IMG/VR virus record: IMGVR_UViG_3300009506_000044
Coordinates: 1 to 52,914 of that record
Origin: a virus
Taxonomy: Duplodnaviria > Caudoviricetes
Reading direction: 5' to 3' (one strand)
Length of the DNA stretch: 52,914 nucleotides
The notes under the pieces were generated by a model, which saw nothing but the letters and a program-made list of their open reading frames with translations, did not search any database and was not told the origin of the DNA. Shown here in pieces: positions 1 to 52,914 of the stretch. The position numbers and the translations under genes were made by a program. Each line of letters starts with the position of its first letter. Positions within the stretch are counted from its first letter, which is position 1.

Positions 1-94
1 GCACCTTTAAGTCATTGTATTTGTTTGTTTAACGAAAATATATATCCGCTAGTACAACATTTTTTAGGACATTGGGTATTTTTGGGGAAATAGG

Positions 95-2521
95 GTGCCA
101 AAGCCTAAACCGCGAGAGATGATAGGAATGACGCAATCTGCTAAGATAATAGGCGTTACAAGAAAGACGGTTCGCAGTTGGATGGAGTCTGGAAAGGTTG
201 AAGGCAAAAAGATAAAGCGAGGCAATGGCGAGGCATGGATGGCCTACAAAGATTCAGTATTGGTTGTGGCGGCTGAACGCGCAAAACCGACGTTTGCGTT
301 AGAGAATGCGATAAAAGATCCGGAACCGGAACCTAAAAAAAAGAAGCGGCCGGGAAACGAAAGCAAGTACGAGCGTCACAGGGCCAAGATGGCGGAGGTC
401 AGTGCGGAGGAATCAAAGCGCACAAGGAATATACACCCTATCCCCGCGTGCAGCGACCCGGAATTACGAGAGGCATTGCGGCTGGATCTTCTCGGATTTC
501 TCGAAAAGGCGTTCCCGGAGACGTTTTATCTTGGATGGTCTGAAGATCAAATTGAAATTATATCAGAGGTGCAACGCACCATCCTTCATGGCGGCATGAA
601 AGGTATAACGATGCCTCGACATGGAGGGAAAACGTCTATTTCGCGTGGCGCTGTTTTGTGGGCCACATTGTACGCGCATAGGAAATTTGTGGTGGCAATC
701 GCCAGCGAACAGGAAAAGGCCGACATGATCGTAGAGCAAATAAAATTGCTGCTAGAGACTAATACGTTGATATGCGGACTTTTTCCGGAGGTGTCTTATC
801 CAATTCGCAGGCTTGAGGGGATATCGTCCCGCGCTCGCGCCCAGCATCTTAACGGCGCTCTGACGCGCATAAAATGGGGAACCTCCAAGATTATATATCC
901 GACGATACTCGATGCGCCTACGTCTGGAACGATTGTCTGCGGTGCAGGGATAACGTCTTCGAAATTGCGTGGCATTTGCCACGTTCTCACCACGGGGGAA
1001 ACCATCCGACCAGATTTTTTCATTGCGGACGATTGCCAGGACGACAGCGTTGCCGCCAGTCCTATACAGTGCCAGGCACGTGAAAAGAAAATCATGGGCG
1101 CAATAAAAGGCATGGCGGGCCCTGGGAAAAAAATGTCAGGGTTTAACTTGTGTACTGTCATATATGAAGATGATTTGACAAGCCGTATTTTAAAACGACC
1201 GGAGTGGCACGGCAAAATATATTCTATCCTGAAGTCTCTTCCGAAAAACCTGATCATGTGGGAGAAGGACTATCGTGATTTGTGGCTGAAATCCCTTAAA
1301 GAACGCAAGGATATATCGTTAGCCAGCGAATTTTATCGCGCCAACAAGGAAAAAATGAGCGAAGGCGCGGAGGTGTCATGGAAGGAGGATTATGAGCCGG
1401 GAGAGACGGACGCGCTAGAGCACGCAATGCTGTTGTATATCAGCGATGAGGAAGTGTTTTGGGCCGAGTACATGAATCGCCCGAAGCCGCGTATTGTCCT
1501 GACCGACAGGCAACTGACGCCTGACGATATTTACAAATGCGCCGTGGGGATCGGTCGCGGCGAGGTGCCGGTGAGCACCGTCGAATTGACCGCGTTTATT
1601 GATGTTCACGATGGCCTGTTGTTTTGGATGGTGTGCGCTCTATCGCAGGATTTCAGTGGTGGGCCGATAGATTACGGTTCGTTTCCAGAGCAACCTATGG
1701 ATTATTACACGCTGTCAAACGCAAAACGCAAGTTTGACCTGTCCAGGGGAATCGAAGCTTCTCTTTATGATGCCCTTAAAGATTTAGTGGGACAGTTGAT
1801 GTCAAAAGATTGGGTCAGGGAACACGGCGGGACGGCAAAAATATCGAGAATCTCTATTGACGCTGGGTGGATGACGGATATCGTGTACCAGTTCATTAGG
1901 GAATCCGACTATGCTCCGATCCTGTTGCCGAGTAATGGCAAATTTTTCGGTGCCGCGTCTAATCCAATTTCTAGCTGGCAGCAACATGAAGGCGAGCGGC
2001 ACGGCCTGAATTATATAATTTCCCTGCGAGGTAAACATAAACAGTACCATATCGTGTTTGACGCCAACTGGTGGAAGGATTTCGTATTTCAGCGTATCCT
2101 GACGCACCGTGGCAATCCGGGGGGGATGACCATTTTCGGCAAAAAACCGGAGGCTCACCAAATGCTCGCGGACCATCTCACGTCGGAGACTCGCCATAAA
2201 ATTGAAGGCAGGGGCCGCGTAGTGTACGAGTACCGGATATTACCGAACAGGGAGAACCATCTTTTCGATTGCCTGGTAGGCTGCTACGTGGCGGGGTCCA
2301 TCCAGGGGTGCGTGCTATCGAAAGAGGCGCAGCGTAGTGGCGAGGAATCGCAGGCTGCGGAGAAAAAAGCGGACGACGCCAGGGCTCGCGAGGTGCTAGA
2401 CGCGATCGACCGCCAGAGGAAGGCGGCGCGGGAGAAATCAGCGGAGTCGGCCGGCACGGTGCCGGTGCGGCCTGTTTCGAGGGGTGTAGTGTATTCGGCC
2501 CGACGGGCCAGGGGGGTGTGA
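95..2521 (+). CDS. Terminase large subunit (GpA-like) with N-terminal HTH extension
   Basis: Walker A-like MPRHGGKT, Walker B-like FIADD, nuclease motifs FIDVH and NHLFDCLVG. First gene of a lambda-like head module. Confidence 0.9.
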   Translation: MPKPKPREMIGMTQSAKIIGVTRKTVRSWMESGKVEGKKIKRGNGEAWMAYKDSVLVVAAERAKPTFALENAIKDPEPEPKKKKRPGNESKYERHRAKMAEVSAEESKRTRNIHPIPACSDPELREALRLDLLGFLEKAFPETFYLGWSEDQIEIISEVQRTILHGGMKGITMPRHGGKTSISRGAVLWATLYAHRKFVVAIASEQEKADMIVEQIKLLLETNTLICGLFPEVSYPIRRLEGISSRARAQHLNGALTRIKWGTSKIIYPTILDAPTSGTIVCGAGITSSKLRGICHVLTTGETIRPDFFIADDCQDDSVAASPIQCQAREKKIMGAIKGMAGPGKKMSGFNLCTVIYEDDLTSRILKRPEWHGKIYSILKSLPKNLIMWEKDYRDLWLKSLKERKDISLASEFYRANKEKMSEGAEVSWKEDYEPGETDALEHAMLLYISDEEVFWAEYMNRPKPRIVLTDRQLTPDDIYKCAVGIGRGEVPVSTVELTAFIDVHDGLLFWMVCALSQDFSGGPIDYGSFPEQPMDYYTLSNAKRKFDLSRGIEASLYDALKDLVGQLMSKDWVREHGGTAKISRISIDAGWMTDIVYQFIRESDYAPILLPSNGKFFGAASNPISSWQQHEGERHGLNYIISLRGKHKQYHIVFDANWWKDFVFQRILTHRGNPGGMTIFGKKPEAHQMLADHLTSETRHKIEGRGRVVYEYRILPNRENHLFDCLVGCYVAGSIQGCVLSKEAQRSGEESQAAEKKADDARAREVLDAIDRQRKAAREKSAESAGTVPVRPVSRGVVYSARRARGV

Positions 2522-2745
2522 TCATGGCGGACAACGGTAATAAGCGTCGCGTATACAGCGGTATTGTGCATGATTTTATGATGTTTCGGCACCAGTACAA
2601 TCTTACGCAGGAGGACTGTGCGCGGATCTTTCGAGTGAGGCAACCGGACGTGTGTAAATACGAAAGCGGCAAGGTTTTCCCTCCCGCAAGGGTCATCGGT
2701 CGCATGATGGAAATTATGCAGAATTACACGACGTGTGCGGAGTGA
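2518..2745 (+). CDS. XRE-family HTH protein
   Basis: LTQEDCARIFRVRQPDVCKYESGKVFP HTH pattern; overlaps the terL stop. Confidence 0.75.
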   Translation: MIMADNGNKRRVYSGIVHDFMMFRHQYNLTQEDCARIFRVRQPDVCKYESGKVFPPARVIGRMMEIMQNYTTCAE

Positions 2746-2897
2746 ATATCACGGTTACCTGGAGCGTCGAAGATGACTGCTTCATTGCTACGGCTGAAGG
2801 CACCGATTTAATAGGGTGTGGCGATACGGAAGCAGAAGCCGAAATGCATCTAAGAAACCATCTCTTGGATGAAAAAGAGACTCCCAGGAAAATTTGA
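2742..2897 (+). CDS. Small HicB-like protein (51 aa, not in ORF track)
   Basis: My translation from a GTGA overlap: MNITVTWSVEDDCFIATAEGTDLIGCGDTEAEAEMHL... resembles the HicB N-terminal WSxEDxxFIA...GDTxEEA pattern. Confidence 0.55.
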   Translation: MNITVTWSVEDDCFIATAEGTDLIGCGDTEAEAEMHLRNHLLDEKETPRKI

Positions 2898-2915
2898 AAA
2901 ACACGTTATTCACCC

Positions 2916-2944
2916 TTGATTTTTTATAATTAGCGCGCTATCTT
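2916..2944 (+). promoter_or_regulatory. Candidate sigma70 promoter for the tracrRNA/CRISPR module
   Basis: TTGATT-17 bp-TATCTT in an AT-rich intergenic region. Confidence 0.35.
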
Positions 2945-3041
2945 AATAATGTACACCTAGTTTTTAATGTGTCGTCACCATATAATGATTAGAGAAAATT
3001 TAGATATATAGATAAACAATTATGAATCACTTTACCACTAG

Positions 3042-3213
3042 CATGCCAGTAACAAAAAGTCGGGTGTCTGGTATGCGGGGCCAGTTACGAGGCCTAAAGC
3101 TGAGAAGGATCGCAGGTGGTGTCAACGTAAACCCTGCGGACGCTCGGCAAGCTCGTTATTCGAGGCACCTCCCACACGGGAGCATCACACGCCACCCGCA
3201 CCGTTTTTTGCGG
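3042..3213 (+). ncRNA. Cas12f-type tracrRNA (ends approximate)
   Basis: GGCC-AGTTACGA-GGCC hairpin whose loop GTTAC (3084-3088) is complementary to the repeat 3' end GTAAC. GCTGAGAAG...ACGCTCGGCAAG stem. Anti-repeat CATCACAC (3183-3190) is complementary to repeat GTGTGATG. Architecture recalls the AsCas12f1 tracrRNA. Confidence 0.8.
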
Positions 3214-3347
3214 TCGATCTTCAGTGCTGTTAAAAGCGCTGTTGATCGACTGCAAGTAGCGGCATTTTTGCATGTTGTTATGTATATGCCATTTGTGTTT
3301 TGTTCTATATGTTGTGATTTTTATGGGACCAATTAATATATATTGGA

Positions 3348-3573
3348 GTCCAAGACGAACTATAGTGTGATGGTAACCTGATGAGTAATGAAGAAATCGT
3401 TGAACAGAATTTAGTCCAAGATGAACTATAGTGTGATGGTAACCCCCAACAAACTGCCTGTGTGTGATCAAGGCCAGCCAAGTCCAAGACGAACTATAGT
3501 GTGATGGTAACTATACTGAAGACGATTACATGGAAATACATAGTGTTCCGTCCAAGATGAACTATAGTGTGAT
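3348..3573 (+). CRISPR. Mini CRISPR array, 4 repeats / 3 spacers
   Basis: 30-bp repeat GTCCAAGAYGAACTATAGTGTGATGGTAAC at 3348-3377, 3414-3443 and 3482-3511, truncated copy at 3550-3573. Unique spacers of 36, 38 and 38 bp. Confidence 0.95.
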
Positions 3574-3590
3574 TTGATGGAAAGAGTAAA

Positions 3591-4895
3591 TTGAAGTGCA
3601 TTAAATTCAGAATAATAAAGGATCGTGAGTTTCCTCGGCTGTTTACCCTGCTTGACAAGTATTCTTACGCGATTAGCAGGGTTAAAAACCTCGGAATGAG
3701 CAAGTTGTTCGTGCAGCATCATACCGAAATTATTCCTTTTTTAGATTCCGAGAAAGATAAAAATTTGCGAAAGGTGTTTCTCAGGGATCGTAAAAATGCG
3801 ATATCAAGGGATATATATGCAGACGCTGGAAATCTATACCCGTGGATGGTTTCTCATATTAAAGAGATGGCCGCGAAAGAGGTATGTGACAAATTCAAAT
3901 CGGACTGCAAGGAGGTGTGCTACTCGCTTAAAAAGTCTCTCGCATCATTTCGTCGGGATGGTTCTTTTTCTATGAGGTCGCGCAATTGCAAGTTTGTCCG
4001 CGTCGCGGACGATATTTTCCTTGAGACGAATCTGTTGTCAAAATCAACAAAGGCGCTGTCTGAGGTATGCGAAAAACCAAATAAAGACGAGGAATTTCCA
4101 AAAAAATTCAAACTTTTGTTGGCAACGCGAAACTTGAAAAATGGCCATCGTCAGGACTTAAAACGCATATTGTCAGGTGAATCAAAATTCGGTTCTCCTC
4201 GTTTCGTCAAGTCTAAAAACGGATACGATTTGATTGTACCGTTCGAACAACAAAAGGCGGAGGCGCAAACAGGCCTAACGATTGGTATAGACCTTGGTGT
4301 TAAATGCGCGTTTTATGGCGCGTCTGTTGACTCTTGGAAGCGCATCAAGCCTGAAGACACACATGAAATATACGCTAAAGCGATGCAATTCAAGAAGCGG
4401 CGCAAACAATATCAAAAGCAAGCAAAAGTTTCAAATCGAAGTGGACGTGGTAGGCGCCATGTGTTGAGACCGTTAGAAAAACTTAGCACATCCGAACGTT
4501 ATTTTAGAGAGACGAAGTACAAGCAATGGGTGCGAATGATCATTGATTTTTGCTTAAATTATGGATTTTCGGTAATCGTCTTGGAAGACCTTAATAATCT
4601 AAAAAAAGACAACGCCTTAATTGCTAAATGGGCGCCGTTTAAGTTTCAAGAGTTGTTGATTTTAAAGGCATCTGAGTTCGGAATAGATGTTTTAGTGATA
4701 AATCCTGCGGATTCCTCCAGGCGTTGCTCATGGTGTGGATATACAGCGGCAGAAAACCGTGTTTCGCGTGATTGGTTTCTATGTAAGCAATGCGGAAAAA
4801 AGGCCGATGCAGACCACAATGCCGCAAGAAATTTGAGTTCGCCGCTTTTTTATCAGGGAAGAATGTCTTCTGGTGTTTGCGAGGAAATATTCTAG
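3591..4895 (+). CDS. cas12f: Cas12f (type V-F, TnpB-related) RNA-guided nuclease
   Basis: RuvC I IGIDLG, RuvC II VLEDL, Zn ribbon CSWCG...CKQCG, RuvC III DADHNAARN; 434 aa; adjacent to the array and tracr-like RNA. Confidence 0.85.
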   Translation: MKCIKFRIIKDREFPRLFTLLDKYSYAISRVKNLGMSKLFVQHHTEIIPFLDSEKDKNLRKVFLRDRKNAISRDIYADAGNLYPWMVSHIKEMAAKEVCDKFKSDCKEVCYSLKKSLASFRRDGSFSMRSRNCKFVRVADDIFLETNLLSKSTKALSEVCEKPNKDEEFPKKFKLLLATRNLKNGHRQDLKRILSGESKFGSPRFVKSKNGYDLIVPFEQQKAEAQTGLTIGIDLGVKCAFYGASVDSWKRIKPEDTHEIYAKAMQFKKRRKQYQKQAKVSNRSGRGRRHVLRPLEKLSTSERYFRETKYKQWVRMIIDFCLNYGFSVIVLEDLNNLKKDNALIAKWAPFKFQELLILKASEFGIDVLVINPADSSRRCSWCGYTAAENRVSRDWFLCKQCGKKADADHNAARNLSSPLFYQGRMSSGVCEEIF

Positions 4896-5030
4896 AAAAT
4901 AAACTTTCCACGTCACAATTCACCCACAATTTACCCGCCTAGCGAACCATCCTATATTACACCCTATACCAAAATTAGCACATCTCATTTGACGTGATAT
5001 GCTTATGACAATCCTATAGGGGGTTGTCAT

Positions 5031-5249
5031 ATGGCAATTTTGACCCGTGCAGAACTTCTCGAAGACGTCCAGACGGCCATCGTTGCTGTCCTTGCCGGCG
5101 CGCAGGAATATACGATTGCAGGCCGGACATACAAACGGCCGGACCTAAAAACCCTGCGCGAATACGAGCGGCAACTGATAGCCGAGTACGAGCAGGAACA
5201 AAACAGCAGCGGCGGGATACGCCAGATTCGAGCGTACCCGTGGCGTTGA
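5031..5249 (+). CDS. Head-tail joining protein (gpW-like)
   Basis: 72 aa, QEYTIAGRTYKRPDLKTL, immediately before the portal gene. Confidence 0.75.
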   Translation: MAILTRAELLEDVQTAIVAVLAGAQEYTIAGRTYKRPDLKTLREYERQLIAEYEQEQNSSGGIRQIRAYPWR

Positions 5250-6853
5250 TGGATCGCCTTATTACCTCGATCTCTCCGACGTGGGGCCTGCGTCGTGCCC
5301 GTGCGCGTGCAGCCCTGCAGGTGATGGCATCCGCAGGCTTCACGCCGGACTCCGCGTACAATTCCGCCACCACCAACCTCCGATCTCTCGCCACCTGGCT
5401 CCCCGGCCGGTCGTCCGCAATGGGCGAACTCACCGACGCTACGCGCAACCAGCAGATAGCGCGCAGCTCAGACAGCTACAAAAACAACGCTATCGCTACG
5501 GCCGTGATCAAACGCAACAAAACCTGTGTGGTCGGCACCGGACTGCGCCTGCAATCACGCATAGATTATCGAACGCTCGGTATAACGCGGGAGCAGGCGA
5601 GCGAAAAACAGCGCGAAATTGAAACACTTTTCCGCGTCTGGGCAGAAAGCCCGGACGAATGCGACCTTGAGCGTTCCTTAGATTTCTACTCACTGCAAGC
5701 CACTATTTTAGTGTCATCCTTGGTTTCTGGTGATCTATTCTGCCTTACACCAGTTATTCGATATCCCGGCCGGTCTTTCTCGCTAAAACTCCAGGCGATT
5801 GAGGCCGACCGGGTATCGAACCCCCATTCCACATTCGACACGAAAAAATGCAAGGGCGGCATTGACTTGGGGGCAAATGGCGAGCCCGTTGGTGTGTGGA
5901 TCATGGAGGACCATCCGAACGAGTTTTGCGAGGGCTCGCATCCTTACAGGTGGCGCCGACACGCGGTGTTTGGCCCCAGAACCGGTAGGCGCCGCGTTCT
6001 ACAGATATTCGAAAAAGACCGGCCGCAGGCGTACCGTGGCTGTGTGTACCTCTCCCCTGTGATGGAGACGTTAAAGCAGATCAGCAGATACAAGGATTCA
6101 GAACTGATGGCCGCCCTGATCGCCTCATTCTTCACGGTCTTCATCAAATCTACCAAGCCAGTCTCGCCCTACGGTGGCGCGCCGTCATCCGTGCTCACCG
6201 CCAGCACTTACGGCGTCGAGACGAACGCGAACGCCAGTGACGAATACGCGCTCGGCGAGGGCCTGATCAACGTCATGGGTCCGGATCAGGACATCCAGAT
6301 AGCCGACCCGCACCGCCCCAATAAGGACGCCGCCGGATTTATTGATCTCCAGTTACGCGAAATTGGCAGCGCACTTGAGATCCCGTTTGAAATTCTAACC
6401 CAACGTTTTCAGAGCAGCTACAGCGCCGCAAGGGCAGCCCTCATCGAAGCGTGGCGTTATTTCCTGGTTCGTCGTGCGCAGCTTCGTTTGCAGTTGTGCC
6501 AACCGTCATACGAATTGTTTTTCGATGAGGTTGTCGCCTCCGGTGTCTACAGCGCTCCCGGATATTCCGACCCGCTGAAACGTGCCGCATGGACACGCGC
6601 CTCATGGGTTGGCCCGTCGCGTGGTTCCATCGATGAACTCAAGGCGGCCAAGTCCAGCACGGAGCGGATGAATAACGGAACGTCGAACGAGGCTATCGAA
6701 TGCGATGAGATGGCGAGAGATCGCGATGAGGTTTTCGCCCAACGGGCATACGAAATGCAAACCCGACGTGATGCCGGGATGGATACGAATTATGACGCAA
6801 CCCAGACAAATTCATCAGTGCCTGACGAATACGCCGTTGCTACTCGCGACTGA
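5249..6853 (+). CDS. Portal protein, lambda family
   Basis: VVGTGLRLQSRID, SYSAARAALIE, WVGPSRGSID motifs. Start moved to the ATG overlapping the gpW stop. Confidence 0.92.
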   Translation: MDRLITSISPTWGLRRARARAALQVMASAGFTPDSAYNSATTNLRSLATWLPGRSSAMGELTDATRNQQIARSSDSYKNNAIATAVIKRNKTCVVGTGLRLQSRIDYRTLGITREQASEKQREIETLFRVWAESPDECDLERSLDFYSLQATILVSSLVSGDLFCLTPVIRYPGRSFSLKLQAIEADRVSNPHSTFDTKKCKGGIDLGANGEPVGVWIMEDHPNEFCEGSHPYRWRRHAVFGPRTGRRRVLQIFEKDRPQAYRGCVYLSPVMETLKQISRYKDSELMAALIASFFTVFIKSTKPVSPYGGAPSSVLTASTYGVETNANASDEYALGEGLINVMGPDQDIQIADPHRPNKDAAGFIDLQLREIGSALEIPFEILTQRFQSSYSAARAALIEAWRYFLVRRAQLRLQLCQPSYELFFDEVVASGVYSAPGYSDPLKRAAWTRASWVGPSRGSIDELKAAKSSTERMNNGTSNEAIECDEMARDRDEVFAQRAYEMQTRRDAGMDTNYDATQTNSSVPDEYAVATRD

Positions 6854-8051
6854 CGCAATCACGGAGTTATTCCGTCGTGTCGAGGCGAATGTCATCGAGG
6901 AAGGCATGGCAGCGGAGGTGTTTGATTGGGGATACCGTATCGAAAACAATACCGGCATCCTGCCGATCCGTGGAGCCCTGGCGCAACGACCGGACCTAAT
7001 CCATATGTATCTGGGCGGGTCGTCGGTTGACATGCTCGCGCAGCATTTCCAGGAACTCATGGCCGATAACTCTGTCGGGCGCATCGTTCTCGACATTGAT
7101 TCTCCCGGTGGGTATGTGTCGCCAATTGCTGAATTCGCCAGTCAAATTTTCGCCGCCCGTGACAAAAAAGAGATTATCGCCGTCGTAAATTCATCCGCAT
7201 TTTCCGCCGCCTATTGGATTGCATCCGCAGCGAAAGAGATCGTGATGAACGACGCCACGGCGGCGGCCGGTTCCGTGGGCGTCTATATCGCACACGTTGA
7301 TATTTCGAAACGCGAAGAGAAGTGGGGCTATAAGACCACGGAAATCACCGCCGGCAAATACAAAGCCGTCGGGTCGCCATACAAGCCACTCTCGGACGAA
7401 GGGCGAGCTACATACCAGGAGAGAGCGAATTATTTCTACGAGATGTTCGTCAACGCCGTTGCGGAGTATCGAAATTTAGATTTAACGGCCCTGGAAACAT
7501 GGGCCGATGGGAAAATTTTTATCGGCCAGCAGGCAATAGATGTCGGTTTGGCTGATCGTATTGGAAGTTTTACATCTGTTATAGGAGCGAATCTTATGAC
7601 TGAACCTCAAATCGCCGCTACGCCTCCGGTGCAGGCTCCGAACATCACGGAGGCATACCTAGCGGCGAACCACCCCCAGTTGCTCGCCGGCATAAAAACG
7701 GCCTCATACGAGGACGGCCTGAAAGCCGGAATCGAGCAGGGGGAGAAAAAAGAGCGTGCCCGTGTGCTCGCCATCGAAGCGCTTGAAAAATCCCCAGTAT
7801 ACGAAGGGTTTTCGGACGTTTTTGCGAAAGCCAAAGCCGAGGGGCTGACCAAGTCGCAGACCAACGAATTGCTGGTGTCGGCGCAGATGGAACGTGGTAT
7901 CAAACAGCACGACATCCGTCAGGACGCAACGCAAGCAGGACAGTATTCCGGTGGAGCAAAAACCGGCGACGAACTGGACGAACCGGAGACGCAGGCAATG
8001 TTGAAAAACGCTGTTGACGCCGTCTTCCAGAAGAAAGGAGGGCGACGCTAA
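6792..8051 (+). CDS. Head maturation protease (S49) with C-terminal scaffold
   Basis: LDIDSPGG, SAAYWIASAA, GSVGV, AGKYK. Probable nested scaffold (Nu3-like) start at ATG 7596 after AGGAG. Confidence 0.9.
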   Translation: MTQPRQIHQCLTNTPLLLATDAITELFRRVEANVIEEGMAAEVFDWGYRIENNTGILPIRGALAQRPDLIHMYLGGSSVDMLAQHFQELMADNSVGRIVLDIDSPGGYVSPIAEFASQIFAARDKKEIIAVVNSSAFSAAYWIASAAKEIVMNDATAAAGSVGVYIAHVDISKREEKWGYKTTEITAGKYKAVGSPYKPLSDEGRATYQERANYFYEMFVNAVAEYRNLDLTALETWADGKIFIGQQAIDVGLADRIGSFTSVIGANLMTEPQIAATPPVQAPNITEAYLAANHPQLLAGIKTASYEDGLKAGIEQGEKKERARVLAIEALEKSPVYEGFSDVFAKAKAEGLTKSQTNELLVSAQMERGIKQHDIRQDATQAGQYSGGAKTGDELDEPETQAMLKNAVDAVFQKKGGRR

Positions 8052-8710
8052 TGGCAACCTCATGGTTAACAACTGACGCCCAAAGCTACGACCACGTTAT
8101 CGTGAAAGCGGAACGCTACGAAAAGGTGCTCGTGGCCAGTGGCGAAGATCTCATCACCGGCAGCGTTATGGGCGCCGCCTGGGTGTCGTGTGCGACGCAA
8201 GGCACAGCCGGCGTGAGCAATACCGGCACGGGTGTATGCGTGACAGCGTTTCCTGGATCGAAAGTCAAGCTCGGCACGTATGAAATCACCTGCACTGTCG
8301 AGGCGTCCGGGACGTTCCAGATCAAAGATCCCGAAGATGGGTTGATGCCAAACGCGACGGCCGGAACGCCGTACACCAGCGATCAGATCAACTTTTCGCT
8401 TGTGACCGCCGCCACGGGCTGGGAAACCGGTGATGCTTTTACCATCGCGGTGTCCGAAATTACCGACCCTGCGGCCCTGCAGCACAAACTATCTGTCAGC
8501 ACCGCGACGGACGGCAGTCAAACCGCCGTTGGAGTGGCCGGCGCGGTGATTTCCGGCAGTGGTGGCGCTGTCACCGGTATCATGCTAAAACGTGGCGTTG
8601 CGGATCAAAACGCGTTGACATTTGGCAGCGGACACACGGCCAACACCGTGCGCGCCGATCTGCGAAAAGTCGGAATTGACCTTGTACCGTCCGTGACGGC
8701 AACCGTATAA
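8051..8710 (+). CDS. Head decoration protein (gpD-like)
   Basis: Position between protease and capsid; DGSQTAVGV...LRKVGI motif. Confidence 0.75.
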   Translation: MATSWLTTDAQSYDHVIVKAERYEKVLVASGEDLITGSVMGAAWVSCATQGTAGVSNTGTGVCVTAFPGSKVKLGTYEITCTVEASGTFQIKDPEDGLMPNATAGTPYTSDQINFSLVTAATGWETGDAFTIAVSEITDPAALQHKLSVSTATDGSQTAVGVAGAVISGSGGAVTGIMLKRGVADQNALTFGSGHTANTVRADLRKVGIDLVPSVTATV

Positions 8711-8723
8711 GGAGGAAACAGTT

Positions 8724-9755
8724 ATGACTATTAGCTTATACGGTTACAGGACGATGCTGGCGATGCTTGAAATGATGCCGCCGGAGGACATGTTTTTGGC
8801 CGATCTGTTTTTCCCGATGTTCGAACAATCGCTCACAGAGTACGTCGATATCGATATCCAGAAGGGCACGCGCAAAATGGCTCCGTTCGTGGCACCGGTC
8901 TGCGAAGGTCATGTAGTCCAGAAAGAGGGCTACATGACCAACCAGATCAAGGTGCCATATATCAAGGTCAAGATGCCAATCAAGCCTGGCGAAATACTGA
9001 ACGTGCGTCAGGCCGGAGACATCATCTACCAGGGGAATTCATCTCCCCAGGCCAGGCTGGCGCAGCGCGTCGCGAAAGACCTCGCTTTTTTGCGGGGGTT
9101 GATCAAAAAACGCATCGAGTGGATGGCCTCACAGATGTTGCAGGCCGGGACTTTCAGCGCTACCGGCGACGATGTGATCGGTGAGGAGTTCACTATCAAT
9201 TTTAACCGCAACGCCAACCACACTACCGCCTTGACGGGTACGGCTCTGTGGAACACGACCACGGCCGTTCCCCTCGAAGATTTGCGCACCTGGAGGGCGC
9301 TGATCAAGCAAAACGGCAACGCGTTCGCTGATATCATCGTGATGGGCTCCAGCGCCCTCAACGATTTCTTCGCACATGCTGATGTGCGAAACATCCTGGA
9401 CAACCGCCGCATGTCGTTCGGGTACGCGGAACCGCAATTCCTGCCCGGTGGCGGCGTGTTTTATGGCACTCTCGAAGGCTGGAAAATATACGGGTACGAC
9501 GAATGGACGGCCAACGCCGCCGGAACGTTGACGGCTCTGGTGCCCAGCACCGGCGTCATGATCGGCTGCAGTCAGGCCCGCATGGTTCGCCATCACGCCG
9601 CGATTCAGGATTTGCGGTCAATGGCGGCCGTCGAGTACTTCCCGAAGACCTGGCAACAGGAAGATCCGAGCCAGGAGTGGCTTATGCTGCAATCCGCTCC
9701 GCTGTGTTGCCCGCATCAGGTTGACAGCACGGCATTTGTTACCGTGACGTCGTAG
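8724..9755 (+). CDS. Major capsid protein (gpE family)
   Basis: RKMAPFVAP, RIEWMASQML, WQQEDPSQEWLMLQSAPL. Confidence 0.93.
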   Translation: MTISLYGYRTMLAMLEMMPPEDMFLADLFFPMFEQSLTEYVDIDIQKGTRKMAPFVAPVCEGHVVQKEGYMTNQIKVPYIKVKMPIKPGEILNVRQAGDIIYQGNSSPQARLAQRVAKDLAFLRGLIKKRIEWMASQMLQAGTFSATGDDVIGEEFTINFNRNANHTTALTGTALWNTTTAVPLEDLRTWRALIKQNGNAFADIIVMGSSALNDFFAHADVRNILDNRRMSFGYAEPQFLPGGGVFYGTLEGWKIYGYDEWTANAAGTLTALVPSTGVMIGCSQARMVRHHAAIQDLRSMAAVEYFPKTWQQEDPSQEWLMLQSAPLCCPHQVDSTAFVTVTS

Positions 9756-9767
9756 CAGGGGATAACC

Positions 9768-10346
9768 GTGGGATTTAAGGATCAGATCGAACTCGACCTT
9801 GCCGAAATGCTCGACACCGATACGTTTGCGGATACCGTAACGTATGACGGTACAAGCATTTCTGCCATTGTCGATACAGGAATAGAGTTGATCAGGGACA
9901 GCAGAGAAGATGTCGGCATGATCCATGTTGCGGTTTCTGCCGTTCCTACCGTATCCCACGGTGACCCTGTTGTAATCGATTCGAATAACTGGATTGTAAC
10001 GAAAACATTGACATCGGACGGATATCTTACGTCAGTGCATATACAGCGTGCGAACTCGATTACGTTGTCGCGCGGCGGTCAATCCTGCAGCGCGATCGCC
10101 ACGCGGCACGATCACACACACGAACGGTACGACAGCTACAATATTGTTGTAACGACGAAAATTCGTGAGTACGGAATACGCGCCAGCGCATACGCGCCTG
10201 CCGGAACGGCTGACACTCCGCAGATAGGCGACCGGATAACGGACGGTTCGAGCACGTTCGAGGTGCTCTCTGTCCCCGGAAAACCGCACTACGATTACTC
10301 CGACAGCAACAGGACAATGCTCATCGTTCGCACAAAGGAAATCTGA
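9768..10346 (+). CDS. Head-tail connector (FII-like)
   Basis: Synteny; FADTVTYDG motif. Confidence 0.55.
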   Translation: MGFKDQIELDLAEMLDTDTFADTVTYDGTSISAIVDTGIELIRDSREDVGMIHVAVSAVPTVSHGDPVVIDSNNWIVTKTLTSDGYLTSVHIQRANSITLSRGGQSCSAIATRHDHTHERYDSYNIVVTTKIREYGIRASAYAPAGTADTPQIGDRITDGSSTFEVLSVPGKPHYDYSDSNRTMLIVRTKEI

Positions 10347-10762
10347 TGCCTAACGCTATCACTCTTGCAGATGCTATTACCACAGAGCTTAACGCGACGT
10401 CGTTTTCGCAGGCGTTTTCGGCTACGCGAGAGTATAGTCCGGTGTTCGCATTGCAAGACACGGATGCGCTCACGGTCGTTGTCGTGCCGGTAACGCGCGA
10501 ATCTTCGATGATATCGCGTGCCGCAGACGCTGTGATCTATGGCGTCCAGGTCGGTGTGTTGTACAAATTTGCGAACGAGATTTCGTGCGACAATTTGCTG
10601 TCGTTGTGCGAGGAAATCGCTGATCACTTCCGAAAAAAAACGCTGGCGTCAATATATTTCTGCACTGAGCGGATAATCGATCCGCTCTTCGACGCCGAAT
10701 GGATCGTCGATAACAAACAATTCGCGTCAATCATTACCCTAAAATTCAAGGTTTTAGGATAG
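10346..10762 (+). CDS. Putative tail terminator/completion protein
   Basis: Synteny and size. Confidence 0.5.
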   Translation: MPNAITLADAITTELNATSFSQAFSATREYSPVFALQDTDALTVVVVPVTRESSMISRAADAVIYGVQVGVLYKFANEISCDNLLSLCEEIADHFRKKTLASIYFCTERIIDPLFDAEWIVDNKQFASIITLKFKVLG

Positions 10763-10775
10763 GAGATAAGTAACT

Positions 10776-11192
10776 ATGGCTCATGTACTTGGAATGAATT
10801 GCAAGGCGTACTACGGCACCGCCGGAAGTACTGCCAGTACTGAGTTGACGAACGTCCGCGACGTGACCATCAACCTTGAAACAGGGGAAGCTGACGTCAC
10901 AACGCGAGGAAACTCAGGGTGGAGGGCCACGGCCGCAACCTTGAAAGAGGGTTCGGTTGAATTCGAAATGATCTGGCAAGATGGCGGAGACGCAGGATTT
11001 ACCGCGATTGAAACGGCATGGACGAACGCCACGGCGATCGCCCTGGCGTTTCTGGACGGTGCCGGCGGGAGTGGGCTGGACGCGGATTTTACGATTACGA
11101 ATTTTTCGCGTTCAGAGCCACTTGAGGACGCCGTAAAAGTGTCTGTTACTGCGAAACCGACGTATTCAACCCGCGCTCCGTCGTGGTCTTAG
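10776..11192 (+). CDS. Major tail tube protein
   Basis: EADVTTRGNSGWR, ITNFSRSEPLEDAVKVSVTAKP. Confidence 0.8.
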   Translation: MAHVLGMNCKAYYGTAGSTASTELTNVRDVTINLETGEADVTTRGNSGWRATAATLKEGSVEFEMIWQDGGDAGFTAIETAWTNATAIALAFLDGAGGSGLDADFTITNFSRSEPLEDAVKVSVTAKPTYSTRAPSWS

Positions 11193-11201
11193 GAGGTAAT
11201 C

Positions 11202-11678
11202 ATGACTGCAACTTTTACCGGCACTTTCACGCTGAAACGTGTTCTCGCTGGTGCGAACACCAACGAGGCGTCGGCGCTCACGGCATCTATCAATGACCAG
11301 ATCGCGCGTGCTTATACGGCTGGCAGTGGCGCCGGAAACATCAACCTGATATCGACCGATCAGGTCACCCGCGCCGACGTCGGATCGTCTGATTACGATC
11401 TAGACGGAGGGGCCCTTACTGACATGTTCGGTACTGCCGTCACGTTTGCAACGATAAAATCGGTCTACGTTAAGAACCTCGGGTCCGTCAGTGAGGCCGA
11501 AGTCGGAGGGGATTTCCTGGGGATTACGGGAACCGTCAAGCTCCCGGCCGGCGGAGTGTTCTGGCTGGACATGGGCGCGACCGGCCTGCCGGTAACCGCG
11601 ACGACAAATGACGTGATCAGTGTCTCGGGTGTTACGGGTGTCGCCCATGAGATCGTAATCCAGGGGGTTTCAGCGTAA
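11202..11678 (+). CDS. Hypothetical structural protein
   Basis: Good RBS (AGGAGG); lies in the tail operon. Confidence 0.6.
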   Translation: MTATFTGTFTLKRVLAGANTNEASALTASINDQIARAYTAGSGAGNINLISTDQVTRADVGSSDYDLDGGALTDMFGTAVTFATIKSVYVKNLGSVSEAEVGGDFLGITGTVKLPAGGVFWLDMGATGLPVTATTNDVISVSGVTGVAHEIVIQGVSA

Positions 11679-12145
11679 TGAAGTTTTTCAAGGACGCCAA
11701 CAACCGCGAATGGATGATCAAAATCGATAACAACGCTATCAAGCGTATCGAGGCGATTACGGGAATTGAGCATTTCATTCCGAAGCTTGAAGATCCAAAT
11801 TTTTTCGAGATGTTCATTGGCGACCCCGTAATGATCTGCGACACCATCTATGCAATATGCAAGCCGCAGGCCGAAAAACAGAATATCAACGATGAGCAAT
11901 TCGGTGAGATTCTGGTGGGTGAGCCTATCGAGCACGCGCTGTATGCATTTATGGAGGCCCTGGTTGAATATTTCCCCCCGAAGAAGGCGCGTGTGCATGC
12001 GGAAAAATGGCGCCGCGCCTGCCAGATCGTGGAAACGGGCCTGGAAAAACAGTACCAGGCTCTGGTCAGCCCGGACCTGGAAGACCAGATCAACCAGGCG
12101 CTTTCTGGAGGCGCATCTACAAAATCGCAGGATATCTTGGGGTAG
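11678..12145 (+). CDS. Tail assembly chaperone (gpG-like)
   Basis: Between tail tube and tape measure genes; followed by an overlapping -1-frame ORF. Confidence 0.65.
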   Translation: MKFFKDANNREWMIKIDNNAIKRIEAITGIEHFIPKLEDPNFFEMFIGDPVMICDTIYAICKPQAEKQNINDEQFGEILVGEPIEHALYAFMEALVEYFPPKKARVHAEKWRRACQIVETGLEKQYQALVSPDLEDQINQALSGGASTKSQDILG

Positions 12146-12420
12146 ACCCAGGGCCGTTCACACTGCGTGAATTAATGTGGATGCTGGACGGAAAACGCCA
12201 GGAAGATTGGGATCAGGTCAGCGTTTTGTGCTGCTTGGTGGCGAATATGGTTTGCAAAAAAAGCGACCGCCTGAAGATGAAGGATTTTCATCCGTACATA
12301 TCAGACGAAAAACCTCAGAAAAAGGCGACGGTAGACGTTGCCAGGTTATCGAAAATCATGAACGCAGATCCTGTAATTGCTCACCAGATGCTGGAGGGCC
12401 TGGTAGGTGGTCAAAATTGA
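12007..12420 (+). CDS. Tail assembly chaperone extension (gpT-like), probably via -1 frameshift
   Basis: In the -1 frame relative to the 11678 ORF; GVDPGPFTLRELMWM...DFHPY. True start or shift site uncertain. Confidence 0.55.
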   Translation: MAPRLPDRGNGPGKTVPGSGQPGPGRPDQPGAFWRRIYKIAGYLGVDPGPFTLRELMWMLDGKRQEDWDQVSVLCCLVANMVCKKSDRLKMKDFHPYISDEKPQKKATVDVARLSKIMNADPVIAHQMLEGLVGGQN

Positions 12421-12847
12421 GACGACAATCAAATTCGAAAAAGGCAAGATCCTCAAACGTGTCGGAGACGCGAATTACCGGTCTCTTGGACAGGCCGGCG
12501 CTTCTGTACGCAAAATAGCTCAATACTCAATTCGAACACAACCCGCCCGCAAGAAAAAAACAAAACGACGTCGCAAACGCAAAATAAAATATTCCCTGCC
12601 AGGAAAACCTCCCTTTACGCGCGGGCAAAAACGTCTGCGCAAATCCATTATTTACAGCGTCAACCGACAAAAAGAGCACGTCAGAATCGGTCCATCTCAC
12701 GATATTATCGGCGAGGTCGGCGCATTGCATGAGGTCGGCGGAATTTTCTACGGGCGTCATTATACGCCGCGTCCGTATATGGCGCCGGCGCTGAAACAGG
12801 CCATCCCGAGACTCCCTAAATTATGGAGGGCCGCGTTCCGTGGATAG
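12407..12847 (+). CDS. Tail completion / HK97 gp10-like protein
   Basis: Basic protein; LHEVGG...PRPYMAPAL motif. Confidence 0.65.
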   Translation: MVKIETTIKFEKGKILKRVGDANYRSLGQAGASVRKIAQYSIRTQPARKKKTKRRRKRKIKYSLPGKPPFTRGQKRLRKSIIYSVNRQKEHVRIGPSHDIIGEVGALHEVGGIFYGRHYTPRPYMAPALKQAIPRLPKLWRAAFRG

Positions 12848-15215
12848 CAAGGTAGGCAGAGTCTACGTCGAAATATCGTCTCGCGACAAACGGTTGCGCG
12901 CAGGGTTGGCGCGCGCGCAGGCGCGTCTGCGTGCGTTCGGTGCAATCGGTCGCCAGGTAAGCGCACGTGTGGCTGGAGCGATGACTGCCGTATCGAATTC
13001 CGTTGCCTCCGTCGCCAGTCGCGCCAAGGCGGCCGGCGGGGCTTTGCTGAAAATCGCGGGCATCGCAGGCGCCGGCCTGGGGCTGGCCGCGAAAAGGTTC
13101 GCCTCTTTCGACGACGCGATGCGCGCGGTGCTGGCCATTACCAGCGCGAATGAGAAGGAATTCGCCGCGCTGGAGCAACAGGCCCGGCAGTTAGGCGCGA
13201 CCACCAGTTACACCGCGAAAGAAGCCGCCGAGGGCATGGTAGAACTCGGCCGCGCAGGGTTTAAGGCTCGCGAAATAATGGCCTCTATACCTGGCGTGCT
13301 CGACCTTGCCAGGGCCACGGGCGTTGAGATTTCAGAAGCTGCAACGATTGCCGGGAACACGCTGCGCGCGTTCGACCTCGATGCCTCAAAGATGACCGAG
13401 GTCGTGGATATTCTAACCGCAACTGCGAACAATAGCGCGCAGGGCCTGGGTGATCTTGGCGAGTCCCTGAAATACGTTGCCCCGATTGCGAAGGCCACGG
13501 GTGAGGACTTGAGGTCAACCGCCGCCGCCCTGGGAGTACTGGCCAACCAGGGTATCAAGGGCAGCGCGGCAGGTACGGCCCTGGCGCGGGCCTATAAGAA
13601 TTTGGCAAAACAAGACGTGGCCGACAAATTGAAGGTCAAGCTTGGTATCGAAGTGGCCGACACCGAAGGAAACCTGCGACCGGTTGCCGATATCATCGCG
13701 GAAATCGGACGAAAAACAAAAGACCTCGGAAGCCAAAAAAGGATTGCAATTTTTGACGAAATTTTTGGGCGTGGCGCCGTTGCATCAATCGTGCTGGCAA
13801 ACGCGAAAGCCGTTGATTCTATGTCGCAAAAGCTTGAGAATGTACAGGGAACGGCTAGAAAAACAGCAAAAATAATGGATAGTGGACTTGGTGGATCGTT
13901 CCGCATCCTATTTTCGGCTATTGACGATGTGATTATCAGTGTTGGCAAAGCATTGGAGCCAGTCCTGACGGAATGGGCAAATGCCGTGAAAAATGCAGGT
14001 AATCAACTATCCTCATTCATCCAGAAAAATCCTGAACTTGTGCAATCTATCGGGAATTTAGTGCCTATCGTTGCTGGAATTGGAGTCGGATTTGTGGCAC
14101 TTGGAACTGCGCTTGGTCCTGTATCCGTAGCGTTTGGTATCGTCGCCTCCGCCGTTTCCGTTGTCTCAGGTGTTATCGGGATCGCAACGATTGCGGTGTC
14201 TGGGCTGCTAACCGGAATTGGTCTGCTTTTGACGCCGATAGGACTTCTGACGGCTGGATTCGGGGTGCTGGCCACTACCGTCGCGGTTTCAGCGTCTGAT
14301 ACCAGCGAGTCTATTTTTGACCTCAGTGGAGATTTCAGCGGCCTGGCCGACGTGGCTAAATCAGCGTTTTATGGCATTGCTGACGCATTAAAGTCTGGCG
14401 ACATCGAAACGGCAGCAAAAATAATGTTTGCCGGCCTAAAAGTCGCATGGAAATACGGAGTTGCCGCGCTTCGTGAAATTTGGAGCAGGTTTCTAAATGC
14501 GATAGAACAGACCGGGGCGACCATAAAATCTACGATTGAGACTGCCGCATACGACGCCGCCGTGACTGTAGACAATATCATATCAGCCGTAACCCCTGAT
14601 TCGCTTTACGAGCCGAACGTGTTGGCAAAAATGAGATCCAAGGCGTTACTGCGAATCGTAGAGGAAAACAAACCGACAACCAAAATCGACCTCGGGGGTT
14701 ACGAGGAAGCAAAAAAAGCCAAACAGGAATTGCAAAAACTGCTGTCTGAGCAGGAGTTGAAACGCAAACGCGCCGAACAGGAGGCGTTGAGAAAAGCTGC
14801 TGAGAAAACCGGTGGGAAACTCGCAGGTAAAAGAGGCGAGAAAAAAGATGAACTGGTGAACCGCCAGAAGCAGTTGGAGAAAAAACTTGCTGATCAAGAG
14901 TTAAATCGCAAACGTGTAGATATTGCAGCCATTGGTAAAGTCGTCAGTAACGCGGGAAAACAAGCTATTGATTCGGTTAAGGGCATGGTAGATAGCGGCA
15001 AAATTTCAGACCTGCAGAAAAAACTTTCTGGTGCCGCCGAATCTGCGTTGTCGCGTCCGATTTTCGGTGGGTTCGAAACGTTTTCCCTGGCTGGATTTCA
15101 GGCTGCGAGCGGCACCGGTCAGGAACGTAAACTCGGTGAGATACTGACCGAAAACAAGACGCAAACGCGTTACCTTAAGACAATCAGCGAAGACAGCGGG
15201 GAAACATTCTCATGA
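12840..15215 (+). CDS. Tape measure protein (TP901 family)
   Basis: LGATTSYTAKEAAEGMVELGRAGF, LANQGIKGSAAGTAL. Confidence 0.93.
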   Translation: MDSKVGRVYVEISSRDKRLRAGLARAQARLRAFGAIGRQVSARVAGAMTAVSNSVASVASRAKAAGGALLKIAGIAGAGLGLAAKRFASFDDAMRAVLAITSANEKEFAALEQQARQLGATTSYTAKEAAEGMVELGRAGFKAREIMASIPGVLDLARATGVEISEAATIAGNTLRAFDLDASKMTEVVDILTATANNSAQGLGDLGESLKYVAPIAKATGEDLRSTAAALGVLANQGIKGSAAGTALARAYKNLAKQDVADKLKVKLGIEVADTEGNLRPVADIIAEIGRKTKDLGSQKRIAIFDEIFGRGAVASIVLANAKAVDSMSQKLENVQGTARKTAKIMDSGLGGSFRILFSAIDDVIISVGKALEPVLTEWANAVKNAGNQLSSFIQKNPELVQSIGNLVPIVAGIGVGFVALGTALGPVSVAFGIVASAVSVVSGVIGIATIAVSGLLTGIGLLLTPIGLLTAGFGVLATTVAVSASDTSESIFDLSGDFSGLADVAKSAFYGIADALKSGDIETAAKIMFAGLKVAWKYGVAALREIWSRFLNAIEQTGATIKSTIETAAYDAAVTVDNIISAVTPDSLYEPNVLAKMRSKALLRIVEENKPTTKIDLGGYEEAKKAKQELQKLLSEQELKRKRAEQEALRKAAEKTGGKLAGKRGEKKDELVNRQKQLEKKLADQELNRKRVDIAAIGKVVSNAGKQAIDSVKGMVDSGKISDLQKKLSGAAESALSRPIFGGFETFSLAGFQAASGTGQERKLGEILTENKTQTRYLKTISEDSGETFS

Positions 15216-16018
15216 CAACCGTATCGGAAGCTTTTATTCGCAACACTCAGGAAATGAATTCGAACGGTGATTATATTGCCGTGGAGCGCGTGTATTTCGT
15301 TTTCGCGGCCGACGATGAGGAAGAGGCTTTCACCGCACTGTACGATGCTATACCTGCAACGTATCAAGGCGTTAGGTTGTCTAAGGTCGCGCTAGATGAG
15401 CGTATCAACGAAACGACGTGGAAATTCTCGGTAACGTATCAAAATACGGCATCCTCCGCGGAAGGCGGAACCACTCCCAGCAGCACGACGTCATTCGACA
15501 CAACCGGTGGAACGCAAACAATTTATCAATCGAAATATACATCAGCGTATCCGTCGTCGGCTCCAGATCTCAACAACGCGATTGGCTGGAATGGCGAGAG
15601 CGTTAACGGCGTCGATATCGTTGTGCCACGTTACACCTGGACGGAGACGCATTACTTTACATCGTGTTCGACAACTTACCTACTTACGCTCGCGCAATGC
15701 ACTGGATGCGTCAATGCGTCTACATTCCGCGGATTCGCTGGCGGAGAGGTGCTATTCATGGGGGCGCGCGGACAGCAGCAGTCCACAGATGATTATGCGT
15801 TATGGGAGGTCCAATTTGTTTTTCAATATTCTCAAAATGAGGAATTCCAGTATCAGGTTGGCGGCATAACTGTCGGCGGGAAAAACGGTTGGAACTATCA
15901 ATGGGTTGAATACGAAGAGGACCTGGACACAACCGAAAAGAAAATAATCGCGGTGCCGAAATATGTGCGCATCGAACGTGTTTACGATGAGATAGCGTTC
16001 TCTCAGCTAGGGATTTAG
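15212..16018 (+). CDS. Putative distal tail protein
   Basis: Directly after the tape measure gene; VNASTFRGFAGGEVLFMG. Confidence 0.55.
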   Translation: MTTVSEAFIRNTQEMNSNGDYIAVERVYFVFAADDEEEAFTALYDAIPATYQGVRLSKVALDERINETTWKFSVTYQNTASSAEGGTTPSSTTSFDTTGGTQTIYQSKYTSAYPSSAPDLNNAIGWNGESVNGVDIVVPRYTWTETHYFTSCSTTYLLTLAQCTGCVNASTFRGFAGGEVLFMGARGQQQSTDDYALWEVQFVFQYSQNEEFQYQVGGITVGGKNGWNYQWVEYEEDLDTTEKKIIAVPKYVRIERVYDEIAFSQLGI

Positions 16019-16021
16019 GAG

Positions 16022-16822
16022 ATGAAAAAAGTACTAGCCGGCGACAAGCTGAAAATTCCCGCGAAGACGTTCAACACGTTCGTTGACGCCGGCCAGTATT
16101 ATCTGGACCGCCAGGGCGACCTGAAGGTCAGTCCTGCTGGAAATAATCTGCGTTCGGCGATGGTTCGCGTCTACAATAATTCCGGCGCTGATCAGGATAT
16201 GTTCGCCGTGCTGGCAATCACCGGCGTATCGATCTCTCAATCCGACAACGAAAACGAATTCATGCATCGCGGTCCTGTGCTCACTGTAGATCTGTGGAGC
16301 AACGTAACAGCGGCAGACCGGTACAAAACGACGTTCGTAATCCTGCAGCAGCCCGTCAAGCAGGAGAAAATCGCGCGCGCCAAGGCGTTCGGTGTGTCGC
16401 AAGTGCAGATAAACGTTACGAATGCGTCGCACCCCTACGCAAAACCGTCCGCGTCATCCGCAATACTCGACAGCGCATGGGCCGGACCGACGCGGATACT
16501 GTACCAGGAGAGCGGGACAGGGACAAAATGGGCCGTCGTGCATTTTCAGGAAATCCCGTGGATTAATTGGGAGCCCACAACACCGTATGAGATCGATCGA
16601 TCTGATAGTGCCGACGATGCCAAGGTGTGGAACCCGAAAAATGGTGTGCCGGCGAATTGGGATACGCTGTACGACGGTGTAAAACTAACGTGGCGCACGT
16701 TGCGATACGATGATAGCGCGGGTACATTAGAGTATGTCGATCAGATTTTTCAATGGCTGACACCGTTTGCGCCTGTGATTGAGGCGGTGACACCAGCCAC
16801 CGCAGACACTGGAGAATGCTAA
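16022..16822 (+). CDS. Putative tail tip protein
   Basis: Synteny; beta-rich. Confidence 0.5.
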   Translation: MKKVLAGDKLKIPAKTFNTFVDAGQYYLDRQGDLKVSPAGNNLRSAMVRVYNNSGADQDMFAVLAITGVSISQSDNENEFMHRGPVLTVDLWSNVTAADRYKTTFVILQQPVKQEKIARAKAFGVSQVQINVTNASHPYAKPSASSAILDSAWAGPTRILYQESGTGTKWAVVHFQEIPWINWEPTTPYEIDRSDSADDAKVWNPKNGVPANWDTLYDGVKLTWRTLRYDDSAGTLEYVDQIFQWLTPFAPVIEAVTPATADTGEC

Positions 16823-18697
16823 GTGGCGGCCGGAGAAACACTATGGTTTCAAGACGATAAACTGGTAGTGGACGGCGACGGCAGGCCGTACATGTGTTCG
16901 TCGTGTCCGTGCGATTCCGATCTGGGAAACCTGTATCCTAGCAATATGCCGACGACCACATACCCGGTTATATTCGAACAGGCGTCAGGGTCAAAGTGGG
17001 TGAACGACACGCTCGATATCAGCCCCACTGGAAGCTGGCATAACTACGAGCCCGGCATGTGTGGCTATCTCAGGGGGGACCAAGACCAGTATTGGATTGT
17101 CCGGCGCACGTCTACCGGGGCGGTGCCGCATGTCTACTTTTGGAACGGTAGTAGCTGGACGGAATATTCGACCGGGTTGAGTTACCCGTCGGGCTGGCAG
17201 GCCCTGTCAGCATATCGGTATCTGTGCCCCCGATTCGACGATCCCGGCAAGCCGGCCCTGATGATGAAACACACCAGCGGCGAGATAATTCAGCATTGGA
17301 CTGGATCGACGTGGACGACGGACGCGACACACTCGCTTGTATACGGGTCTTACGTCGCATCGTATTACGGGTCAGGGGTGTATTGTTTCTTGAACAACAA
17401 CGGAACATTGCTTGATATTCGTGGCGTGTGTGATGGAGTGGAATTCTGGTTCGACAATACGGATTCGTTGCCGCTCAACGAGTACCCAATGTCCGGAAAT
17501 TTCTCGCTCATGTATTACACCGGATACCCGCTTAGCTCCAGGGGTTACAGCGAATTTCTGGTCCACTACAGGTACACCCGTGCGAGTGACAGCCAGGTGC
17601 GCGACGGCATAGCGATCTGCCGCGTTACCGATCCTGGCGGCGGCCCGGTGATGTCCGTGTCGGGGCCGCAATTCGAATTGCAATCTACGGCCCCACAGAA
17701 GGTGGCGCCCACGAACGCCTGGCAATTTTTTTATGTGAATGACGAATATTGGGCGTTGTGCGATGCGGTTTACACCGGGTCAAAAGAATTGCGCAACCTT
17801 ACTCTGGGCGGTATCTGGAAGGCGAACATCAACAACCGGACGGACGCATGCGAATCTCGCAATCGATATATTTTGATGGACGGCAGCAAACCGGAGGTGT
17901 ACGACTGCGTGTCAGACGCGATGGTCAGCAACACACTCTACAACGATTTTACGGTCGGCCAGCAGCATATCGAGCCGCCGCCGGCAGCCAGGGCGATCCT
18001 GAAACACAGCAGGCCCGTTGCGGTGCAGAGCCTGCCGAAAGTGCAGGCTTATTTGCGCCGCGCCGCAGAGGGCCGCGGCAACGTCGGGCGCCTGCTGGAC
18101 CGGGCGGAAAACTCCAGCCAGCGGTGGCCGGATCTACACCGCGCAATTCGAATAGAACGCAGGAAATTCCTGAAGGACGGCACTCCGCCGGACTTCGAAA
18201 AATTACTTACAGGAGGACGAATAGAAGTGGAAGAAAACAAGAAAAAACAACTGTGGCAGAAAGTTCGCGAGGGCATCGACGCCCTGAAAGAGTTGCGCGC
18301 CGACGCAGAGAAAACGCGCGACGTCGAGGACGTGGTCACCGATCCGAGCAACTGGCCGATAATGCTGGAGGGGCTCAAGGTGCTGTTGAGCTTTTTCGGC
18401 AGCATTTTCGGCAGCATCTTCGGAGTGCGCACCGCCCCGAGCGCCAGCGTAGAGGGGCAGCCGCGCGGCTTCTGGGACACGATACAGCAGATATGGGCGC
18501 TGCTTAAGGCGATCTACGACTTCCTGCAGAAAAATTCGCTCACGGCAGAGGAATTCAAGGCCGTTATAAACCAGGCGAAGGCTGATATCAGAGATGACGT
18601 GGCCGCCAGTATTCCTGGGCAACTGCGCAGAATGGGCGCGAAGATTGAAACAAAAATGACTTTCGAGGACGCTGACCCGGAAAACGGCGAGGAATGA
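16823..18697 (+). CDS. Putative tail-associated protein with amphipathic helical C-terminus
   Basis: W/Y-rich beta N-terminus (WNGSSW, WTGSTW), then a charged and amphipathic C-terminal third. Confidence 0.5.
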   Translation: MAAGETLWFQDDKLVVDGDGRPYMCSSCPCDSDLGNLYPSNMPTTTYPVIFEQASGSKWVNDTLDISPTGSWHNYEPGMCGYLRGDQDQYWIVRRTSTGAVPHVYFWNGSSWTEYSTGLSYPSGWQALSAYRYLCPRFDDPGKPALMMKHTSGEIIQHWTGSTWTTDATHSLVYGSYVASYYGSGVYCFLNNNGTLLDIRGVCDGVEFWFDNTDSLPLNEYPMSGNFSLMYYTGYPLSSRGYSEFLVHYRYTRASDSQVRDGIAICRVTDPGGGPVMSVSGPQFELQSTAPQKVAPTNAWQFFYVNDEYWALCDAVYTGSKELRNLTLGGIWKANINNRTDACESRNRYILMDGSKPEVYDCVSDAMVSNTLYNDFTVGQQHIEPPPAARAILKHSRPVAVQSLPKVQAYLRRAAEGRGNVGRLLDRAENSSQRWPDLHRAIRIERRKFLKDGTPPDFEKLLTGGRIEVEENKKKQLWQKVREGIDALKELRADAEKTRDVEDVVTDPSNWPIMLEGLKVLLSFFGSIFGSIFGVRTAPSASVEGQPRGFWDTIQQIWALLKAIYDFLQKNSLTAEEFKAVINQAKADIRDDVAASIPGQLRRMGAKIETKMTFEDADPENGEE

Positions 18698-18700
18698 GCC

Positions 18701-18904
18701 GTGGAATTTGACGAATATGTGGAAAAATTTGTGGCACCCAGAGATAAGAAGCGCGCAAAAAAATGGGGCCAACAGAGCGGCATGAAGCGGCATGTGGTCG
18801 TGGCGAAACGTCAGGCCGTGGTTGACGTGCTGCTGAAATTGAAAGGTAAGGTTGAAGGTGCAAGAGAACGAAATAGCCGGACCGCCGACGCCGGATCAAT
18901 TTGA
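18701..18904 (+). CDS. Hypothetical basic protein
   Basis: ORF in operon context. Confidence 0.45.
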   Translation: MEFDEYVEKFVAPRDKKRAKKWGQQSGMKRHVVVAKRQAVVDVLLKLKGKVEGARERNSRTADAGSI

Positions 18905-19250
18905 GTTTTCGGATACTGCCATAATCCGCTCTCTCGACGAAGCGGATCGCGATGAACCGGCGGAAAAGCCGGCAAAGGAATATGCGGTGCAACGGGATTT
19001 GCTGGCCGGTGTGTACGAGGTTTTTTCGTCCTCATTCGTCGTTCTTTTGACCAATACAATCCTTAGCACCGGCCTGTTTTTTTCTGTGGTGGTCCTTACC
19101 CTGTGGAGCGATTGCCCGCAGTTGATATGGGGCGGCTTCCTTATATTCTGCTTGGTATCTCCGTTGGCGCTGTGCGTCATGAACGTTCGGCTGCTGGTGT
19201 CGATATCGAAAAAACAATCGTGCGGACGCATGACAATCCGGGAGTTTTGA
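18852..19250 (+). CDS. Two-TM membrane protein (holin-like topology possible)
   Basis: Two hydrophobic segments and a basic C-terminus. Confidence 0.55.
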   Translation: MKVQENEIAGPPTPDQFEFSDTAIIRSLDEADRDEPAEKPAKEYAVQRDLLAGVYEVFSSSFVVLLTNTILSTGLFFSVVVLTLWSDCPQLIWGGFLIFCLVSPLALCVMNVRLLVSISKKQSCGRMTIREF

Positions 19251-19251
19251 C

Positions 19252-20085
19252 GTGCTGCTAAAAAAAACCGTATTCAAGGACGGCAGGTTTGAGAATTACC
19301 CGGACATCCCGCTGAAAAACATGGCCACGGTTGACCTGTGTGATGGCGTTTCAGTGGCTCGCGAAGGAGAGTGTTGCCGTATTTACTCCGGGTCCGTGAT
19401 CCGCATCAACAACCAGGAACACGTTGGCGAAAAGATCCTGAGCAATCTCATGGTTATCGAGGCCGGTGGTGCAATTTTCGTCTTCGAAGACGAGGCGGCG
19501 GAGAAAGCCTTTCTGGACATGCCGACGCGGACGGAGGAAAAAGTTGAGCGCATTAGCGATGTGGAGTCAAGGTATTCTCCGGCATCCATCCAGGCATTGA
19601 AACAACGTCACTACAAGCTGTTTTGCGGTAACGGGAAAATGCTTAAAACCAAGCACGGTATAGCCGAGCGCATCGTCAGATACGCTACAATCAAGCTCAA
19701 CTGGGAACGCGCTTGCGTGATGGAGATAATCGAAAAAAGTGGGAAAAGCATCGCGGCATCTGGGAGATTCAAGTTAGACATACCGAAAGCGTTAGTTTTC
19801 CCGGTGTGGCGAGAGAAAAAAGCGCAGAAATATGTTCGTAATGACGCAGAGGAAAAGGGCAAGCATGCCACCATGTCTATAGTTGAGAATGACGTTGGAT
19901 GCGCCATGATATCTCCTTTTATGTACGGACTAAACAATAGAATCGTGGCAATACTTTACGCCGACACTCCAGCGGAAGCGATAGAAGATGCGGCCTATTT
20001 CCTGCTTGATCACGTTTGCCGAGAGATAACACCCAAGTTTGTTGACCTGCTAGACTTCCCGGTCCTCAAGGAAATCGACGTATGA
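19252..20085 (+). CDS. Degenerate FHA + GAF-like protein
   Basis: N-terminal beta region ending INNQ...IEAGGAIFVFE (FHA-like); C-terminal SIV...CAMISPF...IVAILYADT (GAF-like). Confidence 0.55.
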   Translation: MLLKKTVFKDGRFENYPDIPLKNMATVDLCDGVSVAREGECCRIYSGSVIRINNQEHVGEKILSNLMVIEAGGAIFVFEDEAAEKAFLDMPTRTEEKVERISDVESRYSPASIQALKQRHYKLFCGNGKMLKTKHGIAERIVRYATIKLNWERACVMEIIEKSGKSIAASGRFKLDIPKALVFPVWREKKAQKYVRNDAEEKGKHATMSIVENDVGCAMISPFMYGLNNRIVAILYADTPAEAIEDAAYFLLDHVCREITPKFVDLLDFPVLKEIDV

Positions 20086-21164
20086 GGAAGAAAAAACTTG
20101 ATCATCCAGGCATGACGCACGCTCAGATAATACAACGATATTGGGACTCCAGAAAAGAAATAGACGAAGGCGTCCTGGTATTTAACGACAAGGAATGGTT
20201 GGAAGACGTTGTTTTTTCGTGCAACAAAAACTTGCAGGCTAGGCTTTTCCTGTGGTGCGGTGGGGAGGCGTTCGTTATTCTGGCTTATGACTGGTGCTTG
20301 AACAGGTTATGTGTTGTGAAAATACCCCGGCCGGACTTGCCAGAGGTAGCCCAGAAAAGATTTGTAAGGTCAGCCTGCACCCTGGCAAGCCTGAAAAACG
20401 GCTACTTTCCGAAGGTATACTATCTCTCTCCGAATCCCTTTTTCCTCTTGCTCGACTGGACGATCGGTGAGACATTCCGAGCGTGGTCGCTATCGAAATA
20501 CTACGACAGGGATGCGGCAATACAGTATTTTCGGGACGTCTTGATCGGCGCGGCATTGCTGCACGCGGATGGCGTCGTGCATCGCGATATCAGGCCGGAC
20601 AACATCCTGATAACGAAGGACGGCAAAATCAAGATCATCGATTTCGGCATGGCAAAAACAGAGGAATCGCGCAGGCTCACAACCGTTAATGCCCTGGGGA
20701 CATGGGCCTACAGCCCCCCCGAACAACTTACGCACGCTGGCGACGTTGACCAGGCGTCAGCGGATGTCTGGTCGCTGGGGCTGTTGTTCCATTGGGGGAT
20801 AACCAAACGCGAGAAAACAAAAAAAGAGCAGGTGTTCGACCCGTTGACGCTGTTGGATTTCGGGTTGCCGACGCAGGCGTGCGGATGGTTCGGACGTTCT
20901 CAGGCCATCGACCCGCGCGAACGGTTCCAGGATGCCTCCGAAATGCTGGAGGAGTACAACAGGATATTCCCGCCGCCGCTGCCGACGAACGTTCGCGCTA
21001 CGGGTGACGACCTGTATTCGCTGGTGGAGACACTCATGGTCTTGCTGGGCGGGGACATTTTCTATGCCGAGCTTTTCACCAGCAGCTTTCTGAGCGCGAA
21101 ACAACTGCGCCGATTGTGGAACGCCGCGGCCGATAGGAGGGCAATGCAATGCCAATCTTCATAA
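20082..21164 (+). CDS. Hanks-type Ser/Thr protein kinase
   Basis: VVKI, HRDIRPDNI, DFG, YSPPEQ, DVWSLG. Confidence 0.93.
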   Translation: MRKKKLDHPGMTHAQIIQRYWDSRKEIDEGVLVFNDKEWLEDVVFSCNKNLQARLFLWCGGEAFVILAYDWCLNRLCVVKIPRPDLPEVAQKRFVRSACTLASLKNGYFPKVYYLSPNPFFLLLDWTIGETFRAWSLSKYYDRDAAIQYFRDVLIGAALLHADGVVHRDIRPDNILITKDGKIKIIDFGMAKTEESRRLTTVNALGTWAYSPPEQLTHAGDVDQASADVWSLGLLFHWGITKREKTKKEQVFDPLTLLDFGLPTQACGWFGRSQAIDPRERFQDASEMLEEYNRIFPPPLPTNVRATGDDLYSLVETLMVLLGGDIFYAELFTSSFLSAKQLRRLWNAAADRRAMQCQSS

Positions 21165-21937
21165 TTCGCAACGAAAAACCCGGCAAAAAAACGCCGCCTC
21201 CAATCACGGCGATCATGGCCAGGCCCGAGGAAACCGGGGCAATTCTGATCGCGATAAATAAATATCAGGCTCCCGGTCTGGACCTGCGCGGGTGTATCAA
21301 CGACTCGCGGCTAATGGAATCTGTGTTCGTCGATCAATTCGGCATTCCGCCAGCAAACCTGAAAATCCTGCGAAACGAACTTGCCACGCGGAAAAATATC
21401 CTCAATGCCGCCAGAGCCTGGGCGAAGAAATTCCGCTGGCTCGTGCCGCACTACAGCGGACACAGGGCTAGGGTGCCATCCAGCACCGAAGCGGATTATT
21501 TTCAGGGGGCATTCGTCCCGCACGACTACAGGCCGGACGGCACGAACCTGGTGTACGATTGGGAATTCAAGGACGCTCTCCAGGAGGCCGAGAAATGCTG
21601 GCTGATCATAGACGGTTGTTTCGCCGGCGAGATGGCCACCAGAGCGGACGGCGTATTGGTGCGCTCAATAGCGGTCCCGCCACAGCCCCTGACGCGGCAC
21701 AACGGTAATTTTCGGGCGTGTTTCGTCGAGTTGTTGGGCGGCAACGAAACCGAGCCGGTGATTGAAAAACCAATCGAGGGCCGCCAGTACGGGGTATTCT
21801 CGTGGTGGCTGGCGAAACTCTGGCGCGAGAATCCCGGCGCCCCGCTGTCAGTGCTGAAACAGATGCTCGCCGAAAAAATCCACGAACAACACCCGGAGTT
21901 TTACGGCGCCGATGGACAATTTTTGCAGATCGCATAG
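21149..21937 (+). CDS. Metacaspase/orthocaspase (peptidase C14)
   Basis: IAINKY...LRGCIND, ATRKNIL, catalytic dyad HYSGH and IDGC. Confidence 0.88.
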   Translation: MPIFIIRNEKPGKKTPPPITAIMARPEETGAILIAINKYQAPGLDLRGCINDSRLMESVFVDQFGIPPANLKILRNELATRKNILNAARAWAKKFRWLVPHYSGHRARVPSSTEADYFQGAFVPHDYRPDGTNLVYDWEFKDALQEAEKCWLIIDGCFAGEMATRADGVLVRSIAVPPQPLTRHNGNFRACFVELLGGNETEPVIEKPIEGRQYGVFSWWLAKLWRENPGAPLSVLKQMLAEKIHEQHPEFYGADGQFLQIA

Positions 21938-22019
21938 CAACTTTTTTTGTTGCAGTTGTTATATATCAACGACTTACGACAAGTTTCGACTCGAAACTCG
22001 CTAATGGAGGGCCTCGAAT

Positions 22020-24008
22020 ATGGCCGACGCGACCTACAGTATGACCCCGTCAGGGCTTCTTTTTGACGTGGCATTCGGGGCTGCTGAAACGACGAAAACG
22101 ATAGAATTCACGCCGGGCGCATTCCCGAACAATACCTGCCCGGTGATCTATCAAGGATTCTGTAAGATTCCTAACTGGACGAACTCGGTGACGCTGGATG
22201 TCCTGTTCCAGGACGCTACAGAAACTACGATGACATGGGGCAACGAGGATACCGCGTTGACGAAAAACGGTACACGCACGCTCGTTTTCCCAAGCAACGG
22301 AATACCGATTCAGCGTGCGACAAACCTCGTGCTAACCCTAAACGGCGCCCCTGGTGGCACTGGTGGAACGGTAACGTTAGCTCTGGTATGCAAAGGAAAC
22401 GCCGGCGGCGGGAATGTCAGCATCGGTGGCGACGTTGTCCTCGATGCGGACATCAACGTCGCGCAATTCGGCGGCGTGGCCGTCCAGATGGACGACACCG
22501 ACAAGCCAGCGTTTTCCATGTACGGGAAAGCCACGGGTGGTGCATCTGGCGATACACCTCCGCTGCTGGAAACCGACGGCAAAAATATGGCCAGCCTATA
22601 CGCCTACAACGCGGCGGCTGGCGATACCGCACTAACGGCGCAGGCGACCGGTGAGCAAAACATAAATCTCGGCATGATTGCCGGTGTTGCGCCCCAGGTA
22701 GACGATACTGATAAGCTGGGTGTTTCCGTCTATGGCAAAAATGCAGCAGCGGGAGATACCGAAGTAGCTGTAGAATCGGGTGGAGAAACAAAGACATCTC
22801 TATATGCGTATAATGCGGCGGCCGCTGACGTTGCCGTTATTGCCGACGCTGCAGGACAGCTCCAAATCGATGTACAAAAGATAGACGGTGCAGACCCGCA
22901 GCTTGACAACACAAACAAATTAGGCGTGTCCTTGTATGCTAAATCTGTGGCCGCCGGTGACAAAGAGGTACTGGTAGATTCGGACGGACACGTACAGGTT
23001 GATGTATTAAGCACAACTGGCACTGGAGATGTAAACGTCGCGCAGTTCGGTGGGGTAAACGTCCAGCTAGACGATACGGACAAACCGGCAATGAGCATCT
23101 ACGGAAAGAGCGTAGCGTCTGGTGACACAGAAATCAACGTTGAAACCGGCGGAGAGACGAAAGTCTCGCTATACGCTTACAACGCCGCCGCCGCAGATAC
23201 CGCATTGACCGCCCAGGCCACTGGTGAACAGAACGTAAACACCGCGATGATAGCTGGTGTTGCGCCAACAATGGACAACACCAGCTATTTGGGAATCTCT
23301 CTGCATGCGAAAAACGTTGCCGCTGGAGATGTCGCAGTACAAGCTGATGCCGCTGGACAGATTCAAATAGACGTGCAAAAGATCGATGGGCAAGACCCAC
23401 AGATGGATAGCACGAACCGTATCGGAGTATCTCTATATGGCAAGAATGCTGCCGCTGGTGATACAGAGGTACATGTAGACGCCGCTGGAGACGTACAAGT
23501 TGACGTGCTGTCCGATGCAACCGCCGCGACACGTGACGGATACCTCGCAACGTTAGCCGGGGCCGTGTCAGGATCTGAGTTGCAGGTCGATATCGTCGCG
23601 GATGCGACCGCCGCGACACGTGATGGACATCTTGCAACGATTGCGGGGGCCGTATCAGGGTCGGAAATGCAAATCGATATTGTTTCGACCGCGCTTCTTT
23701 CTCCCATCACCACGACCCAGGCCATTATCGACCTGCCGACGAACGCGCAAAATCCATCCGAGATCGATTGCAGTGCGTCGAGTGTGCATTACATCGAGTG
23801 CTACTCGGAGGTGGAATTCCAATACTGTTTTGCCGCCGATCAGGCAACGGCGAACACCAATATCGGGGCTGACACGACGCGAGGAAAATACCCCGCCGGT
23901 ACAGGCACAATATGCGTCAGCGGCGACACGACGAACAAATTTTACGTGCGCGCAAATGACGCGAGCGGCCTGGTAGACGGGTTCTCCTACCACTTCAGGG
24001 GGGCATAA
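22020..24008 (+). CDS. Repetitive fibre/decoration-like structural protein
   Basis: Internal repeats NVAQFGGV, DDTDK, GVSLYGKNAAAGDTEV, ATAATRDG. Confidence 0.6.
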   Translation: MADATYSMTPSGLLFDVAFGAAETTKTIEFTPGAFPNNTCPVIYQGFCKIPNWTNSVTLDVLFQDATETTMTWGNEDTALTKNGTRTLVFPSNGIPIQRATNLVLTLNGAPGGTGGTVTLALVCKGNAGGGNVSIGGDVVLDADINVAQFGGVAVQMDDTDKPAFSMYGKATGGASGDTPPLLETDGKNMASLYAYNAAAGDTALTAQATGEQNINLGMIAGVAPQVDDTDKLGVSVYGKNAAAGDTEVAVESGGETKTSLYAYNAAAADVAVIADAAGQLQIDVQKIDGADPQLDNTNKLGVSLYAKSVAAGDKEVLVDSDGHVQVDVLSTTGTGDVNVAQFGGVNVQLDDTDKPAMSIYGKSVASGDTEINVETGGETKVSLYAYNAAAADTALTAQATGEQNVNTAMIAGVAPTMDNTSYLGISLHAKNVAAGDVAVQADAAGQIQIDVQKIDGQDPQMDSTNRIGVSLYGKNAAAGDTEVHVDAAGDVQVDVLSDATAATRDGYLATLAGAVSGSELQVDIVADATAATRDGHLATIAGAVSGSEMQIDIVSTALLSPITTTQAIIDLPTNAQNPSEIDCSASSVHYIECYSEVEFQYCFAADQATANTNIGADTTRGKYPAGTGTICVSGDTTNKFYVRANDASGLVDGFSYHFRGA

Positions 24009-24010
24009 CG

Positions 24011-24970
24011 ATGGGATGGACACCAAGCACAACGATCCCTACGGACACGATTTCAACGGATGAGATTGCCGCGTACTCCGCCGCCGCTCTGACTCTGAAG
24101 GGCCGGCAGGCGGATGGCGTGGGATGCGTCGGGGTGATAACCGACACGGAAAATACGTTCACGCAAGGGAAATTGCTTTCGATCAGGAACAATACAGCCG
24201 AGAAAGCTTATGTAGATTACGCAGGAAGAATTTTTTCTACGTCTGACGGGGATGGCACGACGCCCGCTCTCGTTTTCGGGAGCGCAAATGTCAACGGATT
24301 TTACCACGCTTCGAATACAATAAAGGCAGTCGCTAACGGAACGACAATAGGAACTTTCAGCAACACAAATTTTCAAATAAACGGCACGCTGCGTCAGCAA
24401 ACAGCAACGGTACCGTTAAAATTGGAGGGGCAGGACGCTAGCGACGGTAGTGCGAAAGCAATCCAGCTTGGCAATGCAAATGCCTTGACGACAGCAGGGG
24501 ACAGGCTGTTGTCTATTTTTAGCGACAGTTTCTCTACGGAGCGGGCCTACGTGAATTATTTGGGAGGAGCCCTGTTTTCCTCCGCAATCGTCGTTAACGA
24601 AGACGGAAACGACGTTGACACGAGGATCGAGGGCAACGGAGACACAAGCCTTCTATATGTTGACGCTGGAGCTGATTCGGTCGGCGTGGGGATCGCCGCG
24701 CCTCTGGCGAAATTGCACGTCGATCAGAGCGTATCCGACGCGGCAATCCCGGTGCTGACGGTAGACCAGGCCGACGTAAGCGAGGAATTCATAAAATTTA
24801 TCGGGACCAGTGCAGGCGACAATACACAATCTCTAGTAGATGCGGCGGATCTAACCACTCCCGGAAGCATCGTCGGTTGGTTGAGGATATACGTGCAAGA
24901 CGACGCTGGCGCCGGGGATATCGCCGATGGGGTTTATTTCGTGCCTTTCTATTCTACCCCGACGGCATAA
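24011..24970 (+). CDS. Tail fibre-like protein
   Basis: LYVDAGADSVGVGIAAPLAKLHV fibre motif. Confidence 0.6.
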   Translation: MGWTPSTTIPTDTISTDEIAAYSAAALTLKGRQADGVGCVGVITDTENTFTQGKLLSIRNNTAEKAYVDYAGRIFSTSDGDGTTPALVFGSANVNGFYHASNTIKAVANGTTIGTFSNTNFQINGTLRQQTATVPLKLEGQDASDGSAKAIQLGNANALTTAGDRLLSIFSDSFSTERAYVNYLGGALFSSAIVVNEDGNDVDTRIEGNGDTSLLYVDAGADSVGVGIAAPLAKLHVDQSVSDAAIPVLTVDQADVSEEFIKFIGTSAGDNTQSLVDAADLTTPGSIVGWLRIYVQDDAGAGDIADGVYFVPFYSTPTA

Positions 24971-24982
24971 AAGGAGAGAAAT

Positions 24983-25321
24983 ATGGCATTCCTGATGACG
25001 GTAACAATCTCTGAGGACATCACTATAACAAATGCGTTCTGGAAACTCGGTGAGGTCAATTTTAATCTTGCGCTTAATACGGGCTCGCTCGTATATTATA
25101 TCTACAAAGATCAGGCGTCTGCAACTGCTCTGAAGCGCAACCGCACCTGCCGTCTAGCCCTGGCGACAGCGGAAGAAGAATCTGGGGGTGTAACATACGG
25201 GCTCAATATTTCGGACGTGTGGGGCAAAACGGTGTCGCAGATAGACACGTTGATGCGCACGAAAACAGTGCAATTTGAAAACAACACCTACGATTTGACA
25301 GGGGCGAGCGATGTCACATAG
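24983..25321 (+). CDS. Hypothetical (fibre-associated) protein
   Basis: RBS AAGGAG; follows the fibre gene. Confidence 0.55.
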   Translation: MAFLMTVTISEDITITNAFWKLGEVNFNLALNTGSLVYYIYKDQASATALKRNRTCRLALATAEEESGGVTYGLNISDVWGKTVSQIDTLMRTKTVQFENNTYDLTGASDVT

Positions 25322-25517
25322 TGATGAGATTTTGAAATTGAAGTCGAAGGGATACGAATATTATTGCGAGGTGACAAGATTGACACAGGAACAGCAGAGG
25401 GCAGAGGCGCGCAAGGCTCAGTGCGTTCGTGCCCTCCAGGAGATCGAAAAACAGATCGCAGACATAGAAGCGCAGGAAAAGCGCAACCCGGACCGGGCAG
25501 AGTGCCCAGCCCGATAA
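25311..25517 (+). CDS. Small coiled-coil protein
   Basis: Heptad-like sequence. Confidence 0.5.
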   Translation: MSHSDEILKLKSKGYEYYCEVTRLTQEQQRAEARKAQCVRALQEIEKQIADIEAQEKRNPDRAECPAR

Positions 25518-25548
25518 ATATTTTCCCCTTTCTTTAGGAGCATAAAGC

Positions 25549-25911
25549 ATGCTAAAATCTACCTTTTTAATCGCGGCGCTGTTGGCCGGCTGCGTGTCGC
25601 TGCCGGACCAGATCGCCGTGCGGTGCTGGTAGATCAGCGAATCTCCGCAGCAGGCCGCTACGCGGACATACGCGCACCTGCGAGAGTTGCAGTATCGCAA
25701 CGTGCAGCGCTGCTACGGAACTATCTACTCTCTGAAACATGGCGCTCATCGGGGCTGGTGGTGTCGTGCCACGAGCGACGATGGCGAGGATATTATAATT
25801 GATCCGGGCGCCAGGTGTGGATTGACGGTCATGAGCGCCGACCTGCACGGCGGTCTCTACGTTGCGCTCTGGACACGCAGCGGGTCTCCGAGCACCGCAA
25901 AATCACAGTAG
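25549..25911 (+). pseudogene. Lipoprotein gene interrupted by an in-frame TAG
   Basis: RBS AGGAG; MLKSTFLIAALLAGC lipobox; TAG at 25630-25632; the same frame stays open to 25911. Confidence 0.6.
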
Positions 25912-25973
25912 GGCATGCTTTATGCTCTGCCCCTCCCATGCTGCGGGAGGGGCCTTTTGAGGTTAAAAATGAA

Positions 25974-26111
25974 ATGGAATGTACGCACTGTGGGATGGTT
26001 TTTCAGGGCGATCCGCCGCCGCCTGATTGCCCTGTGATTTGCGTTTGCGGTGAAGCGTTTTACCCGTTTTGCGCTGATATTATCGAGTTTCCGCATCTGA
26101 TCGGATGGTAA
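25974..26111 (+). CDS. Small Zn-finger-like protein
   Basis: CTHCG...CVCG; GAGG upstream. Confidence 0.45.
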   Translation: MECTHCGMVFQGDPPPPDCPVICVCGEAFYPFCADIIEFPHLIGW

Positions 26112-26147
26112 TATCAGCGAGTGACTGGACACCATCTTCCATACCAC

Positions 26148-26178
26148 GCCGGCCTGGCGCACAGCAGGCCGGTTTTTT
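26148..26178 (+). terminator. Intrinsic terminator of the late operon
   Basis: CCGGCCTG/CAGGCCGG stem followed by T6. Confidence 0.8.
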
Positions 26179-26188
26179 CATTGCGGGA

Positions 26189-26234
26189 AAAAGTAGACAC
26201 GGTGTCTACTTTTCGAAAGTAGACACCGTGTCTA
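26189..26234. repeat. Nested palindrome
   Basis: Perfect 19-bp inverted repeat (26194-26212 / 26216-26234); each arm contains TAGACAC-N-GTGTCTA. Confidence 0.9.
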
Positions 26235-26239
26235 TAGGC

Positions 26240-26267
26240 AAAAAAATACCCTCCGGTATGGAGGGGT
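26240..26267 (-). terminator. Intrinsic terminator of the leftward early operon
   Basis: CCCTCC/GGAGGG stem followed by a T-run on the minus strand. Confidence 0.65.
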
Positions 26268-26291
26268 GGGTGCGTATTGATCAATCCTGGC

Positions 26292-26837
26292 CTAGTCATC
26301 TCGATTGTGCGAGACGCCTAATGGCGGATGTGCAGGTAGGTGCACATCCAGCCGGTTGTAAAGGAAACCGGCTCTACCTTCGAGTCTAACCAGTCGGTCT
26401 GGGGACTCGAATAGAAAAGTAGTTCCGTCCTTTCTGCGGACGGTTCCAATGGCCATGCGGCCTCCTAAGCGGCGGTCTTTATCCGTCTGGTTGTGGATCT
26501 CTCGGATGTCGAACCACATCCGCACCGGCCTGCGCCCATCAATGATCTCCTGGATCTGGCACATGGCCCTCCAGGAGATATAATCTAAAACCTGAGTGTC
26601 CTCGCATGGTGGTTCAATCCCATACGACTCCGCATTAAGCGCCGTCACCGGATCGAGCGTCCAGTGTCCCGGCAGCTCGTCGAGTTCATGGTGAGCCAGC
26701 AGGCAATCGATGGTCTCCTGCTTCGATCCGATGAGCACGTCGTCGTTCCCATCGTTTCCGGTATCCAGCGCCCAAACCTCCTGGCCCTGCATGATTGCAC
26801 GGGCGACTTCCCCACGAGTATGCGACTTGAAATTCAT
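26292..26837 (-). CDS. Hypothetical early protein
   Basis: RBS AAGGGAG; last gene of the leftward operon. Confidence 0.65.
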   Translation of the reverse strand: MNFKSHTRGEVARAIMQGQEVWALDTGNDGNDDVLIGSKQETIDCLLAHHELDELPGHWTLDPVTALNAESYGIEPPCEDTQVLDYISWRAMCQIQEIIDGRRPVRMWFDIREIHNQTDKDRRLGGRMAIGTVRRKDGTTFLFESPDRLVRLEGRAGFLYNRLDVHLPAHPPLGVSHNRDD

Positions 26838-26903
26838 GATATTCTCCCTTCATCTTATATACGCGGCTGCCTGAGATTTTCTGACAGCCGCGCGGAAAAA
26901 AAT

Positions 26904-27278
26904 CTACCGGTCCCACGGCGACGGGACGAACGCCGCCGCCAGCCGCTGCAAACGTGCGCAGGCGACCACCAGCGCATCGTACTCCTGTCGTGTCTGGCAG
27001 GTGATCAGATCACCTCGGTGGGCTACCGAGGTGATCCATTTATGGTACGCCTCACCTGAGCCTTCCGTTTCAGGCGGAGCATAATCGGCCGCCACATCCC
27101 AGCAACGACATCCGTTTTCGTAGTATTCTACGAAAAACAGAGCCCGTTCTGGGCTATCCGGGACTCGCTTTTCCTCCCAGGGCGAGAAAAGCGCGTTCTG
27201 TACTAGATCCACGAAATTTTCGTGGATATCCTCGCCGTCCTTCGACATTTTTTGCGTTTCGTGTAGCGATACCATCAT
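26904..27278 (-). CDS. Hypothetical early protein
   Basis: Start at MMVSLH after an AGGAAGGA RBS. Confidence 0.7.
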   Translation of the reverse strand: MMVSLHETQKMSKDGEDIHENFVDLVQNALFSPWEEKRVPDSPERALFFVEYYENGCRCWDVAADYAPPETEGSGEAYHKWITSVAHRGDLITCQTRQEYDALVVACARLQRLAAAFVPSPWDR

Positions 27279-27313
27279 TAGTTCCTTCCTGGGGGCCGAA
27301 GCCCCCGTAAAAA

Positions 27314-27679
27314 TTACTTTAATGATTTGTAATAAATTTCTTCCAATTGCTTCCAATTCCACCCGCCACACATTCTTAAATCAAATTGAATTCGGCGTGG
27401 GCCTTCTTCAAAATCCGCTCCGTCAAAAATTTCCTGTAGCCATTCATTTTTGAATGGCCCTTCCAAAATCAGTAAATCTATTGGTCTCCCACCGTTTTGC
27501 CCCCAGGTCAATTCGTAGAGGTATCGATATACCTCATTTTTTATAGTTCCGAAGGGAGAGGTTAGTTTCACCTCGAACCCTTCACCAACCAAAAAATGTT
27601 CAGTGCGGGATTTATCTCCCGCTTCAATGTATCTTGCTTCATGCCGCAGCATGATAATACTGTTGCTGTCTTCCATCAT
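27314..27679 (-). CDS. Hypothetical early protein
   Basis: Bounded by two hairpin repeats. Confidence 0.7.
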   Translation of the reverse strand: MMEDSNSIIMLRHEARYIEAGDKSRTEHFLVGEGFEVKLTSPFGTIKNEVYRYLYELTWGQNGGRPIDLLILEGPFKNEWLQEIFDGADFEEGPRRIQFDLRMCGGWNWKQLEEIYYKSLK

Positions 27680-27720
27680 CAATTCCTTTCTGGGGGCCGG
27701 CCCCCGTTGTGGTTATTGCT

Positions 27721-27972
27721 TTAAAAGACGGCGTCAAACTCCGCTTGATCGCCGTCTTCCATCTCTTCCATTTCTTCCGCCAGAGCGTACAGATCAGCCA
27801 GTACTGCCTGGCTGGAGATTTCCTCTTCCGCCATCTCCACCGCCGTGGAGATGTCTTCCGCGCCTTCCGACTTCGCCCAGGAAATCCAGGCGCAACTAAT
27901 CTGTCGCGTCGTATACGGTGGCATCGTCGTAAGGTGCCCGGCTTCAATCAGTCCTTGCATGTTCATGATCAT
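27721..27972 (-). CDS. Very acidic small protein
   Basis: EMAEEEISS...AEEMEEMEDGDQAEFD; RBS lies within the repeat. Confidence 0.7.
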   Translation of the reverse strand: MIMNMQGLIEAGHLTTMPPYTTRQISCAWISWAKSEGAEDISTAVEMAEEEISSQAVLADLYALAEEMEEMEDGDQAEFDAVF

Positions 27973-28004
27973 TTCCTTTCTGGGGGCCGAAGCCCCCGCA
28001 AAAA

Positions 28005-28169
28005 TTACGCCACCAGCGCCGCGACCACCGCGCCGCCATCCTCGGGATCGATCCCACGGTCAGCGCACCAGCGCTGATAATCCGCCTCCATGCAGGCGGA
28101 CATGCAGTTCATCCCGTGGCAGTACGGGCAGCGACCATCATGGTCGCAAAATTGGTCTTGACTGATCAT
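28005..28169 (-). CDS. 54-aa Cys-rich protein (not in ORF track)
   Basis: MISQDQFCDHDGRCPYCHGMNCMSAC...; RBS AAGGAG. Confidence 0.6.
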   Translation of the reverse strand: MISQDQFCDHDGRCPYCHGMNCMSACMEADYQRWCADRGIDPEDGGAVVAALVA

Positions 28170-28249
28170 GATCTACTCCTTATAATATCATTAGAAACAT
28201 TCGAACATCAAGGCCCTGGTTCGCGCCGGGGCCTTACGCTATTACCAGG

Positions 28250-28378
28250 TTAGATCTTGACCTGTTTCTGCGGAACCTGAATCTCGTAGCCTTCGCTTTC
28301 GATCCGGCCCAAAAAACCCTGGATGTCGTCCTTCTCGCCGAACAGGGTCGTCATGATTTTTTCGATCAGCTTTTTCAT
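28250..28378 (-). CDS. 42-aa first early protein (not in ORF track)
   Basis: MKKLIEKIMTTLFGEKDDIQGFLGRIESEGYEIQVPQKQVKI; RBS AAGGAG; directly below the promoter. Confidence 0.6.
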   Translation of the reverse strand: MKKLIEKIMTTLFGEKDDIQGFLGRIESEGYEIQVPQKQVKI

Positions 28379-28423
28379 CTCGTTCTCCTTTTTGGTTTAG
28401 GTTTTTGTTTTCAACGCTATTAT

Positions 28424-28452
28424 ATTATAGCACAAACTGAGCCAAAAGTCAA
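28424..28452 (-). promoter_or_regulatory. Strong sigma70 early promoter
   Basis: TTGACT-17 bp-TATAAT with extended -10 TG. Confidence 0.85.
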
Positions 28453-28796
28453 GCACGTGCGAAAAAAATTTGCACATTGGAGAAAAAAATATAGGATCAG
28501 GTCTGTAGGCCAATAAAATAAAGGCTTTCAGAACGATGTGCTTTTTCTACAGAAAAAAATATTTTTTCTCGCATGAGAATCAGACCGTGCCAAACTGTTA
28601 AAAACATGTTGTTCACATGCAAGAAAAGCCTGACAGTGCAATAAAAACATTGCAGTTTAGCGCTCTATCCCAGCAAAATCAAGCATCTCCGCTTGTGCAA
28701 GAAAAACCTGACAGAGAAAGAAAAAACATGCAGCCTTGAGACGCCCATAAATACTGCGGTTCAGAGCAGCAACAGGGGTCGAGTGCTATTTTTCTC

Positions 28797-29027
28797 TCAC
28801 ATTGCCTGTATCGTAGGGTCGTATCTTCTGCGATAAGCGACGGTTTTCTTTAGTCCGTCCAGACATACGTCCGTCCAAACCCATTTTGTCCCTTTCGTTT
28901 CGACGTCCGGTTCCGGGAATTCTCCCCGGTCAATCATGCGTTTGACTGTGGACCAGTTTACTCCCAAATATTCAGCGGCGGCCGTCTTGCCGACGATGAT
29001 GCAATTATCGATTACAACGTGTTTCAT
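28797..29027 (-). CDS. Excisionase/AlpA-like HTH protein
   Basis: AAAEYLGVNWSTVKRMIDRGEFPEP; RBS AGGAGG. Confidence 0.75.
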   Translation of the reverse strand: MKHVVIDNCIIVGKTAAAEYLGVNWSTVKRMIDRGEFPEPDVETKGTKWVWTDVCLDGLKKTVAYRRRYDPTIQAM

Positions 29028-29080
29028 GTGCCCTCCTATATTAATGTAATATATTATTTGCCACGTGCCACATTCGGCAC

Positions 29081-29121
29081 GCATCTTGCGCAATATGTGT
29101 GCCACATTTTGCGCAAGATGC
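29081..29121. promoter_or_regulatory. 41-bp near-perfect palindrome between divergent genes
   Basis: GCATCTTGCGCAA-T-ATGTG-TGC-CACAT-T-TTGCGCAAGATGC. Confidence 0.6.
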
Positions 29122-29142
29122 TACCTACAATCTGGAGAGAAG

Positions 29143-29610
29143 ATGGAAGCAAAAATAACGGTGATATATAACGTCAGTCACGTTGAGTATCCTGGCGCTA
29201 GAATATGGTGTCACGGTATCACAATAGACAATACACGCGAAGAAACGTTAGTGAGTAGGCAGCTGCGCGGATTTACTTATGGTGGCATGCCGGTTTTCAC
29301 AATATGGTTAAACGATGCGGAAGTGAAAATAAAAAACCGCAAGGGCGGAAATATCGTCATGCCCAAACATGACGACAAAATACTCAACATGGACTCTGGC
29401 GTTGAAATTAATTTCGAAAACAGTGCAGGAGAACCAGGAATAATATTGGCGATCAGGGAAGACCCCCGGCAATCCATTAAAATCTGTCAGGCAGAAAAAC
29501 AGCCATTCGGAGATTCTGCCGACATGCTAATATTGCCGTATTGCGGTGGTATAAACTATCCTAAAGTTGTATGGCTGCCGAAGCATATGGCGATGCAAAA
29601 AGTTTTCTAA
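29143..29610 (+). CDS. Hypothetical protein
   Basis: ATG after GGAGAG. Confidence 0.6.
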   Translation: MEAKITVIYNVSHVEYPGARIWCHGITIDNTREETLVSRQLRGFTYGGMPVFTIWLNDAEVKIKNRKGGNIVMPKHDDKILNMDSGVEINFENSAGEPGIILAIREDPRQSIKICQAEKQPFGDSADMLILPYCGGINYPKVVWLPKHMAMQKVF

Positions 29611-29658
29611 AAAACGACTGATAAATAGTATTATGTTGCATTCGCAGGAGAGCGAAAA

Positions 29659-30162
29659 ATGAATATAACAGATTGCTCGGGGCTGAAAGGAGACTTGGAA
29701 GAAGCTGGATACACGGTGTCATGCTGCCAGCATTGCCACAACGACAGCCTGGATAATTACACCGTCGTTGATGGCGATACGATATACTGCTGTTGCAGTG
29801 TTGCAATGGCAGCGATGCGACACCTTGATTATGAGGTGTCGTTTGGCAGTTGCCACGGAGACGTATGCGACTGGTTGCGCGGATTTACCGGTGCAGAACC
29901 TGGCGCCACCATAAAGGCAGGGGACAAGATTTACCTGCCAGATGGCCGCGAAGGTGTTGCCGTGAAGCCGGAAGACGTCGGCCTGGAGTTCACTAAAATA
30001 ACGGGATTCAACGATAACACCACAAAGGAACGTCCGTTTGACATTCTGGAGGACATTGCATCAGAGCAAACCTACATGCAGCACGAGCTGAAGGGACTGG
30101 ACGAACTGGTCGCTGCGGTCAACCGGCTCGCCGCCGCACTGGAGAATAGAAATGAGCGATGA
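29659..30162 (+). CDS. Hypothetical Cys-rich protein
   Basis: RBS AGGAG; CCQHCH, YCCC. Confidence 0.6.
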   Translation: MNITDCSGLKGDLEEAGYTVSCCQHCHNDSLDNYTVVDGDTIYCCCSVAMAAMRHLDYEVSFGSCHGDVCDWLRGFTGAEPGATIKAGDKIYLPDGREGVAVKPEDVGLEFTKITGFNDNTTKERPFDILEDIASEQTYMQHELKGLDELVAAVNRLAAALENRNER

Positions 30163-30394
30163 AGACAAAATCGAAAAAACAAAACGCATGATTCTGGAGG
30201 GCATCACCGTCGAAGAGACGGTCACGCCGCAGGACGAGTTCGACGCGGCACCGGTGCGGGTGTGCCACGCGGAGCGAAAAATCGTAATCGACATGACGTA
30301 TGTTCTGGCGCGCCATCCGGCGTACATGCTGGAGATGACACGGCGCGAGGAGTTCACCGGAGACGGCGCGCAGGTGGAGGTGCCACGTGTCTGA
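30152..30394 (+). CDS. Hypothetical protein
   Basis: Overlapping operon context; RBS GGAG. Confidence 0.55.
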   Translation: MSDEDKIEKTKRMILEGITVEETVTPQDEFDAAPVRVCHAERKIVIDMTYVLARHPAYMLEMTRREEFTGDGAQVEVPRV

Positions 30395-30907
30395 ATTCCA
30401 CTGTTCCGCCTGCGGTGAAACCTGGCCAGGCGAGCGCTGGCCGTGGCCACATTGCCCGCGATGCGGAGGGAAACTTAGTCCTGCGGTATATTTTCGGGAG
30501 GTGCATGCGGATGCGCAAGGCAAGGCAACAGAAACGTAAGCGGAATTTCGATTACGACCCGGCCGGTCGCGGGCCGTGCCAGATTGGCGACGGCTACCAG
30601 TGCCAGGGGATCGCCACGCGTGAGTGCGACAACTGCGGGGCGTGGGTGTGCCACGTCCACGCACGAAAAAAATCGTGGGTGCAGTACCCCACGCAGCGGT
30701 GGGTTTGTGCCCAATGCATGGTAGAGAGGGATGAATGAAAATATGAAATACATCGCATCAGCAGAAAACATAACGGTCGTTTGCGATTATTGCGGAAAGC
30801 AAATCCGCATCATGGGACGCGTCGAGCATGGCGACGTCCTGCAGTGCCAGTGCGGATCACACTTGAGATTCTGCGTGGTGCTGTGTTCAGGAGGCACAGG
30901 TCGATAG
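30387..30907 (+). other. Three tiny Zn-finger ORFs (30387-30539, 30511-30738, 30743-30907)
   Basis: CSACG...CPRCG; CDNCG..CHVH...CAQC; CDYCG...CQCG; each has an SD-like upstream sequence. Confidence 0.55.
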
Positions 30908-31087
30908 CATGACGGAGAGTATGCTGTCGAATGCCACGGCGGCATGGTGTAATGGATAGTTTCGTCTGATGCGCTACTCCACCGGCTCGCTGACGATTTT
31001 TCTATTGCGCTACGGCACGGGTTTCGCTACAGTATGCGCACGGGAATTGTTGGCGAAGATTTTTTTTGCTGCGCCCTGATTTTTTTG

Positions 31088-31116
31088 TTGACCATCTCCG
31101 GTTGCCCTGGTATAAT
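31088..31116 (+). promoter_or_regulatory. sigma70 promoter of the repressor-like gene
   Basis: TTGACC-17 bp-TATAAT with extended -10. Confidence 0.8.
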
Positions 31117-31137
31117 TACGGTACGAATGGAGGCGAT

Positions 31138-31371
31138 ATGGATATAAAAAGACTCGTAGGAATAAATATAAAGCTGCTAAGAGTTAAGCTCGAATTGAGC
31201 CAAGAAGAATTCGGCAATCGCATCGGGATGGCGGCAACCTCAATATCTGATTGGGAAGCAGGAAAAACAGACATCAGGATTTCAAGCATAGAAAAAATGT
31301 GTGATGAATTCAACACAAGTCTATGTTACTTTTTTACACCTTTTGAGATAAACAAGAAAACCGCCGACTGA
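31138..31371 (+). CDS. XRE-family repressor-like HTH
   Basis: LSQEEFGNRIGMAATSISDWEAGK; RBS GGAGG. Confidence 0.88.
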   Translation: MDIKRLVGINIKLLRVKLELSQEEFGNRIGMAATSISDWEAGKTDIRISSIEKMCDEFNTSLCYFFTPFEINKKTAD

Positions 31372-31425
31372 TTTTTGATCAGCCCGCGTGATCACCAGTA
31401 AGTTGATCAGCCAGATCAGGAGGAA

Positions 31426-31965
31426 ATGCGAATGTCTTATTGCTCGCTGAAAGTTGCCCACAAAAGATGCGTAAAAACATACCAGCGGTTCCAAAATTCA
31501 TGGGGAGGTCATGCATACATCTGGGATAGCATATACAAAAAATACCTGAAAGATCCCGATAAGCCTGACTGGCAGGACAACTGGCTGATCATGGCATCAA
31601 AACACGATAGCAAACTATGGCATACACACGAAGACTTGTCTATCCCTCAATGGATTAGGACAATACTCGTATCAACGTGGGATTGGTCAATAACTGAGAG
31701 AGATAAACTGCCGAAATACGCGGGATATTTGAGGCGGTTTTGCGACGTGTTCCCGTCAGGAGAGAATGCTGCCAATCATTTACCGTCTTGGGCGAGAGAA
31801 ATAGAGACGATTTACAAGGAAAAGCCGGGATGCGTTGGCATATGCTACCATGCAACCTCGGTATCTAATGACGTTTGGGATGGATACAATCCATCTACGG
31901 GAGAACATTTTTTAACATTCGAGGTAATTTCGTCCATAGGATTATCCATGCCGATTGATTGTTGA
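31426..31965 (+). CDS. Hypothetical protein
   Basis: RBS AGGAGG; lower GC than its surroundings. Confidence 0.65.
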   Translation: MRMSYCSLKVAHKRCVKTYQRFQNSWGGHAYIWDSIYKKYLKDPDKPDWQDNWLIMASKHDSKLWHTHEDLSIPQWIRTILVSTWDWSITERDKLPKYAGYLRRFCDVFPSGENAANHLPSWAREIETIYKEKPGCVGICYHATSVSNDVWDGYNPSTGEHFLTFEVISSIGLSMPIDC

Positions 31966-32235
31966 TCAATCTCGGTTGATCCCCGTAGCGTAGAGTTTAC
32001 CGGCCGGGGGGTTGAGTTTGCCGACCCGCCCCCCGAGCCTTTCGTACGGGACGCGTGCATTGCATACGGCCCGCTGCAATTGTACCACAATCGAAAAGGA
32101 GGTCAAGAAATCATGGGCGACATGATTTTTTATCACTGCCTTTCGCCGTGATTTTGATGGACTGGCGGGGGAAACGCGATCCCCCGCATCTCTCTTTCCA
32201 TCAAAATCAAAAAATCAAAAATTGAAAGGCAAAAA

Positions 32236-34428
32236 ATGTGCGATTATGAAAGTTTTTTGGAATCTAAGGTTATAAAGGCGCCATCGAGCGGTATAGACGT
32301 CACTCCAGACAATCCTGCTCTATACGATTTTCAACGCGCCATAACCGCGTGGGCGCTGAGAAAAGGCCGGGCTGCAATATTTGCTGACTGCGGTCTCGGA
32401 AAAACGATAATGCAGTTGTGCTGGGCGCGTGAAGTTCACCGGCACACCGATAGAGAAGTGTTGATACTGGCACCTCTCGCTGTTGCTGCTCAGACCGTCG
32501 AAGAGGGACGCAAGTTCGGCATAGAGGTTACATACCGCCGCAAAGGATCCGTTGGCGGAATAACGATAACTAACTACGAAATGCTAAAGAATTTCGACCC
32601 GGAATTATACTCCGGCATTGTCCTGGACGAAAGCTCTATCCTGAAAAGTTTCTCTGGTAAGATACGCAATTTCATCATAGACAGCTTCAAAATAACACCA
32701 TACAGGCTTGCATGCACTGCCACTCCGGCTCCTAACGATCTAATGGAACTCGCCAATCATGCAGAGTTCCTTGGAATCATGAGAAGGGAGGAAATGCTCT
32801 CCACATTTTTTTTCCATGATTCTGGAAATACCTCTAAATGGGTAATTAAGGGGCATGCTGAATCAGATTTTTGGAAATGGGTGTGCTCTTGGGCTGTCAT
32901 GCTGAATTATCCATCAGATATTGGATTCAACGCTTCTGGATTTGAGTTGCCAGAGCTGAGAATGCACGAGGAAATCGTTTCGGTTGAAGAATGGGGGAAC
33001 TACCTTTTCGCTATGGAAGCACAATCCTTGCAGGACCGCATAAAAGAACGGCGGCGCACGGTGGCCGCCAGGGTGGAAAAGGCAGCAGAAATATTATCGA
33101 GATTCAATGGCGATCCCGCCATTGTCTGGTGCAATTTGAATATGGAATCATCGGGAGTGAAAAAGCGCTCTGGATGTACCGAGATCGTTGGCAGCGAGAA
33201 GGCGGAAGTGAAAGCAAAAAAAATGCTCGACTTCTCAGCAGGAAAGATAAAAAAACTGGTCACTAAACCTAGCATTGCTGGGTTCGGAATGAACTGGCAG
33301 CATTGCAACAATGTAATTTTTTTGGGGCTGTCAGACAGTTACGAACAGTTTTATCAGGCGCTTAGAAGGTGCTGGAGATTCGGACAGAAAAAACCAGTCG
33401 ATGTCTATATCGTGATTGCTGAAACGGAGGGGGAAGTCCTTGCGAACATAAAGCGCAAGGAGCAACAGGCAAAAGAAATGCGACAGGAAATGGTGAAAAA
33501 CATGCAGGATATTACCAAGCGCGAACTAGGGCATAGCGCAGAGGACATAGAGGTTTACGATCCCGAATCGACATCTGGTAGCGGCTGGACTGTCCATAAC
33601 GGGGACTGCGTAGAGATAATGCGGACAATTGAATCAGAGGCTGTCGGGTATTCGATATTTTCGCCACCGTTTTTGAGCCTGTATAGTTACTCTGACAGCA
33701 ATCGAGACTTCGGAAATTCTAAGACGGATGGTGAATTCTACGAGCATTTTCGCTTTTTTGCGGACGAACTGTACCGTGTTATCATGCCTGGCCGCAATTT
33801 CTCTTTTCATGTGGCCAATGTTCCATGCGCAAAATGGCTACATGGCTATATCGGGCTGAGGGATTTTCGTGGAGAGTGTATCAGACTTTTCCAGGACGCA
33901 GGTTTCATATTTCACAGTGAGGTCTGTATTTGGAAAGATCCGGTTACTGCGATGCAGCGAACAAAGGCGCTCGGTCTTCTGTACAAGCAGCTCAAGAAGG
34001 ACAGCGCTATGTCTCGTCAGGGAATTCCTGATTACCTGATCACGATGAAGAAATGGGGCGATAACCCCGACGCAATCGAACAAAAGCCTGAAAACTTCCC
34101 GCTTTCCAAGTGGCAGAAGTACGCTAGTCCGGTATGGACAGATGTAAACCAGAGTAGAACACTGCAATACAGGAATGCCCGCGATGAAAAAGACGAAAAA
34201 CACATATGCCCTCTACAGTTAGATGTAATTGAACGAGGACTGGAATTGTGGAGCAGGCCTGGAGATTTGGTACTATCTCCGTTCGCTGGTATCGGTTCTG
34301 AAGGCTATGTGGCCGTGTCGATGGGACGCGAATTCGTCGGTATAGAACTGAAAAAATCATATTACCGTGTGGCATGTCAAAACTTGGTATCTGCGGAGAA
34401 CTGCTATCAACAGCAGTTTTTGTTTTAG
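32236..34428 (+). CDS. SF2 (SNF2-like) helicase fused to N4/N6 DNA methyltransferase
   Basis: DCGLGKT, LDESS, TATP, QALRRCWRFGQ; methyltransferase motifs FSPPF and SPFAGIGSEG. Confidence 0.9.
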   Translation: MCDYESFLESKVIKAPSSGIDVTPDNPALYDFQRAITAWALRKGRAAIFADCGLGKTIMQLCWAREVHRHTDREVLILAPLAVAAQTVEEGRKFGIEVTYRRKGSVGGITITNYEMLKNFDPELYSGIVLDESSILKSFSGKIRNFIIDSFKITPYRLACTATPAPNDLMELANHAEFLGIMRREEMLSTFFFHDSGNTSKWVIKGHAESDFWKWVCSWAVMLNYPSDIGFNASGFELPELRMHEEIVSVEEWGNYLFAMEAQSLQDRIKERRRTVAARVEKAAEILSRFNGDPAIVWCNLNMESSGVKKRSGCTEIVGSEKAEVKAKKMLDFSAGKIKKLVTKPSIAGFGMNWQHCNNVIFLGLSDSYEQFYQALRRCWRFGQKKPVDVYIVIAETEGEVLANIKRKEQQAKEMRQEMVKNMQDITKRELGHSAEDIEVYDPESTSGSGWTVHNGDCVEIMRTIESEAVGYSIFSPPFLSLYSYSDSNRDFGNSKTDGEFYEHFRFFADELYRVIMPGRNFSFHVANVPCAKWLHGYIGLRDFRGECIRLFQDAGFIFHSEVCIWKDPVTAMQRTKALGLLYKQLKKDSAMSRQGIPDYLITMKKWGDNPDAIEQKPENFPLSKWQKYASPVWTDVNQSRTLQYRNARDEKDEKHICPLQLDVIERGLELWSRPGDLVLSPFAGIGSEGYVAVSMGREFVGIELKKSYYRVACQNLVSAENCYQQQFLF

Positions 34429-34436
34429 GGTGATGC

Positions 34437-35798
34437 ATGAAAATAGACATACCCATCTTCGACCTGAGACACCCAAAAAGTATCCCCGGTAGGAAAAACG
34501 TTGATATTATGCCGGGTGGAGAGGTCTACATTTCGAATCGATTTGGAGAGATCACGGTTAAGTATCTCTCCAGATCATCGGTTATAAGCCCAGAAGACAT
34601 GAAAACGTTCTGGGCTGTATTCAACCTTACCAAGTGCGCTGAAAAAAAAGGTGAATACTACAGGATACCCATAAGAGAGGTTGTTGCCGTAAGAGGACTA
34701 AAGCCGAAAGGTGATATTTTTAAAAGGATAAGGCAATCTCTCATAAAATTGAGATTCGTAACGCTTTCCTCTAACAGGGAAGTCTGGACAGAGCTTGGAA
34801 AGCGTGAACAGTTTTCTCTTAACGGAATGATATCCGATATCATCTTCGATATTACACACCTTTTCATGGGTGGACAAAAGGAATATTTTGACATTTCTTT
34901 TGGTGCCATTTACAGAGAAGCCATTTTGCATCCAGAGAAGAGAGTTGCCATACCTGGGCAGATTTTGAAATTATCAGGCATGGATTTTAATCTGGCAGTA
35001 TTTCTGGCCGGGCAATCCCTTAAAGAAGAGAAGAAACATTTTAATACAATGGATCTTCTAACAGAATCTCTTTTCCATCACAGCGAGACAGCCAGGCATC
35101 AACCTTGGAAGTCTAAAAGGATATACAACAGCCTAGAAAGATTAAAGGTCAAAAAAATAATAAAGGGTTTCAAAAAAACGAAAAACAATGTTGTTTTGAT
35201 CACCTTTTTTACAGGGAAAAAACCCGTGACCTTGAAGTACGAAACCCGTGACCTTGAAGTACGAACCCGTGACCTTGAAGTACGAACCCGTGACCTTGAA
35301 GTACGGAGCGATCACGAGCGGTCAATCATACCAACGACTTGTGAAGGCAAAAATCCGTCTAACTCTTTATCTAACTCCTTCCTTCCTAAAGAAGGAAGCT
35401 TGAAGGAAGGAAGGAAGGAAAAGAGAGAGTTGTTGTCTGAATTCAACTTGTACCCTCCGATTTTGGAAAAAGCTCTTGAATCGGATTTCACAGATCTTGT
35501 TAGTCTTATTTGCTATTCGAGACATCACTCACCAGACAATCCTGCAAAATTAATCGCATACCGAATACAGCACAATCTTCCTGTTACTGACCACGAATTG
35601 AAGTCCATCCAAGATATGCATGCCGAGAAGAAAGCGGCAAACTACACCCGCCTCAAAAAGAAACTTGCGATGTCAAGGATGAACAATGGTGGATTGTCCT
35701 GGAAAGGGCAACCGGTCAAACGCATATCGGACGCTGGAATTACAACGGACGACGGTCTTTTTTTCTGGGGGGACATTCGAACGGAGGACCTTGCATGA
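34437..35798 (+). CDS. Replication initiator (Rep)
   Basis: Upstream of dnaB; contains internal iterons; basic wHTH-like N-terminus. Confidence 0.7.
   Translation: MKIDIPIFDLRHPKSIPGRKNVDIMPGGEVYISNRFGEITVKYLSRSSVISPEDMKTFWAVFNLTKCAEKKGEYYRIPIREVVAVRGLKPKGDIFKRIRQSLIKLRFVTLSSNREVWTELGKREQFSLNGMISDIIFDITHLFMGGQKEYFDISFGAIYREAILHPEKRVAIPGQILKLSGMDFNLAVFLAGQSLKEEKKHFNTMDLLTESLFHHSETARHQPWKSKRIYNSLERLKVKKIIKGFKKTKNNVVLITFFTGKKPVTLKYETRDLEVRTRDLEVRTRDLEVRSDHERSIIPTTCEGKNPSNSLSNSFLPKEGSLKEGRKEKRELLSEFNLYPPILEKALESDFTDLVSLICYSRHHSPDNPAKLIAYRIQHNLPVTDHELKSIQDMHAEKKAANYTRLKKKLAMSRMNNGGLSWKGQPVKRISDAGITTDDGLFFWGDIRTEDLA
35221..35305 (+). repeat. Four 21-bp iterons, probable origin of replication
   Basis: AACCCGTGACCTTGAAGTACG x4 (35221, 35243, 35264, 35285) inside rep, followed by a strand-asymmetric GAAG tract. 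Confidence 0.85.
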
Positions 35799-37075
35799 AC
35801 GATAACGAATACGCCGTTTTGGGGTCAATTCTGAAGAACCCCACGGCAGATATTTCTTCTCTTACAGACAAGGATTTCCCAAGCAAAGACGGTCGTCTGG
35901 TATGGCAGGCCATCGCGGCAATGGATAGAGCAGGAAAGCCCATCGATGATTTGGTGCTGTTGCGAGATTATATCCGTAGTCACGGCAACGGCACGTCACT
36001 TGAGGCCCAGACGTGGGTGGTAGAAGCGATCACCTCAATACACGCCGGTGCGTGTTATGAGGATTACATCCGAATTTTGAAAAACGATTCGCTTACCAGG
36101 GCAATCGTCACGCTATCACGGGAAATCCAAGCAGCGGAAAAAGGCGGCACGAAGGGGAAAGACCTCCTCGATCTGGTCGAACGGTCGGTATCTCAACTGG
36201 CACTTGAACCTACCGGTCGCAAATCCTCACACATAAGCGTCGTCCTTAGAGACATGTTTGACAGCGTCGACAAGGAGAAGGGATATCCGACAGGGTTTCA
36301 CGCCATCGACGACATGATAACCGGCCTGGCTCCCATGCAACTGGTAATAATTGCGGGCCGCCCGAGCATGGGGAAGACGTCCTTCGCCCTGAATGTCGTT
36401 GAAAACCTTGCGATGATCCACGGTGTTCCGGTGATGGTGTTCTCGCTGGAGATGTCCCAAAAACAGGTCGGCATGGTGATGGCCTGTAGTCGTGCCGGGA
36501 TCTCCGTGAAACGGTTCCGGCGGCAGGATATCGATGAAAACGAGTACTCTCTGGCATCTACGGCATGCGGTGAACTATACAATGCCCCGATCACTATTTG
36601 CGATGACCCGGTGAGTCTGTCGGATATCAGGCGGCAGGTGCGCGGATGGTGCCGCGACCATGATGGCGGCGTTGTGCTGATAGACTACCTGCAACTTATC
36701 CGACCGGATAGCGGACGTCGTGATAACCGGACGCAGGAAATAGGCAGGATTTCCCGTGGGCTCAAGGGCCTGGCGAAACAGTTCGAGATGCCCGTTATAG
36801 CCCTATCGCAGCTAAACCGCAGCGTGGAGAGTCGCGATAATCACCGGCCGCGTATGAGTGACCTGCGTGATTCCGGGGAAGTCGAGCAGGATGCCGACGT
36901 GATCATGATGCTATACCGTGACGAATATTACAATTCGGAAACGGATTACCCAGGAACCGCAGAGGTCATCGTGGCCAAGCAGCGGGTCGGTGACACCGGG
37001 TCAATAAGGCTCGGATTTGCGAAAGAGTGTATGCGATTCGAGAATCCGGCAGTCCATTGCGCGAGGATAGACTGA
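35795..37075 (+). CDS. dnaB: Replicative DNA helicase
   Basis: GRPSMGKT, FSLEM, IDYLQL, LSQLNR, DLRDSGEVEQDAD. Confidence 0.96.
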   Translation: MNDNEYAVLGSILKNPTADISSLTDKDFPSKDGRLVWQAIAAMDRAGKPIDDLVLLRDYIRSHGNGTSLEAQTWVVEAITSIHAGACYEDYIRILKNDSLTRAIVTLSREIQAAEKGGTKGKDLLDLVERSVSQLALEPTGRKSSHISVVLRDMFDSVDKEKGYPTGFHAIDDMITGLAPMQLVIIAGRPSMGKTSFALNVVENLAMIHGVPVMVFSLEMSQKQVGMVMACSRAGISVKRFRRQDIDENEYSLASTACGELYNAPITICDDPVSLSDIRRQVRGWCRDHDGGVVLIDYLQLIRPDSGRRDNRTQEIGRISRGLKGLAKQFEMPVIALSQLNRSVESRDNHRPRMSDLRDSGEVEQDADVIMMLYRDEYYNSETDYPGTAEVIVAKQRVGDTGSIRLGFAKECMRFENPAVHCARID

Positions 37076-37076
37076 G

Positions 37077-37361
37077 ATGACGCCGATACAGGAGATAATA
37101 CCTACGGTGATGGAGCGCGTCAACACACGCTCCGTCATCTGGCGTCTGCTGGTGATCCACAAGCGGATCGCGGCGGGCGGATACCCGAACGCTAACACGC
37201 TGGCGCGTGATCTGGAGTACAGCCCACGGACGATCCAGCGCGACATCGAGTGGGCCAGGGACATGCTCGGGGCGCCGGTGCGGTACGACCAGTGGCGGCG
37301 CGGTTACTACTACGACAACCCCAGATGGCTGGAGGGAGTATTATGCACGCTACACACTTGA
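37077..37361 (+). CDS. Stand-alone winged HTH (like the N-terminus of WYL regulators)
   Basis: YPNANTLARDLEYSPRTIQRDIE...GYYY. Confidence 0.75.
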   Translation: MTPIQEIIPTVMERVNTRSVIWRLLVIHKRIAAGGYPNANTLARDLEYSPRTIQRDIEWARDMLGAPVRYDQWRRGYYYDNPRWLEGVLCTLHT

Positions 37362-38089
37362 TCGGACGTCATCTCAAAACGACCGGCGCGGCGGACATGC
37401 CGGAACGGTGTTGCCTTTGTGAATCGGAAGGCATCCAGGGGTTCCGCCGCAAGCAGGTCATCGCGTCCGGGTTCATGGACGTCGGCTACCTGCGTCCGAC
37501 GGATTGGATCTGCAGGTACTGCGCCGCGTGCCTCGGGTATCAGCAGGGCCGCACCGGCTTGGTGCGGAATTTCTCCTTCGTGGCGGGGGAAAACGCGCTG
37601 CAGTTTTTGAAGCGTGAGGAGATTTGGCACGTCATGACCGATCCGCCGGAACCGCCTTTCGTCCTGGGGGTAACGTACTCCCACAAAAAACACATCTCGT
37701 TCAAGGCGGCCGTGAATCTCAGCCGCACGCATTTCTCCGCATCGACGGAGGCCGGACATGTCCAGGTGAACCCGGACGGCGATGCCACGCTGAAAGGCAC
37801 TATGCAGCGGTGGTACACGATCTGCAAGCCGACAAAGACAGAACCGACGTGGTTCACGAAGGCGCACGTACTGCAAGGCTGCGACAATTTCAAGCGCATC
37901 GAGGAATACGGCACGGACCAGTATTTCGCAGACGATGCGATTATCCGCCCGTATCGGCACACTGCTCTCCTGGAGCTGTATGCCTATGCGCTCAATAAGG
38001 GACCGGTTCCGGAGCAGGCCCCGGAACCGGAACCAGAGGGAAAAACAGAATTTTCGACACGCAAAAACGGCCAGATGGCCATGTTTTAG
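37343..38089 (+). CDS. csf1: Type IV Cas8-like subunit Csf1
   Basis: CCLC...ICRYCAAC Zn motif; PPEPPFV...KKH...A.VN; precedes csf2; RBS GGAGGGAG. Confidence 0.75.
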   Translation: MHATHLIGRHLKTTGAADMPERCCLCESEGIQGFRRKQVIASGFMDVGYLRPTDWICRYCAACLGYQQGRTGLVRNFSFVAGENALQFLKREEIWHVMTDPPEPPFVLGVTYSHKKHISFKAAVNLSRTHFSASTEAGHVQVNPDGDATLKGTMQRWYTICKPTKTEPTWFTKAHVLQGCDNFKRIEEYGTDQYFADDAIIRPYRHTALLELYAYALNKGPVPEQAPEPEPEGKTEFSTRKNGQMAMF

Positions 38090-38098
38090 GGAGATTTT

Positions 38099-39310
38099 AT
38101 GATCAAGATTGAGTACACTTTTCGGACCAAAGGACCGTTACACACGGGGTCGGACACCAATGCCGGGACGCTGCGGAGTTTGCGTCGGCAGAAATGTATC
38201 CTGGCCGACCCGGTGCAGTACGAAACGAAATTGACCGAACAATCCAGGCGGGACGCCGTGTGCAATATCGCCCTGGCGGTGTGGTTCGCTATCCCAAAGG
38301 ACGGGATCAAGGGCAAGCGGATGATGGGGATCTGGGACGAATTCGCCAACAAACTGACCGCGGCGGCCAGGGCTTCCAACAAATACCAGTTTCTAGAAAA
38401 CATTTGCAGGTCCTGGGGCATCGAGTCGATCACCTACCCGGCGCTGTTGCGATCCATCGACGCCCTGTCGGATTGGGAGTTGCTGGATACCGTGCGCAAC
38501 GAATCCATGTACGTGGTCCTGAAGACTCGCGCCATGCGAGACGAATCGAAACAGGATGAGGTTGGCTGGGAAAAATACCTGACGGATCTGGAAGTCACCA
38601 CCACCGATCAGCGCCCGGTGGAACGCCTAGAAGACATGATTCCCTGTATCAGCGGAAATTCGTTCCGGGGACGCCTACGGCGCCTGGCAATGCACGATTT
38701 TTGTCAGCGCATCGGTCTGAAGAAAATGGATAAGCGGGTGTACCACACGCTGTTTACCGGCGGGTTCCTGGACCAGAGCACGCAGAATGAGGACTTCGAG
38801 AAGATGGAGAAGTTTGTCTCAATGTGTCCGATGCTGGGCGTTCTGGGCGCTGCCATCGGAAACATGACGATTGAGGGCGACCTGAAAATGGGATGGGCCT
38901 ATCCGTTCTGCCGGGAACGCGGCACCGGCCAGCAGTCGTACTGGAACTATATCGACACGGTATTCCAGACGCGCCACGACAGCTCTAAAACCGAAAAACA
39001 GATCGAGTTGACCGGAGACGACCAGACCCAACAGATGAAGTACGAGTATGAAGCGTTCGCGGATGGCACGCCGTTCGAGCACCGTATTGCCTGCGTCTCG
39101 ACGGATGAGTTGATCATCGCGGCGTTCTGGCACCTCATCAGCCTGTGGAAGGCAAATCCATACATTGGCGGGATGGGCGCCGTGGGCGCCGGAGAGTTGG
39201 TCCTGGATTTGAAAGAACCCGCGAAGTCGCTGTCGAAGCCGTACCTGAAGGCCATCATGGAGGATGGAGCAGAAGAAATGCGCGAGTTCTGGGGAACGGT
39301 GACGATATGA
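38099..39310 (+). CDS. csf2: Type IV Cas7 (Csf2) with inserted Cas11-like helical domain
   Basis: PLHTG, IPCISGNSFRGRLRR, LFTGG, LGVLG, Gly-rich loop IGGMGAVGAG; ~140-aa helical insert. Confidence 0.85.
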   Translation: MIKIEYTFRTKGPLHTGSDTNAGTLRSLRRQKCILADPVQYETKLTEQSRRDAVCNIALAVWFAIPKDGIKGKRMMGIWDEFANKLTAAARASNKYQFLENICRSWGIESITYPALLRSIDALSDWELLDTVRNESMYVVLKTRAMRDESKQDEVGWEKYLTDLEVTTTDQRPVERLEDMIPCISGNSFRGRLRRLAMHDFCQRIGLKKMDKRVYHTLFTGGFLDQSTQNEDFEKMEKFVSMCPMLGVLGAAIGNMTIEGDLKMGWAYPFCRERGTGQQSYWNYIDTVFQTRHDSSKTEKQIELTGDDQTQQMKYEYEAFADGTPFEHRIACVSTDELIIAAFWHLISLWKANPYIGGMGAVGAGELVLDLKEPAKSLSKPYLKAIMEDGAEEMREFWGTVTI

Positions 39311-39975
39311 GATCATGGAAGCTGCACGTGCGTTTCTATTCGCCGTGCGTGTTTTACCACCGTCCGCTGTTGGATGCGCTGCTTTCATACGCGCTGGAGC
39401 GGAGACATCAGCCGTACCGCTGCATGTATATCGCCCCGAAATGGCGCAACCGTGATCCGGTAGGCATCCCGCATCTTCAGGATGTCGTGCAATGCTTCGA
39501 TGATATCCCGTTGACCACGCAGATGCGGGCGGTTGGACCGGAGTTGCCGTACCTGGATTCGTGGAAAAAACGGTTCCACTCGAAAGATTTTCGACTTATT
39601 CGCTGGGGACGAGGATCACACAAAATCAATACGGCCAGCGGGAAATACCGGTCGTACAATATGCCGCTGCCGGCGAAAACAATCAATGCGGCCTGGTTCG
39701 GATTCGTCGGAGACGGGCCTGCAGTATTGGATTTGATGCGGTCGCATCTGTTTGCCATCGGGAAAAAAGCGAGTGATGGTTTCGGCATCGTGGACGAATA
39801 CCGTCTCGAAGAGGCTGACCTGGACGCCGTTGACATCCTCGCGCTGCGGCCGGTGCCGTTGCGTGTGATCGCGCAGAAAAACCTGCCGCTGTCAGGCGAG
39901 GCAAAACAGGTGGCCTACAAGCCGCCATATTGGGATAATTGCAATGTTGAAGCATGCGTTTGTCCTGCGCTATAA
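39307..39975 (+). CDS. csf3: Type IV Cas5 (Csf3)
   Basis: LDALL, IGKKASDGFG, RPVP, YKPPYW; ATGA overlap with csf2. Confidence 0.8.
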   Translation: MRSWKLHVRFYSPCVFYHRPLLDALLSYALERRHQPYRCMYIAPKWRNRDPVGIPHLQDVVQCFDDIPLTTQMRAVGPELPYLDSWKKRFHSKDFRLIRWGRGSHKINTASGKYRSYNMPLPAKTINAAWFGFVGDGPAVLDLMRSHLFAIGKKASDGFGIVDEYRLEEADLDAVDILALRPVPLRVIAQKNLPLSGEAKQVAYKPPYWDNCNVEACVCPAL

Positions 39976-40657
39976 GAGCAGGGCGTTCCAGCAGAAAATC
40001 GAGAAAGCCGAGCGCCAGATTGCGGCAGCGTTCGAGGCTCACTTCGGATGGCACGTTGCGTTTTCCGGCGGGAAAGACTCCACGGTGGTGTTGGATCTGG
40101 TACGCCAGTACAAGCCTGACATCACGGCGATATGGTCTGACGACGAATGGTGGCTTCCGGAGACGGGAGAATACATGGACCGGATGAGAAACGCAGGGGT
40201 GAACGTCCACCAGATCCAGACGCGGGCGACGCATGCCGAGTGGTTCAGCACGAACCAGGGCGCCGAGTGGTCAGGCGTACCAGAGTACGCCGCTTCGATC
40301 GGATCACGTGGATGCTTCCTGGGGCTGCGGGCGCAGGAAAACGGATACCGCCGTAGGTATCTCCGCCGGTATGGACTGTTACACTACGCGAAATGTAACC
40401 AGCAGTGGCAGTGCAACCCTATCGGGTGGTGGAAATTCGATGACGTCTGGGCGTATATCCACGGGCGCGAGCTGGATTACAACCGCGCTTACGATCGCCT
40501 GGCGGAAATCGGCATTGATGTCCACCACCAGCGGATTGGACCACTGGCATGCGAGCGGGCCGTCGGATATGGTCAGCTTGCAATACTCAAAATGGGATGG
40601 CCGGAACTGTTTTCACGGTTCGCAGCGGCACATCCGGAGGCAAACCAATATGTTTAG
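39944..40657 (+). CDS. PAPS reductase-like (CysH-like) protein of type IV-B
   Basis: FSGGKDS PP-loop, GLRAQE, PIGWW..DDVWAYI, YDRL. Confidence 0.88.
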   Translation: MLKHAFVLRYKSRAFQQKIEKAERQIAAAFEAHFGWHVAFSGGKDSTVVLDLVRQYKPDITAIWSDDEWWLPETGEYMDRMRNAGVNVHQIQTRATHAEWFSTNQGAEWSGVPEYAASIGSRGCFLGLRAQENGYRRRYLRRYGLLHYAKCNQQWQCNPIGWWKFDDVWAYIHGRELDYNRAYDRLAEIGIDVHHQRIGPLACERAVGYGQLAILKMGWPELFSRFAAAHPEANQYV

Positions 40658-40708
40658 TGTGTCCCGCGATGTGCTGGCGGAGGCCATGCGGACGAAAGGG
40701 GGTGGGGA

Positions 40709-41730
40709 GTGAGCGGGAAGGTGATCTCGATGCGTGCATGCCGCACGGTATGCTGCCCGCACTGCGGAATTGCGTTAACCTGCCATTTTCCGCTTAACAA
40801 GGAGTTGGGCATGTCATCCTGCCCGACGTGCAGAGGGAAGATCCAAATACGCAATATGAGCGGTCGGTTGCTGGTATCGCCCGTGAAGTTCTCTTTTATA
40901 CGAGGTGCGTCAGTGCATATTTTGCGTGGCGCACAGATGGAATGGGGGTGGTGAGTGAGCGCGCGCCTGAAGCTCGCGGAGATCCGTGGCCACCTTCGCG
41001 ATCTGCGCACGCCGCAGGCGGACCACATTGCCGGGGAGGTCTTGCGTTGGATCGGCTTGCCTGCGGATACGCTGATCAGGGGAGACCTGCGTGACGTGAT
41101 TCTGCGAGCGTTGGAGGATTACAGCCGAAAGGAGGTGCACCGTGGGTGAGCGCAGGCTATCGAGGCGCGATTACTTCGCGGGGGTGATCCTCGCGGAACT
41201 GTTGCGCGGCGATGTGCGACGTGACGAGACATACGGCCCGGAGTGGTACGCGCATGTGTGGCGCATGGCAGATGAAATGCTGGCCGCCGAGCCGGGCGTG
41301 GAGATCGGCGCGTATTTTTCGCAGGTGAGCGCCGAGCGGTTGCAGGAGATGCGGACATTGCAGGGGGACATTGCGGTAGACATCACGCGTGCGGTGCTCT
41401 CCGTGATTTCACCTCCGGAGCTGCGCGCGTCGTGCGTGCGGAAGGAGGTGGCGAGTGAGTGAGCGTGACGAAGAACTGGCGGCGTTCGACCACTGGCTAG
41501 CGGGATACATGCGCGAGGTGCAGGGGCCGGCCACGTTCGCGGTGGCTCAGATGCGGGAAGCCTGGCTCGCAGCGCGGGAACATTGCGATGATGCGCTCGC
41601 CGAGTGGATCGCGAAGGCCCTGACGCGCGCTCATTTCAGGGGATCGATGGTGCTGTCCGGCGTCTACGAGGATGCCAAGGAGAATTACATGCGTGTCGTG
41701 CGTGAGGCGATGCGGGAACGGGAACACTGA
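40709..41730 (+). other. Run of small hypothetical genes (40709-40954, 40955-41149, 41142-41462, 41455-41730)
   Basis: Overlapping GTG starts with GGAGG-type RBS; the first has CPHC/CPTC. Confidence 0.55.
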
Positions 41731-41812
41731 CAACAGTGTACCTCCGCCCGCTGGGGAACCGGTCCCCGGCGGGCATCCAAACGGGGGTACACGCAACAAA
41801 CGGGGGTACACG

Positions 41813-42169
41813 ATGGATTTAGCGTTGAAATTGCGGCACGACGTAGCCGCATGGAACATCTGGCGGGAGCAGTTCCCCCAGGTGCAGATCGACCTGGCGG
41901 GCGCGAACCTGGAGAGCGCGTACCTGGCGGGCGCTGACCTGGAGAGCGCTGACCTGCGGTGCGCGAACCTGGAAAGCGCTGACCTGGCGGGCGCGTACCT
42001 GGAGAGCGCTGACCTGCGGGGCGCTGACCTGCGGGGCGCGAATCTGCGGGGCGCGTCCCTGTGGGGCGCGTCCCTGGCGGGCGCCATTTTATGCGACGCG
42101 AATCTGGACGGTGCGATAGTGTCGTACCGGGGAAAATGCGTGCGGATCGTTTTCGAGGAATCACGTTAA
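41813..42169 (+). CDS. Pentapeptide repeat protein
   Basis: A(D/N/Y)Lxx repeats after WNIWRE. Confidence 0.9.
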   Translation: MDLALKLRHDVAAWNIWREQFPQVQIDLAGANLESAYLAGADLESADLRCANLESADLAGAYLESADLRGADLRGANLRGASLWGASLAGAILCDANLDGAIVSYRGKCVRIVFEESR

Positions 42170-42247
42170 CCAGCGTGCTCCGCTCGGGCGGCGTCCGGAG
42201 TCGCCCGAGCACTTTTCACGGGGCACGCGCAACACAAGGAGCACGAT

Positions 42248-42691
42248 ATGGGAGAGATTTTACGGGACTGGACGACACAGGCGGGCCTTCGGGCTGTGCT
42301 GGTGCAGCACTATCGCGGACACATCTGCGGATACGTGGCCGTAGCGGAAGGCCATCCGCTGCACGGTGTGCATTATGACGAGGAAGCGGAATGCCTGCGT
42401 GGCAAGTTACCAGAGGTGATGGAAGGCACGACGGGAAAACGCGGCATTATCACGATTTTATGCGCCGCAGTAGACAAGCCGAGGGCCACGATGGACCTCG
42501 TTTTCGATGTCCACGGCAGTGTTACGTATACCGGGAAAGGCGAGCGGTCGTGTCTGCCGAAAGAGAACGGGGTGTGGTGGATAGGATTCGATACGGCGCA
42601 TTGCGACGACAACCCGGAAGACTGCAACGAATCGTACTGTGCCAACGAATGTGAGCGTCTGGCCGCTCAGATTGCGGAGGTACATTCATGA
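42248..42691 (+). CDS. Phage hypothetical protein
   Basis: GHICGYV...HPLHG...VHGSVTY...WWIGFDTAH. Confidence 0.7.
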   Translation: MGEILRDWTTQAGLRAVLVQHYRGHICGYVAVAEGHPLHGVHYDEEAECLRGKLPEVMEGTTGKRGIITILCAAVDKPRATMDLVFDVHGSVTYTGKGERSCLPKENGVWWIGFDTAHCDDNPEDCNESYCANECERLAAQIAEVHS

Positions 42692-42906
42692 TCCATGAGA
42701 ATTTCGAGACCTTCCGACGCCATGCCGAGGGGCAACTGCGAGAGAAGGGAATCCCGCAGTTTGCAATAGCGTGGGCTCGCCACGGCTGGCTTATGCGCTG
42801 CGAGTACGAAGCGGCGCAGAAGGAAAACCGCGCCCCTGCCGATGCCACGGCACTCGGGGCGCCGTGCGAACCCGCCCAGAAGGCGGGGGTAACGGTGGAA
42901 GTATAG
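42688..42906 (+). CDS. Hypothetical protein
   Basis: ATGA overlap; RBS GGAGG. Confidence 0.55.
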   Translation: MIHENFETFRRHAEGQLREKGIPQFAIAWARHGWLMRCEYEAAQKENRAPADATALGAPCEPAQKAGVTVEV

Positions 42907-43003
42907 CATAGTGTTCTTGTTCTGAGAACTCCTTTCCTGGCCCCCTTCGGGGGGCCTTGATTAACCGAGTTCTCAGAGCGCAACAAAAAAGGAGCATCAG
43001 AAC

Positions 43004-43801
43004 ATGTACGAACTTATTCCCGTTTCCAAGATGATGATCGGAGATGATACAGAGTTGGCGGTGTCAGCCCGTGATTTGCATGCGTTTTTGGGAGTTGCCA
43101 CCAGATTCGACATCTGGATTTCAAGGAGACTTGAAGAAGCGCAACTGATTGAAAACCAGGATTTTGCAGTTATGCTCAATTCTGTACAAAACCCAAAAGG
43201 TGGACGTCCTTCCACAGAATACATTCTCACCATAGATGCCGCAAAACATCTCTGCATGATGGAGAAAACCGACAAGGGGAAAGAAGCCCGTTGCCATTTC
43301 ATCCAGGTCGAAAAGGAAGCCCGGCGCATGGTGATGGCATCGCCGCGCCCGGTCGCCATGATCGAGGAGCAGGCCGCCGGCGTGATGAATGGATGGCTCC
43401 GCGCCGCATCGCTGCTGAGTGTACCCGAACACATCGCCCAGCAGGAGGCCGTCAAGGCCACCCGGCAAAAAACCGGCATCGATTATGAGCCCCTCCTGCT
43501 CAATGCCCCCGCTCAGGACCACATCGACAACGCCGACCGTATGCTGGAGGTGAGCGACCTGGCCGTGGAGTTGAACGTCAACGGCGCCACTCCGGTCCAA
43601 AAGGGCGCCACGTTGAACAAGTTCCTAGCGTTCATCGGCTGGCAGGCACGCAAGGGCGGCCGGTGGATCGCCACGCCGAAGGGGAAGGAATTCTCCGCAG
43701 TGCATGCTTGGAGCAACGGGAAGAAAAGCGGGTACAACCTGAAATGGAACGTGGCCGCCGTACAGGCGGAATGGTCGTCCTTCATGGCGGAAAGGGGGTA
43801 A
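43004..43801 (+). CDS. AntA/AntB antirepressor
   Basis: VSARDLHAFLGV, GGRPSTEYILTIDAAKHLCMME. Confidence 0.9.
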   Translation: MYELIPVSKMMIGDDTELAVSARDLHAFLGVATRFDIWISRRLEEAQLIENQDFAVMLNSVQNPKGGRPSTEYILTIDAAKHLCMMEKTDKGKEARCHFIQVEKEARRMVMASPRPVAMIEEQAAGVMNGWLRAASLLSVPEHIAQQEAVKATRQKTGIDYEPLLLNAPAQDHIDNADRMLEVSDLAVELNVNGATPVQKGATLNKFLAFIGWQARKGGRWIATPKGKEFSAVHAWSNGKKSGYNLKWNVAAVQAEWSSFMAERG

Positions 43802-43806
43802 CCACC

Positions 43807-44892
43807 GTGGATACAGCAATCGCAAAACGCGACAACGGCAACGGGCAGATCGCGCTGACACCGGGCGACAAGATGGTCCTCACCACCGAACAGATCGACC
43901 TGATAAAACAGCAGATCTGCACGAAGGGGAGCGATGCTGAGTTGCAGTTGTTCCTCTATCAATGCAAGCGGACGGGGCTGGACCCGCTCAACCGCCAGAT
44001 ATACGCCCTGTTTTACCACAATAACAAAACGCAGCGCGATGAGATGAGTATCCATATCAGCATCGATGGGATGAGGCTAATTGCCGAGCGATCCGGAAAA
44101 TACGCCGGGCAACTGGGGCCATACTGGTGCGGACCCGATGGAAAATGGTTCGAGGTGTGGCTATTCAACGGCCCACCGGCGGCCGCGAAAGTCGGCATTT
44201 TGAGGAAAGACTGGTCGCAACCGTTGTGGGCGATCGCCAGATTTAACGATTACGCCAAGAAAAATAAATTCTGGAACGAGATCGGTCCGCATATGATCGC
44301 CATCAGGGCCGAAATGATCGGACTTCGCAAGGCGTTTCCGCAGGATCTATCCGGACTGTACGGGGAGGGTGAAATCGTGGAATACGAACCGGCGGTCGAT
44401 ATTCGCCGCATCGAGCAGGTGAAGCCCAGCACAGGAGAACGGCACGTCTTCGAAGGACCGGACGGAGCAGATGCCTTTTTCTACGAGGCGCTACCCAAGT
44501 CCGAAGCGCCACCAGAACCGGAGAAGCCCAAGAAAAACGGCGCTGTGTCGAAAATGTGGGTCGTGCTCGGAGAGGTGTTCGCCACGGCCAAAAAAAACAT
44601 GCCGCCGGAAGATTACGAGCTGCTGACGCGGTGCTTCATTGCGGAGGTTCTGCACCTGCGGATCGATCGCGACGAAAAAGGCAAGCCCCATGTGGGGTCG
44701 ATCAAGACCTACGAGGCCAACAAGGTCGTCGAGGCTTTGAGCGACGCGGACAAAATCGCAGAACTGCGTCCTAAGGTGGATGAGCGCTTTCGGCAGGAGA
44801 AGGAGTGCCAGGAATTTATTGCGCACTCCGCTCCCGCGTCCGATAACGAGCGTCTGCCGTCCGCCGCAGATCGCGGCGCCGGCATAGTGTAA
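43807..44892 (+). CDS. bet: Bet/RecT single-strand annealing recombinase
   Basis: FLYQCKRTGLDPLNRQIY, IDGMRLIAERSGKYAGQ, LRKAFP. Confidence 0.9.
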   Translation: MDTAIAKRDNGNGQIALTPGDKMVLTTEQIDLIKQQICTKGSDAELQLFLYQCKRTGLDPLNRQIYALFYHNNKTQRDEMSIHISIDGMRLIAERSGKYAGQLGPYWCGPDGKWFEVWLFNGPPAAAKVGILRKDWSQPLWAIARFNDYAKKNKFWNEIGPHMIAIRAEMIGLRKAFPQDLSGLYGEGEIVEYEPAVDIRRIEQVKPSTGERHVFEGPDGADAFFYEALPKSEAPPEPEKPKKNGAVSKMWVVLGEVFATAKKNMPPEDYELLTRCFIAEVLHLRIDRDEKGKPHVGSIKTYEANKVVEALSDADKIAELRPKVDERFRQEKECQEFIAHSAPASDNERLPSAADRGAGIV

Positions 44893-45003
44893 CGAACGAA
44901 AATACATCCGCTCGCCCGGCCCACAACCGGCCGGCGCGTTGCCGGTCTCGTGAGAGCAAACATAAGCCTGCCGGGCGAGTGGAAGATATACGGAGGAACA
45001 ATC

Positions 45004-45261
45004 ATGACCGAACTAACCGCAACCGCATGGGCGCCGATGCAATGCCGCCGGTGCTCGCATTTCGTTCCCGTCCCCGATGGGGCAGACCCGGTAGGATGCG
45101 GGATTGATCCGCTTAAAGTACTGGTGCCTCCCGGTGCCAGGTGCCCGCACTGCCGTGGCCTGCACGCGTTCGATGCCGAAAACGGATCGGTGTGGAGGCT
45201 GACGCGCGACCGGACGCATTACGAATTCTATCGTGGGGAGGTGCCCAGTGGAACGGTATAA
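45004..45261 (+). CDS. Small Zn-finger protein
   Basis: CRRC, CPHC; RBS GGAGG. Confidence 0.55.
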   Translation: MTELTATAWAPMQCRRCSHFVPVPDGADPVGCGIDPLKVLVPPGARCPHCRGLHAFDAENGSVWRLTRDRTHYEFYRGEVPSGTV

Positions 45262-45391
45262 TCGAACTGAGTGGTGGGACTACGACGAGGAGGAAGGCGA
45301 CCACGGACTGGTCGCTGGCGTGACGCTGCTGATACTAGCGGCAGCAGTGTATATTTTCGGCCTGCTCTGGAATGTCGGGAGACTGCTATGA
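45248..45391 (+). CDS. 47-aa single-TM membrane protein (not in ORF track)
   Basis: MERYNRTEWWDYDEEEGDHGLVAGVTLLILAAAVYIFGLLWNVGRLL. Confidence 0.5.
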   Translation: MERYNRTEWWDYDEEEGDHGLVAGVTLLILAAAVYIFGLLWNVGRLL

Positions 45392-45891
45392 GCACGAAAA
45401 CGCAAACAACAATCGAACTCCGCGAATGGTTGGCCGAAGGCGAACTCCTGTTCGGACCAAACCGCCGCTACTGGCGTTTCGTCTGCCCGACATGCGGGCA
45501 CATTGCCGCAGCGGAAGATTGGCGCCTGGCAGGGGCACCGGACACATCGGCGGCGATCTCATGCGTCCGGTGGTGGAACGCCAGTCTGGGGCAGTGCCCC
45601 AGCAACGCGGAGAACCCCGTGGAGATCGTCACGCACGGAGAAGAACCCCGGAGAGCCTTCGACTTCGACCGCTCACCCGGCCGGGCATGGCGGGATGAAC
45701 GCGGTCGGTTGGTGTTCGTACATGGCGGGATCGGTGGCGGCGCATGGGCCGCCTATTGGCGAAAGCCGAACGGATCGCTGAAGCGACTCACCTCGAACCG
45801 CTGGCCCACGTTCGACTGCTGTGCAGCCGCACAGGCGAACCTGGACCGCGAGGCACTGCGCAGGGGATGGACGGTGCAAGAGATCGCTTAG
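45388..45891 (+). CDS. VVA0879-like phage protein
   Basis: EWLAEG..LFG...WRFVCPTCG. Confidence 0.6.
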   Translation: MSTKTQTTIELREWLAEGELLFGPNRRYWRFVCPTCGHIAAAEDWRLAGAPDTSAAISCVRWWNASLGQCPSNAENPVEIVTHGEEPRRAFDFDRSPGRAWRDERGRLVFVHGGIGGGAWAAYWRKPNGSLKRLTSNRWPTFDCCAAAQANLDREALRRGWTVQEIA

Positions 45892-46016
45892 AGCGTCCGC
45901 GAGCGGGGTAAAAACCGCTCAAATTTCGACGCGAGTCGTATTTGTGTGGCTTTTCTCGCGGATGTGTGTTGTCGTCGAAATTTTGCGTGGTAGAATGTTC
46001 GTCTGGGAGGATAACT

Positions 46017-46830
46017 ATGTTTGATATGGACGCATTCCCGGAGCTGTTTTTCGCCGAGCATAATTGGCAGCAACGACGGAGGGAGACCATCCAGATCGAT
46101 GCCCGGCTGGACGCCATCGAGCGCAAGCTGGACCTCATCCTGCTGGCGCTGGGTGACCATGTGTTGATGGAGGGCGGATGGCATGACCTCCAGCTGGGAG
46201 AGGTGTCACCGAGAAAGGTTAAGCGGTGCCAGAAAAAATAGTGATTGACGGCGATGAATATTGGACGCTGGCGGATGACGACCGCATCAACGAGTCGTAC
46301 ATCCGGGAGCGGTGCGGGGCATGCCGGGAGCCGAATTTCGTCTATCTGGGCGATCTGAGTGATCTCACCAGATGGGATGTCGATTATTTCGTGTGTTGGT
46401 CGTGTGGAGCGAAAACGATCATGACGAACGACGAATTGATAATCGAGGGATACATTGCGGGGGAATCGATGATGGAGGAAAAGGGAACAGCGTCCGCGAC
46501 TTAGGAACACAGCGCGACCGGGCCTAAAACCACTATTTTGCTAGGTGTGCGACCGTTAAACATACGGCTCGGCGCGATGATATACAGGAGAGCAGCTTGA
46601 GGAAACAGATGCCGATTTTCAGGTCAATCCGACACGCTTGGACATGGCGAAAATATTCCAGGGTCGCAATTTTGCCGAATGCGTGGATTATTCCTGACGA
46701 TGTCGCTGATTTGATAGTATATATGCCAATATTTTGCAGCATAGGCGAGCCATCGCCCTGCGTGGCATGGCGTTTACTGAGCGCTATGGCGCCCGGGAGG
46801 TGCTCCGGATATACTTCCGGATTTTATTAG
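46017..46830 (+). other. Small hypothetical genes (46017-46241, 46226-46504, 46597-46830)
   Basis: SD-led ORFs; the second has CGAC/CWSC. Confidence 0.5.
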
Positions 46831-46972
46831 CCAGCGAAAAAAAGGGCGAGATATCCATAACGACAGGGATAAGGCCGGCGGGAGTTCGCTGGCCGCGAAA
46901 CGCAGGAAATCAGTGAGACAGAAAGGAGGTGCCCGCGTTGATACGACTGGCGCCCGCATGTGCCGGGCGTTC

Positions 46973-47044
46973 GGCCAGGTGGCGCAACGGTAGCGCGTCC
47001 GCCTTGTAAGCGGAGGGTTGCGGGTTCGAGCCCCGCCCTGGCCT
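46973..47044 (+). tRNA. tRNA with anticodon UGU (Thr), atypical acceptor, no encoded CCA
   Basis: Cloverleaf: GGCCAGG/CCTGGCC, D stem GCGC, TCCGC-CTTGTAA-GCGGA, GCGGG-TTCGAGC-CCCGC. Confidence 0.85.
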
Positions 47045-47060
47045 GCAGAGGAGGTGATTT

Positions 47061-48095
47061 ATGGATGCAGAATATACTGCGAAAATTGTTGAACGTATCG
47101 ATGAGTTGAAGCGAGAAATGCTGGCTAGGGCCGAGCGGGAACTTGGGATTGACAAGATTGTCAAGCCGCCCTGCGAGGAGTGTGCATATTTTTCGCCGCA
47201 GATCCTCTATTCCGGCAGGCTCATAATGTGCATTGCTGATCGTATGTCGCATGATTTTTCGTGTTTTTCACGTGAACTGGAATGGAAGCGTTTGGGTTAT
47301 CAATCGAAAGAAAAACGTGATATAGAGCAAAAAATGAAAGCAGAAGAATAGTGCGCAGATTCGTGAAATACACGCTATTCTGTGTGTGCGCGGTCATCGC
47401 GGTATACTGTGCTGTATACCGTTTCGCACGTCCGGAGATGACCGATACGCAGGTGACACTGGCGCTATGGCCGTGGGAGATCGCCTGTGTTGGAGCGTTT
47501 TTCGGTGGAGTCGTTTTGGGGGGTGGAAGGTGAGAGTGGAAACGGTGTACTCTCCGAACGTGTACGGTGACAATAATTGCTACATATGCCGTAATCTGAA
47601 AATCGGAGAGAAATATGCGAGGTTCAACGAGTGGCCTGAAGATGGACAGCCGTTTTGCGTGTGCAAGGAGTGCATGCAGAAGGCCATCGTTGCAATAGAC
47701 GAATTCGAGGATGACGAATGAAGTGTTGTCTTTGCGGTGGTCCACTGTTTTATGTCCGCGGGATATCGGTATGCCCGCTGAAGGGTTGCCACAAAAATCT
47801 GTCGCGTTTTTCGAATTCGATATGTGCCGGAAAATTCACGCTGCACAAGCGAGTATACACTAGATGCAGGGGTATGTTCGAGAAATTCACGGGGATGTGC
47901 AACCGACGTCCATTTTTCGAGTATCCGACAGGGCATGTGTTATGCCTGGGCGCCAGTGGCCAGCGCGAAAAAATGTGGGATATCAAAATTGACTTCGAGG
48001 TATACCAATTTGATTTGAGTGGAATTTATGATAGCGCAAATCTGTCCGTGTTGGAAAGATGGGAACGCACTGATATACCGATAATGGAGGCATAA
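47061..48095 (+). other. Small hypothetical genes (47061-47351, 47351-47533 membrane, 47530-47721, 47718-48095)
   Basis: Overlapping ORFs, mostly CxxC-containing. Confidence 0.55.
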
Positions 48096-48310
48096 TGCAA
48101 ACTGCGACAGGATTTTGCAAGCGGTGCCAGCGCCAGGTGGCGATACAGCGCCCTGGAGTCAACCATGTGTTGCACCTGCTACTGACGATGTTCACGCTCG
48201 GGCTGTGGTTCCCGTTGTGGATGCTGTTTATTTTCGCGGGATCGTTCGGCCTGGGAGGGTGGCGGTGTACCACTTGCGGGCGGAAAGTCGCGAGGAGTCT
48301 GTTTCGATGA
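48095..48310 (+). CDS. Membrane-associated Zn-ribbon protein (LITAF-like layout)
   Basis: CKRC, hydrophobic hairpin, CTTC. Confidence 0.6.
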   Translation: MQTATGFCKRCQRQVAIQRPGVNHVLHLLLTMFTLGLWFPLWMLFIFAGSFGLGGWRCTTCGRKVARSLFR

Positions 48311-48503
48311 AATATGCAAGGTTCAAATCGAAAATATCGGCAATGCTGATGCGCAATTTTTTTGGTCGCCGCGTATATCTTTGGCCATCTTATTGGTTTA
48401 TCAGATTCGGTTTTCGTGTACCGTGGGATACCCAAAAAAAATGGTCAGCTGCGGCTGAGTGCCAAAAGGCATATTATGATGCGATTGGGAGTAATGCAGA
48501 CTG

Positions 48504-49355
48504 ATGACAAAACCAACCATAAGCGCGGCCATGATCGCGCGCAATGAGGAGCCGTACATATTCGACTGCCTGCAATCGATTGCAGAGGTAGCGGACGAAA
48601 TCGTCCTGGTGGATACCGGCAGCACCGACCGCACCGCAGAGATGGCAGCGGACCTGGGGGCGTCGGTATACCATTTCGAGTGGGATAACGATTATGCCGC
48701 GGCGCGTGATGAGTCGTTGCGGCACGTCACCGGTGACTGGATTTTCCAGATTGATCCGGACGAACGGCTGCGCCCTGCGTCTGTGCCGATTCTGCTGGAG
48801 GCCGTCAAAAAGACGGACCTCCTGCATTTCAATATTTCCGTACACAACCAGGGGAAACCTGATCCGGAGCCGGATGAAATTCCGCGATTGTTCCGCCGTG
48901 TCCCCGGCATGCACTATACGAGGCCGTACCACGAAACGGTGTGCCCGTTTTTCGAGAGGTATCTGAGCGAAAATCCTGGTTGGGTGCGGGGGTTCGTTGA
49001 GGGGATCGTCCTGGACCACGTCGGACATGCGACGCGTAGCCAGGATGAGATGACACAGAAAACGCTGAGAGCGATATACATTATGGAGCGTTGGCTACAG
49101 AAAAACCCCGACGATCTGTACATCGCCCAAAAATTGGTGGTGTCGTACGCGATGATACAGCGCACTCACCCGATGGTGATGCGCGATATCCGTAGCAACC
49201 AGGGAAATATTCTGCTGAACGTGATGGGGCGACGCCAGGAGGCGTGGGCCGCGTATGCTGGGGCGCTAACCTGGGATATTGAATATCGAAGGCAACTGCA
49301 AGAACTGGAGAAAAAACGTGGACATCGTGATACCATGCTACCGGCCTGGCAATGA
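48504..49355 (+). CDS. GT2 glycosyltransferase
   Basis: MIARNEE, VDTGSTDRT, IDPDE. Confidence 0.9.
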   Translation: MTKPTISAAMIARNEEPYIFDCLQSIAEVADEIVLVDTGSTDRTAEMAADLGASVYHFEWDNDYAAARDESLRHVTGDWIFQIDPDERLRPASVPILLEAVKKTDLLHFNISVHNQGKPDPEPDEIPRLFRRVPGMHYTRPYHETVCPFFERYLSENPGWVRGFVEGIVLDHVGHATRSQDEMTQKTLRAIYIMERWLQKNPDDLYIAQKLVVSYAMIQRTHPMVMRDIRSNQGNILLNVMGRRQEAWAAYAGALTWDIEYRRQLQELEKKRGHRDTMLPAWQ

Positions 49356-50988
49356 CCTGTCGAGGCTGCTGGCGGAAATCGTCCAGAAAACAGAGCAACC
49401 ATATCGGCTGCATCTGATCGCACATCGCGATAGCGCGGCAGTCAATCGTAATCTGGGTTTGCGGTGTAGCAATGGCGATATCGTGATCATGCTGGACGAT
49501 GATATTGAGAGTTTGCCGCTCTATTGGAATCGTATTTTGAGGATTCTGCTCGACGAGGACCAGAGCGTTTTGGCCGTATCGGCGCGGCTACTGCAAAAAA
49601 ACGGCGAGCCGGGGAAAAACACTGCCAACAATACGGACGTCAACCGTGATTATGTCGAGGTGAGCATGATCCCGACGGCGTGTTGCGCCTTCAGGGCGCC
49701 AAAAAACGGCCTGAAATTTGACGAAAACTTTAAAGTGGCCGGGTGGGAAGATACCGATTTTTTCACTGCCATGAAGGCCGAAAATCCGCAGGGCAAATTC
49801 GTTATAGACAATCGGTGCCAGGTGGTACACCGCAACGAGGAAAAGGGAGGCGGCGGTGCCGGGAATTTGTATAACCGTGACGTTTTCATGCACAAATGGT
49901 ACTCTCCGTCTCGGTTCAATAATCTCGCCGGAATAACGAAACGTGGGTGCATTGACGTTGGTCATCCGTGTAACATAGACTGCAAAATGTGCTATCACCG
50001 GCATGAGGACAGGTCTAAGCGGCGTTTTCTTCCGAAACAGGAAATCATGGCGCGGATGTTGCGAGACAAGGAACAGCTTGATCTGGAATGCATCGATTTT
50101 ACCGGAGGTGAGCCGACACTGCACCCGGACATGCCAGAAATCGTCGCATACGGCCGTCAGATCGGACTGCCGGTGTGCATAATATCGCACGGGCAGTGGC
50201 GCAATATGGAGCGGATGCGAGAGATTTTCGATGCCGGGCCGCTGGAGTTTCTCATGTCGATTCACGGTGTAGCAGAGGACCACGACGCACTGGTCAATCC
50301 AGGCGCGTATGAGCATATCATGCGGTCTATCGATATGCTGCAAGACGCCGACGCCGGTATCCCTTGGCGCGCAAACTGTGTAGTTACAAGGCAGAACCAC
50401 AAAAATCTCGACACCTACGCGATAGAACTCATAAACATGGCGTATCCGCCTGATAACGTTAATTTTATTGTGTTCAACCCTTTTGCTGGTTGGTCACAAA
50501 TGAAGGACATCGATTGCCAAGAAAAGCACTCGATTTTGGCTCCAAATATTGCAAGGGCAATAAATATTCTAAGCTCTGTTGCCATATGGTGCAATGTTAG
50601 GTATTTCCCTATGTGCCAGTTGCCGGGGCAGGAGAAACATGTTACGTGTTTCCCGCAAATCGTCTACGATCCGCTGGAGTGGGACGTGCGGTCATATTGC
50701 AATCTAAAACCGGAAGTGATCCAAGATTGCTACGATATCGGCCGCCGTGCAGGCGTGTGGGGTGAGACAGATCGCCATATTTTTTTCAATACGTGGTCGA
50801 TTCACAATTCGCATAATCTGTACCGCAAGCCGCCACAGTGCGTAAAATGCAGGAATTTCTTGATATGCGACGGCCTTGCGGTGCAATACCGTGACCGGTA
50901 TGGGGCCGGCGAGTTGCGTCCGCAGGATGGTGATTTGATCAGAGATCCAATATACTACCGCAGAGGTACACCGGGGGTGCAATCGTGA
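49318..50988 (+). CDS. GT2 - radical SAM fusion
   Basis: DIVIPCY, LDDD, GWEDTD; CNIDCKMC, FTGGEPTL, C-terminal CVKC..CDG. Confidence 0.88.
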   Translation: MDIVIPCYRPGNDLSRLLAEIVQKTEQPYRLHLIAHRDSAAVNRNLGLRCSNGDIVIMLDDDIESLPLYWNRILRILLDEDQSVLAVSARLLQKNGEPGKNTANNTDVNRDYVEVSMIPTACCAFRAPKNGLKFDENFKVAGWEDTDFFTAMKAENPQGKFVIDNRCQVVHRNEEKGGGGAGNLYNRDVFMHKWYSPSRFNNLAGITKRGCIDVGHPCNIDCKMCYHRHEDRSKRRFLPKQEIMARMLRDKEQLDLECIDFTGGEPTLHPDMPEIVAYGRQIGLPVCIISHGQWRNMERMREIFDAGPLEFLMSIHGVAEDHDALVNPGAYEHIMRSIDMLQDADAGIPWRANCVVTRQNHKNLDTYAIELINMAYPPDNVNFIVFNPFAGWSQMKDIDCQEKHSILAPNIARAINILSSVAIWCNVRYFPMCQLPGQEKHVTCFPQIVYDPLEWDVRSYCNLKPEVIQDCYDIGRRAGVWGETDRHIFFNTWSIHNSHNLYRKPPQCVKCRNFLICDGLAVQYRDRYGAGELRPQDGDLIRDPIYYRRGTPGVQS

Positions 50989-52181
50989 AAATTCTTCTGG
51001 GGCCGGGCCTGCATGACCCGAAGGGTAATGAGGCGTTCCTGGTGGCGGCGATGAAGCGGCATGCAAACGTGCGCACGTTCGATGCGCACGGTATTCACCA
51101 GCAGCCGGACGATTGGACGCCGGATGCGGTTATCGTCCGCGACGCGGAATATTATCCGATAATGCCGGGGATAGAAAATGTGGAATGCCCGATAATCGGA
51201 TTGGTCGGTGATTACAACCTGACACTGCCTCGCATGCTGCCGATTATGGGGATGTTCGACCATATTTTTTGTGATCTGCGAGGCGTTGAGCTGTTTTCGA
51301 AGCTGGGGCACCGCAATGTCGATTATTTTTGCCTGTACGGGTACGATCCGGGCCTGCACCGCGATTACGGCATGCCGAAAAATAATGACGTCGTATTCGT
51401 CGGAAATCTCAATTTTGCGGTCCAGCAGGACCGGGCGCGTTATCTGCACGACCTGCTGAAGCTGCGAGATCGGTACAAAATCGTGATAGCGTCGAATGTC
51501 TATGGCGAGGACTATGCGCGCCTGTTGAATTCTGCGCGAGTCGTGGCAAATTTTCCGGTGCGCGGTGAGCTTAACATGCGTTTTTTTGAGGCATACGGCT
51601 GCGGGGCGGTGTGTATGCAGCCTCTGAGCCAGGAGTTGATAGATTCTGGGTTTGATGACTATGAGGATTATACGCCTATCAAAGATGGTGATTGCGAATC
51701 CGGATTGAGATATGCGATTCGGTATTCTCGCAGCGATGCCAGCCGCGAGAAATTCGAGGAATTCACCTATGACCGCCAGGCGAAAGAGTTGATATCGAAT
51801 ATCGATGCCCTGCTGCCGACACTGGCCCCGAAGGCGCGGAAATTTCGCATTATGCCGGACGTGGAAAAAAACCGTCGCTGGGCGCAGTATCACGCGCCAT
51901 CGCATGATACACCACCGTGGGATAATCGTCTTTCCCTATTCGATCCGCGTTTAGTACGCTACCAGAAAGATATCGTGGATAACGTCGGTGACATCCCGAA
52001 TTTCAATTTCGATCAGTGGGCCTGGTGGATTGATCTTTTGCTGGCAAACGGGTATAATAATGCAGCGCAAGAGTTTATGGCAGAGAAGGAAGATATGCTA
52101 CGTTGCTTCGCTGGATTCGGGGCGATAAAAGAGAAGCTGCGAAAACGATTGAATGTTGAGGCTTATGGTTTTTGCCTTTAA
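50985..52181 (+). CDS. GT-B glycosyltransferase (CgeB-like)
   Basis: DVVFVGN, YGEDYARLLN, NMRFFEAYGCG. Confidence 0.85.
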   Translation: MKILLGPGLHDPKGNEAFLVAAMKRHANVRTFDAHGIHQQPDDWTPDAVIVRDAEYYPIMPGIENVECPIIGLVGDYNLTLPRMLPIMGMFDHIFCDLRGVELFSKLGHRNVDYFCLYGYDPGLHRDYGMPKNNDVVFVGNLNFAVQQDRARYLHDLLKLRDRYKIVIASNVYGEDYARLLNSARVVANFPVRGELNMRFFEAYGCGAVCMQPLSQELIDSGFDDYEDYTPIKDGDCESGLRYAIRYSRSDASREKFEEFTYDRQAKELISNIDALLPTLAPKARKFRIMPDVEKNRRWAQYHAPSHDTPPWDNRLSLFDPRLVRYQKDIVDNVGDIPNFNFDQWAWWIDLLLANGYNNAAQEFMAEKEDMLRCFAGFGAIKEKLRKRLNVEAYGFCL

Positions 52182-52199
52182 GAATAACGAGGATTAGGC

Positions 52200-52745
52200 A
52201 TGTCATATAAATTTTCCGACGGCATAGTTGAGCCAAGCCGAACGCATGAGGAAAAACTGGAGCATATCGATACTCATTATCGCCATTGGCTGAAGATGTC
52301 CGGCCTGAAGCATACGCAGGCTCAACGGGATGCGTTTGCCGCCGGTCTGCAATGCGGTGAGAGTAATACCATGCAGGAGCTGCGGTCGAGCGGGTACAAG
52401 CCTGCAGATGAGGCACCGCACTGCGTGTATTGCGACGAACCGATGCCGGAAGTCGTGTTGGCGCATCCCAAATGTGCTGAGAAACATCACCTGCGGTGTG
52501 AGTGTTGCGGAGAAAAGGTAGATGAGTTCTGTGAGGATGTTTCGGATGGCAAGTGGTGCCAGATAGAGGCGTCGATTGAAGAGATACGCGCCGCTGTGGA
52601 TTGGCTAAAGATGACGCTTGGCGGCCCGCATGGATTTCTGCCCGTAGATACCAGCGACAAGATAGAATGTCATATGATGTTCAAACCTGGCGATCCTGAA
52701 TTCAATGCGGCCATTACGTGCGATTATCCTGTGGGAACGCCTTGA
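52200..52745 (+). CDS. Hypothetical Cys-rich protein
   Basis: CVYC, CECC. Confidence 0.55.
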   Translation: MSYKFSDGIVEPSRTHEEKLEHIDTHYRHWLKMSGLKHTQAQRDAFAAGLQCGESNTMQELRSSGYKPADEAPHCVYCDEPMPEVVLAHPKCAEKHHLRCECCGEKVDEFCEDVSDGKWCQIEASIEEIRAAVDWLKMTLGGPHGFLPVDTSDKIECHMMFKPGDPEFNAAITCDYPVGTP

Positions 52746-52914
52746 TTTTGCTGGACTTGCGAGCTGCAATAAAAACATTGCGTTAAATCGCAAAAATATC
52801 AAAAAAATGTGTACAATTATCAAAAAAAGCATGTTTGGCGCAAGTTTTTTAAGCAAAACGTGTTGCAAAAAGTAACACAAAAGGTACTGTGACTGGCTTT
52901 TGACGAAGGTCGAC

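Follow-up and report, generated by a model that had tools for sequence, protein, structure and literature searches.

A kinase and caspase cassette with an FHA-GAF protein and a predicted membrane protein in the tail-gene block of a marine-sediment siphophage

What are a Ser/Thr kinase, a caspase-like protease, an FHA-GAF protein and a membrane protein doing among the tail genes of a siphophage? An earlier note, made from the sequence alone, had read these genes as an undescribed phospho-proteolytic module for non-canonical lysis, host reprogramming or superinfection defence. The window, by which we mean the whole stretch of DNA analyzed (52,914 nucleotides), is IMG/VR record IMGVR_UViG_3300009506_000044, a linear, ~84% complete record of a lambda-like siphophage. 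Genome GC is 53%, 94 nt of the record precede the large terminase gene (terL), and no small terminase was recognized in it. Pfam and PHROGs identified an AntA antirepressor and HTH proteins of the repressor type, and the phage looks temperate.

Layout and expression of the cassette

The features of the locus are as follows.

12840-15215: tape-measure protein (TMP)
18113-18697 (start approximate), + strand: C-terminal ~195 residues of a 624-aa ORF (16823-18697), possible sixth conserved element
18701-18904, + strand: small ORF (67 aa, basic) that runs into the start of gene A
18852-19250, + strand: gene A, 132 aa, two-TM protein; alternative start, GTG at 18858
19252-20085, + strand: gene B, 277 aa, FHA-fold domain (1-81) and GAF-fold domain (~107-270)
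20082-21164, + strand: gene C, 360 aa, PknB-like Hanks-type Ser/Thr kinase
21149-21937, + strand: gene D, 262 aa, metacaspase-like C14 peptidase, p20-like (31-166) and then p10-like region
21937-21953, + strand: weak 5-bp hairpin from the terminator-like scan, in the 82 nt that separate gene D from the fibre-like gene (22020)

Genes A to D form a tightly coupled cassette on the + strand (18852-21937). A single base separates A from B; the next two junctions are overlaps, of 4 nt (ATGA) for B and C and of 16 nt for C and D. A purine-rich RBS-like stretch precedes each of B, C and D. The cassette lies 3' of the tape-measure and distal-tail genes and 5' of fibre-like genes. Its earlier placement between tail-tip and fibre genes holds in part. 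A TMP upstream is supported by Pfam, whereas the three ORFs after it gave zero family matches, so their tail-tip label reflects position only, and the fibre-like gene (a 319-aa ORF starting at 22020) has a HylP-like Pfam match that is sub-threshold. The same gene order (small ORF, A, B, C, D, fibre) was found in one divergent viral contig, L002, where the cassette likewise follows the TMP and distal-tail genes.

A scan for sigma-70-like promoters found 7 in the cassette versus 7.2 expected by chance, and none stands out; a lysogen may express the cassette from promoters of other types. No convincing + strand terminator was detected within the cassette by the terminator-like scan. The 21937-21953 hairpin is probably not a real terminator, and strong hairpins are located at 26148-26234. 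With neither a promoter nor a terminator of its own detected, the cassette is probably co-transcribed with the late tail genes. The phage carries a canonical S49 head protease, and D is therefore not the head protease.

Domains and conserved residues of the encoded proteins

A is predicted to be an inner-membrane protein, with an acidic N-terminal tail, TM segments at residues ~62-82 and 90-119 and a short basic C terminus; these two hydrophobic segments bear out its earlier description as a membrane protein. Among the small late-region proteins on the coding strand, it alone is multi-TM. Its homolog in L002 is 32% identical (E 5.8e-12), with conservation concentrated in TM1, and the acidic tail is poorly conserved. 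The 67-aa ORF also has a counterpart in L002 (9378-9566; 32% identity, E 9.6e-9), and its overlap with gene A is arranged in the same way in both phages. Neither protein matched any family in Pfam, PHROG, PADLOC or NCBIfam. Further upstream, the 18113-18697 region resembles a separate 148-aa ORF of L002 (8931-9377; 24.5% identity over 106 aa, E 3.8e-5). Its product has one weakly hydrophobic segment, and the L002 ORF also has a hydrophobic segment.

B had been called FHA/GAF-like. Both folds are backed by an AF2 model (9-sequence alignment, pLDDT 85.3) and by structure matches, though not by HMMs, as B matched nothing in Pfam (including FHA and GAF), PHROG, PADLOC or NCBIfam at E<=0.1. Residues 1-81 matched the Ki67 FHA domain (2aff) with a Z-score of 10.3 and an rmsd of 1.8 Å over 77 aligned residues, and many GAF domains matched residues ~107-270 at Z 12-14.3. 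Foldseek returned PAS-GAF proteins and the PDE2A GAF domain at E ~4e-6. For the GAF domain it also returned weak matches (E 3e-3 to 9e-3) to proteins annotated as T4-type holins, which we treat as a lead only. The family comprises 9 members (the query and 8 relatives) among 1.84 billion representatives. FHA domains bind phosphothreonine through a Gly-Arg pair, a Ser-x-x-His motif and an Asn. The only invariant residues in the N-terminal domain of the 9 aligned sequences are Gly-59, Leu-63 and Ile-69, and mapping by eye found no conserved Arg, Ser, His or Asn column, which makes phospho-dependent binding by this domain doubtful. An NKFDE-type motif, the known ligand-binding motif of GAF domains, was not seen on reading the B sequence. 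As modeled, B is an adaptor joining an FHA fold that lacks the usual phosphopeptide signature to a GAF small-molecule-sensor fold.

Against Pfam Pkinase (PF00069; cut-off 31.7 bits) the kinase scored 89.1 bits (E 4.2e-25), and it matched phrog_2361 at 4.7e-31. Hanks kinases are recognized by a β3 Lys, the HRD Asp, a catalytic-loop Asn, the DFG Asp and an APE-like motif. The corresponding residues, Lys-80, His-167-Arg-168-Asp-169, Asn-174, Asp-187-Phe-188-Gly-189 and SPPE (Pro-213-Glu-214), are identical in all 5 orthologs, and the Gly-rich loop is reduced to GGEA. To judge by these motifs, the kinase is apparently active. The catalytic core spans ~57-295 and is flanked by conserved, family-specific extensions (1-55 and 297-360), the C-terminal one being kept across the 5 orthologs. 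The nearest solved structures are the kinase domains of Mycobacterium tuberculosis PknB, Staphylococcus aureus Stk1/PknB and Streptococcus pneumoniae StkP (E 1e-25 to 4e-29, profile positions ~48-293 only). C shares with these the ~240-residue catalytic core and its motifs. It differs from them in having no TM helix or PASTA repeats, in its extensions, which match nothing solved, and in being encoded by a phage within a tail operon. Among PADLOC models, which have no curated cut-off, the best match was PD-T4-6 (118.2 bits, E 1.3e-34), confined to the core at 57-295; others were mad6, MkoA and Stk2 (2.1e-20). All NCBIfam matches fell far below their own cut-offs.

D scored 39.7 bits for Peptidase_C14, where the cut-off is 21.4, and its L002 ortholog 64.6 bits; the PADLOC "caspase" model matched D at 2.1e-9. 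It is at most 28% identical to any sequence found. Among solved structures, plant metacaspase-4 comes closest (E 1.5e-10; the catalytic His and Cys align), with plant metacaspase-9 and yeast Yca1 also near; the ESM Atlas model of D has a pTM of 0.84. The His-Cys dyad is invariant in 8 of 8 aligned sequences (Ser-103-Gly-104-His-105 and Asp-155-x-Cys-157), as are Asp-52, in a C-x-N-D motif, and Asp-155, two residues before the Cys. According to the available part of the source, Asp95 and Asp211 in the pocket of TbMC2 give Arg/Lys specificity (PMC6426788). Asp-52 and Asp-155 sit at the motif positions of these two residues, a correspondence of motif spacing and not a residue-level alignment. D shares the dyad with the metacaspases and prokaryotic orthocaspases (C14B) and, judged by motif spacing, may share their pocket aspartates. 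Unlike them, it is a phage-encoded protein of only 262 aa with no prodomain, and the acidic "GDE..D..DE" loop of canonical relatives is replaced in both D and its L002 ortholog. The "QTS.D" motif is also altered in D. The C terminus aligns with the p10-like part of the relatives, Gly-215, Gln-247 and Pro-249 being invariant; in metacaspases the p10 region carries a calcium-site Asp. D has no hydrophobic segment, and no N-terminal signal peptide was visible on reading. The conserved residues suggest that the protease is apparently active. The ORFs, their overlaps, the HMM scores and the invariant residues together confirm the earlier claim of four coupled genes with intact kinase and caspase motifs.

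Distribution and inheritance with the tail module

Two loci, the window and L002, were read as DNA. The two phages have a common tail module (tail tube 53%, a 266-aa protein 46%, a 268-aa protein 39%, TMP 27%), whereas their head modules differ (portal 22%, no capsid match), from which it follows that the cassette travels with the tail genes. The cassette genes of the window have a GC content of 49-57% and a GC3 of 59-70% in a genome of 53% GC, and those of L002 have a GC content of 37-41% and a GC3 of 35-39% in a locus of 43% GC. Composition therefore follows each phage, which argues against recent acquisition and for an old resident of the tail module rather than a recent moron.

Judging by equal nucleotide sizes, B and the kinase appear to share two further contigs, of 25,144 and 5,028 nt. 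Together with the gene order of L002, this answers a check on co-occurrence that the earlier note had called for. The kinase is the slowest-evolving member of the cassette, with identities of 49% versus 26% for B in L002 and, on the contigs paired by size, 70% versus 46% (25,144 nt) and 40% versus 23% (5,028 nt).

Relatives of the caspase are encoded at 71 IMG/VR loci. The cassette was not found in the 70 other viral caspase contigs, which carry neither the kinase nor B. In the ESM Atlas, small stand-alone caspase-domain clusters (91, 73 and 65 members) are mostly viral, with Uroviricota commonest in two of the three, a lead only. Pattern scans of 185,579 species-representative genomes did not find the cassette. 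That the module was undescribed also stood up, as the deposited phages gave no ortholog of the cassette, and literature searches turned up no account of an operon that couples a kinase and a caspase to a membrane protein and an FHA-GAF adaptor. The known contigs number about ten, the sole listed sequencing run is from marine sediment, and no RNA run contained the sequence. In a small lineage of siphophages from marine sediment, we conclude, the tail-gene block has long housed the cassette as an accessory module.

Possible functions of the cassette

We tentatively favor, at somewhat less than even confidence, a sensor-kinase-protease switch at the cytoplasmic membrane that acts late in infection and changes the fate of the infected cell. 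The GAF domain of B would sense a ligand or a protein, and B would then tune or scaffold the kinase. Protease D would be gated by phosphorylation and would act on A or on envelope-associated proteins of the host. The outcome would be an altered fate of the infected cell, for example in the timing of death or lysis, or a block to the entry of further phages that share its tail type. Both the order of events and the substrates are what we infer. No phosphatase for resetting the switch was found by Pfam in the cassette or its neighbors in either phage. The retention of the cassette with the tail module, despite differing head genes and base composition, suggests that it is of use to the phage and is not random cargo. 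Exclusion genes are known within or next to tail genes, among them HK97 gp15, T5 llp and cor of phi80 and N15, all of them single small proteins without enzymes. Like these, the membrane protein gene of the cassette is co-inherited with tail or receptor-binding genes; unlike these, it belongs to a module of four or five genes with two enzymes.

It is possible, though rather unlikely, that the cassette is instead a prophage anti-phage (abortive infection) module of the lysogen, in which the kinase would sense an incoming phage, as kinases of the Stk2 or PD-T4-6 type reportedly do, and the caspase and membrane protein would kill or arrest the cell. An architecture of sensor, transducer, protease and TM protein is typical of defense systems, the phage looks temperate, and D and the kinase match the PADLOC models given above, the PD-T4-6-type kinase matches fitting this reading as well as they fit the switch. 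However, the kinase matches span only the generic core, and the top-scoring PD-T4-6 is reportedly a single-gene system in which a stand-alone kinase protects the cell from phage, whereas C belongs to a phage tail operon and is translationally coupled to its three partners. KKP, a prophage kinase module, confers defense according to the available part of one report (PMC11341870). It consists of two kinases and a phosphatase; the cassette has a single kinase, accompanied by an FHA-GAF protein, a TM protein and a caspase, and has no phosphatase. Caspases, kinases, FHA and GAF domains are effector and signaling domains of the NTP-dependent conflict systems (Kaur, Burroughs, Iyer, Aravind 2020, PMC7159879), which thus share the domain vocabulary of the cassette. 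As presented in the available text, those systems are chromosomal, occur in multicellular bacteria and are built on STAND, vWA-MoxR or GTPase NTPases; Pfam detected no NTPase domain in the cassette or its neighbors in either phage. The SAVED-CHAT/PCaspase system of type III-B CRISPR is, in the accessible portion of its description, a proteolytic cascade (10.1101/2023.06.23.546230), and the cassette differs from it in having a kinase and an FHA-GAF protein in place of CRISPR, SAVED and TPR components. Also against a defense role, the sigma-70-type scan found no promoter and the terminator-like scan no terminator of the cassette's own, no integrase was seen in the record, and the scans of species genomes were negative. 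The single conserved position with the tail module, the structural-gene-like divergence and the ameliorated composition are unlike hotspot defense cargo.

Host take-over or counter-defense is less probable still. Here the kinase and protease would modify or cleave host proteins, such as defense effectors triggered by structural proteins, and virions might package the enzymes and pass them through the tail into the next cell infected. Host shut-off by phage kinases is known, e.g. from T7 gp0.7. Such a role agrees with linkage to the tail module and with the probable expression of the cassette alongside the tail genes late in infection, and likewise with the 71 loci with caspase relatives and the mostly viral Atlas clusters. 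The strongest constraint falling on the kinase would be expected if it were fitted to conserved host targets, and non-structural genes between tail genes could encode virion cargo. However, a strongly hydrophobic two-TM protein and a GAF sensor would be unexpected as cargo, and the 70 viral caspase contigs without the kinase and B argue that phage caspases do not generally depend on them.

A gasdermin-like logic without a gasdermin is improbable. A GAF-sensed small molecule and the kinase would gate D, and D would clip the acidic N-terminal tail of A to yield a holin-like lesion. Bacterial gasdermin systems pair a caspase-like protease with a pore-forming effector, and here likewise a clan CD protease gene adjoins a membrane protein gene. 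Pfam found no gasdermin homolog in the cassette proteins or flanking ORFs, the matches being to kinase, caspase and the sub-threshold HylP-like family. If true, the time of host death would be set by phosphorylation and proteolysis and not by holin-antiholin titration, and the module would serve the phage as a clock of its own for lysis or cell death, one that suits its tail type and is passed on with it.

The earlier note had recognized no endolysin and had named non-canonical lysis among its readings. In the strongest version of that idea the cassette would replace the missing endolysin, A taking the part of the holin and D that of the lytic enzyme. We consider this very improbable. The observation itself was upheld by an HMM search: Pfam and PHROGs found no endolysin, holin or spanin family in 215 ORFs (all 212 of at least 75 aa in six frames and 3 shorter; one PHROG result covered 25 of 27 families). 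Lysis genes of lambda-like phages lie upstream of the terminase genes. As the record is ~84% complete and begins just upstream of terL, with no small terminase recognized, a missing endolysin cannot carry the argument. At 132 aa, with two TM segments and a basic tail at the C terminus, A is holin-like in size and topology, and the GAF domain of B gave the weak holin-annotated matches noted above. However, A matched no holin family in Pfam or PHROG, D lacks a hydrophobic segment or visible signal peptide, and the cassette stands before the fibre genes, not after them. We know of no peptidoglycan hydrolase with the clan CD (caspase) fold.

Least probable of all is a role in tail morphogenesis, in which the protease would mature the tape measure or a fibre and the kinase and FHA protein would regulate assembly, since, despite co-inheritance of the cassette with the surrounding tail gene block, the GAF sensor and membrane protein are left unexplained and we know of no siphophage that needs a kinase or caspase for tail assembly. 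There is a loose analogy to the type VI secretion system, which is phage-tail-like and under PpkA-Fha1 control; according to the available parts of the sources (PMC6082577, PMC8993066), an FHA protein and a Hanks kinase regulate its assembly.

The rarity of the cassette (about ten contigs) restricts its immediate reach. Phage kinases and phage caspase-like proteins are present in databases, and to the best of our knowledge almost none has been studied. Should the cassette prove to be a protease switch gated by phosphorylation, eukaryote-like kinase-to-caspase signaling would join the means by which phages control host fate, and the cassette would offer a compact four-gene system for studying the regulation of bacterial caspase homologs.

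Genome organization and the cassette genes

Pfam matches indicate that the phage is a lambda-like siphophage. The record is linear, with 52,914 bases and a CheckV completeness of ∼84%, and between 95 and ∼25.5 kb everything lies on the plus strand. This late block, closed by strong hairpins at 26148-26234, includes the following features.

Features of the late block
95-2521, plus strand: large terminase, gpA type (Pfam)
5024-6853, plus strand: portal, lambda family (Pfam)
6705-8051, plus strand: S49 (lambda gpC-like) head-maturation protease (Peptidase_S49, 2e-38; phrog_53, 1e-85)
8051-9755, plus strand: gpD-like decoration protein (sub-threshold match) and gpE-type capsid protein (Pfam)
12840-15215, plus strand: tape-measure protein (Pfam)
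18701-18904, plus strand: small basic ORF (67 aa) overlapping the start of A
18852-19250, plus strand: A, 132-aa protein with two transmembrane segments
19252-20085, plus strand: B, 277-aa protein with FHA and GAF folds
20082-21164, plus strand: C, 360-aa Hanks kinase
21149-21937, plus strand: D, 262-aa C14 peptidase ("caspase")

The last ∼150 nt of the portal ORF also belong to the S49 protease gene. Pfam also recognized head-tail joining and tail tube genes and the replication/recombination genes DnaB, RecT, and an SNF2-methylase fusion (32236-34428; a 730-aa SNF2/DEAD-type helicase fused to an N6/N4 DNA methylase domain). Identity of the portal reaches no more than 40%, with phages of many different hosts, so a host cannot be inferred.

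The four cassette ORFs, A to D, lie exactly where the earlier note had placed them. A and B are separated by one base, B and C share an ATGA, and C and D have 16 nt in common; a purine-rich stretch resembling a ribosome-binding site precedes each of B, C, and D. Inside the cassette neither a sigma-70-type promoter nor a convincing plus strand terminator was found.

Several other features of the record were observed. The hairpins at 26148-26234 (a 19-bp perfect stem on the minus strand and a 9-bp GC-rich one on the plus strand) form the border with three minus strand ORFs (26292-27682). Between the large terminase and portal genes, a TnpB/Cas12f-like gene (3591-4895; Cas12f1-like_TNB, 4.8e-18; OrfB_IS605) occupies a low-GC island (42% versus ∼50-57% in the flanks). 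With a minus strand ORF at 3094-3471, the 3000-5000 region looks like an IS605-family insertion within the packaging/head block. Toward the right end (39944-40657 and 49279-52181) lie genes for a protein with a PAPS-reductase domain, a 569-aa fusion of GT2 with radical SAM, and another glycosyltransferase-like protein, which may together modify nucleic acids or the cell surface. ARAGORN and Rfam agree on a single tRNA-Thr (anticodon TGT) at 46973-47044. Somewhere among 148 extra ORFs are a pentapeptide-repeat protein (1.4e-37), an AntA/Ant antirepressor (5e-25; phrog_5817, 2.5e-38), and a GT2 protein; the plus strand candidates among these ORFs lie mostly at 39-49 kb, a GC-rich region.

Properties of the cassette proteins

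The cassette is a coupled and conserved set of genes for two enzymes with intact catalytic residues, an adaptor with FHA and GAF folds, and a protein with two transmembrane segments. Its parts belong to known families, namely Hanks kinases, C14 peptidases, and the FHA and GAF folds.

C matched Pkinase with 89.1 bits (cut-off 31.7) and phrog_2361, "serine-threonine kinase", at 4.7e-31. Among solved structures its core is closest to the kinase domains of PknB, Stk1, and StkP, and neither its N- nor its C-terminal extension has a match there. In the five kinase orthologs the ∼60-residue C-terminal extension is largely invariant and the N-terminal one partly so. D matched C14 peptidases with 39.7 bits (cut-off 21.4) and, taken by itself, is closest to plant metacaspase-4 (E 1.5e-10), with which its His and Cys motifs line up. 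The catalytic motifs, among them those that had been read as intact, are kept: the β3 Lys (K80), HRD (167-169), N174, DFG (187-189), and SPPE are invariant in all five kinase orthologs, as are SGH (His105) and DxC (Cys157) in all eight caspase sequences, in which D52 and D155 are invariant too. Mapped by motif spacing, D52 and D155 fall at the motif positions of the metacaspase basic-P1 aspartates; a passage in PMC6426788, citing the TbMC2 structure, states that two aspartates accommodate basic P1 residues in metacaspases. Both D and its ortholog on a divergent viral contig, L002, lack the acidic loop of canonical relatives.

B had no match in Pfam, PHROGs, PADLOC, or NCBIfam, its profile found nothing below E 0.3 among PDB sequences, and a word-index search returned only B itself. 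An exhaustive HMMER search of 1.84 billion representatives yielded eight relatives, all of 259-298 aa. With the resulting nine-row alignment AlphaFold2 gave a confident model of pLDDT 85.3 and pTM 0.64; from the single sequence pLDDT was only 32.3. In this model the C-terminal domain (∼107-270) has a GAF fold, with VIA-align Z-scores of 12-14.3 to many GAF domains and Foldseek E values of about 4e-6 to PAS-GAF phytochromes and PDE2A. The N-terminal domain (1-81) matched the FHA domain of Ki67 (Z 10.3, root mean square deviation 1.8 Å over 77 residues). The description of B as "FHA/GAF-like" therefore holds for both folds. Only G59, L63, and I69, however, are invariant in the N-terminal domain across the nine-row alignment, so the usual phosphothreonine-binding residues are not conserved, and B may not bind phosphothreonine classically.

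In BFVD no viral protein matched both domains of B, TMq never exceeding 0.41; the matches include phage proteins labelled "GAF domain-containing" and, separately, one FHA protein of a cyanophage. Some proteins with a T4-type holin annotation match weakly (E 3e-3 to 9e-3), which is no more than a lead. Prediction of a complex between the kinase and B (score 0.00) gave no verdict and counts neither way. A has two hydrophobic helices, and its best ESM Atlas score was 0.88, to unnamed clusters, which is uninformative. A conserved Thr in its N-terminal tail was considered as an FHA ligand and dropped, as the tail does not align between the window and L002.

Conservation and distribution

L002 (24,726 nt; CheckV ∼29% complete) was detected among viral contigs with an alignment of the distant B subgroup, and it encodes a B relative. 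The earlier note had proposed that the four genes form a module, and they do occur together elsewhere: BLASTP of the L002 ORFs against the window showed the same gene order.

Identity between L002 and the window, in gene order
Tape-measure protein: 27%
269-aa ORF after it: 39%
267-aa ORF after it: 46%
Small ORF: 32%
A: 32%
B: 26%
Kinase C: 49%
Caspase D: 27%
Fibre-like protein: 43%

Ahead of the small ORF, L002 carries an additional five ORFs, one of 148 aa; none of the five encodes a signalling domain or a phosphatase. Elsewhere on L002 the tail tube is 53% and other tail proteins 32-38% identical to those of the window; the portals are 22% identical, and the window capsid protein is unmatched. 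Head blocks have been exchanged against tail blocks as modules. The cassette is co-inherited with tail genes: these are shared and the head genes differ, so in a mosaic genome it moves together with the tail module. Its base composition follows each phage (GC 49-57% and GC3 59-70% in the window, where the phage is 53% GC; 37-41% and 35-39% in L002, which is 43% GC), which argues for long residence in each lineage.

Further differences between the two were observed in flanking genes. The window 624-aa protein (16823-18697), encoded after the tape-measure gene, appears to be a fusion, with a C-terminal part that matches the separate 148-aa ORF of L002 (8931-9377), each with one hydrophobic segment, and a 125-aa stretch elsewhere that matches a 485-aa L002 ORF (4494-5951). 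The 662-aa fibre-like protein (22020-24008) has internal repeats, and its 399-aa L002 homolog (12690-13889) aligns to it as four separate segments of 41-58% identity. Neither flanking protein had a match in PDB sequence searches. At the expected position of a capsid or protease gene, L002 (also L076, record G001) has a 656-aa ORF.

Two kinase orthologs, 70 and 40% identical to C, come from contigs of 25,144 and 5,028 nt, and the B relatives P0021 and P0026 from contigs of likewise 25,144 and 5,028 nt; the equal sizes suggest B-kinase linkage on two more contigs. The first of these is a Logan contig and the second an ENA/Logan contig; other members of the B family come from Logan contigs of 51,026 and 22,329 nt and a JGI contig of 16,037 nt. 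In every pair compared, identity is much higher for the kinase than for B (49 versus 26% for L002, 70 versus 46%, and 40 versus 23%).

A caspase-profile scan of IMG/VR gave 71 loci, of which L003 is the L002 contig. B and kinase HMMs over the ORFs of all 72 loci (L002 plus the 71) matched only in L002/L003, apart from weak generic kinase matches in L064 (1.9e-9) and L067 (8.2e-7), and BLASTP found no other shared cassette genes in the 70 other viral caspase contigs. Among viral contigs the kinase alignment recovered L002 again and no other, and single-protein scans with D and with B found nothing. The close B trio alignment had no match in viral or metagenome contigs, nor the distant B subgroup alignment in genome or metagenome contigs, and no member of the cassette turned up when the species-genome collection was scanned by pattern. 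The single hit there, a 543-aa generic kinase found with the kinase alignment (L075, in a 37% GC Desulfovibrionaceae MAG), was rejected as unrelated; it has none of the partner genes. Against deposited phages, megablast of 15000-25500 gave no match; no kinase ortholog was found (28 records match at up to 34% identity, none reaching 80% coverage), and no caspase ortholog (one megaphage match, 24% identity). One sequencing run, a marine-sediment metagenome and possibly the source, is listed with this DNA; no RNA run is listed.

In the ESM Atlas, D is nearest to clusters of small caspase-domain proteins, mostly viral; phage caspases in themselves are therefore no rarity, and it is this combination that is rare. 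Many of the 71 caspase loci are giant-virus MAG records with GVMAG names (L011, L013, L018, L031, L042, L045, L051, L056, L058, L064, L068, and L071). Small caspase-domain proteins thus occur both in tailed phages and in Nucleocytoviricota, which agrees with the Atlas clusters.

Possible roles and relation to known systems

We tentatively favor a relay in which the GAF domain of B would act as sensor and signal through kinase C to protease D. Acting at the inner membrane, late in infection, it would either set the moment of host death or lysis or keep out additional phage that have the same type of tail. A module for abortive infection or defence, expressed by a lysogen, is a somewhat unlikely alternative: PADLOC matches and the domain vocabulary of conflict systems, as set out in a passage of PMC7159879, speak for it, but the conservation is deep and position-fixed, and the cassette is absent from pattern scans of bacterial genomes. 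We consider it improbable that the proteins are enzymes for taking over the host or countering its defences, which the virion might deliver.

Replacement of an endolysin is very improbable. The remark that no endolysin is recognizable proved correct within this record: no endolysin, holin, or spanin family was found in 215 ORFs (all 212 six-frame ORFs of 75 aa or longer and three shorter), scanned with Pfam throughout and with PHROGs for 186, the remaining 29 with Pfam only; for one PHROGs batch this covers the best 25 of 27 families. This absence is weak evidence for a lysis role, because at ∼84% the record is incomplete and starts 94 nt before the large terminase, with no small terminase recognized, and because D appears cytoplasmic, having no hydrophobic segment and no N-terminal signal peptide visible on reading. 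The lysis genes of lambda-like phages are located immediately upstream of those for terminase. Peptidoglycan hydrolases are not known to have a clan CD fold. A role in tail assembly is the least credible reading.

As assembled, the cassette matches none of the known systems considered. PD-T4-6 is a single-gene kinase system, whereas here the kinase has three partner genes. Gasdermin systems require a gasdermin, and the threonine-phosphorylation pathway of the T6SS a phosphatase and a membrane-bound kinase; the cassette matches neither. It also differs from KKP, described in PMC11341870 as two kinases and a phosphatase, and from the NTP-dependent conflict systems, which according to PMC7159879 require an NTPase. 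No description of such a phage cassette was found in the literature, supplementary files lying outside the scope of the search; one preprint (10.64898/2026.01.21.700432) names "metacaspase-1" as an auxiliary viral gene but gives no context for it.

The cassette is real and conserved, and it is apparently both functional and undescribed. Found so far on very few contigs, it brings known signalling and protease domains together in a new way.

Follow-up and report, generated by a model that had tools for sequence, protein, structure and literature searches.

Gene content of the locus

The window, by which we mean the whole stretch of DNA analysed, is a 52,914-bp record from a sediment metagenome, and its carrier is a tailed phage. 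Directly after dnaB, positions 37077-40657 encode the five genes that the first-pass annotation had recognized there, in the order wHTH-csf1-csf2-csf3-cysH-like (these and all features below are on the + strand). The first gene (37077..37361) specifies a small wHTH protein of 94 aa that matches HTH_11 at 2.4e-4, below the Pfam cut-off, and the N-terminal HTH of the PADLOC WYL regulator at 5.9e-8; its ATG lies 1 nt past the DnaB stop. The csf1 gene (37343..38089), for a 248-aa Cas8-like large subunit (PADLOC Csf1_0_IV, 1.3e-21), overlaps the wHTH gene by 19 nt and has the ribosome-binding site GGAGGGAG for its ATG at 37343. After a 9-nt gap comes csf2 (38099..39310), for the 403-aa Cas7 backbone (Csf2_0_IV, 1.6e-43 over residues 167-399), which is joined through an ATGA overlap to csf3 (39307..39975), for a 222-aa Cas5 (Csf3_0_IV, 1.1e-26); csf3 in turn overlaps by 32 nt the gene (39944..40657) for a 237-aa CysH-like PP-loop ATP pyrophosphatase (PF01507, 1.2e-16, above the cut-off). 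None of the module ORFs contains an internal stop, and from 32187 to ~42068 the genes are co-directional throughout, with no convincing terminator-like site.

All three core Csf proteins of type IV-B are thus present by profile match, and Csf2 by fold as well (below). Their scores against the NCBIfam equivalogs fall short of the cut-offs (Csf1 with TIGR03114, 3.1e-13 and 49.9 bits against 140; Csf2 with TIGR03115, only 35.6 bits against 130; Csf3 with TIGR03116, 8.4e-12), which indicates that these proteins are divergent. Csf1 carries a CxxC...CxxC zinc-ribbon-like motif, of which C23 is invariant across 36 sequences.

Equally characteristic of type IV-B is what the locus lacks. The full record (52,914 bp), searched in all six frames, gave no match to Cas6 (PF01881), DinG-type Helicase_C_2 (PF13307), RecD-type UvrD_C_2 (PF13538) or Cas1 (PF01867), and the array scan of the record found a single CRISPR-like array, which lies at 3347-3580 and so some 33 kb away from the cassette; the earlier claim that cas6, dinG and an adjacent array are missing therefore holds. 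What that annotation took as established for type IV-B (loci that lack arrays and carry CysH-like genes, with function and guides not settled) also agrees with the available parts of PMC7038947 and PMC8175902. Two other assignments were rejected: type IV-A, whose DinG-type helicase, Cas6 and associated array were all not found in the record searches, and type IV-C, in which a Cas10-like protein with an HD domain takes the place of Csf1, since the large subunit here (248 aa) matches Csf1.

We conclude that 37077-40657 is almost certainly an intact array-less type IV-B CRISPR-Cas effector cassette, consisting of Csf1, Csf2 with a built-in Cas11, Csf3 and a CysH-like protein, and, at the same level of confidence, that it is a mobile accessory within the early, replication-side operon of a lambda-like metagenome phage.

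A Cas11 domain inserted into Csf2

The first-pass gene list had no Cas11. The small subunit expected of a type IV-B system is present after all, not with a gene of its own but as a domain of Csf2: residues ~44-170 (38228..38608) match Cas11_1_IV at 6.4e-14 over residues 56-152. This complete Cas11 domain sits in the beta2-beta3 hairpin of Csf2, between the strands at 30-43 and 172-182. The AF2 model of Csf2 (pLDDT 89.2, pTM 0.83) is confident over both insert junctions, and over model range 2..398 it aligns in VIA-align with the type IV-A Csf2 8rc3_B (Z 17.8, rmsd 4.3, 241 residues aligned) as well as with the type IV-B Csf2 7jhy_a (Z 16.0, rmsd 3.9, 215 aligned). Modelled alone with AF2, the Cas11 domain (pLDDT 85.8) has as its top Foldseek row 7jhy_g of the type IV-B complex, with TM 0.70/0.63, rmsd 3.1, 116 columns, probability 0.99 and E 0.48; the other rows listed have TMq values of at most 0.34. 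The family-invariant residues of Csf2 are intact in the window.

Related loci of the split kind supply the stand-alone counterpart of the insert. They carry ORFs of 114-126 aa between csf1 and csf2, and all 4 tested match type IV Cas11 (8.4e-29 to 4e-20). These ORFs correspond to window Csf2 residues 42-158, aligning with the insert end to end. The bulk charge of the insert is near neutral (-2 in the window; -5 to +7 in 27 sequences), so that sequence alone reveals no target-binding basic face.

Distribution of the fused form and its relatives

The fused architecture is shared by 74 of 81 homologue clusters from several sources, with at least 90% of the protein covered, and by 16 of 45 related IMG/VR viral loci, the others including split loci with a separate cas11. 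In a tree built with the insert columns left out, the fused sequences occupy one side of a single branch (SH-aLRT 99), requiring 1 change, and among the best 150 library matches to the Cas11 profile 32 are proteins of at least 380 aa. The fused form occurs in metagenomic viral contigs and in 7 MAG contigs, and was absent from the 72,556 plasmids and 50,697 GenBank phages searched; the 43 plasmid matches cover the Csf2 core only, none reaching 80% query coverage. The nearest MAG matches (57-59% identity) are from Syntrophobacteraceae and Desulfobacteraceae, and the phage host is probably bacterial. Array-less type IV-B loci with cysH are already known from plasmids, prophages and archaeal viruses; the fused-Csf2 module is real and is a phage-borne type IV-B variant, and its Cas7-Cas11 insertion lineage appears not to have been described previously.

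Across 46 loci, the window included, Csf2 is found in 46, Csf1 in 44, CysH in 38 and Csf3 in 36, a count in which the gene caller missed the window's own csf3. Three relatives bear on RNA supply. In a phage of the fused clade (L006) a gene for Cas6b immediately precedes csf1, with no array found across the whole 153.5-kb genome; in a split-clade locus (L037) a cas12f truncated by the contig end comes just before csf1-cas11-csf2-cas6-csf3-cysH; and a third relative (L001) has an adjacent array.

The CysH-like enzyme

The CysH-like protein has the SGGxDS signature of PP-loop ATP pyrophosphatases as SGGKDS at residues 41-46. Among 34 aligned relatives, G43, K44, G127, E132, R136, P159 and Y183 are identical in all 34, and S41, D45, S46, R129 and R197 are 97% identical. 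No alignment column reaches 50% Cys: the window's own cysteines at 124, 151, 157 and 203 are common to 5, 1, 16 and 1 of the 34. A retained PP-loop together with the lack of a conserved cysteine places the protein, by sequence, in the ATP pyrophosphatase class and not among the reductases, and an adjacent cysH-like gene with the PP-motif and no catalytic cysteine is itself a type IV-B feature. The available text of PMC8175902 describes CasCysH in just these terms and proposes AMPylation. Within the 32 loci that have both genes, cysH lies at most 150 nt from csf3 in 26. The protein also matches BrxP (6.9e-15).

Two more specific identities were considered and rejected. A PAPS/APS reductase (CysH) would need the C-terminal catalytic cysteine, which is missing, and CysH models score far below their cut-offs. 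A DndC/SspD phosphorothioation enzyme is represented by partial matches only (DndC, 1.6e-8, residues 14-53 only; SspD, 4.1e-6), with no conserved sulfur-transfer cysteines, and there are no dnd or ssp neighbours among the annotated genes of the record.

Phage setting

Upstream of the cassette lie DnaB, the replicative helicase (35795..37075; TIGR00665, 2.8e-117, 392 bits, above the cut-off), and a 453-aa putative replication initiator (34437..35798). The latter has no family match in profile searches, and its role is suggested by its position before DnaB and by four 21-bp iterons within the gene (35221-35305; a tandem repeat of 4 copies with 98% match). Accessory or anti-defence-like genes are also found nearby in the early operon: a SNF2-methylase fusion, a pentapeptide-repeat protein and AntA.

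The first-pass annotation had counted the wHTH gene as part of the module and had tied the module to replication, and neither proposal finds support in the relatives. No homologue of the wHTH protein was found in any of the 45 related viral loci, and the small ORFs upstream in 10 relatives showed no HTH family; just 2 of the 45 have a DnaB homologue no more than 10 kb from the module. Relatives' cassettes instead adjoin terminase (TerL), tape-measure or methylase genes, and these neighbours vary.

At the other end of the record, the 3347-3580 array is a mini CRISPR array of type V-F with 4 repeats, the last degenerate, and 3 spacers, followed by a 434-aa V-F/U3-like Cas12f (3591..4895; PADLOC Cas12f PDLC01699, 1.2e-74). 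The protein best matches chain 8j3r_A (1.3e-34), which was deposited as an IS605 OrfB-domain protein, and Cas12f-named chains come next in the table; on our reading of the alignment to 8j3r_A, it appears to keep the three RuvC acidic motifs, GIDLGV, LEDL and ADADHN. GC content is 0.55-0.59 in the four cas/cysH genes versus 0.417 in the cas12f region. Because the wHTH gene, the DnaB neighbourhood and the Cas12f array are all unconserved among relatives, we regard the cassette as a mobile accessory and not as replication machinery.

Proposed mechanism and alternatives

We propose that Csf1 and Csf3 cap a helical Csf2 filament that would wrap a small RNA encoded away from the cassette. With a Cas11 domain in each Csf2, the minor (Cas11) filament would form at a fixed 1:1 ratio. 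The resulting RNP may bind complementary nucleic acid without cutting it, and the CysH-like PP-loop enzyme may then spend ATP to activate, by adenylation, a group carried either by that nucleic acid or by a partner. The most likely use would be early in infection, in counter-defence or in competition with mobile elements, and not in replication itself. We give this explanation as a whole, cassette identity and mechanism together, a probability of about 0.5; the mechanism that we infer, largely by analogy, is tentative and falls somewhat below even odds. Claims about the function of the cassette rest on analogy throughout, and both crRNA sequestration and nucleic-acid modification are hypotheses already published in the sources available.

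A guide-RNA sponge is the alternative that deserves most attention. Here the complex would act as an anti-CRISPR, absorbing host crRNAs or other small guides early and disarming RNA-guided defence with no target binding. The idea has been published for type IV-B of plasmids and viruses, and it is consistent with a cassette located in an early operon beside the SNF2-methylase fusion, the pentapeptide-repeat protein and AntA, as well as with the Cas6b of L006, which in a genome with no array fits host pre-crRNA processing. According to the available portion of PMC7937560, type IV-B filaments of Csf2 and Cas11 form on heterogeneous RNA ~55-60 nt long, and heterologously expressed complexes bind RNA non-specifically, an observation equally compatible with a sponge and with a guided complex. 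A sponge, however, accounts neither for a CysH-like partner that is nearly universal (38 of 46 loci) nor for every protomer having kept its Cas11. In the type IV-B complex, Cas11 is reported to be occluded from the RNA that is bound (PMC7937560, in part), yet here there is one per protomer, which argues that target engagement matters and not just RNA binding. Moreover, in the part of PMC7038947 available, the authors judged so complex an Acr unlikely and described negative correlations between type IV-B and other CRISPR systems in hosts. We consider the sponge unlikely.

Guide sharing, in which transcripts of the phage's own 3-spacer V-F array would also load the type IV-B complex, is improbable. 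The first-pass annotation had seen in the co-residence of a type V array a way to test this; the co-residence is real, on one 52.9-kb record, and finds parallels in the cas12f of L037 and in a plasmid region from Actinomyces where type IV-B is encoded together with a V-B3 variant that has a mini array (PMC12669027, in part). Of the 45 related viral records, however, just 2 have any Cas12f/TnpB-like match, so that guide sharing has little comparative support, and 4 other Cas12f-like viral loci are without type IV-B genes. In the window itself the two systems are ~33 kb apart, no Cas6 match was found, and the difference in GC suggests separate acquisition.

A role in replication, with the complex and its CysH-like enzyme joining the initiator and DnaB on phage DNA as it is copied, is decidedly improbable. 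The start of the cassette 1 nt past DnaB in a co-directional string of genes, and the membership of DNA-modification enzymes in the PAPS-reductase family (DndC and SspD are matched here), speak for this reading. Against it, DnaB is as rare near relatives' cassettes as described above, the 33 loci fetched around DnaB relatives contain no type IV-B genes, relatives' cassettes adjoin packaging or tail genes, and the cysteine of DndC/CysH-type sulfur chemistry is absent. Finally, although every sequence derives from metagenome assemblies, it is highly improbable that the fused Csf2 is a frameshift or misassembly artefact or the module a decaying remnant, given the same architecture in 74 of 81 clusters from several sources and in 16 viral loci, a model confident across both junctions, intact family-invariant residues and PP-loop, and ORFs free of internal stops.

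The proposal of a guided, non-cutting complex can be extended into a more speculative reading, which we think rather unlikely in full. Tailed phages may own a type IV-B lineage with a self-sufficient Cas7-Cas11 backbone that loads guides made elsewhere, for RNA-guided counter-defence or competition. The guides might be host crRNAs, with some phages supplying their own Cas6b to process them, or phage mini-array RNAs; the nuclease-free complex might then sit at matching DNA or RNA, the phage's own protospacers or rival elements included, where the CysH-like adenylating enzyme might modify or mask the target. Such a device would not be an immune system.

Among the class 1 CRISPR subtypes, type IV-B is understood least, and here a whole lineage of it lives in tailed phages with Cas11 fused into Cas7. 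A four-gene set of fixed stoichiometry suits structural work, and L006 (Cas6b, no array), L037 (a Cas12f neighbour and Cas6) and L001 (an adjacent array) hint at possible guide origins.

Comparison with known systems

The closest characterized system is the Csf complex of Mycobacterium sp. JS623 (PDB 7JHY; PMC7937560, PMC7038947 and PMC8175902, each in part), which has the same Csf1, Csf2, Csf3 and Cas11 and a cysH-like neighbour and, like the window, is described there without array, Cas6, helicase or adaptation genes. It is carried on a megaplasmid with a separate cas11, whereas the window is a tailed phage with Cas11 inside the Csf2 hairpin. Type IV-A (PDB 8RC3, 7XG0) shares the Csf1/Csf2/Csf3 core and gives the best Csf2 fold match (Z 17.8); in the available part of PMC7038947 it has DinG, Cas6/Csf5 and an array, without Cas11 or cysH.

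Among viruses, Fuxivirus of Bathyarchaeia (PMC10848311) and a Methanoperedens virus (10.1101/2023.08.02.551345) carry csf1, csf2, csf3, cas11 and a cysH-like gene as here, and a counter-defence role has been proposed for virus-borne type IV-B in the sections of both sources available. Both are archaeal viruses with cas11 as its own gene, whereas in the window Cas11 is fused and the host is probably bacterial; the Fuxivirus locus, moreover, has a neighbouring 2-repeat mini-array, and the window cassette has none.

The pairing with a type V system is most like that on an Actinomyces conjugative plasmid (PMC12669027, Extended Data Fig. 7 legend), one element with type IV-B and a V-B3 mini array. 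On the plasmid a nuclease-dead Cas12b3 shares its region with the type IV-B genes; in the window, Cas12f seems on our reading to keep its RuvC motifs and lies ~33 kb away. The available text of PMC12669027 also mentions fused class 1 effectors, including type III-E/III-I Cas7-11.

With Cas7-11 the window shares the covalent joining of Cas7 and Cas11, an analogy only that implies no membership. Type III-E and III-I Cas7-11 are single-protein effectors of several Cas7 domains. The window protein differs in that a single Cas7 holds a single Cas11 inserted in a loop, and it is still expected to polymerise with Csf1 and Csf3.

A Cas11 domain is inserted within the phage Csf2

The identity of the type IV-B module of the window (37077-40657, plus strand) is secure: profile matches place, 3' of dnaB and in this order, a 94-aa wHTH protein (37077-37361), Csf1 (37343-38089), Csf2 (38099-39310), Csf3 (39307-39975) and a CysH-like protein (39944-40657). 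The junctions are tight, with 1 nt between dnaB and the wHTH gene, a 19-nt overlap of the latter with csf1, a 9-nt gap between csf1 and csf2, an ATGA overlap of csf2 and csf3, and a 32-nt overlap of csf3 and cysH. The module is real and intact, and it follows DnaB directly, as the first-pass annotation had proposed from the sequence; that annotation was also right that cas6, dinG and an adjacent array are missing, as searches for Cas6, a DinG-type helicase, a RecD-type helicase and Cas1 gave no match anywhere in the window record, whose only array lies at 3347-3580. Every gene it listed is present, but it overlooked Cas11, which sits as a domain within Csf2.

In canonical type IV-B systems, according to passages of two published accounts, cas11 is a gene of its own (PMC7038947, PMC8175902). 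In the window Csf2, the Cas11 profile matches residues 56-152 (6.4e-14) and the Csf2 profile residues 167-399. The AF2 model of this protein (pLDDT 89.2, pTM 0.83) has strands at residues 2-10 and 30-43, a helical domain at 47-163 and a strand at 172-182, followed by the RAMP core. Aligned to solved Csf2 chains, the model is covered from residue 1 or 2 to about residue 400 (209-244 positions), with Z 17.8 and rmsd 4.3 against 8rc3_B and Z 16.0 and rmsd 3.9 against the type IV-B chain 7jhy_a; since these alignments start at residue 1 or 2, the N-terminal strands are part of the Cas7 core, which makes the helical domain an insertion and not an N-terminal fusion.

Modelled alone (pLDDT 85.8), the insert finds its best PDB match in 7jhy_g of the type IV-B complex (TM 0.70/0.63, rmsd 3.1 Å, 116 columns); because the Foldseek E-value is only 0.48, this match leans on the TM-score and on the gap to the remaining listed rows, all with TMq of 0.34 or less. 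A sequence profile of the insert gave no significant match to PDB sequences, the best Cas11-named row being Cas11c 11fs_N (E 0.83).

The fused form defines a phage lineage

Among 45 related IMG/VR loci, 16 encode a fused Csf2 (394-434 aa), whereas in most others csf1, an ORF of 114-139 aa and a shorter csf2 (about 300 aa) follow one another in this order. The small ORFs of these split loci are type IV Cas11 (4 of 4 tested, 8.4e-29 to 4e-20); they match residues 42-158 of the window Csf2, aligning end to end with the insert. The Cas11 domain profile retrieves 541 library proteins at E ≤ 0.001, and the best 150 of them comprise 32 of 380 aa or longer, in which the domain covers about residues 45-165, 117 of at most 175 aa and one of 224 aa. 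Of 81 homologue clusters, 74 cover 90% or more of the fused Csf2. In an unrooted, quick-search tree of 39 distinct Csf2 rows (insert columns removed; rows below 250 aa and identical duplicates excluded), a branch with an SH-aLRT of 99 separates the 16 fused rows from the rest, so the trait needs a single change. Sister to the fused rows is a pair of loci, L017 and L021, in which a separate 156-aa cas11 overlaps csf2.

The fused Csf2 had no match among 50,697 GenBank phage records; 43 plasmid records matched in the Csf2 core only, none reaching 80% query coverage or more, and a search of 185,579 species genomes returned seven loci, each on a MAG contig. The cellular sequences closest to the window Csf2 lie on Syntrophobacteraceae and Desulfobacteraceae MAG contigs (57-59% identity), and the host of the phage is therefore probably a member of the Desulfobacterota. 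Only one sequencing run contains the full window stretch, a marine-sediment metagenome from which the record may itself derive; the same search listed no RNA runs.

The CysH-like partner and the action of the complex

Across 46 loci (window included), the Csf2 cluster occurs in 46, Csf1 in 44, the CysH-like protein in 38 and Csf3 in 36, counts in which many loci end at contig ends and the window csf3 was missed by the gene caller. Of the 32 loci carrying both cysH and csf3, 26 have the two genes no more than 150 nt apart. The CysH-like protein matches PF01507, and in its SGGKDS PP-loop G43 and K44 are identical in 34 of 34 relatives and S41, D45 and S46 in 97%; elsewhere every one of the 34 shares G127, E132, R136, P159 and Y183, and R129 and R197 are identical in 97%. 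Cysteine stays below 50% at every column in these 34 relatives, and solved PAPS reductases have a degenerate loop where SGGKDS aligns. At the level of sequence, a retained PP-loop together with the lack of a conserved cysteine agrees with the view, given in part of PMC8175902, of CasCysH as an ATP alpha-hydrolase/adenylating enzyme and not a reductase or a DndC-like sulfur transferase. A predicted complex of Csf1, Csf3 and the CysH-like protein (with alignments) scored 0.01 against a mark of 0.32, which speaks neither for nor against binding.

Our tentatively favoured reading, to which we give a probability of about 0.35-0.4, is that the RNP would bind, but not cleave, a complementary target and would recruit the adenylating CysH-like enzyme. 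This reading draws on the solved IV-B filament, which, as described in part of PMC7937560, forms on heterogeneous RNA, with which Cas11 makes no contact. That the complex is purely an RNA sponge seems to us unlikely: a sponge hardly explains the retention of one Cas11 per Cas7 protomer, nor does it readily explain the near-universal enzyme partner. The bulk charge of the Cas11 insert is neutral and therefore does not help in choosing between the guided RNP and the sponge.

An additional PAPS_reduct protein of 375-423 aa, which carries DUF3440, occurs inside (L008, L011, L016, L032) or flanking (L002, L017, L020, L021) the IV-B operon in 8 of the 46 loci, usually with a small neighbour of one cluster in which 3 of 4 members tested match PF02195 ParB_N. 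The two genes presumably resemble the IbrA/IbrB pair; the pair is absent from the window, and its recurrence hints at a tie between IV-B and this phage gene pair.

Guides, Cas6 and arrays

The majority of relatives have neither an array nor Cas6, the latter (PF01881) being found in 2 of 45 related records. L006 (record G006), a 153.5-kb phage genome with terminal repeats and 100% complete, carries a fused-type operon at 8683-12559 whose Cas6b gene (2.6e-33) extends into the start of csf1; no CRISPR array was found anywhere across the 153.5 kb, which suggests that the substrate of this Cas6b is RNA from another source, such as host arrays. In L037 (2-5743) the order is cas12f (cut by the contig end), csf1, cas11, csf2, cas6, csf3 and cysH, so that a type V-F effector is the immediate neighbour of a split-type IV-B operon with its own Cas6 (PF01881, 8.7e-7); an array, if there is one, would fall past the contig end.

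L001, the closest relative of the window (Csf2 62% identical), has an array at 10416-11107, about 950 nt 3' of cysH, with 11 repeats (a 32-nt palindromic repeat) and 33-34-nt spacers. We set this array aside as uncertain proof that the clade uses arrays, because it reaches within 58 nt of the contig end and because the identical repeat occurs in eight other viral contigs without IV-B, in several of them at the contig end; it may be a phage mini-array using host Cas proteins, or an assembly join.

The array of the window itself (plus strand; 4 repeats, 3 spacers of 34-36 nt) stands directly upstream of a 434-aa Cas12f (PDLC01699, 1.2e-74), and the two (3347-4895, plus strand) lie between the terminase and portal genes. 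By our reading of its alignment to 8j3r_A, this Cas12f appears to retain the RuvC motifs. The GC content of the cas12f region is 0.417, against 0.528 for the phage and 0.55-0.59 for the four cas/cysH genes, and on this ground the array-Cas12f region looks recently acquired. The array and Cas12f are truly co-resident with the IV-B module, but the proposal that guides are shared from this array finds little comparative support, as a Cas12f/TnpB-like gene occurs in only 2 of 45 related records; a pattern scan for Cas12f in IMG/VR, which is not a census, returned 5 loci. Searched in IMG/VR with their initial 25 bases, the three spacers had no exact match; the repeat core also matched nothing, and blastn-short with these three spacers and 10 from L001 against all DNA searched gave chance-level matches of 13-22 nt only.

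A mobile cassette in a replication operon

The 52,914 bp of the window constitute a complete virus record of IMG/VR (classed linear; CheckV completeness estimate 84%) with a gpA-type large terminase, a lambda-family portal, an S49 protease, an E-type major capsid protein and a tape-measure protein, and with an AntA antirepressor and RecT further along. Its genes between about 32.2 and about 42 kb all run in one direction, from a strong terminator-like hairpin at 32165-32187 to the next convincing one in the window scan, only at about 42068. The string opens with a 730-aa fusion of an SNF2-type helicase and an N6/N4 DNA methyltransferase (32236-34428, plus strand). Next comes a 453-aa protein (34437-35798, plus strand), without a Pfam or PHROG family match, that we read as a putative replication initiator; four 21-bp iterons (direct repeats at 35221-35305) lie inside its gene just before dnaB, an arrangement that we take to resemble the lambda origin, whose iterons lie within the O gene. 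DnaB (35795-37075, plus strand; TIGR00665, 2.8e-117) follows.

In relatives the cassette instead neighbours terminase, portal, capsid, tape-measure or methylase genes, and only 2 of 45 loci have DnaB near it. This marks the cassette as mobile, and its replication-operon location is peculiar to the window phage. A coupling of the cassette to replication, suggested by the position after DnaB, thus draws little support from comparison. The 33 DnaB-relative loci, at most 38% identical to the window in their best segment and uninformative on the cassette boundaries, carry IV-B genes in 0 of 33. The wHTH protein was ruled out as a conserved regulator of the module: it has no homologue in the related loci, and 10 small upstream ORFs of relatives match no HTH family.

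Other features of the record are given here as observations. A homologue of the SNF2/methyltransferase fusion (45-53% identical) lies upstream of DnaB in the locus L111. About 1 kb 3' of cysH, a 165-aa pentapeptide-repeat protein (41672-42169; PF00805, 1.4e-37) is encoded by a 15-nt tandem repeat; such proteins can mimic DNA, and an anti-defence role is possible. At 28158-28452, two divergent promoter-like sites, each with 11 of 12 consensus positions and pointing apart, separate minus-strand genes (26.3-27.7 kb) from plus-strand early genes, and this may be a lysis/lysogeny switch region. ARAGORN and Rfam agree on a tRNA-Thr (anticodon TGT) at 46973-47044, and near the contig end (48504-52181) a GT2 glycosyltransferase, a 569-aa GT2/radical-SAM fusion and a GT1-like protein stand in a row that could act on a surface structure or on DNA.

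Relation to known type IV-B systems

The literature searched yielded no earlier description of a Cas11-in-Csf2 architecture. Virus-borne, array-less IV-B loci with cysH have already been published, as stated in parts of three reports (PMC7038947, PMC10848311, 10.1101/2023.08.02.551345), and the phage lineage with Cas11 inside Cas7 is a novel variant within this already described type IV-B.

Follow-up and report, generated by a model that had tools for sequence, protein, structure and literature searches.

Where does the small subunit reside in a type IV-B CRISPR effector operon that lacks a cas11 gene? The operon in question lies on a phage sequence, IMG/VR virus record IMGVR_UViG_3300009506_000044, which is classed as linear and about 84 % complete; its 52,914 bases, analyzed at full length, are referred to here as the window. 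Genes for a gpA-type terminase, a lambda-family portal, and an S49 protease lie near the start of the record, and genes for a DnaB helicase and a SNF2-methylase fusion lie 5′ of the operon. The fusion (32236-34428) is a 730-aa protein that joins a SNF2-type helicase to an N6/N4 DNA methylase. Directly 5′ of DnaB is a 453-aa ORF (34437-35798) with no Pfam match, in which four tandem 21-nt repeats (35221-35305) encode a repeated heptapeptide; the ORF may be an initiator gene that contains a replication origin, with the repeats as its iterons. A further ORF (41672-42169) consists mostly of 15-nt tandem repeats (12.9 copies) and, judged by eye, presumably encodes a pentapeptide-repeat protein. A lone tRNA-Thr (TGT) occupies 46973-47044, and Rfam at the gathering score returns tRNA only from the window.

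The operon contains four tightly packed genes on the + strand (37340-40657) in the order csf1, csf2, csf3, and cysH-like, with a gap of 9 nt between csf1 and csf2 and overlaps of 4 nt between csf2 and csf3 and 32 nt between csf3 and the cysH-like gene. The first gene, csf1 (37340-38089), encodes the Cas8-like type IV large subunit (PADLOC Csf1_0_IV, E 1.1e-21), and csf3 (39307-39975) encodes the type IV Cas5 (PADLOC Csf3_0_IV, E 9.3e-27); their matches to TIGR03114 (E 2.4e-13) and TIGR03116 (E 5.2e-12) fall under the curated cut-offs. The cysH-like gene (39944-40657) is a type IV-B accessory with the PAPS-reductase fold (Pfam PAPS_reduct, E 1.2e-16) and is syntenic with csf3 in related loci. 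With csf1, csf2, csf3, Cas11 in the form of a domain, and an adjacent cysH-like gene, the locus belongs to subtype IV-B. Neither the DinG/Csf4 helicase nor Cas6 has a match (TIGR03117, PF01881) anywhere in the incomplete record, and no CRISPR array adjoins the operon, the sole array of the record being 33.8 kb away beside a Cas12f gene. According to the available portions of PMC7038947 and PMC8175902, the type IV-B gene set normally includes a separate cas11. As the preliminary description of this DNA had stated, the window has none: no such gene is found among six-frame ORFs of at least 40 aa, and two Cas11 HMMs (E ≤ 10) match the csf2 ORF only.

The csf2 ORF (38099-39310) encodes 403 aa and departs from the usual Csf2 layout near its N-terminus. 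The motifs LRRQK (aa 28-32) and IPCISGNSFRG (aa 181-191) are separated by 148 residues, and in alignment A1 the stretch from residue 30 to 182 (153 residues) is represented by only 15 residues in the insert-less relatives P0080 and P0081. The preliminary description, which took these motifs to be close together in Csf2, was therefore correct on this point. It placed the insertion at 38204-38632 (aa 36-178) and described about 140 helical residues between the motifs. AlphaFold2, run on the full-length protein with a 52-row alignment (mean pLDDT 89.3, pTM 0.84), places the helices at residues 47-163 but models the flanks at 30-45 and 168-182 as β strands, a long outgoing strand and its return. 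The model thus consists of an N-terminal segment (aa 1-45; 38099-38233) with β1 (2-10), a Gly-rich loop, and the ascending stalk strand; a helical domain (aa 46-165; 38234-38593) borne on the two-stranded β stalk; and a C-terminal part (aa 166-403; 38594-39310) with the descending stalk strand, IPCISGNSFRG, an RRM palm, and a thumb-like hairpin at about residues 285-320, the tip of which is modeled less confidently. Outside the helical domain and stalk, the protein adopts the Cas7 fold. Because strand β1 of Csf2 lies N-terminal to the helical domain, the insertion is genuinely nested. The HMM of the N-terminal segment also matches the start of an insert-less Csf2 (locus L010).

The non-insert part of the protein is an ordinary Csf2. 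It matches the PADLOC profile Csf2_0_IV at E 1.6e-43, and VIA comparison of the whole model gives Z 16.9, 16.6, and 16.0 to the Csf2 of types IV-A1, IV-A3, and IV-B, respectively; the top Foldseek matches of the whole model are type IV-A Csf2. The TIGR03115 score is 35.6 bits against a cut-off of 130, and the Pfam RAMPs match is also below its curated cut-off. The low TIGR03115 score is, as expected, consistent with a divergent and interrupted sequence, and position 29 of that profile is aligned with Csf2 residue 163. The architecture of about 400 aa, or fragments of it, recurs in 78 of 81 database proteins found, and mean identity over 47 relatives is 45 % for the insert and 54 % for the core. 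Some members of the inserted clade (P0078, 487 aa; P0074 and P0075, 427 aa) have an extra 20-80 residues past the Cas11 domain. Two candidates for N-terminal Cas11-Csf2 fusions without β1 (P0093 and P0102) were rejected as short gene calls, as their first residues align with the ascending stalk strand, and a candidate intermediate with a 75-aa insert (P0079) proved to be a 5′-truncated fragment of the long-insert protein P0078.

Sequence profiles identify the helical domain as Cas11. The insert alone matches the PADLOC typeIV_Cas11 profiles PDLC01695 (E 7.6e-15, positions 9-107 of 122) and PDLC01694 (E 4.7e-8), and a Pfam search of the insert returns no family. A profile of seven insert segments, from the window and six MAG loci (alignment A2), matches 339 of 1.84 billion representative proteins at E ≤ 0.001. 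Among the best 150 of these 339, 45 are long proteins (about 355-490 aa) in which the match covers roughly residues 44-165, and six are pieces of long proteins of this kind. The other 99 are short (85-183 aa) and match along their full length; 95 of them begin with M. A stand-alone set (alignment A3) was formed from 85 of the 99, leaving out nine that match only from about profile position 17, three likely fragments or cut sequences (P0083, P0164, and P0200), and P0203 and P0216. All 85 match PADLOC typeIV_Cas11. Comparison of A2 with A3 by hhalign gives a probability of 99.9 % (E 2.6e-35, 109 columns), and the csf2 ORF is the sole match in the window to an HMM built from stand-alone Cas11 only (E 1.5e-30). 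Insert and stand-alone Cas11 have the motif R-x-E ... Y-x-V-L-x-x-R in common. In three of the first ten related loci (L008, L009, and L010), the insert HMM matches ORFs of 118-129 aa directly 5′ of an insert-less csf2; these ORFs occupy the canonical cas11 place and therefore count as evidence that the insert is type IV Cas11. Against PDB sequences, the best match of the insert profile is a weak one to Cas11c (E 0.19), the Cas11 of 7JHY is not matched, and phmmer with the whole protein returns core matches only (Cas7c and Csf2). The A3 profile matches both 7jhy_h (E 9.3e-6) and 11fs_N, the type IV-C 'Cas11c' (E 9.3e-7).

The fold of the domain leads to the same family. Searches with the whole model return Cas7-like chains only, and because the core fills that match list, the insert was folded separately (pLDDT 83.7). 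Among 48,161 PDB representatives, the sole chain at Z ≥ 5 is 7jhy_h, named 'Csf4 (Cas11)' by its depositors, which aligns with 111 of 125 residues at Z 11.4 and an rmsd of 2.7 Å; the next chain has Z 4.4. Foldseek with the insert alone ranks 7jhy_g first, with TM scores of 0.67/0.59 and an E-value of only 0.15. By sequence profiles, fold, and genomic position, the insert is a type IV Cas11 homolog. The central claim of the preliminary description, a Cas11-like small subunit inserted in Csf2, is borne out by PADLOC, by both the profile-profile and the Foldseek comparison with type IV-B Cas11 that it had proposed, and by the 27 of 27 loci in which the domain replaces the cas11 gene.

Those loci come from the survey of homologs that had likewise been suggested. 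It covers 90 related loci, 80 from IMG/VR and 10 from genome contigs, the latter being MAGs labeled Syntrophobacteraceae, Desulfobacteraceae, Paludibacter, Bacteroidales, Kapaibacterium, and others. The loci were sorted with HMMs for three Csf2 parts and Cas11 and with iterated HMMs for Csf1, Csf3, and CysH. Cas11 lies inside csf2 in 27 loci, and in 62 an insert-less csf2 is directly preceded by a separate Cas11 ORF, with 104-353 nt between the end of that ORF and the point where the Csf2 core match begins; in the one other locus, csf2 abuts the contig start. Every checkable locus therefore has Cas11, always in exactly one of the two forms. No second Cas11-like ORF is found in any of the 27 inserted loci, and since the window likewise has no other, the insert is termed a Cas11 domain and not a Cas11 subunit. 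Within the inserted clade, a cysH-like gene often lies between csf2 and csf3 (L006, L014-L029, and others), and csf1 is downstream in L018, L019, and L027.

Uncultured phages carry the inserted form widely, and it is frequent among metagenomic phage contigs. No full-length copy was found in 50,697 deposited phage records; of 72,556 plasmid records, 32 match, but their matches begin only at about residue 151, and none covers 80 % of the query. This absence from deposited phage and plasmid records may be the reason that surveys of finished genomes missed it.

The trees point to a single origin of the inserted forms as the simplest and likely reading. A quick-search tree of the Cas11 domain (139 rows, 113 columns) has a branch with SH-aLRT 91 that sets apart all 46 inserted domains. 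The 122-aa protein P0164 groups with them; it starts inside the first helix, resembles the inserted form, and is probably a fragment of it. When the insert is left out and the tree is built from the Csf2 core alone (90 rows), a clade with support 100 unites 26 of the 27 inserted rows. The exception, L089, is long-branched and falls outside the main inserted clade, so two origins are possible, and this locus may represent either a second origin or a long-branch effect. Forcing all 27 inserted rows together costs 1.8 log-likelihood units, and monophyly is not rejected (p-AU 0.465). The L089 gene (7764-8972) is very divergent but encodes β1, then the Cas11 domain, then the core, and its Cas11 domain is matched by the stand-alone HMM only (E 1.8e-5).

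The closest viral relative of the window, L011, has an inserted Csf2 that is 62 % identical. About 950 nt 3′ of its cysH-like gene are 11 palindromic repeats (10411-11107) with a spacing of 65-66 nt that reach the contig end; on the opposite side are genes for capsid, a ClpP-like protease, and portal. This array may derive from the phage, from a host flank, or from a chimeric assembly. A simple repeat scan of the 90 loci found no array besides that of L011.

The phage of the window carries two CRISPR-derived modules. The terminase and portal genes enclose the second (3347-4895), a miniature type V-F system with an array of four 32-nt repeats and three spacers of 34-36 nt; the last repeat is degenerate, and an AT-rich stretch lies 5′ of the array. 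Directly after it is a gene for a 434-aa Cas12f (PADLOC Cas12f, E 1.2e-74), the PDB relatives of which include Cas12f-type proteins of 422-432 aa at E 1e-34. Its RuvC-like motifs are presumably intact, judged by eye. The spacers have no significant match in the window or the 90 loci, and the 90 loci contain one weak partial match to a Cas12f homolog only (L087). A plasmid that carries a type IV-B system beside an inactivated Cas12b3 and a mini-array appears in a figure legend of PMC12669027.

Taken as a whole, the locus is very probably a phage type IV-B effector operon with Cas11 nested in Csf2, each protomer of which is predicted to feed both filaments of the complex. The template is 7JHY, in which, as far as the accessible text of PMC7937560 describes it, a backbone of six Csf2 carries a belly of five Cas11, with every Cas11 placed on a Csf2-Csf2 interface. 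The Cas11 domain stands at the tip of the hairpin between strand β1 and helix α1 of the Cas7 fold. This hairpin is drawn out into a stalk, with about 15 residues in each strand, that would allow the domain to stand clear of its own palm. In the proposed mechanism, each protomer would add its Cas7 part to the major filament around bound RNA, and the stalk would place its Cas11 part in the minor filament, above a Csf2-Csf2 interface in the position seen in 7JHY. The result would be an obligate 1:1 ratio of Cas7 to Cas11 from one gene, and six conserved basic positions of the domain would line the target-strand path. These are R50, R74, K85, K95, R133, and R144, which are basic in 88-100 % of the 49 insert-carrying rows of A1; the domain has a net charge of -2, so any basic patch is local. 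Contribution of each protomer to both filaments is inferred. A predicted two-copy complex of the full protein scores 0.00 against a mark of 0.42 in a run without controls, a result that speaks neither for self-assembly nor against it.

The effect on stoichiometry would be small. Accessible sections of PMC13676074 give seven Cas7 and six Cas11 for the type IV-C complex. Native Cas7:Cas11 is thus already n to n-1, and a covalent 1:1 arrangement would add only one extra Cas11 domain, at one end. The preliminary description had proposed that the fusion fixes Cas7:Cas11 at 1:1; it is indeed predicted to fix the ratio, but it changes that ratio little from the native 6:5 of 7JHY and 7:6 of type IV-C. 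As the canonical ratio is near 1:1, the fusion would fix the ratio more than change it.

A different and unlikely role is that the Cas11-derived domain was repurposed in cis and forms no minor filament, acting instead to gate or block access of the target strand or to dock the CysH-like protein or Csf1. A figure legend of PMC7937560 has the Csm3 catalytic loop (residues 27-35, Asp36) facing the target strand. Mapped by sequence position and not by superposition, the insertion hairpin of Csf2 (β1 to the IPxISG-motif helix) is taken to correspond to this catalytic-loop region, and a domain placed there could occlude the target path. Repurposing would also accord with the binding of heterogeneous RNA by type IV-B complexes, for which the published passages available report no known target activity. 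However, the domain has lost neither the signature motifs nor the complete fold of the stand-alone protein, and no locus has a second Cas11, so the ancestral role must either be filled by the domain or not be needed. Lengthening of the stalk also suits a need to reach a distant position, which speaks against a role in cis.

The proposal that the locus lost cas11 and that the insert is a helical accessory domain peculiar to this lineage, with no relation to Cas11, is refuted and retains a very slight probability. Type I Cas7 proteins have helical 'fingers' that offer a comparison for such a domain. The lack of a Pfam family in the insert would suit it, and small helical bundles can match one another by chance. 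However, two independent Cas11 profiles match the insert, the HMM and hhalign comparisons with stand-alone Cas11 concur, and the lone structural match is 7 Z units above background. An assembly or gene-calling artifact, in which three adjacent genes of a metagenomic virus record are read as one, is less probable still and is refuted by the same unbroken frame in 27 independent loci from different samples and about 78 database proteins, and by the single confident model of the full chain.

The closest characterized system is the type IV-B system of Mycobacterium sp. JS623 (PDB 7JHY; PMC7937560), which has the same subunit families as the phage locus by fold (the Csf2 core and Cas11 domain matches given above). 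It likewise contains csf1, cas11, csf2, and csf3 with an associated cysH-like gene and is without Cas6 or DinG. In JS623, the parts of that paper available describe a separate Cas11 of 162 aa, encoded between csf1 and csf2 and present at five per six Csf2. In the phage locus, Cas11 is instead a domain in each Csf2 and there is no cas11 gene, and the element is a phage and not a megaplasmid as in JS623.

Covalent joining of backbone and small-subunit modules is known from type III systems: III-E Cas7-11/gRAMP, III-Dv Cas7-Cas5-Cas11, and III-I Cas7-11i (PMC12669027, PMC11026444, and PMC8730458). These share with Csf2-Cas11 an evolutionary trend toward subunit fusion. In the sections of those papers available, however, they are end-to-end fusions with one Cas11 domain per fixed-length effector and no repeated subunit, whereas the Csf2-Cas11 domain is nested in the Cas7 fold, the fused unit is presumably a repeating protomer, and its origin is independent, from type IV Cas11. 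Other class 1 fusions are terminal and involve single-copy subunits, as far as the available text of their sources goes. Type IV-E joins the neighboring subunits Csf1 and Csf3, with no Cas11 in Cas7 (PMC7038947); type I systems have Cas8-Cas11 and nuclease-Cas11 fusions (PMC10910872 and PMC12669027); and III-H has Cas11 in place of the Cas10 C-terminus, not within Cas7 (PMC12669027).

No description of Cas11 nested in Csf2 was found in the full-text literature searched, in agreement with the preliminary description, which knew of none. The available passages of PMC7038947, PMC8175902, PMC7937560, PMC13676074, PMC12669027, and PMC11127173 do not mention such nesting, nor do the corresponding portions of PMC8730458, PMC10910872, PMC11026444, and two bioRxiv preprints. 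As far as these sources extend, a type IV-B system with Cas11 nested in Csf2 is new, and class 1 subunit fusions known already are all end-to-end. The preliminary description would have given up its reading for an insert unrelated to Cas11 or for fusions already common among Csf2: the insert is related, and the fusions are common in abundance but, as far as the literature search extended, not described before.

Type IV-B is the least understood subtype, and the accessible text of PMC13676074 and PMC8175902 describes its complete complex as unsolved and its function as unknown. Against this background, the presence of Cas11 as an inserted domain or a separate protein across the 90 loci, never absent where it can be checked, suggests that Cas11 is indispensable to the IV-B filament. 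The insertion marks the tip of the β1-α1 hairpin as the point where Csf2 comes closest to the small subunit. It also yields a three-protein system that is simpler to reconstitute, and it shows that class 1 effectors have been compacted by nested domain insertion as well as by end-to-end fusion. The phage-borne clade bears on why phages carry array-less CRISPR effector modules. With somewhat better than even confidence, Csf2-Cas11 can be read as a repeating Cas7-Cas11 protomer, in which one gene product would polymerize on RNA into both a backbone and a belly filament with a length set by the RNA, a convergent compaction that would have arisen once in phage-borne type IV-B. If this reading is true, the protein would differ from the fixed single-copy fusions of III-E, III-Dv, and III-I and would offer a minimal scaffold for working out the function of type IV-B.
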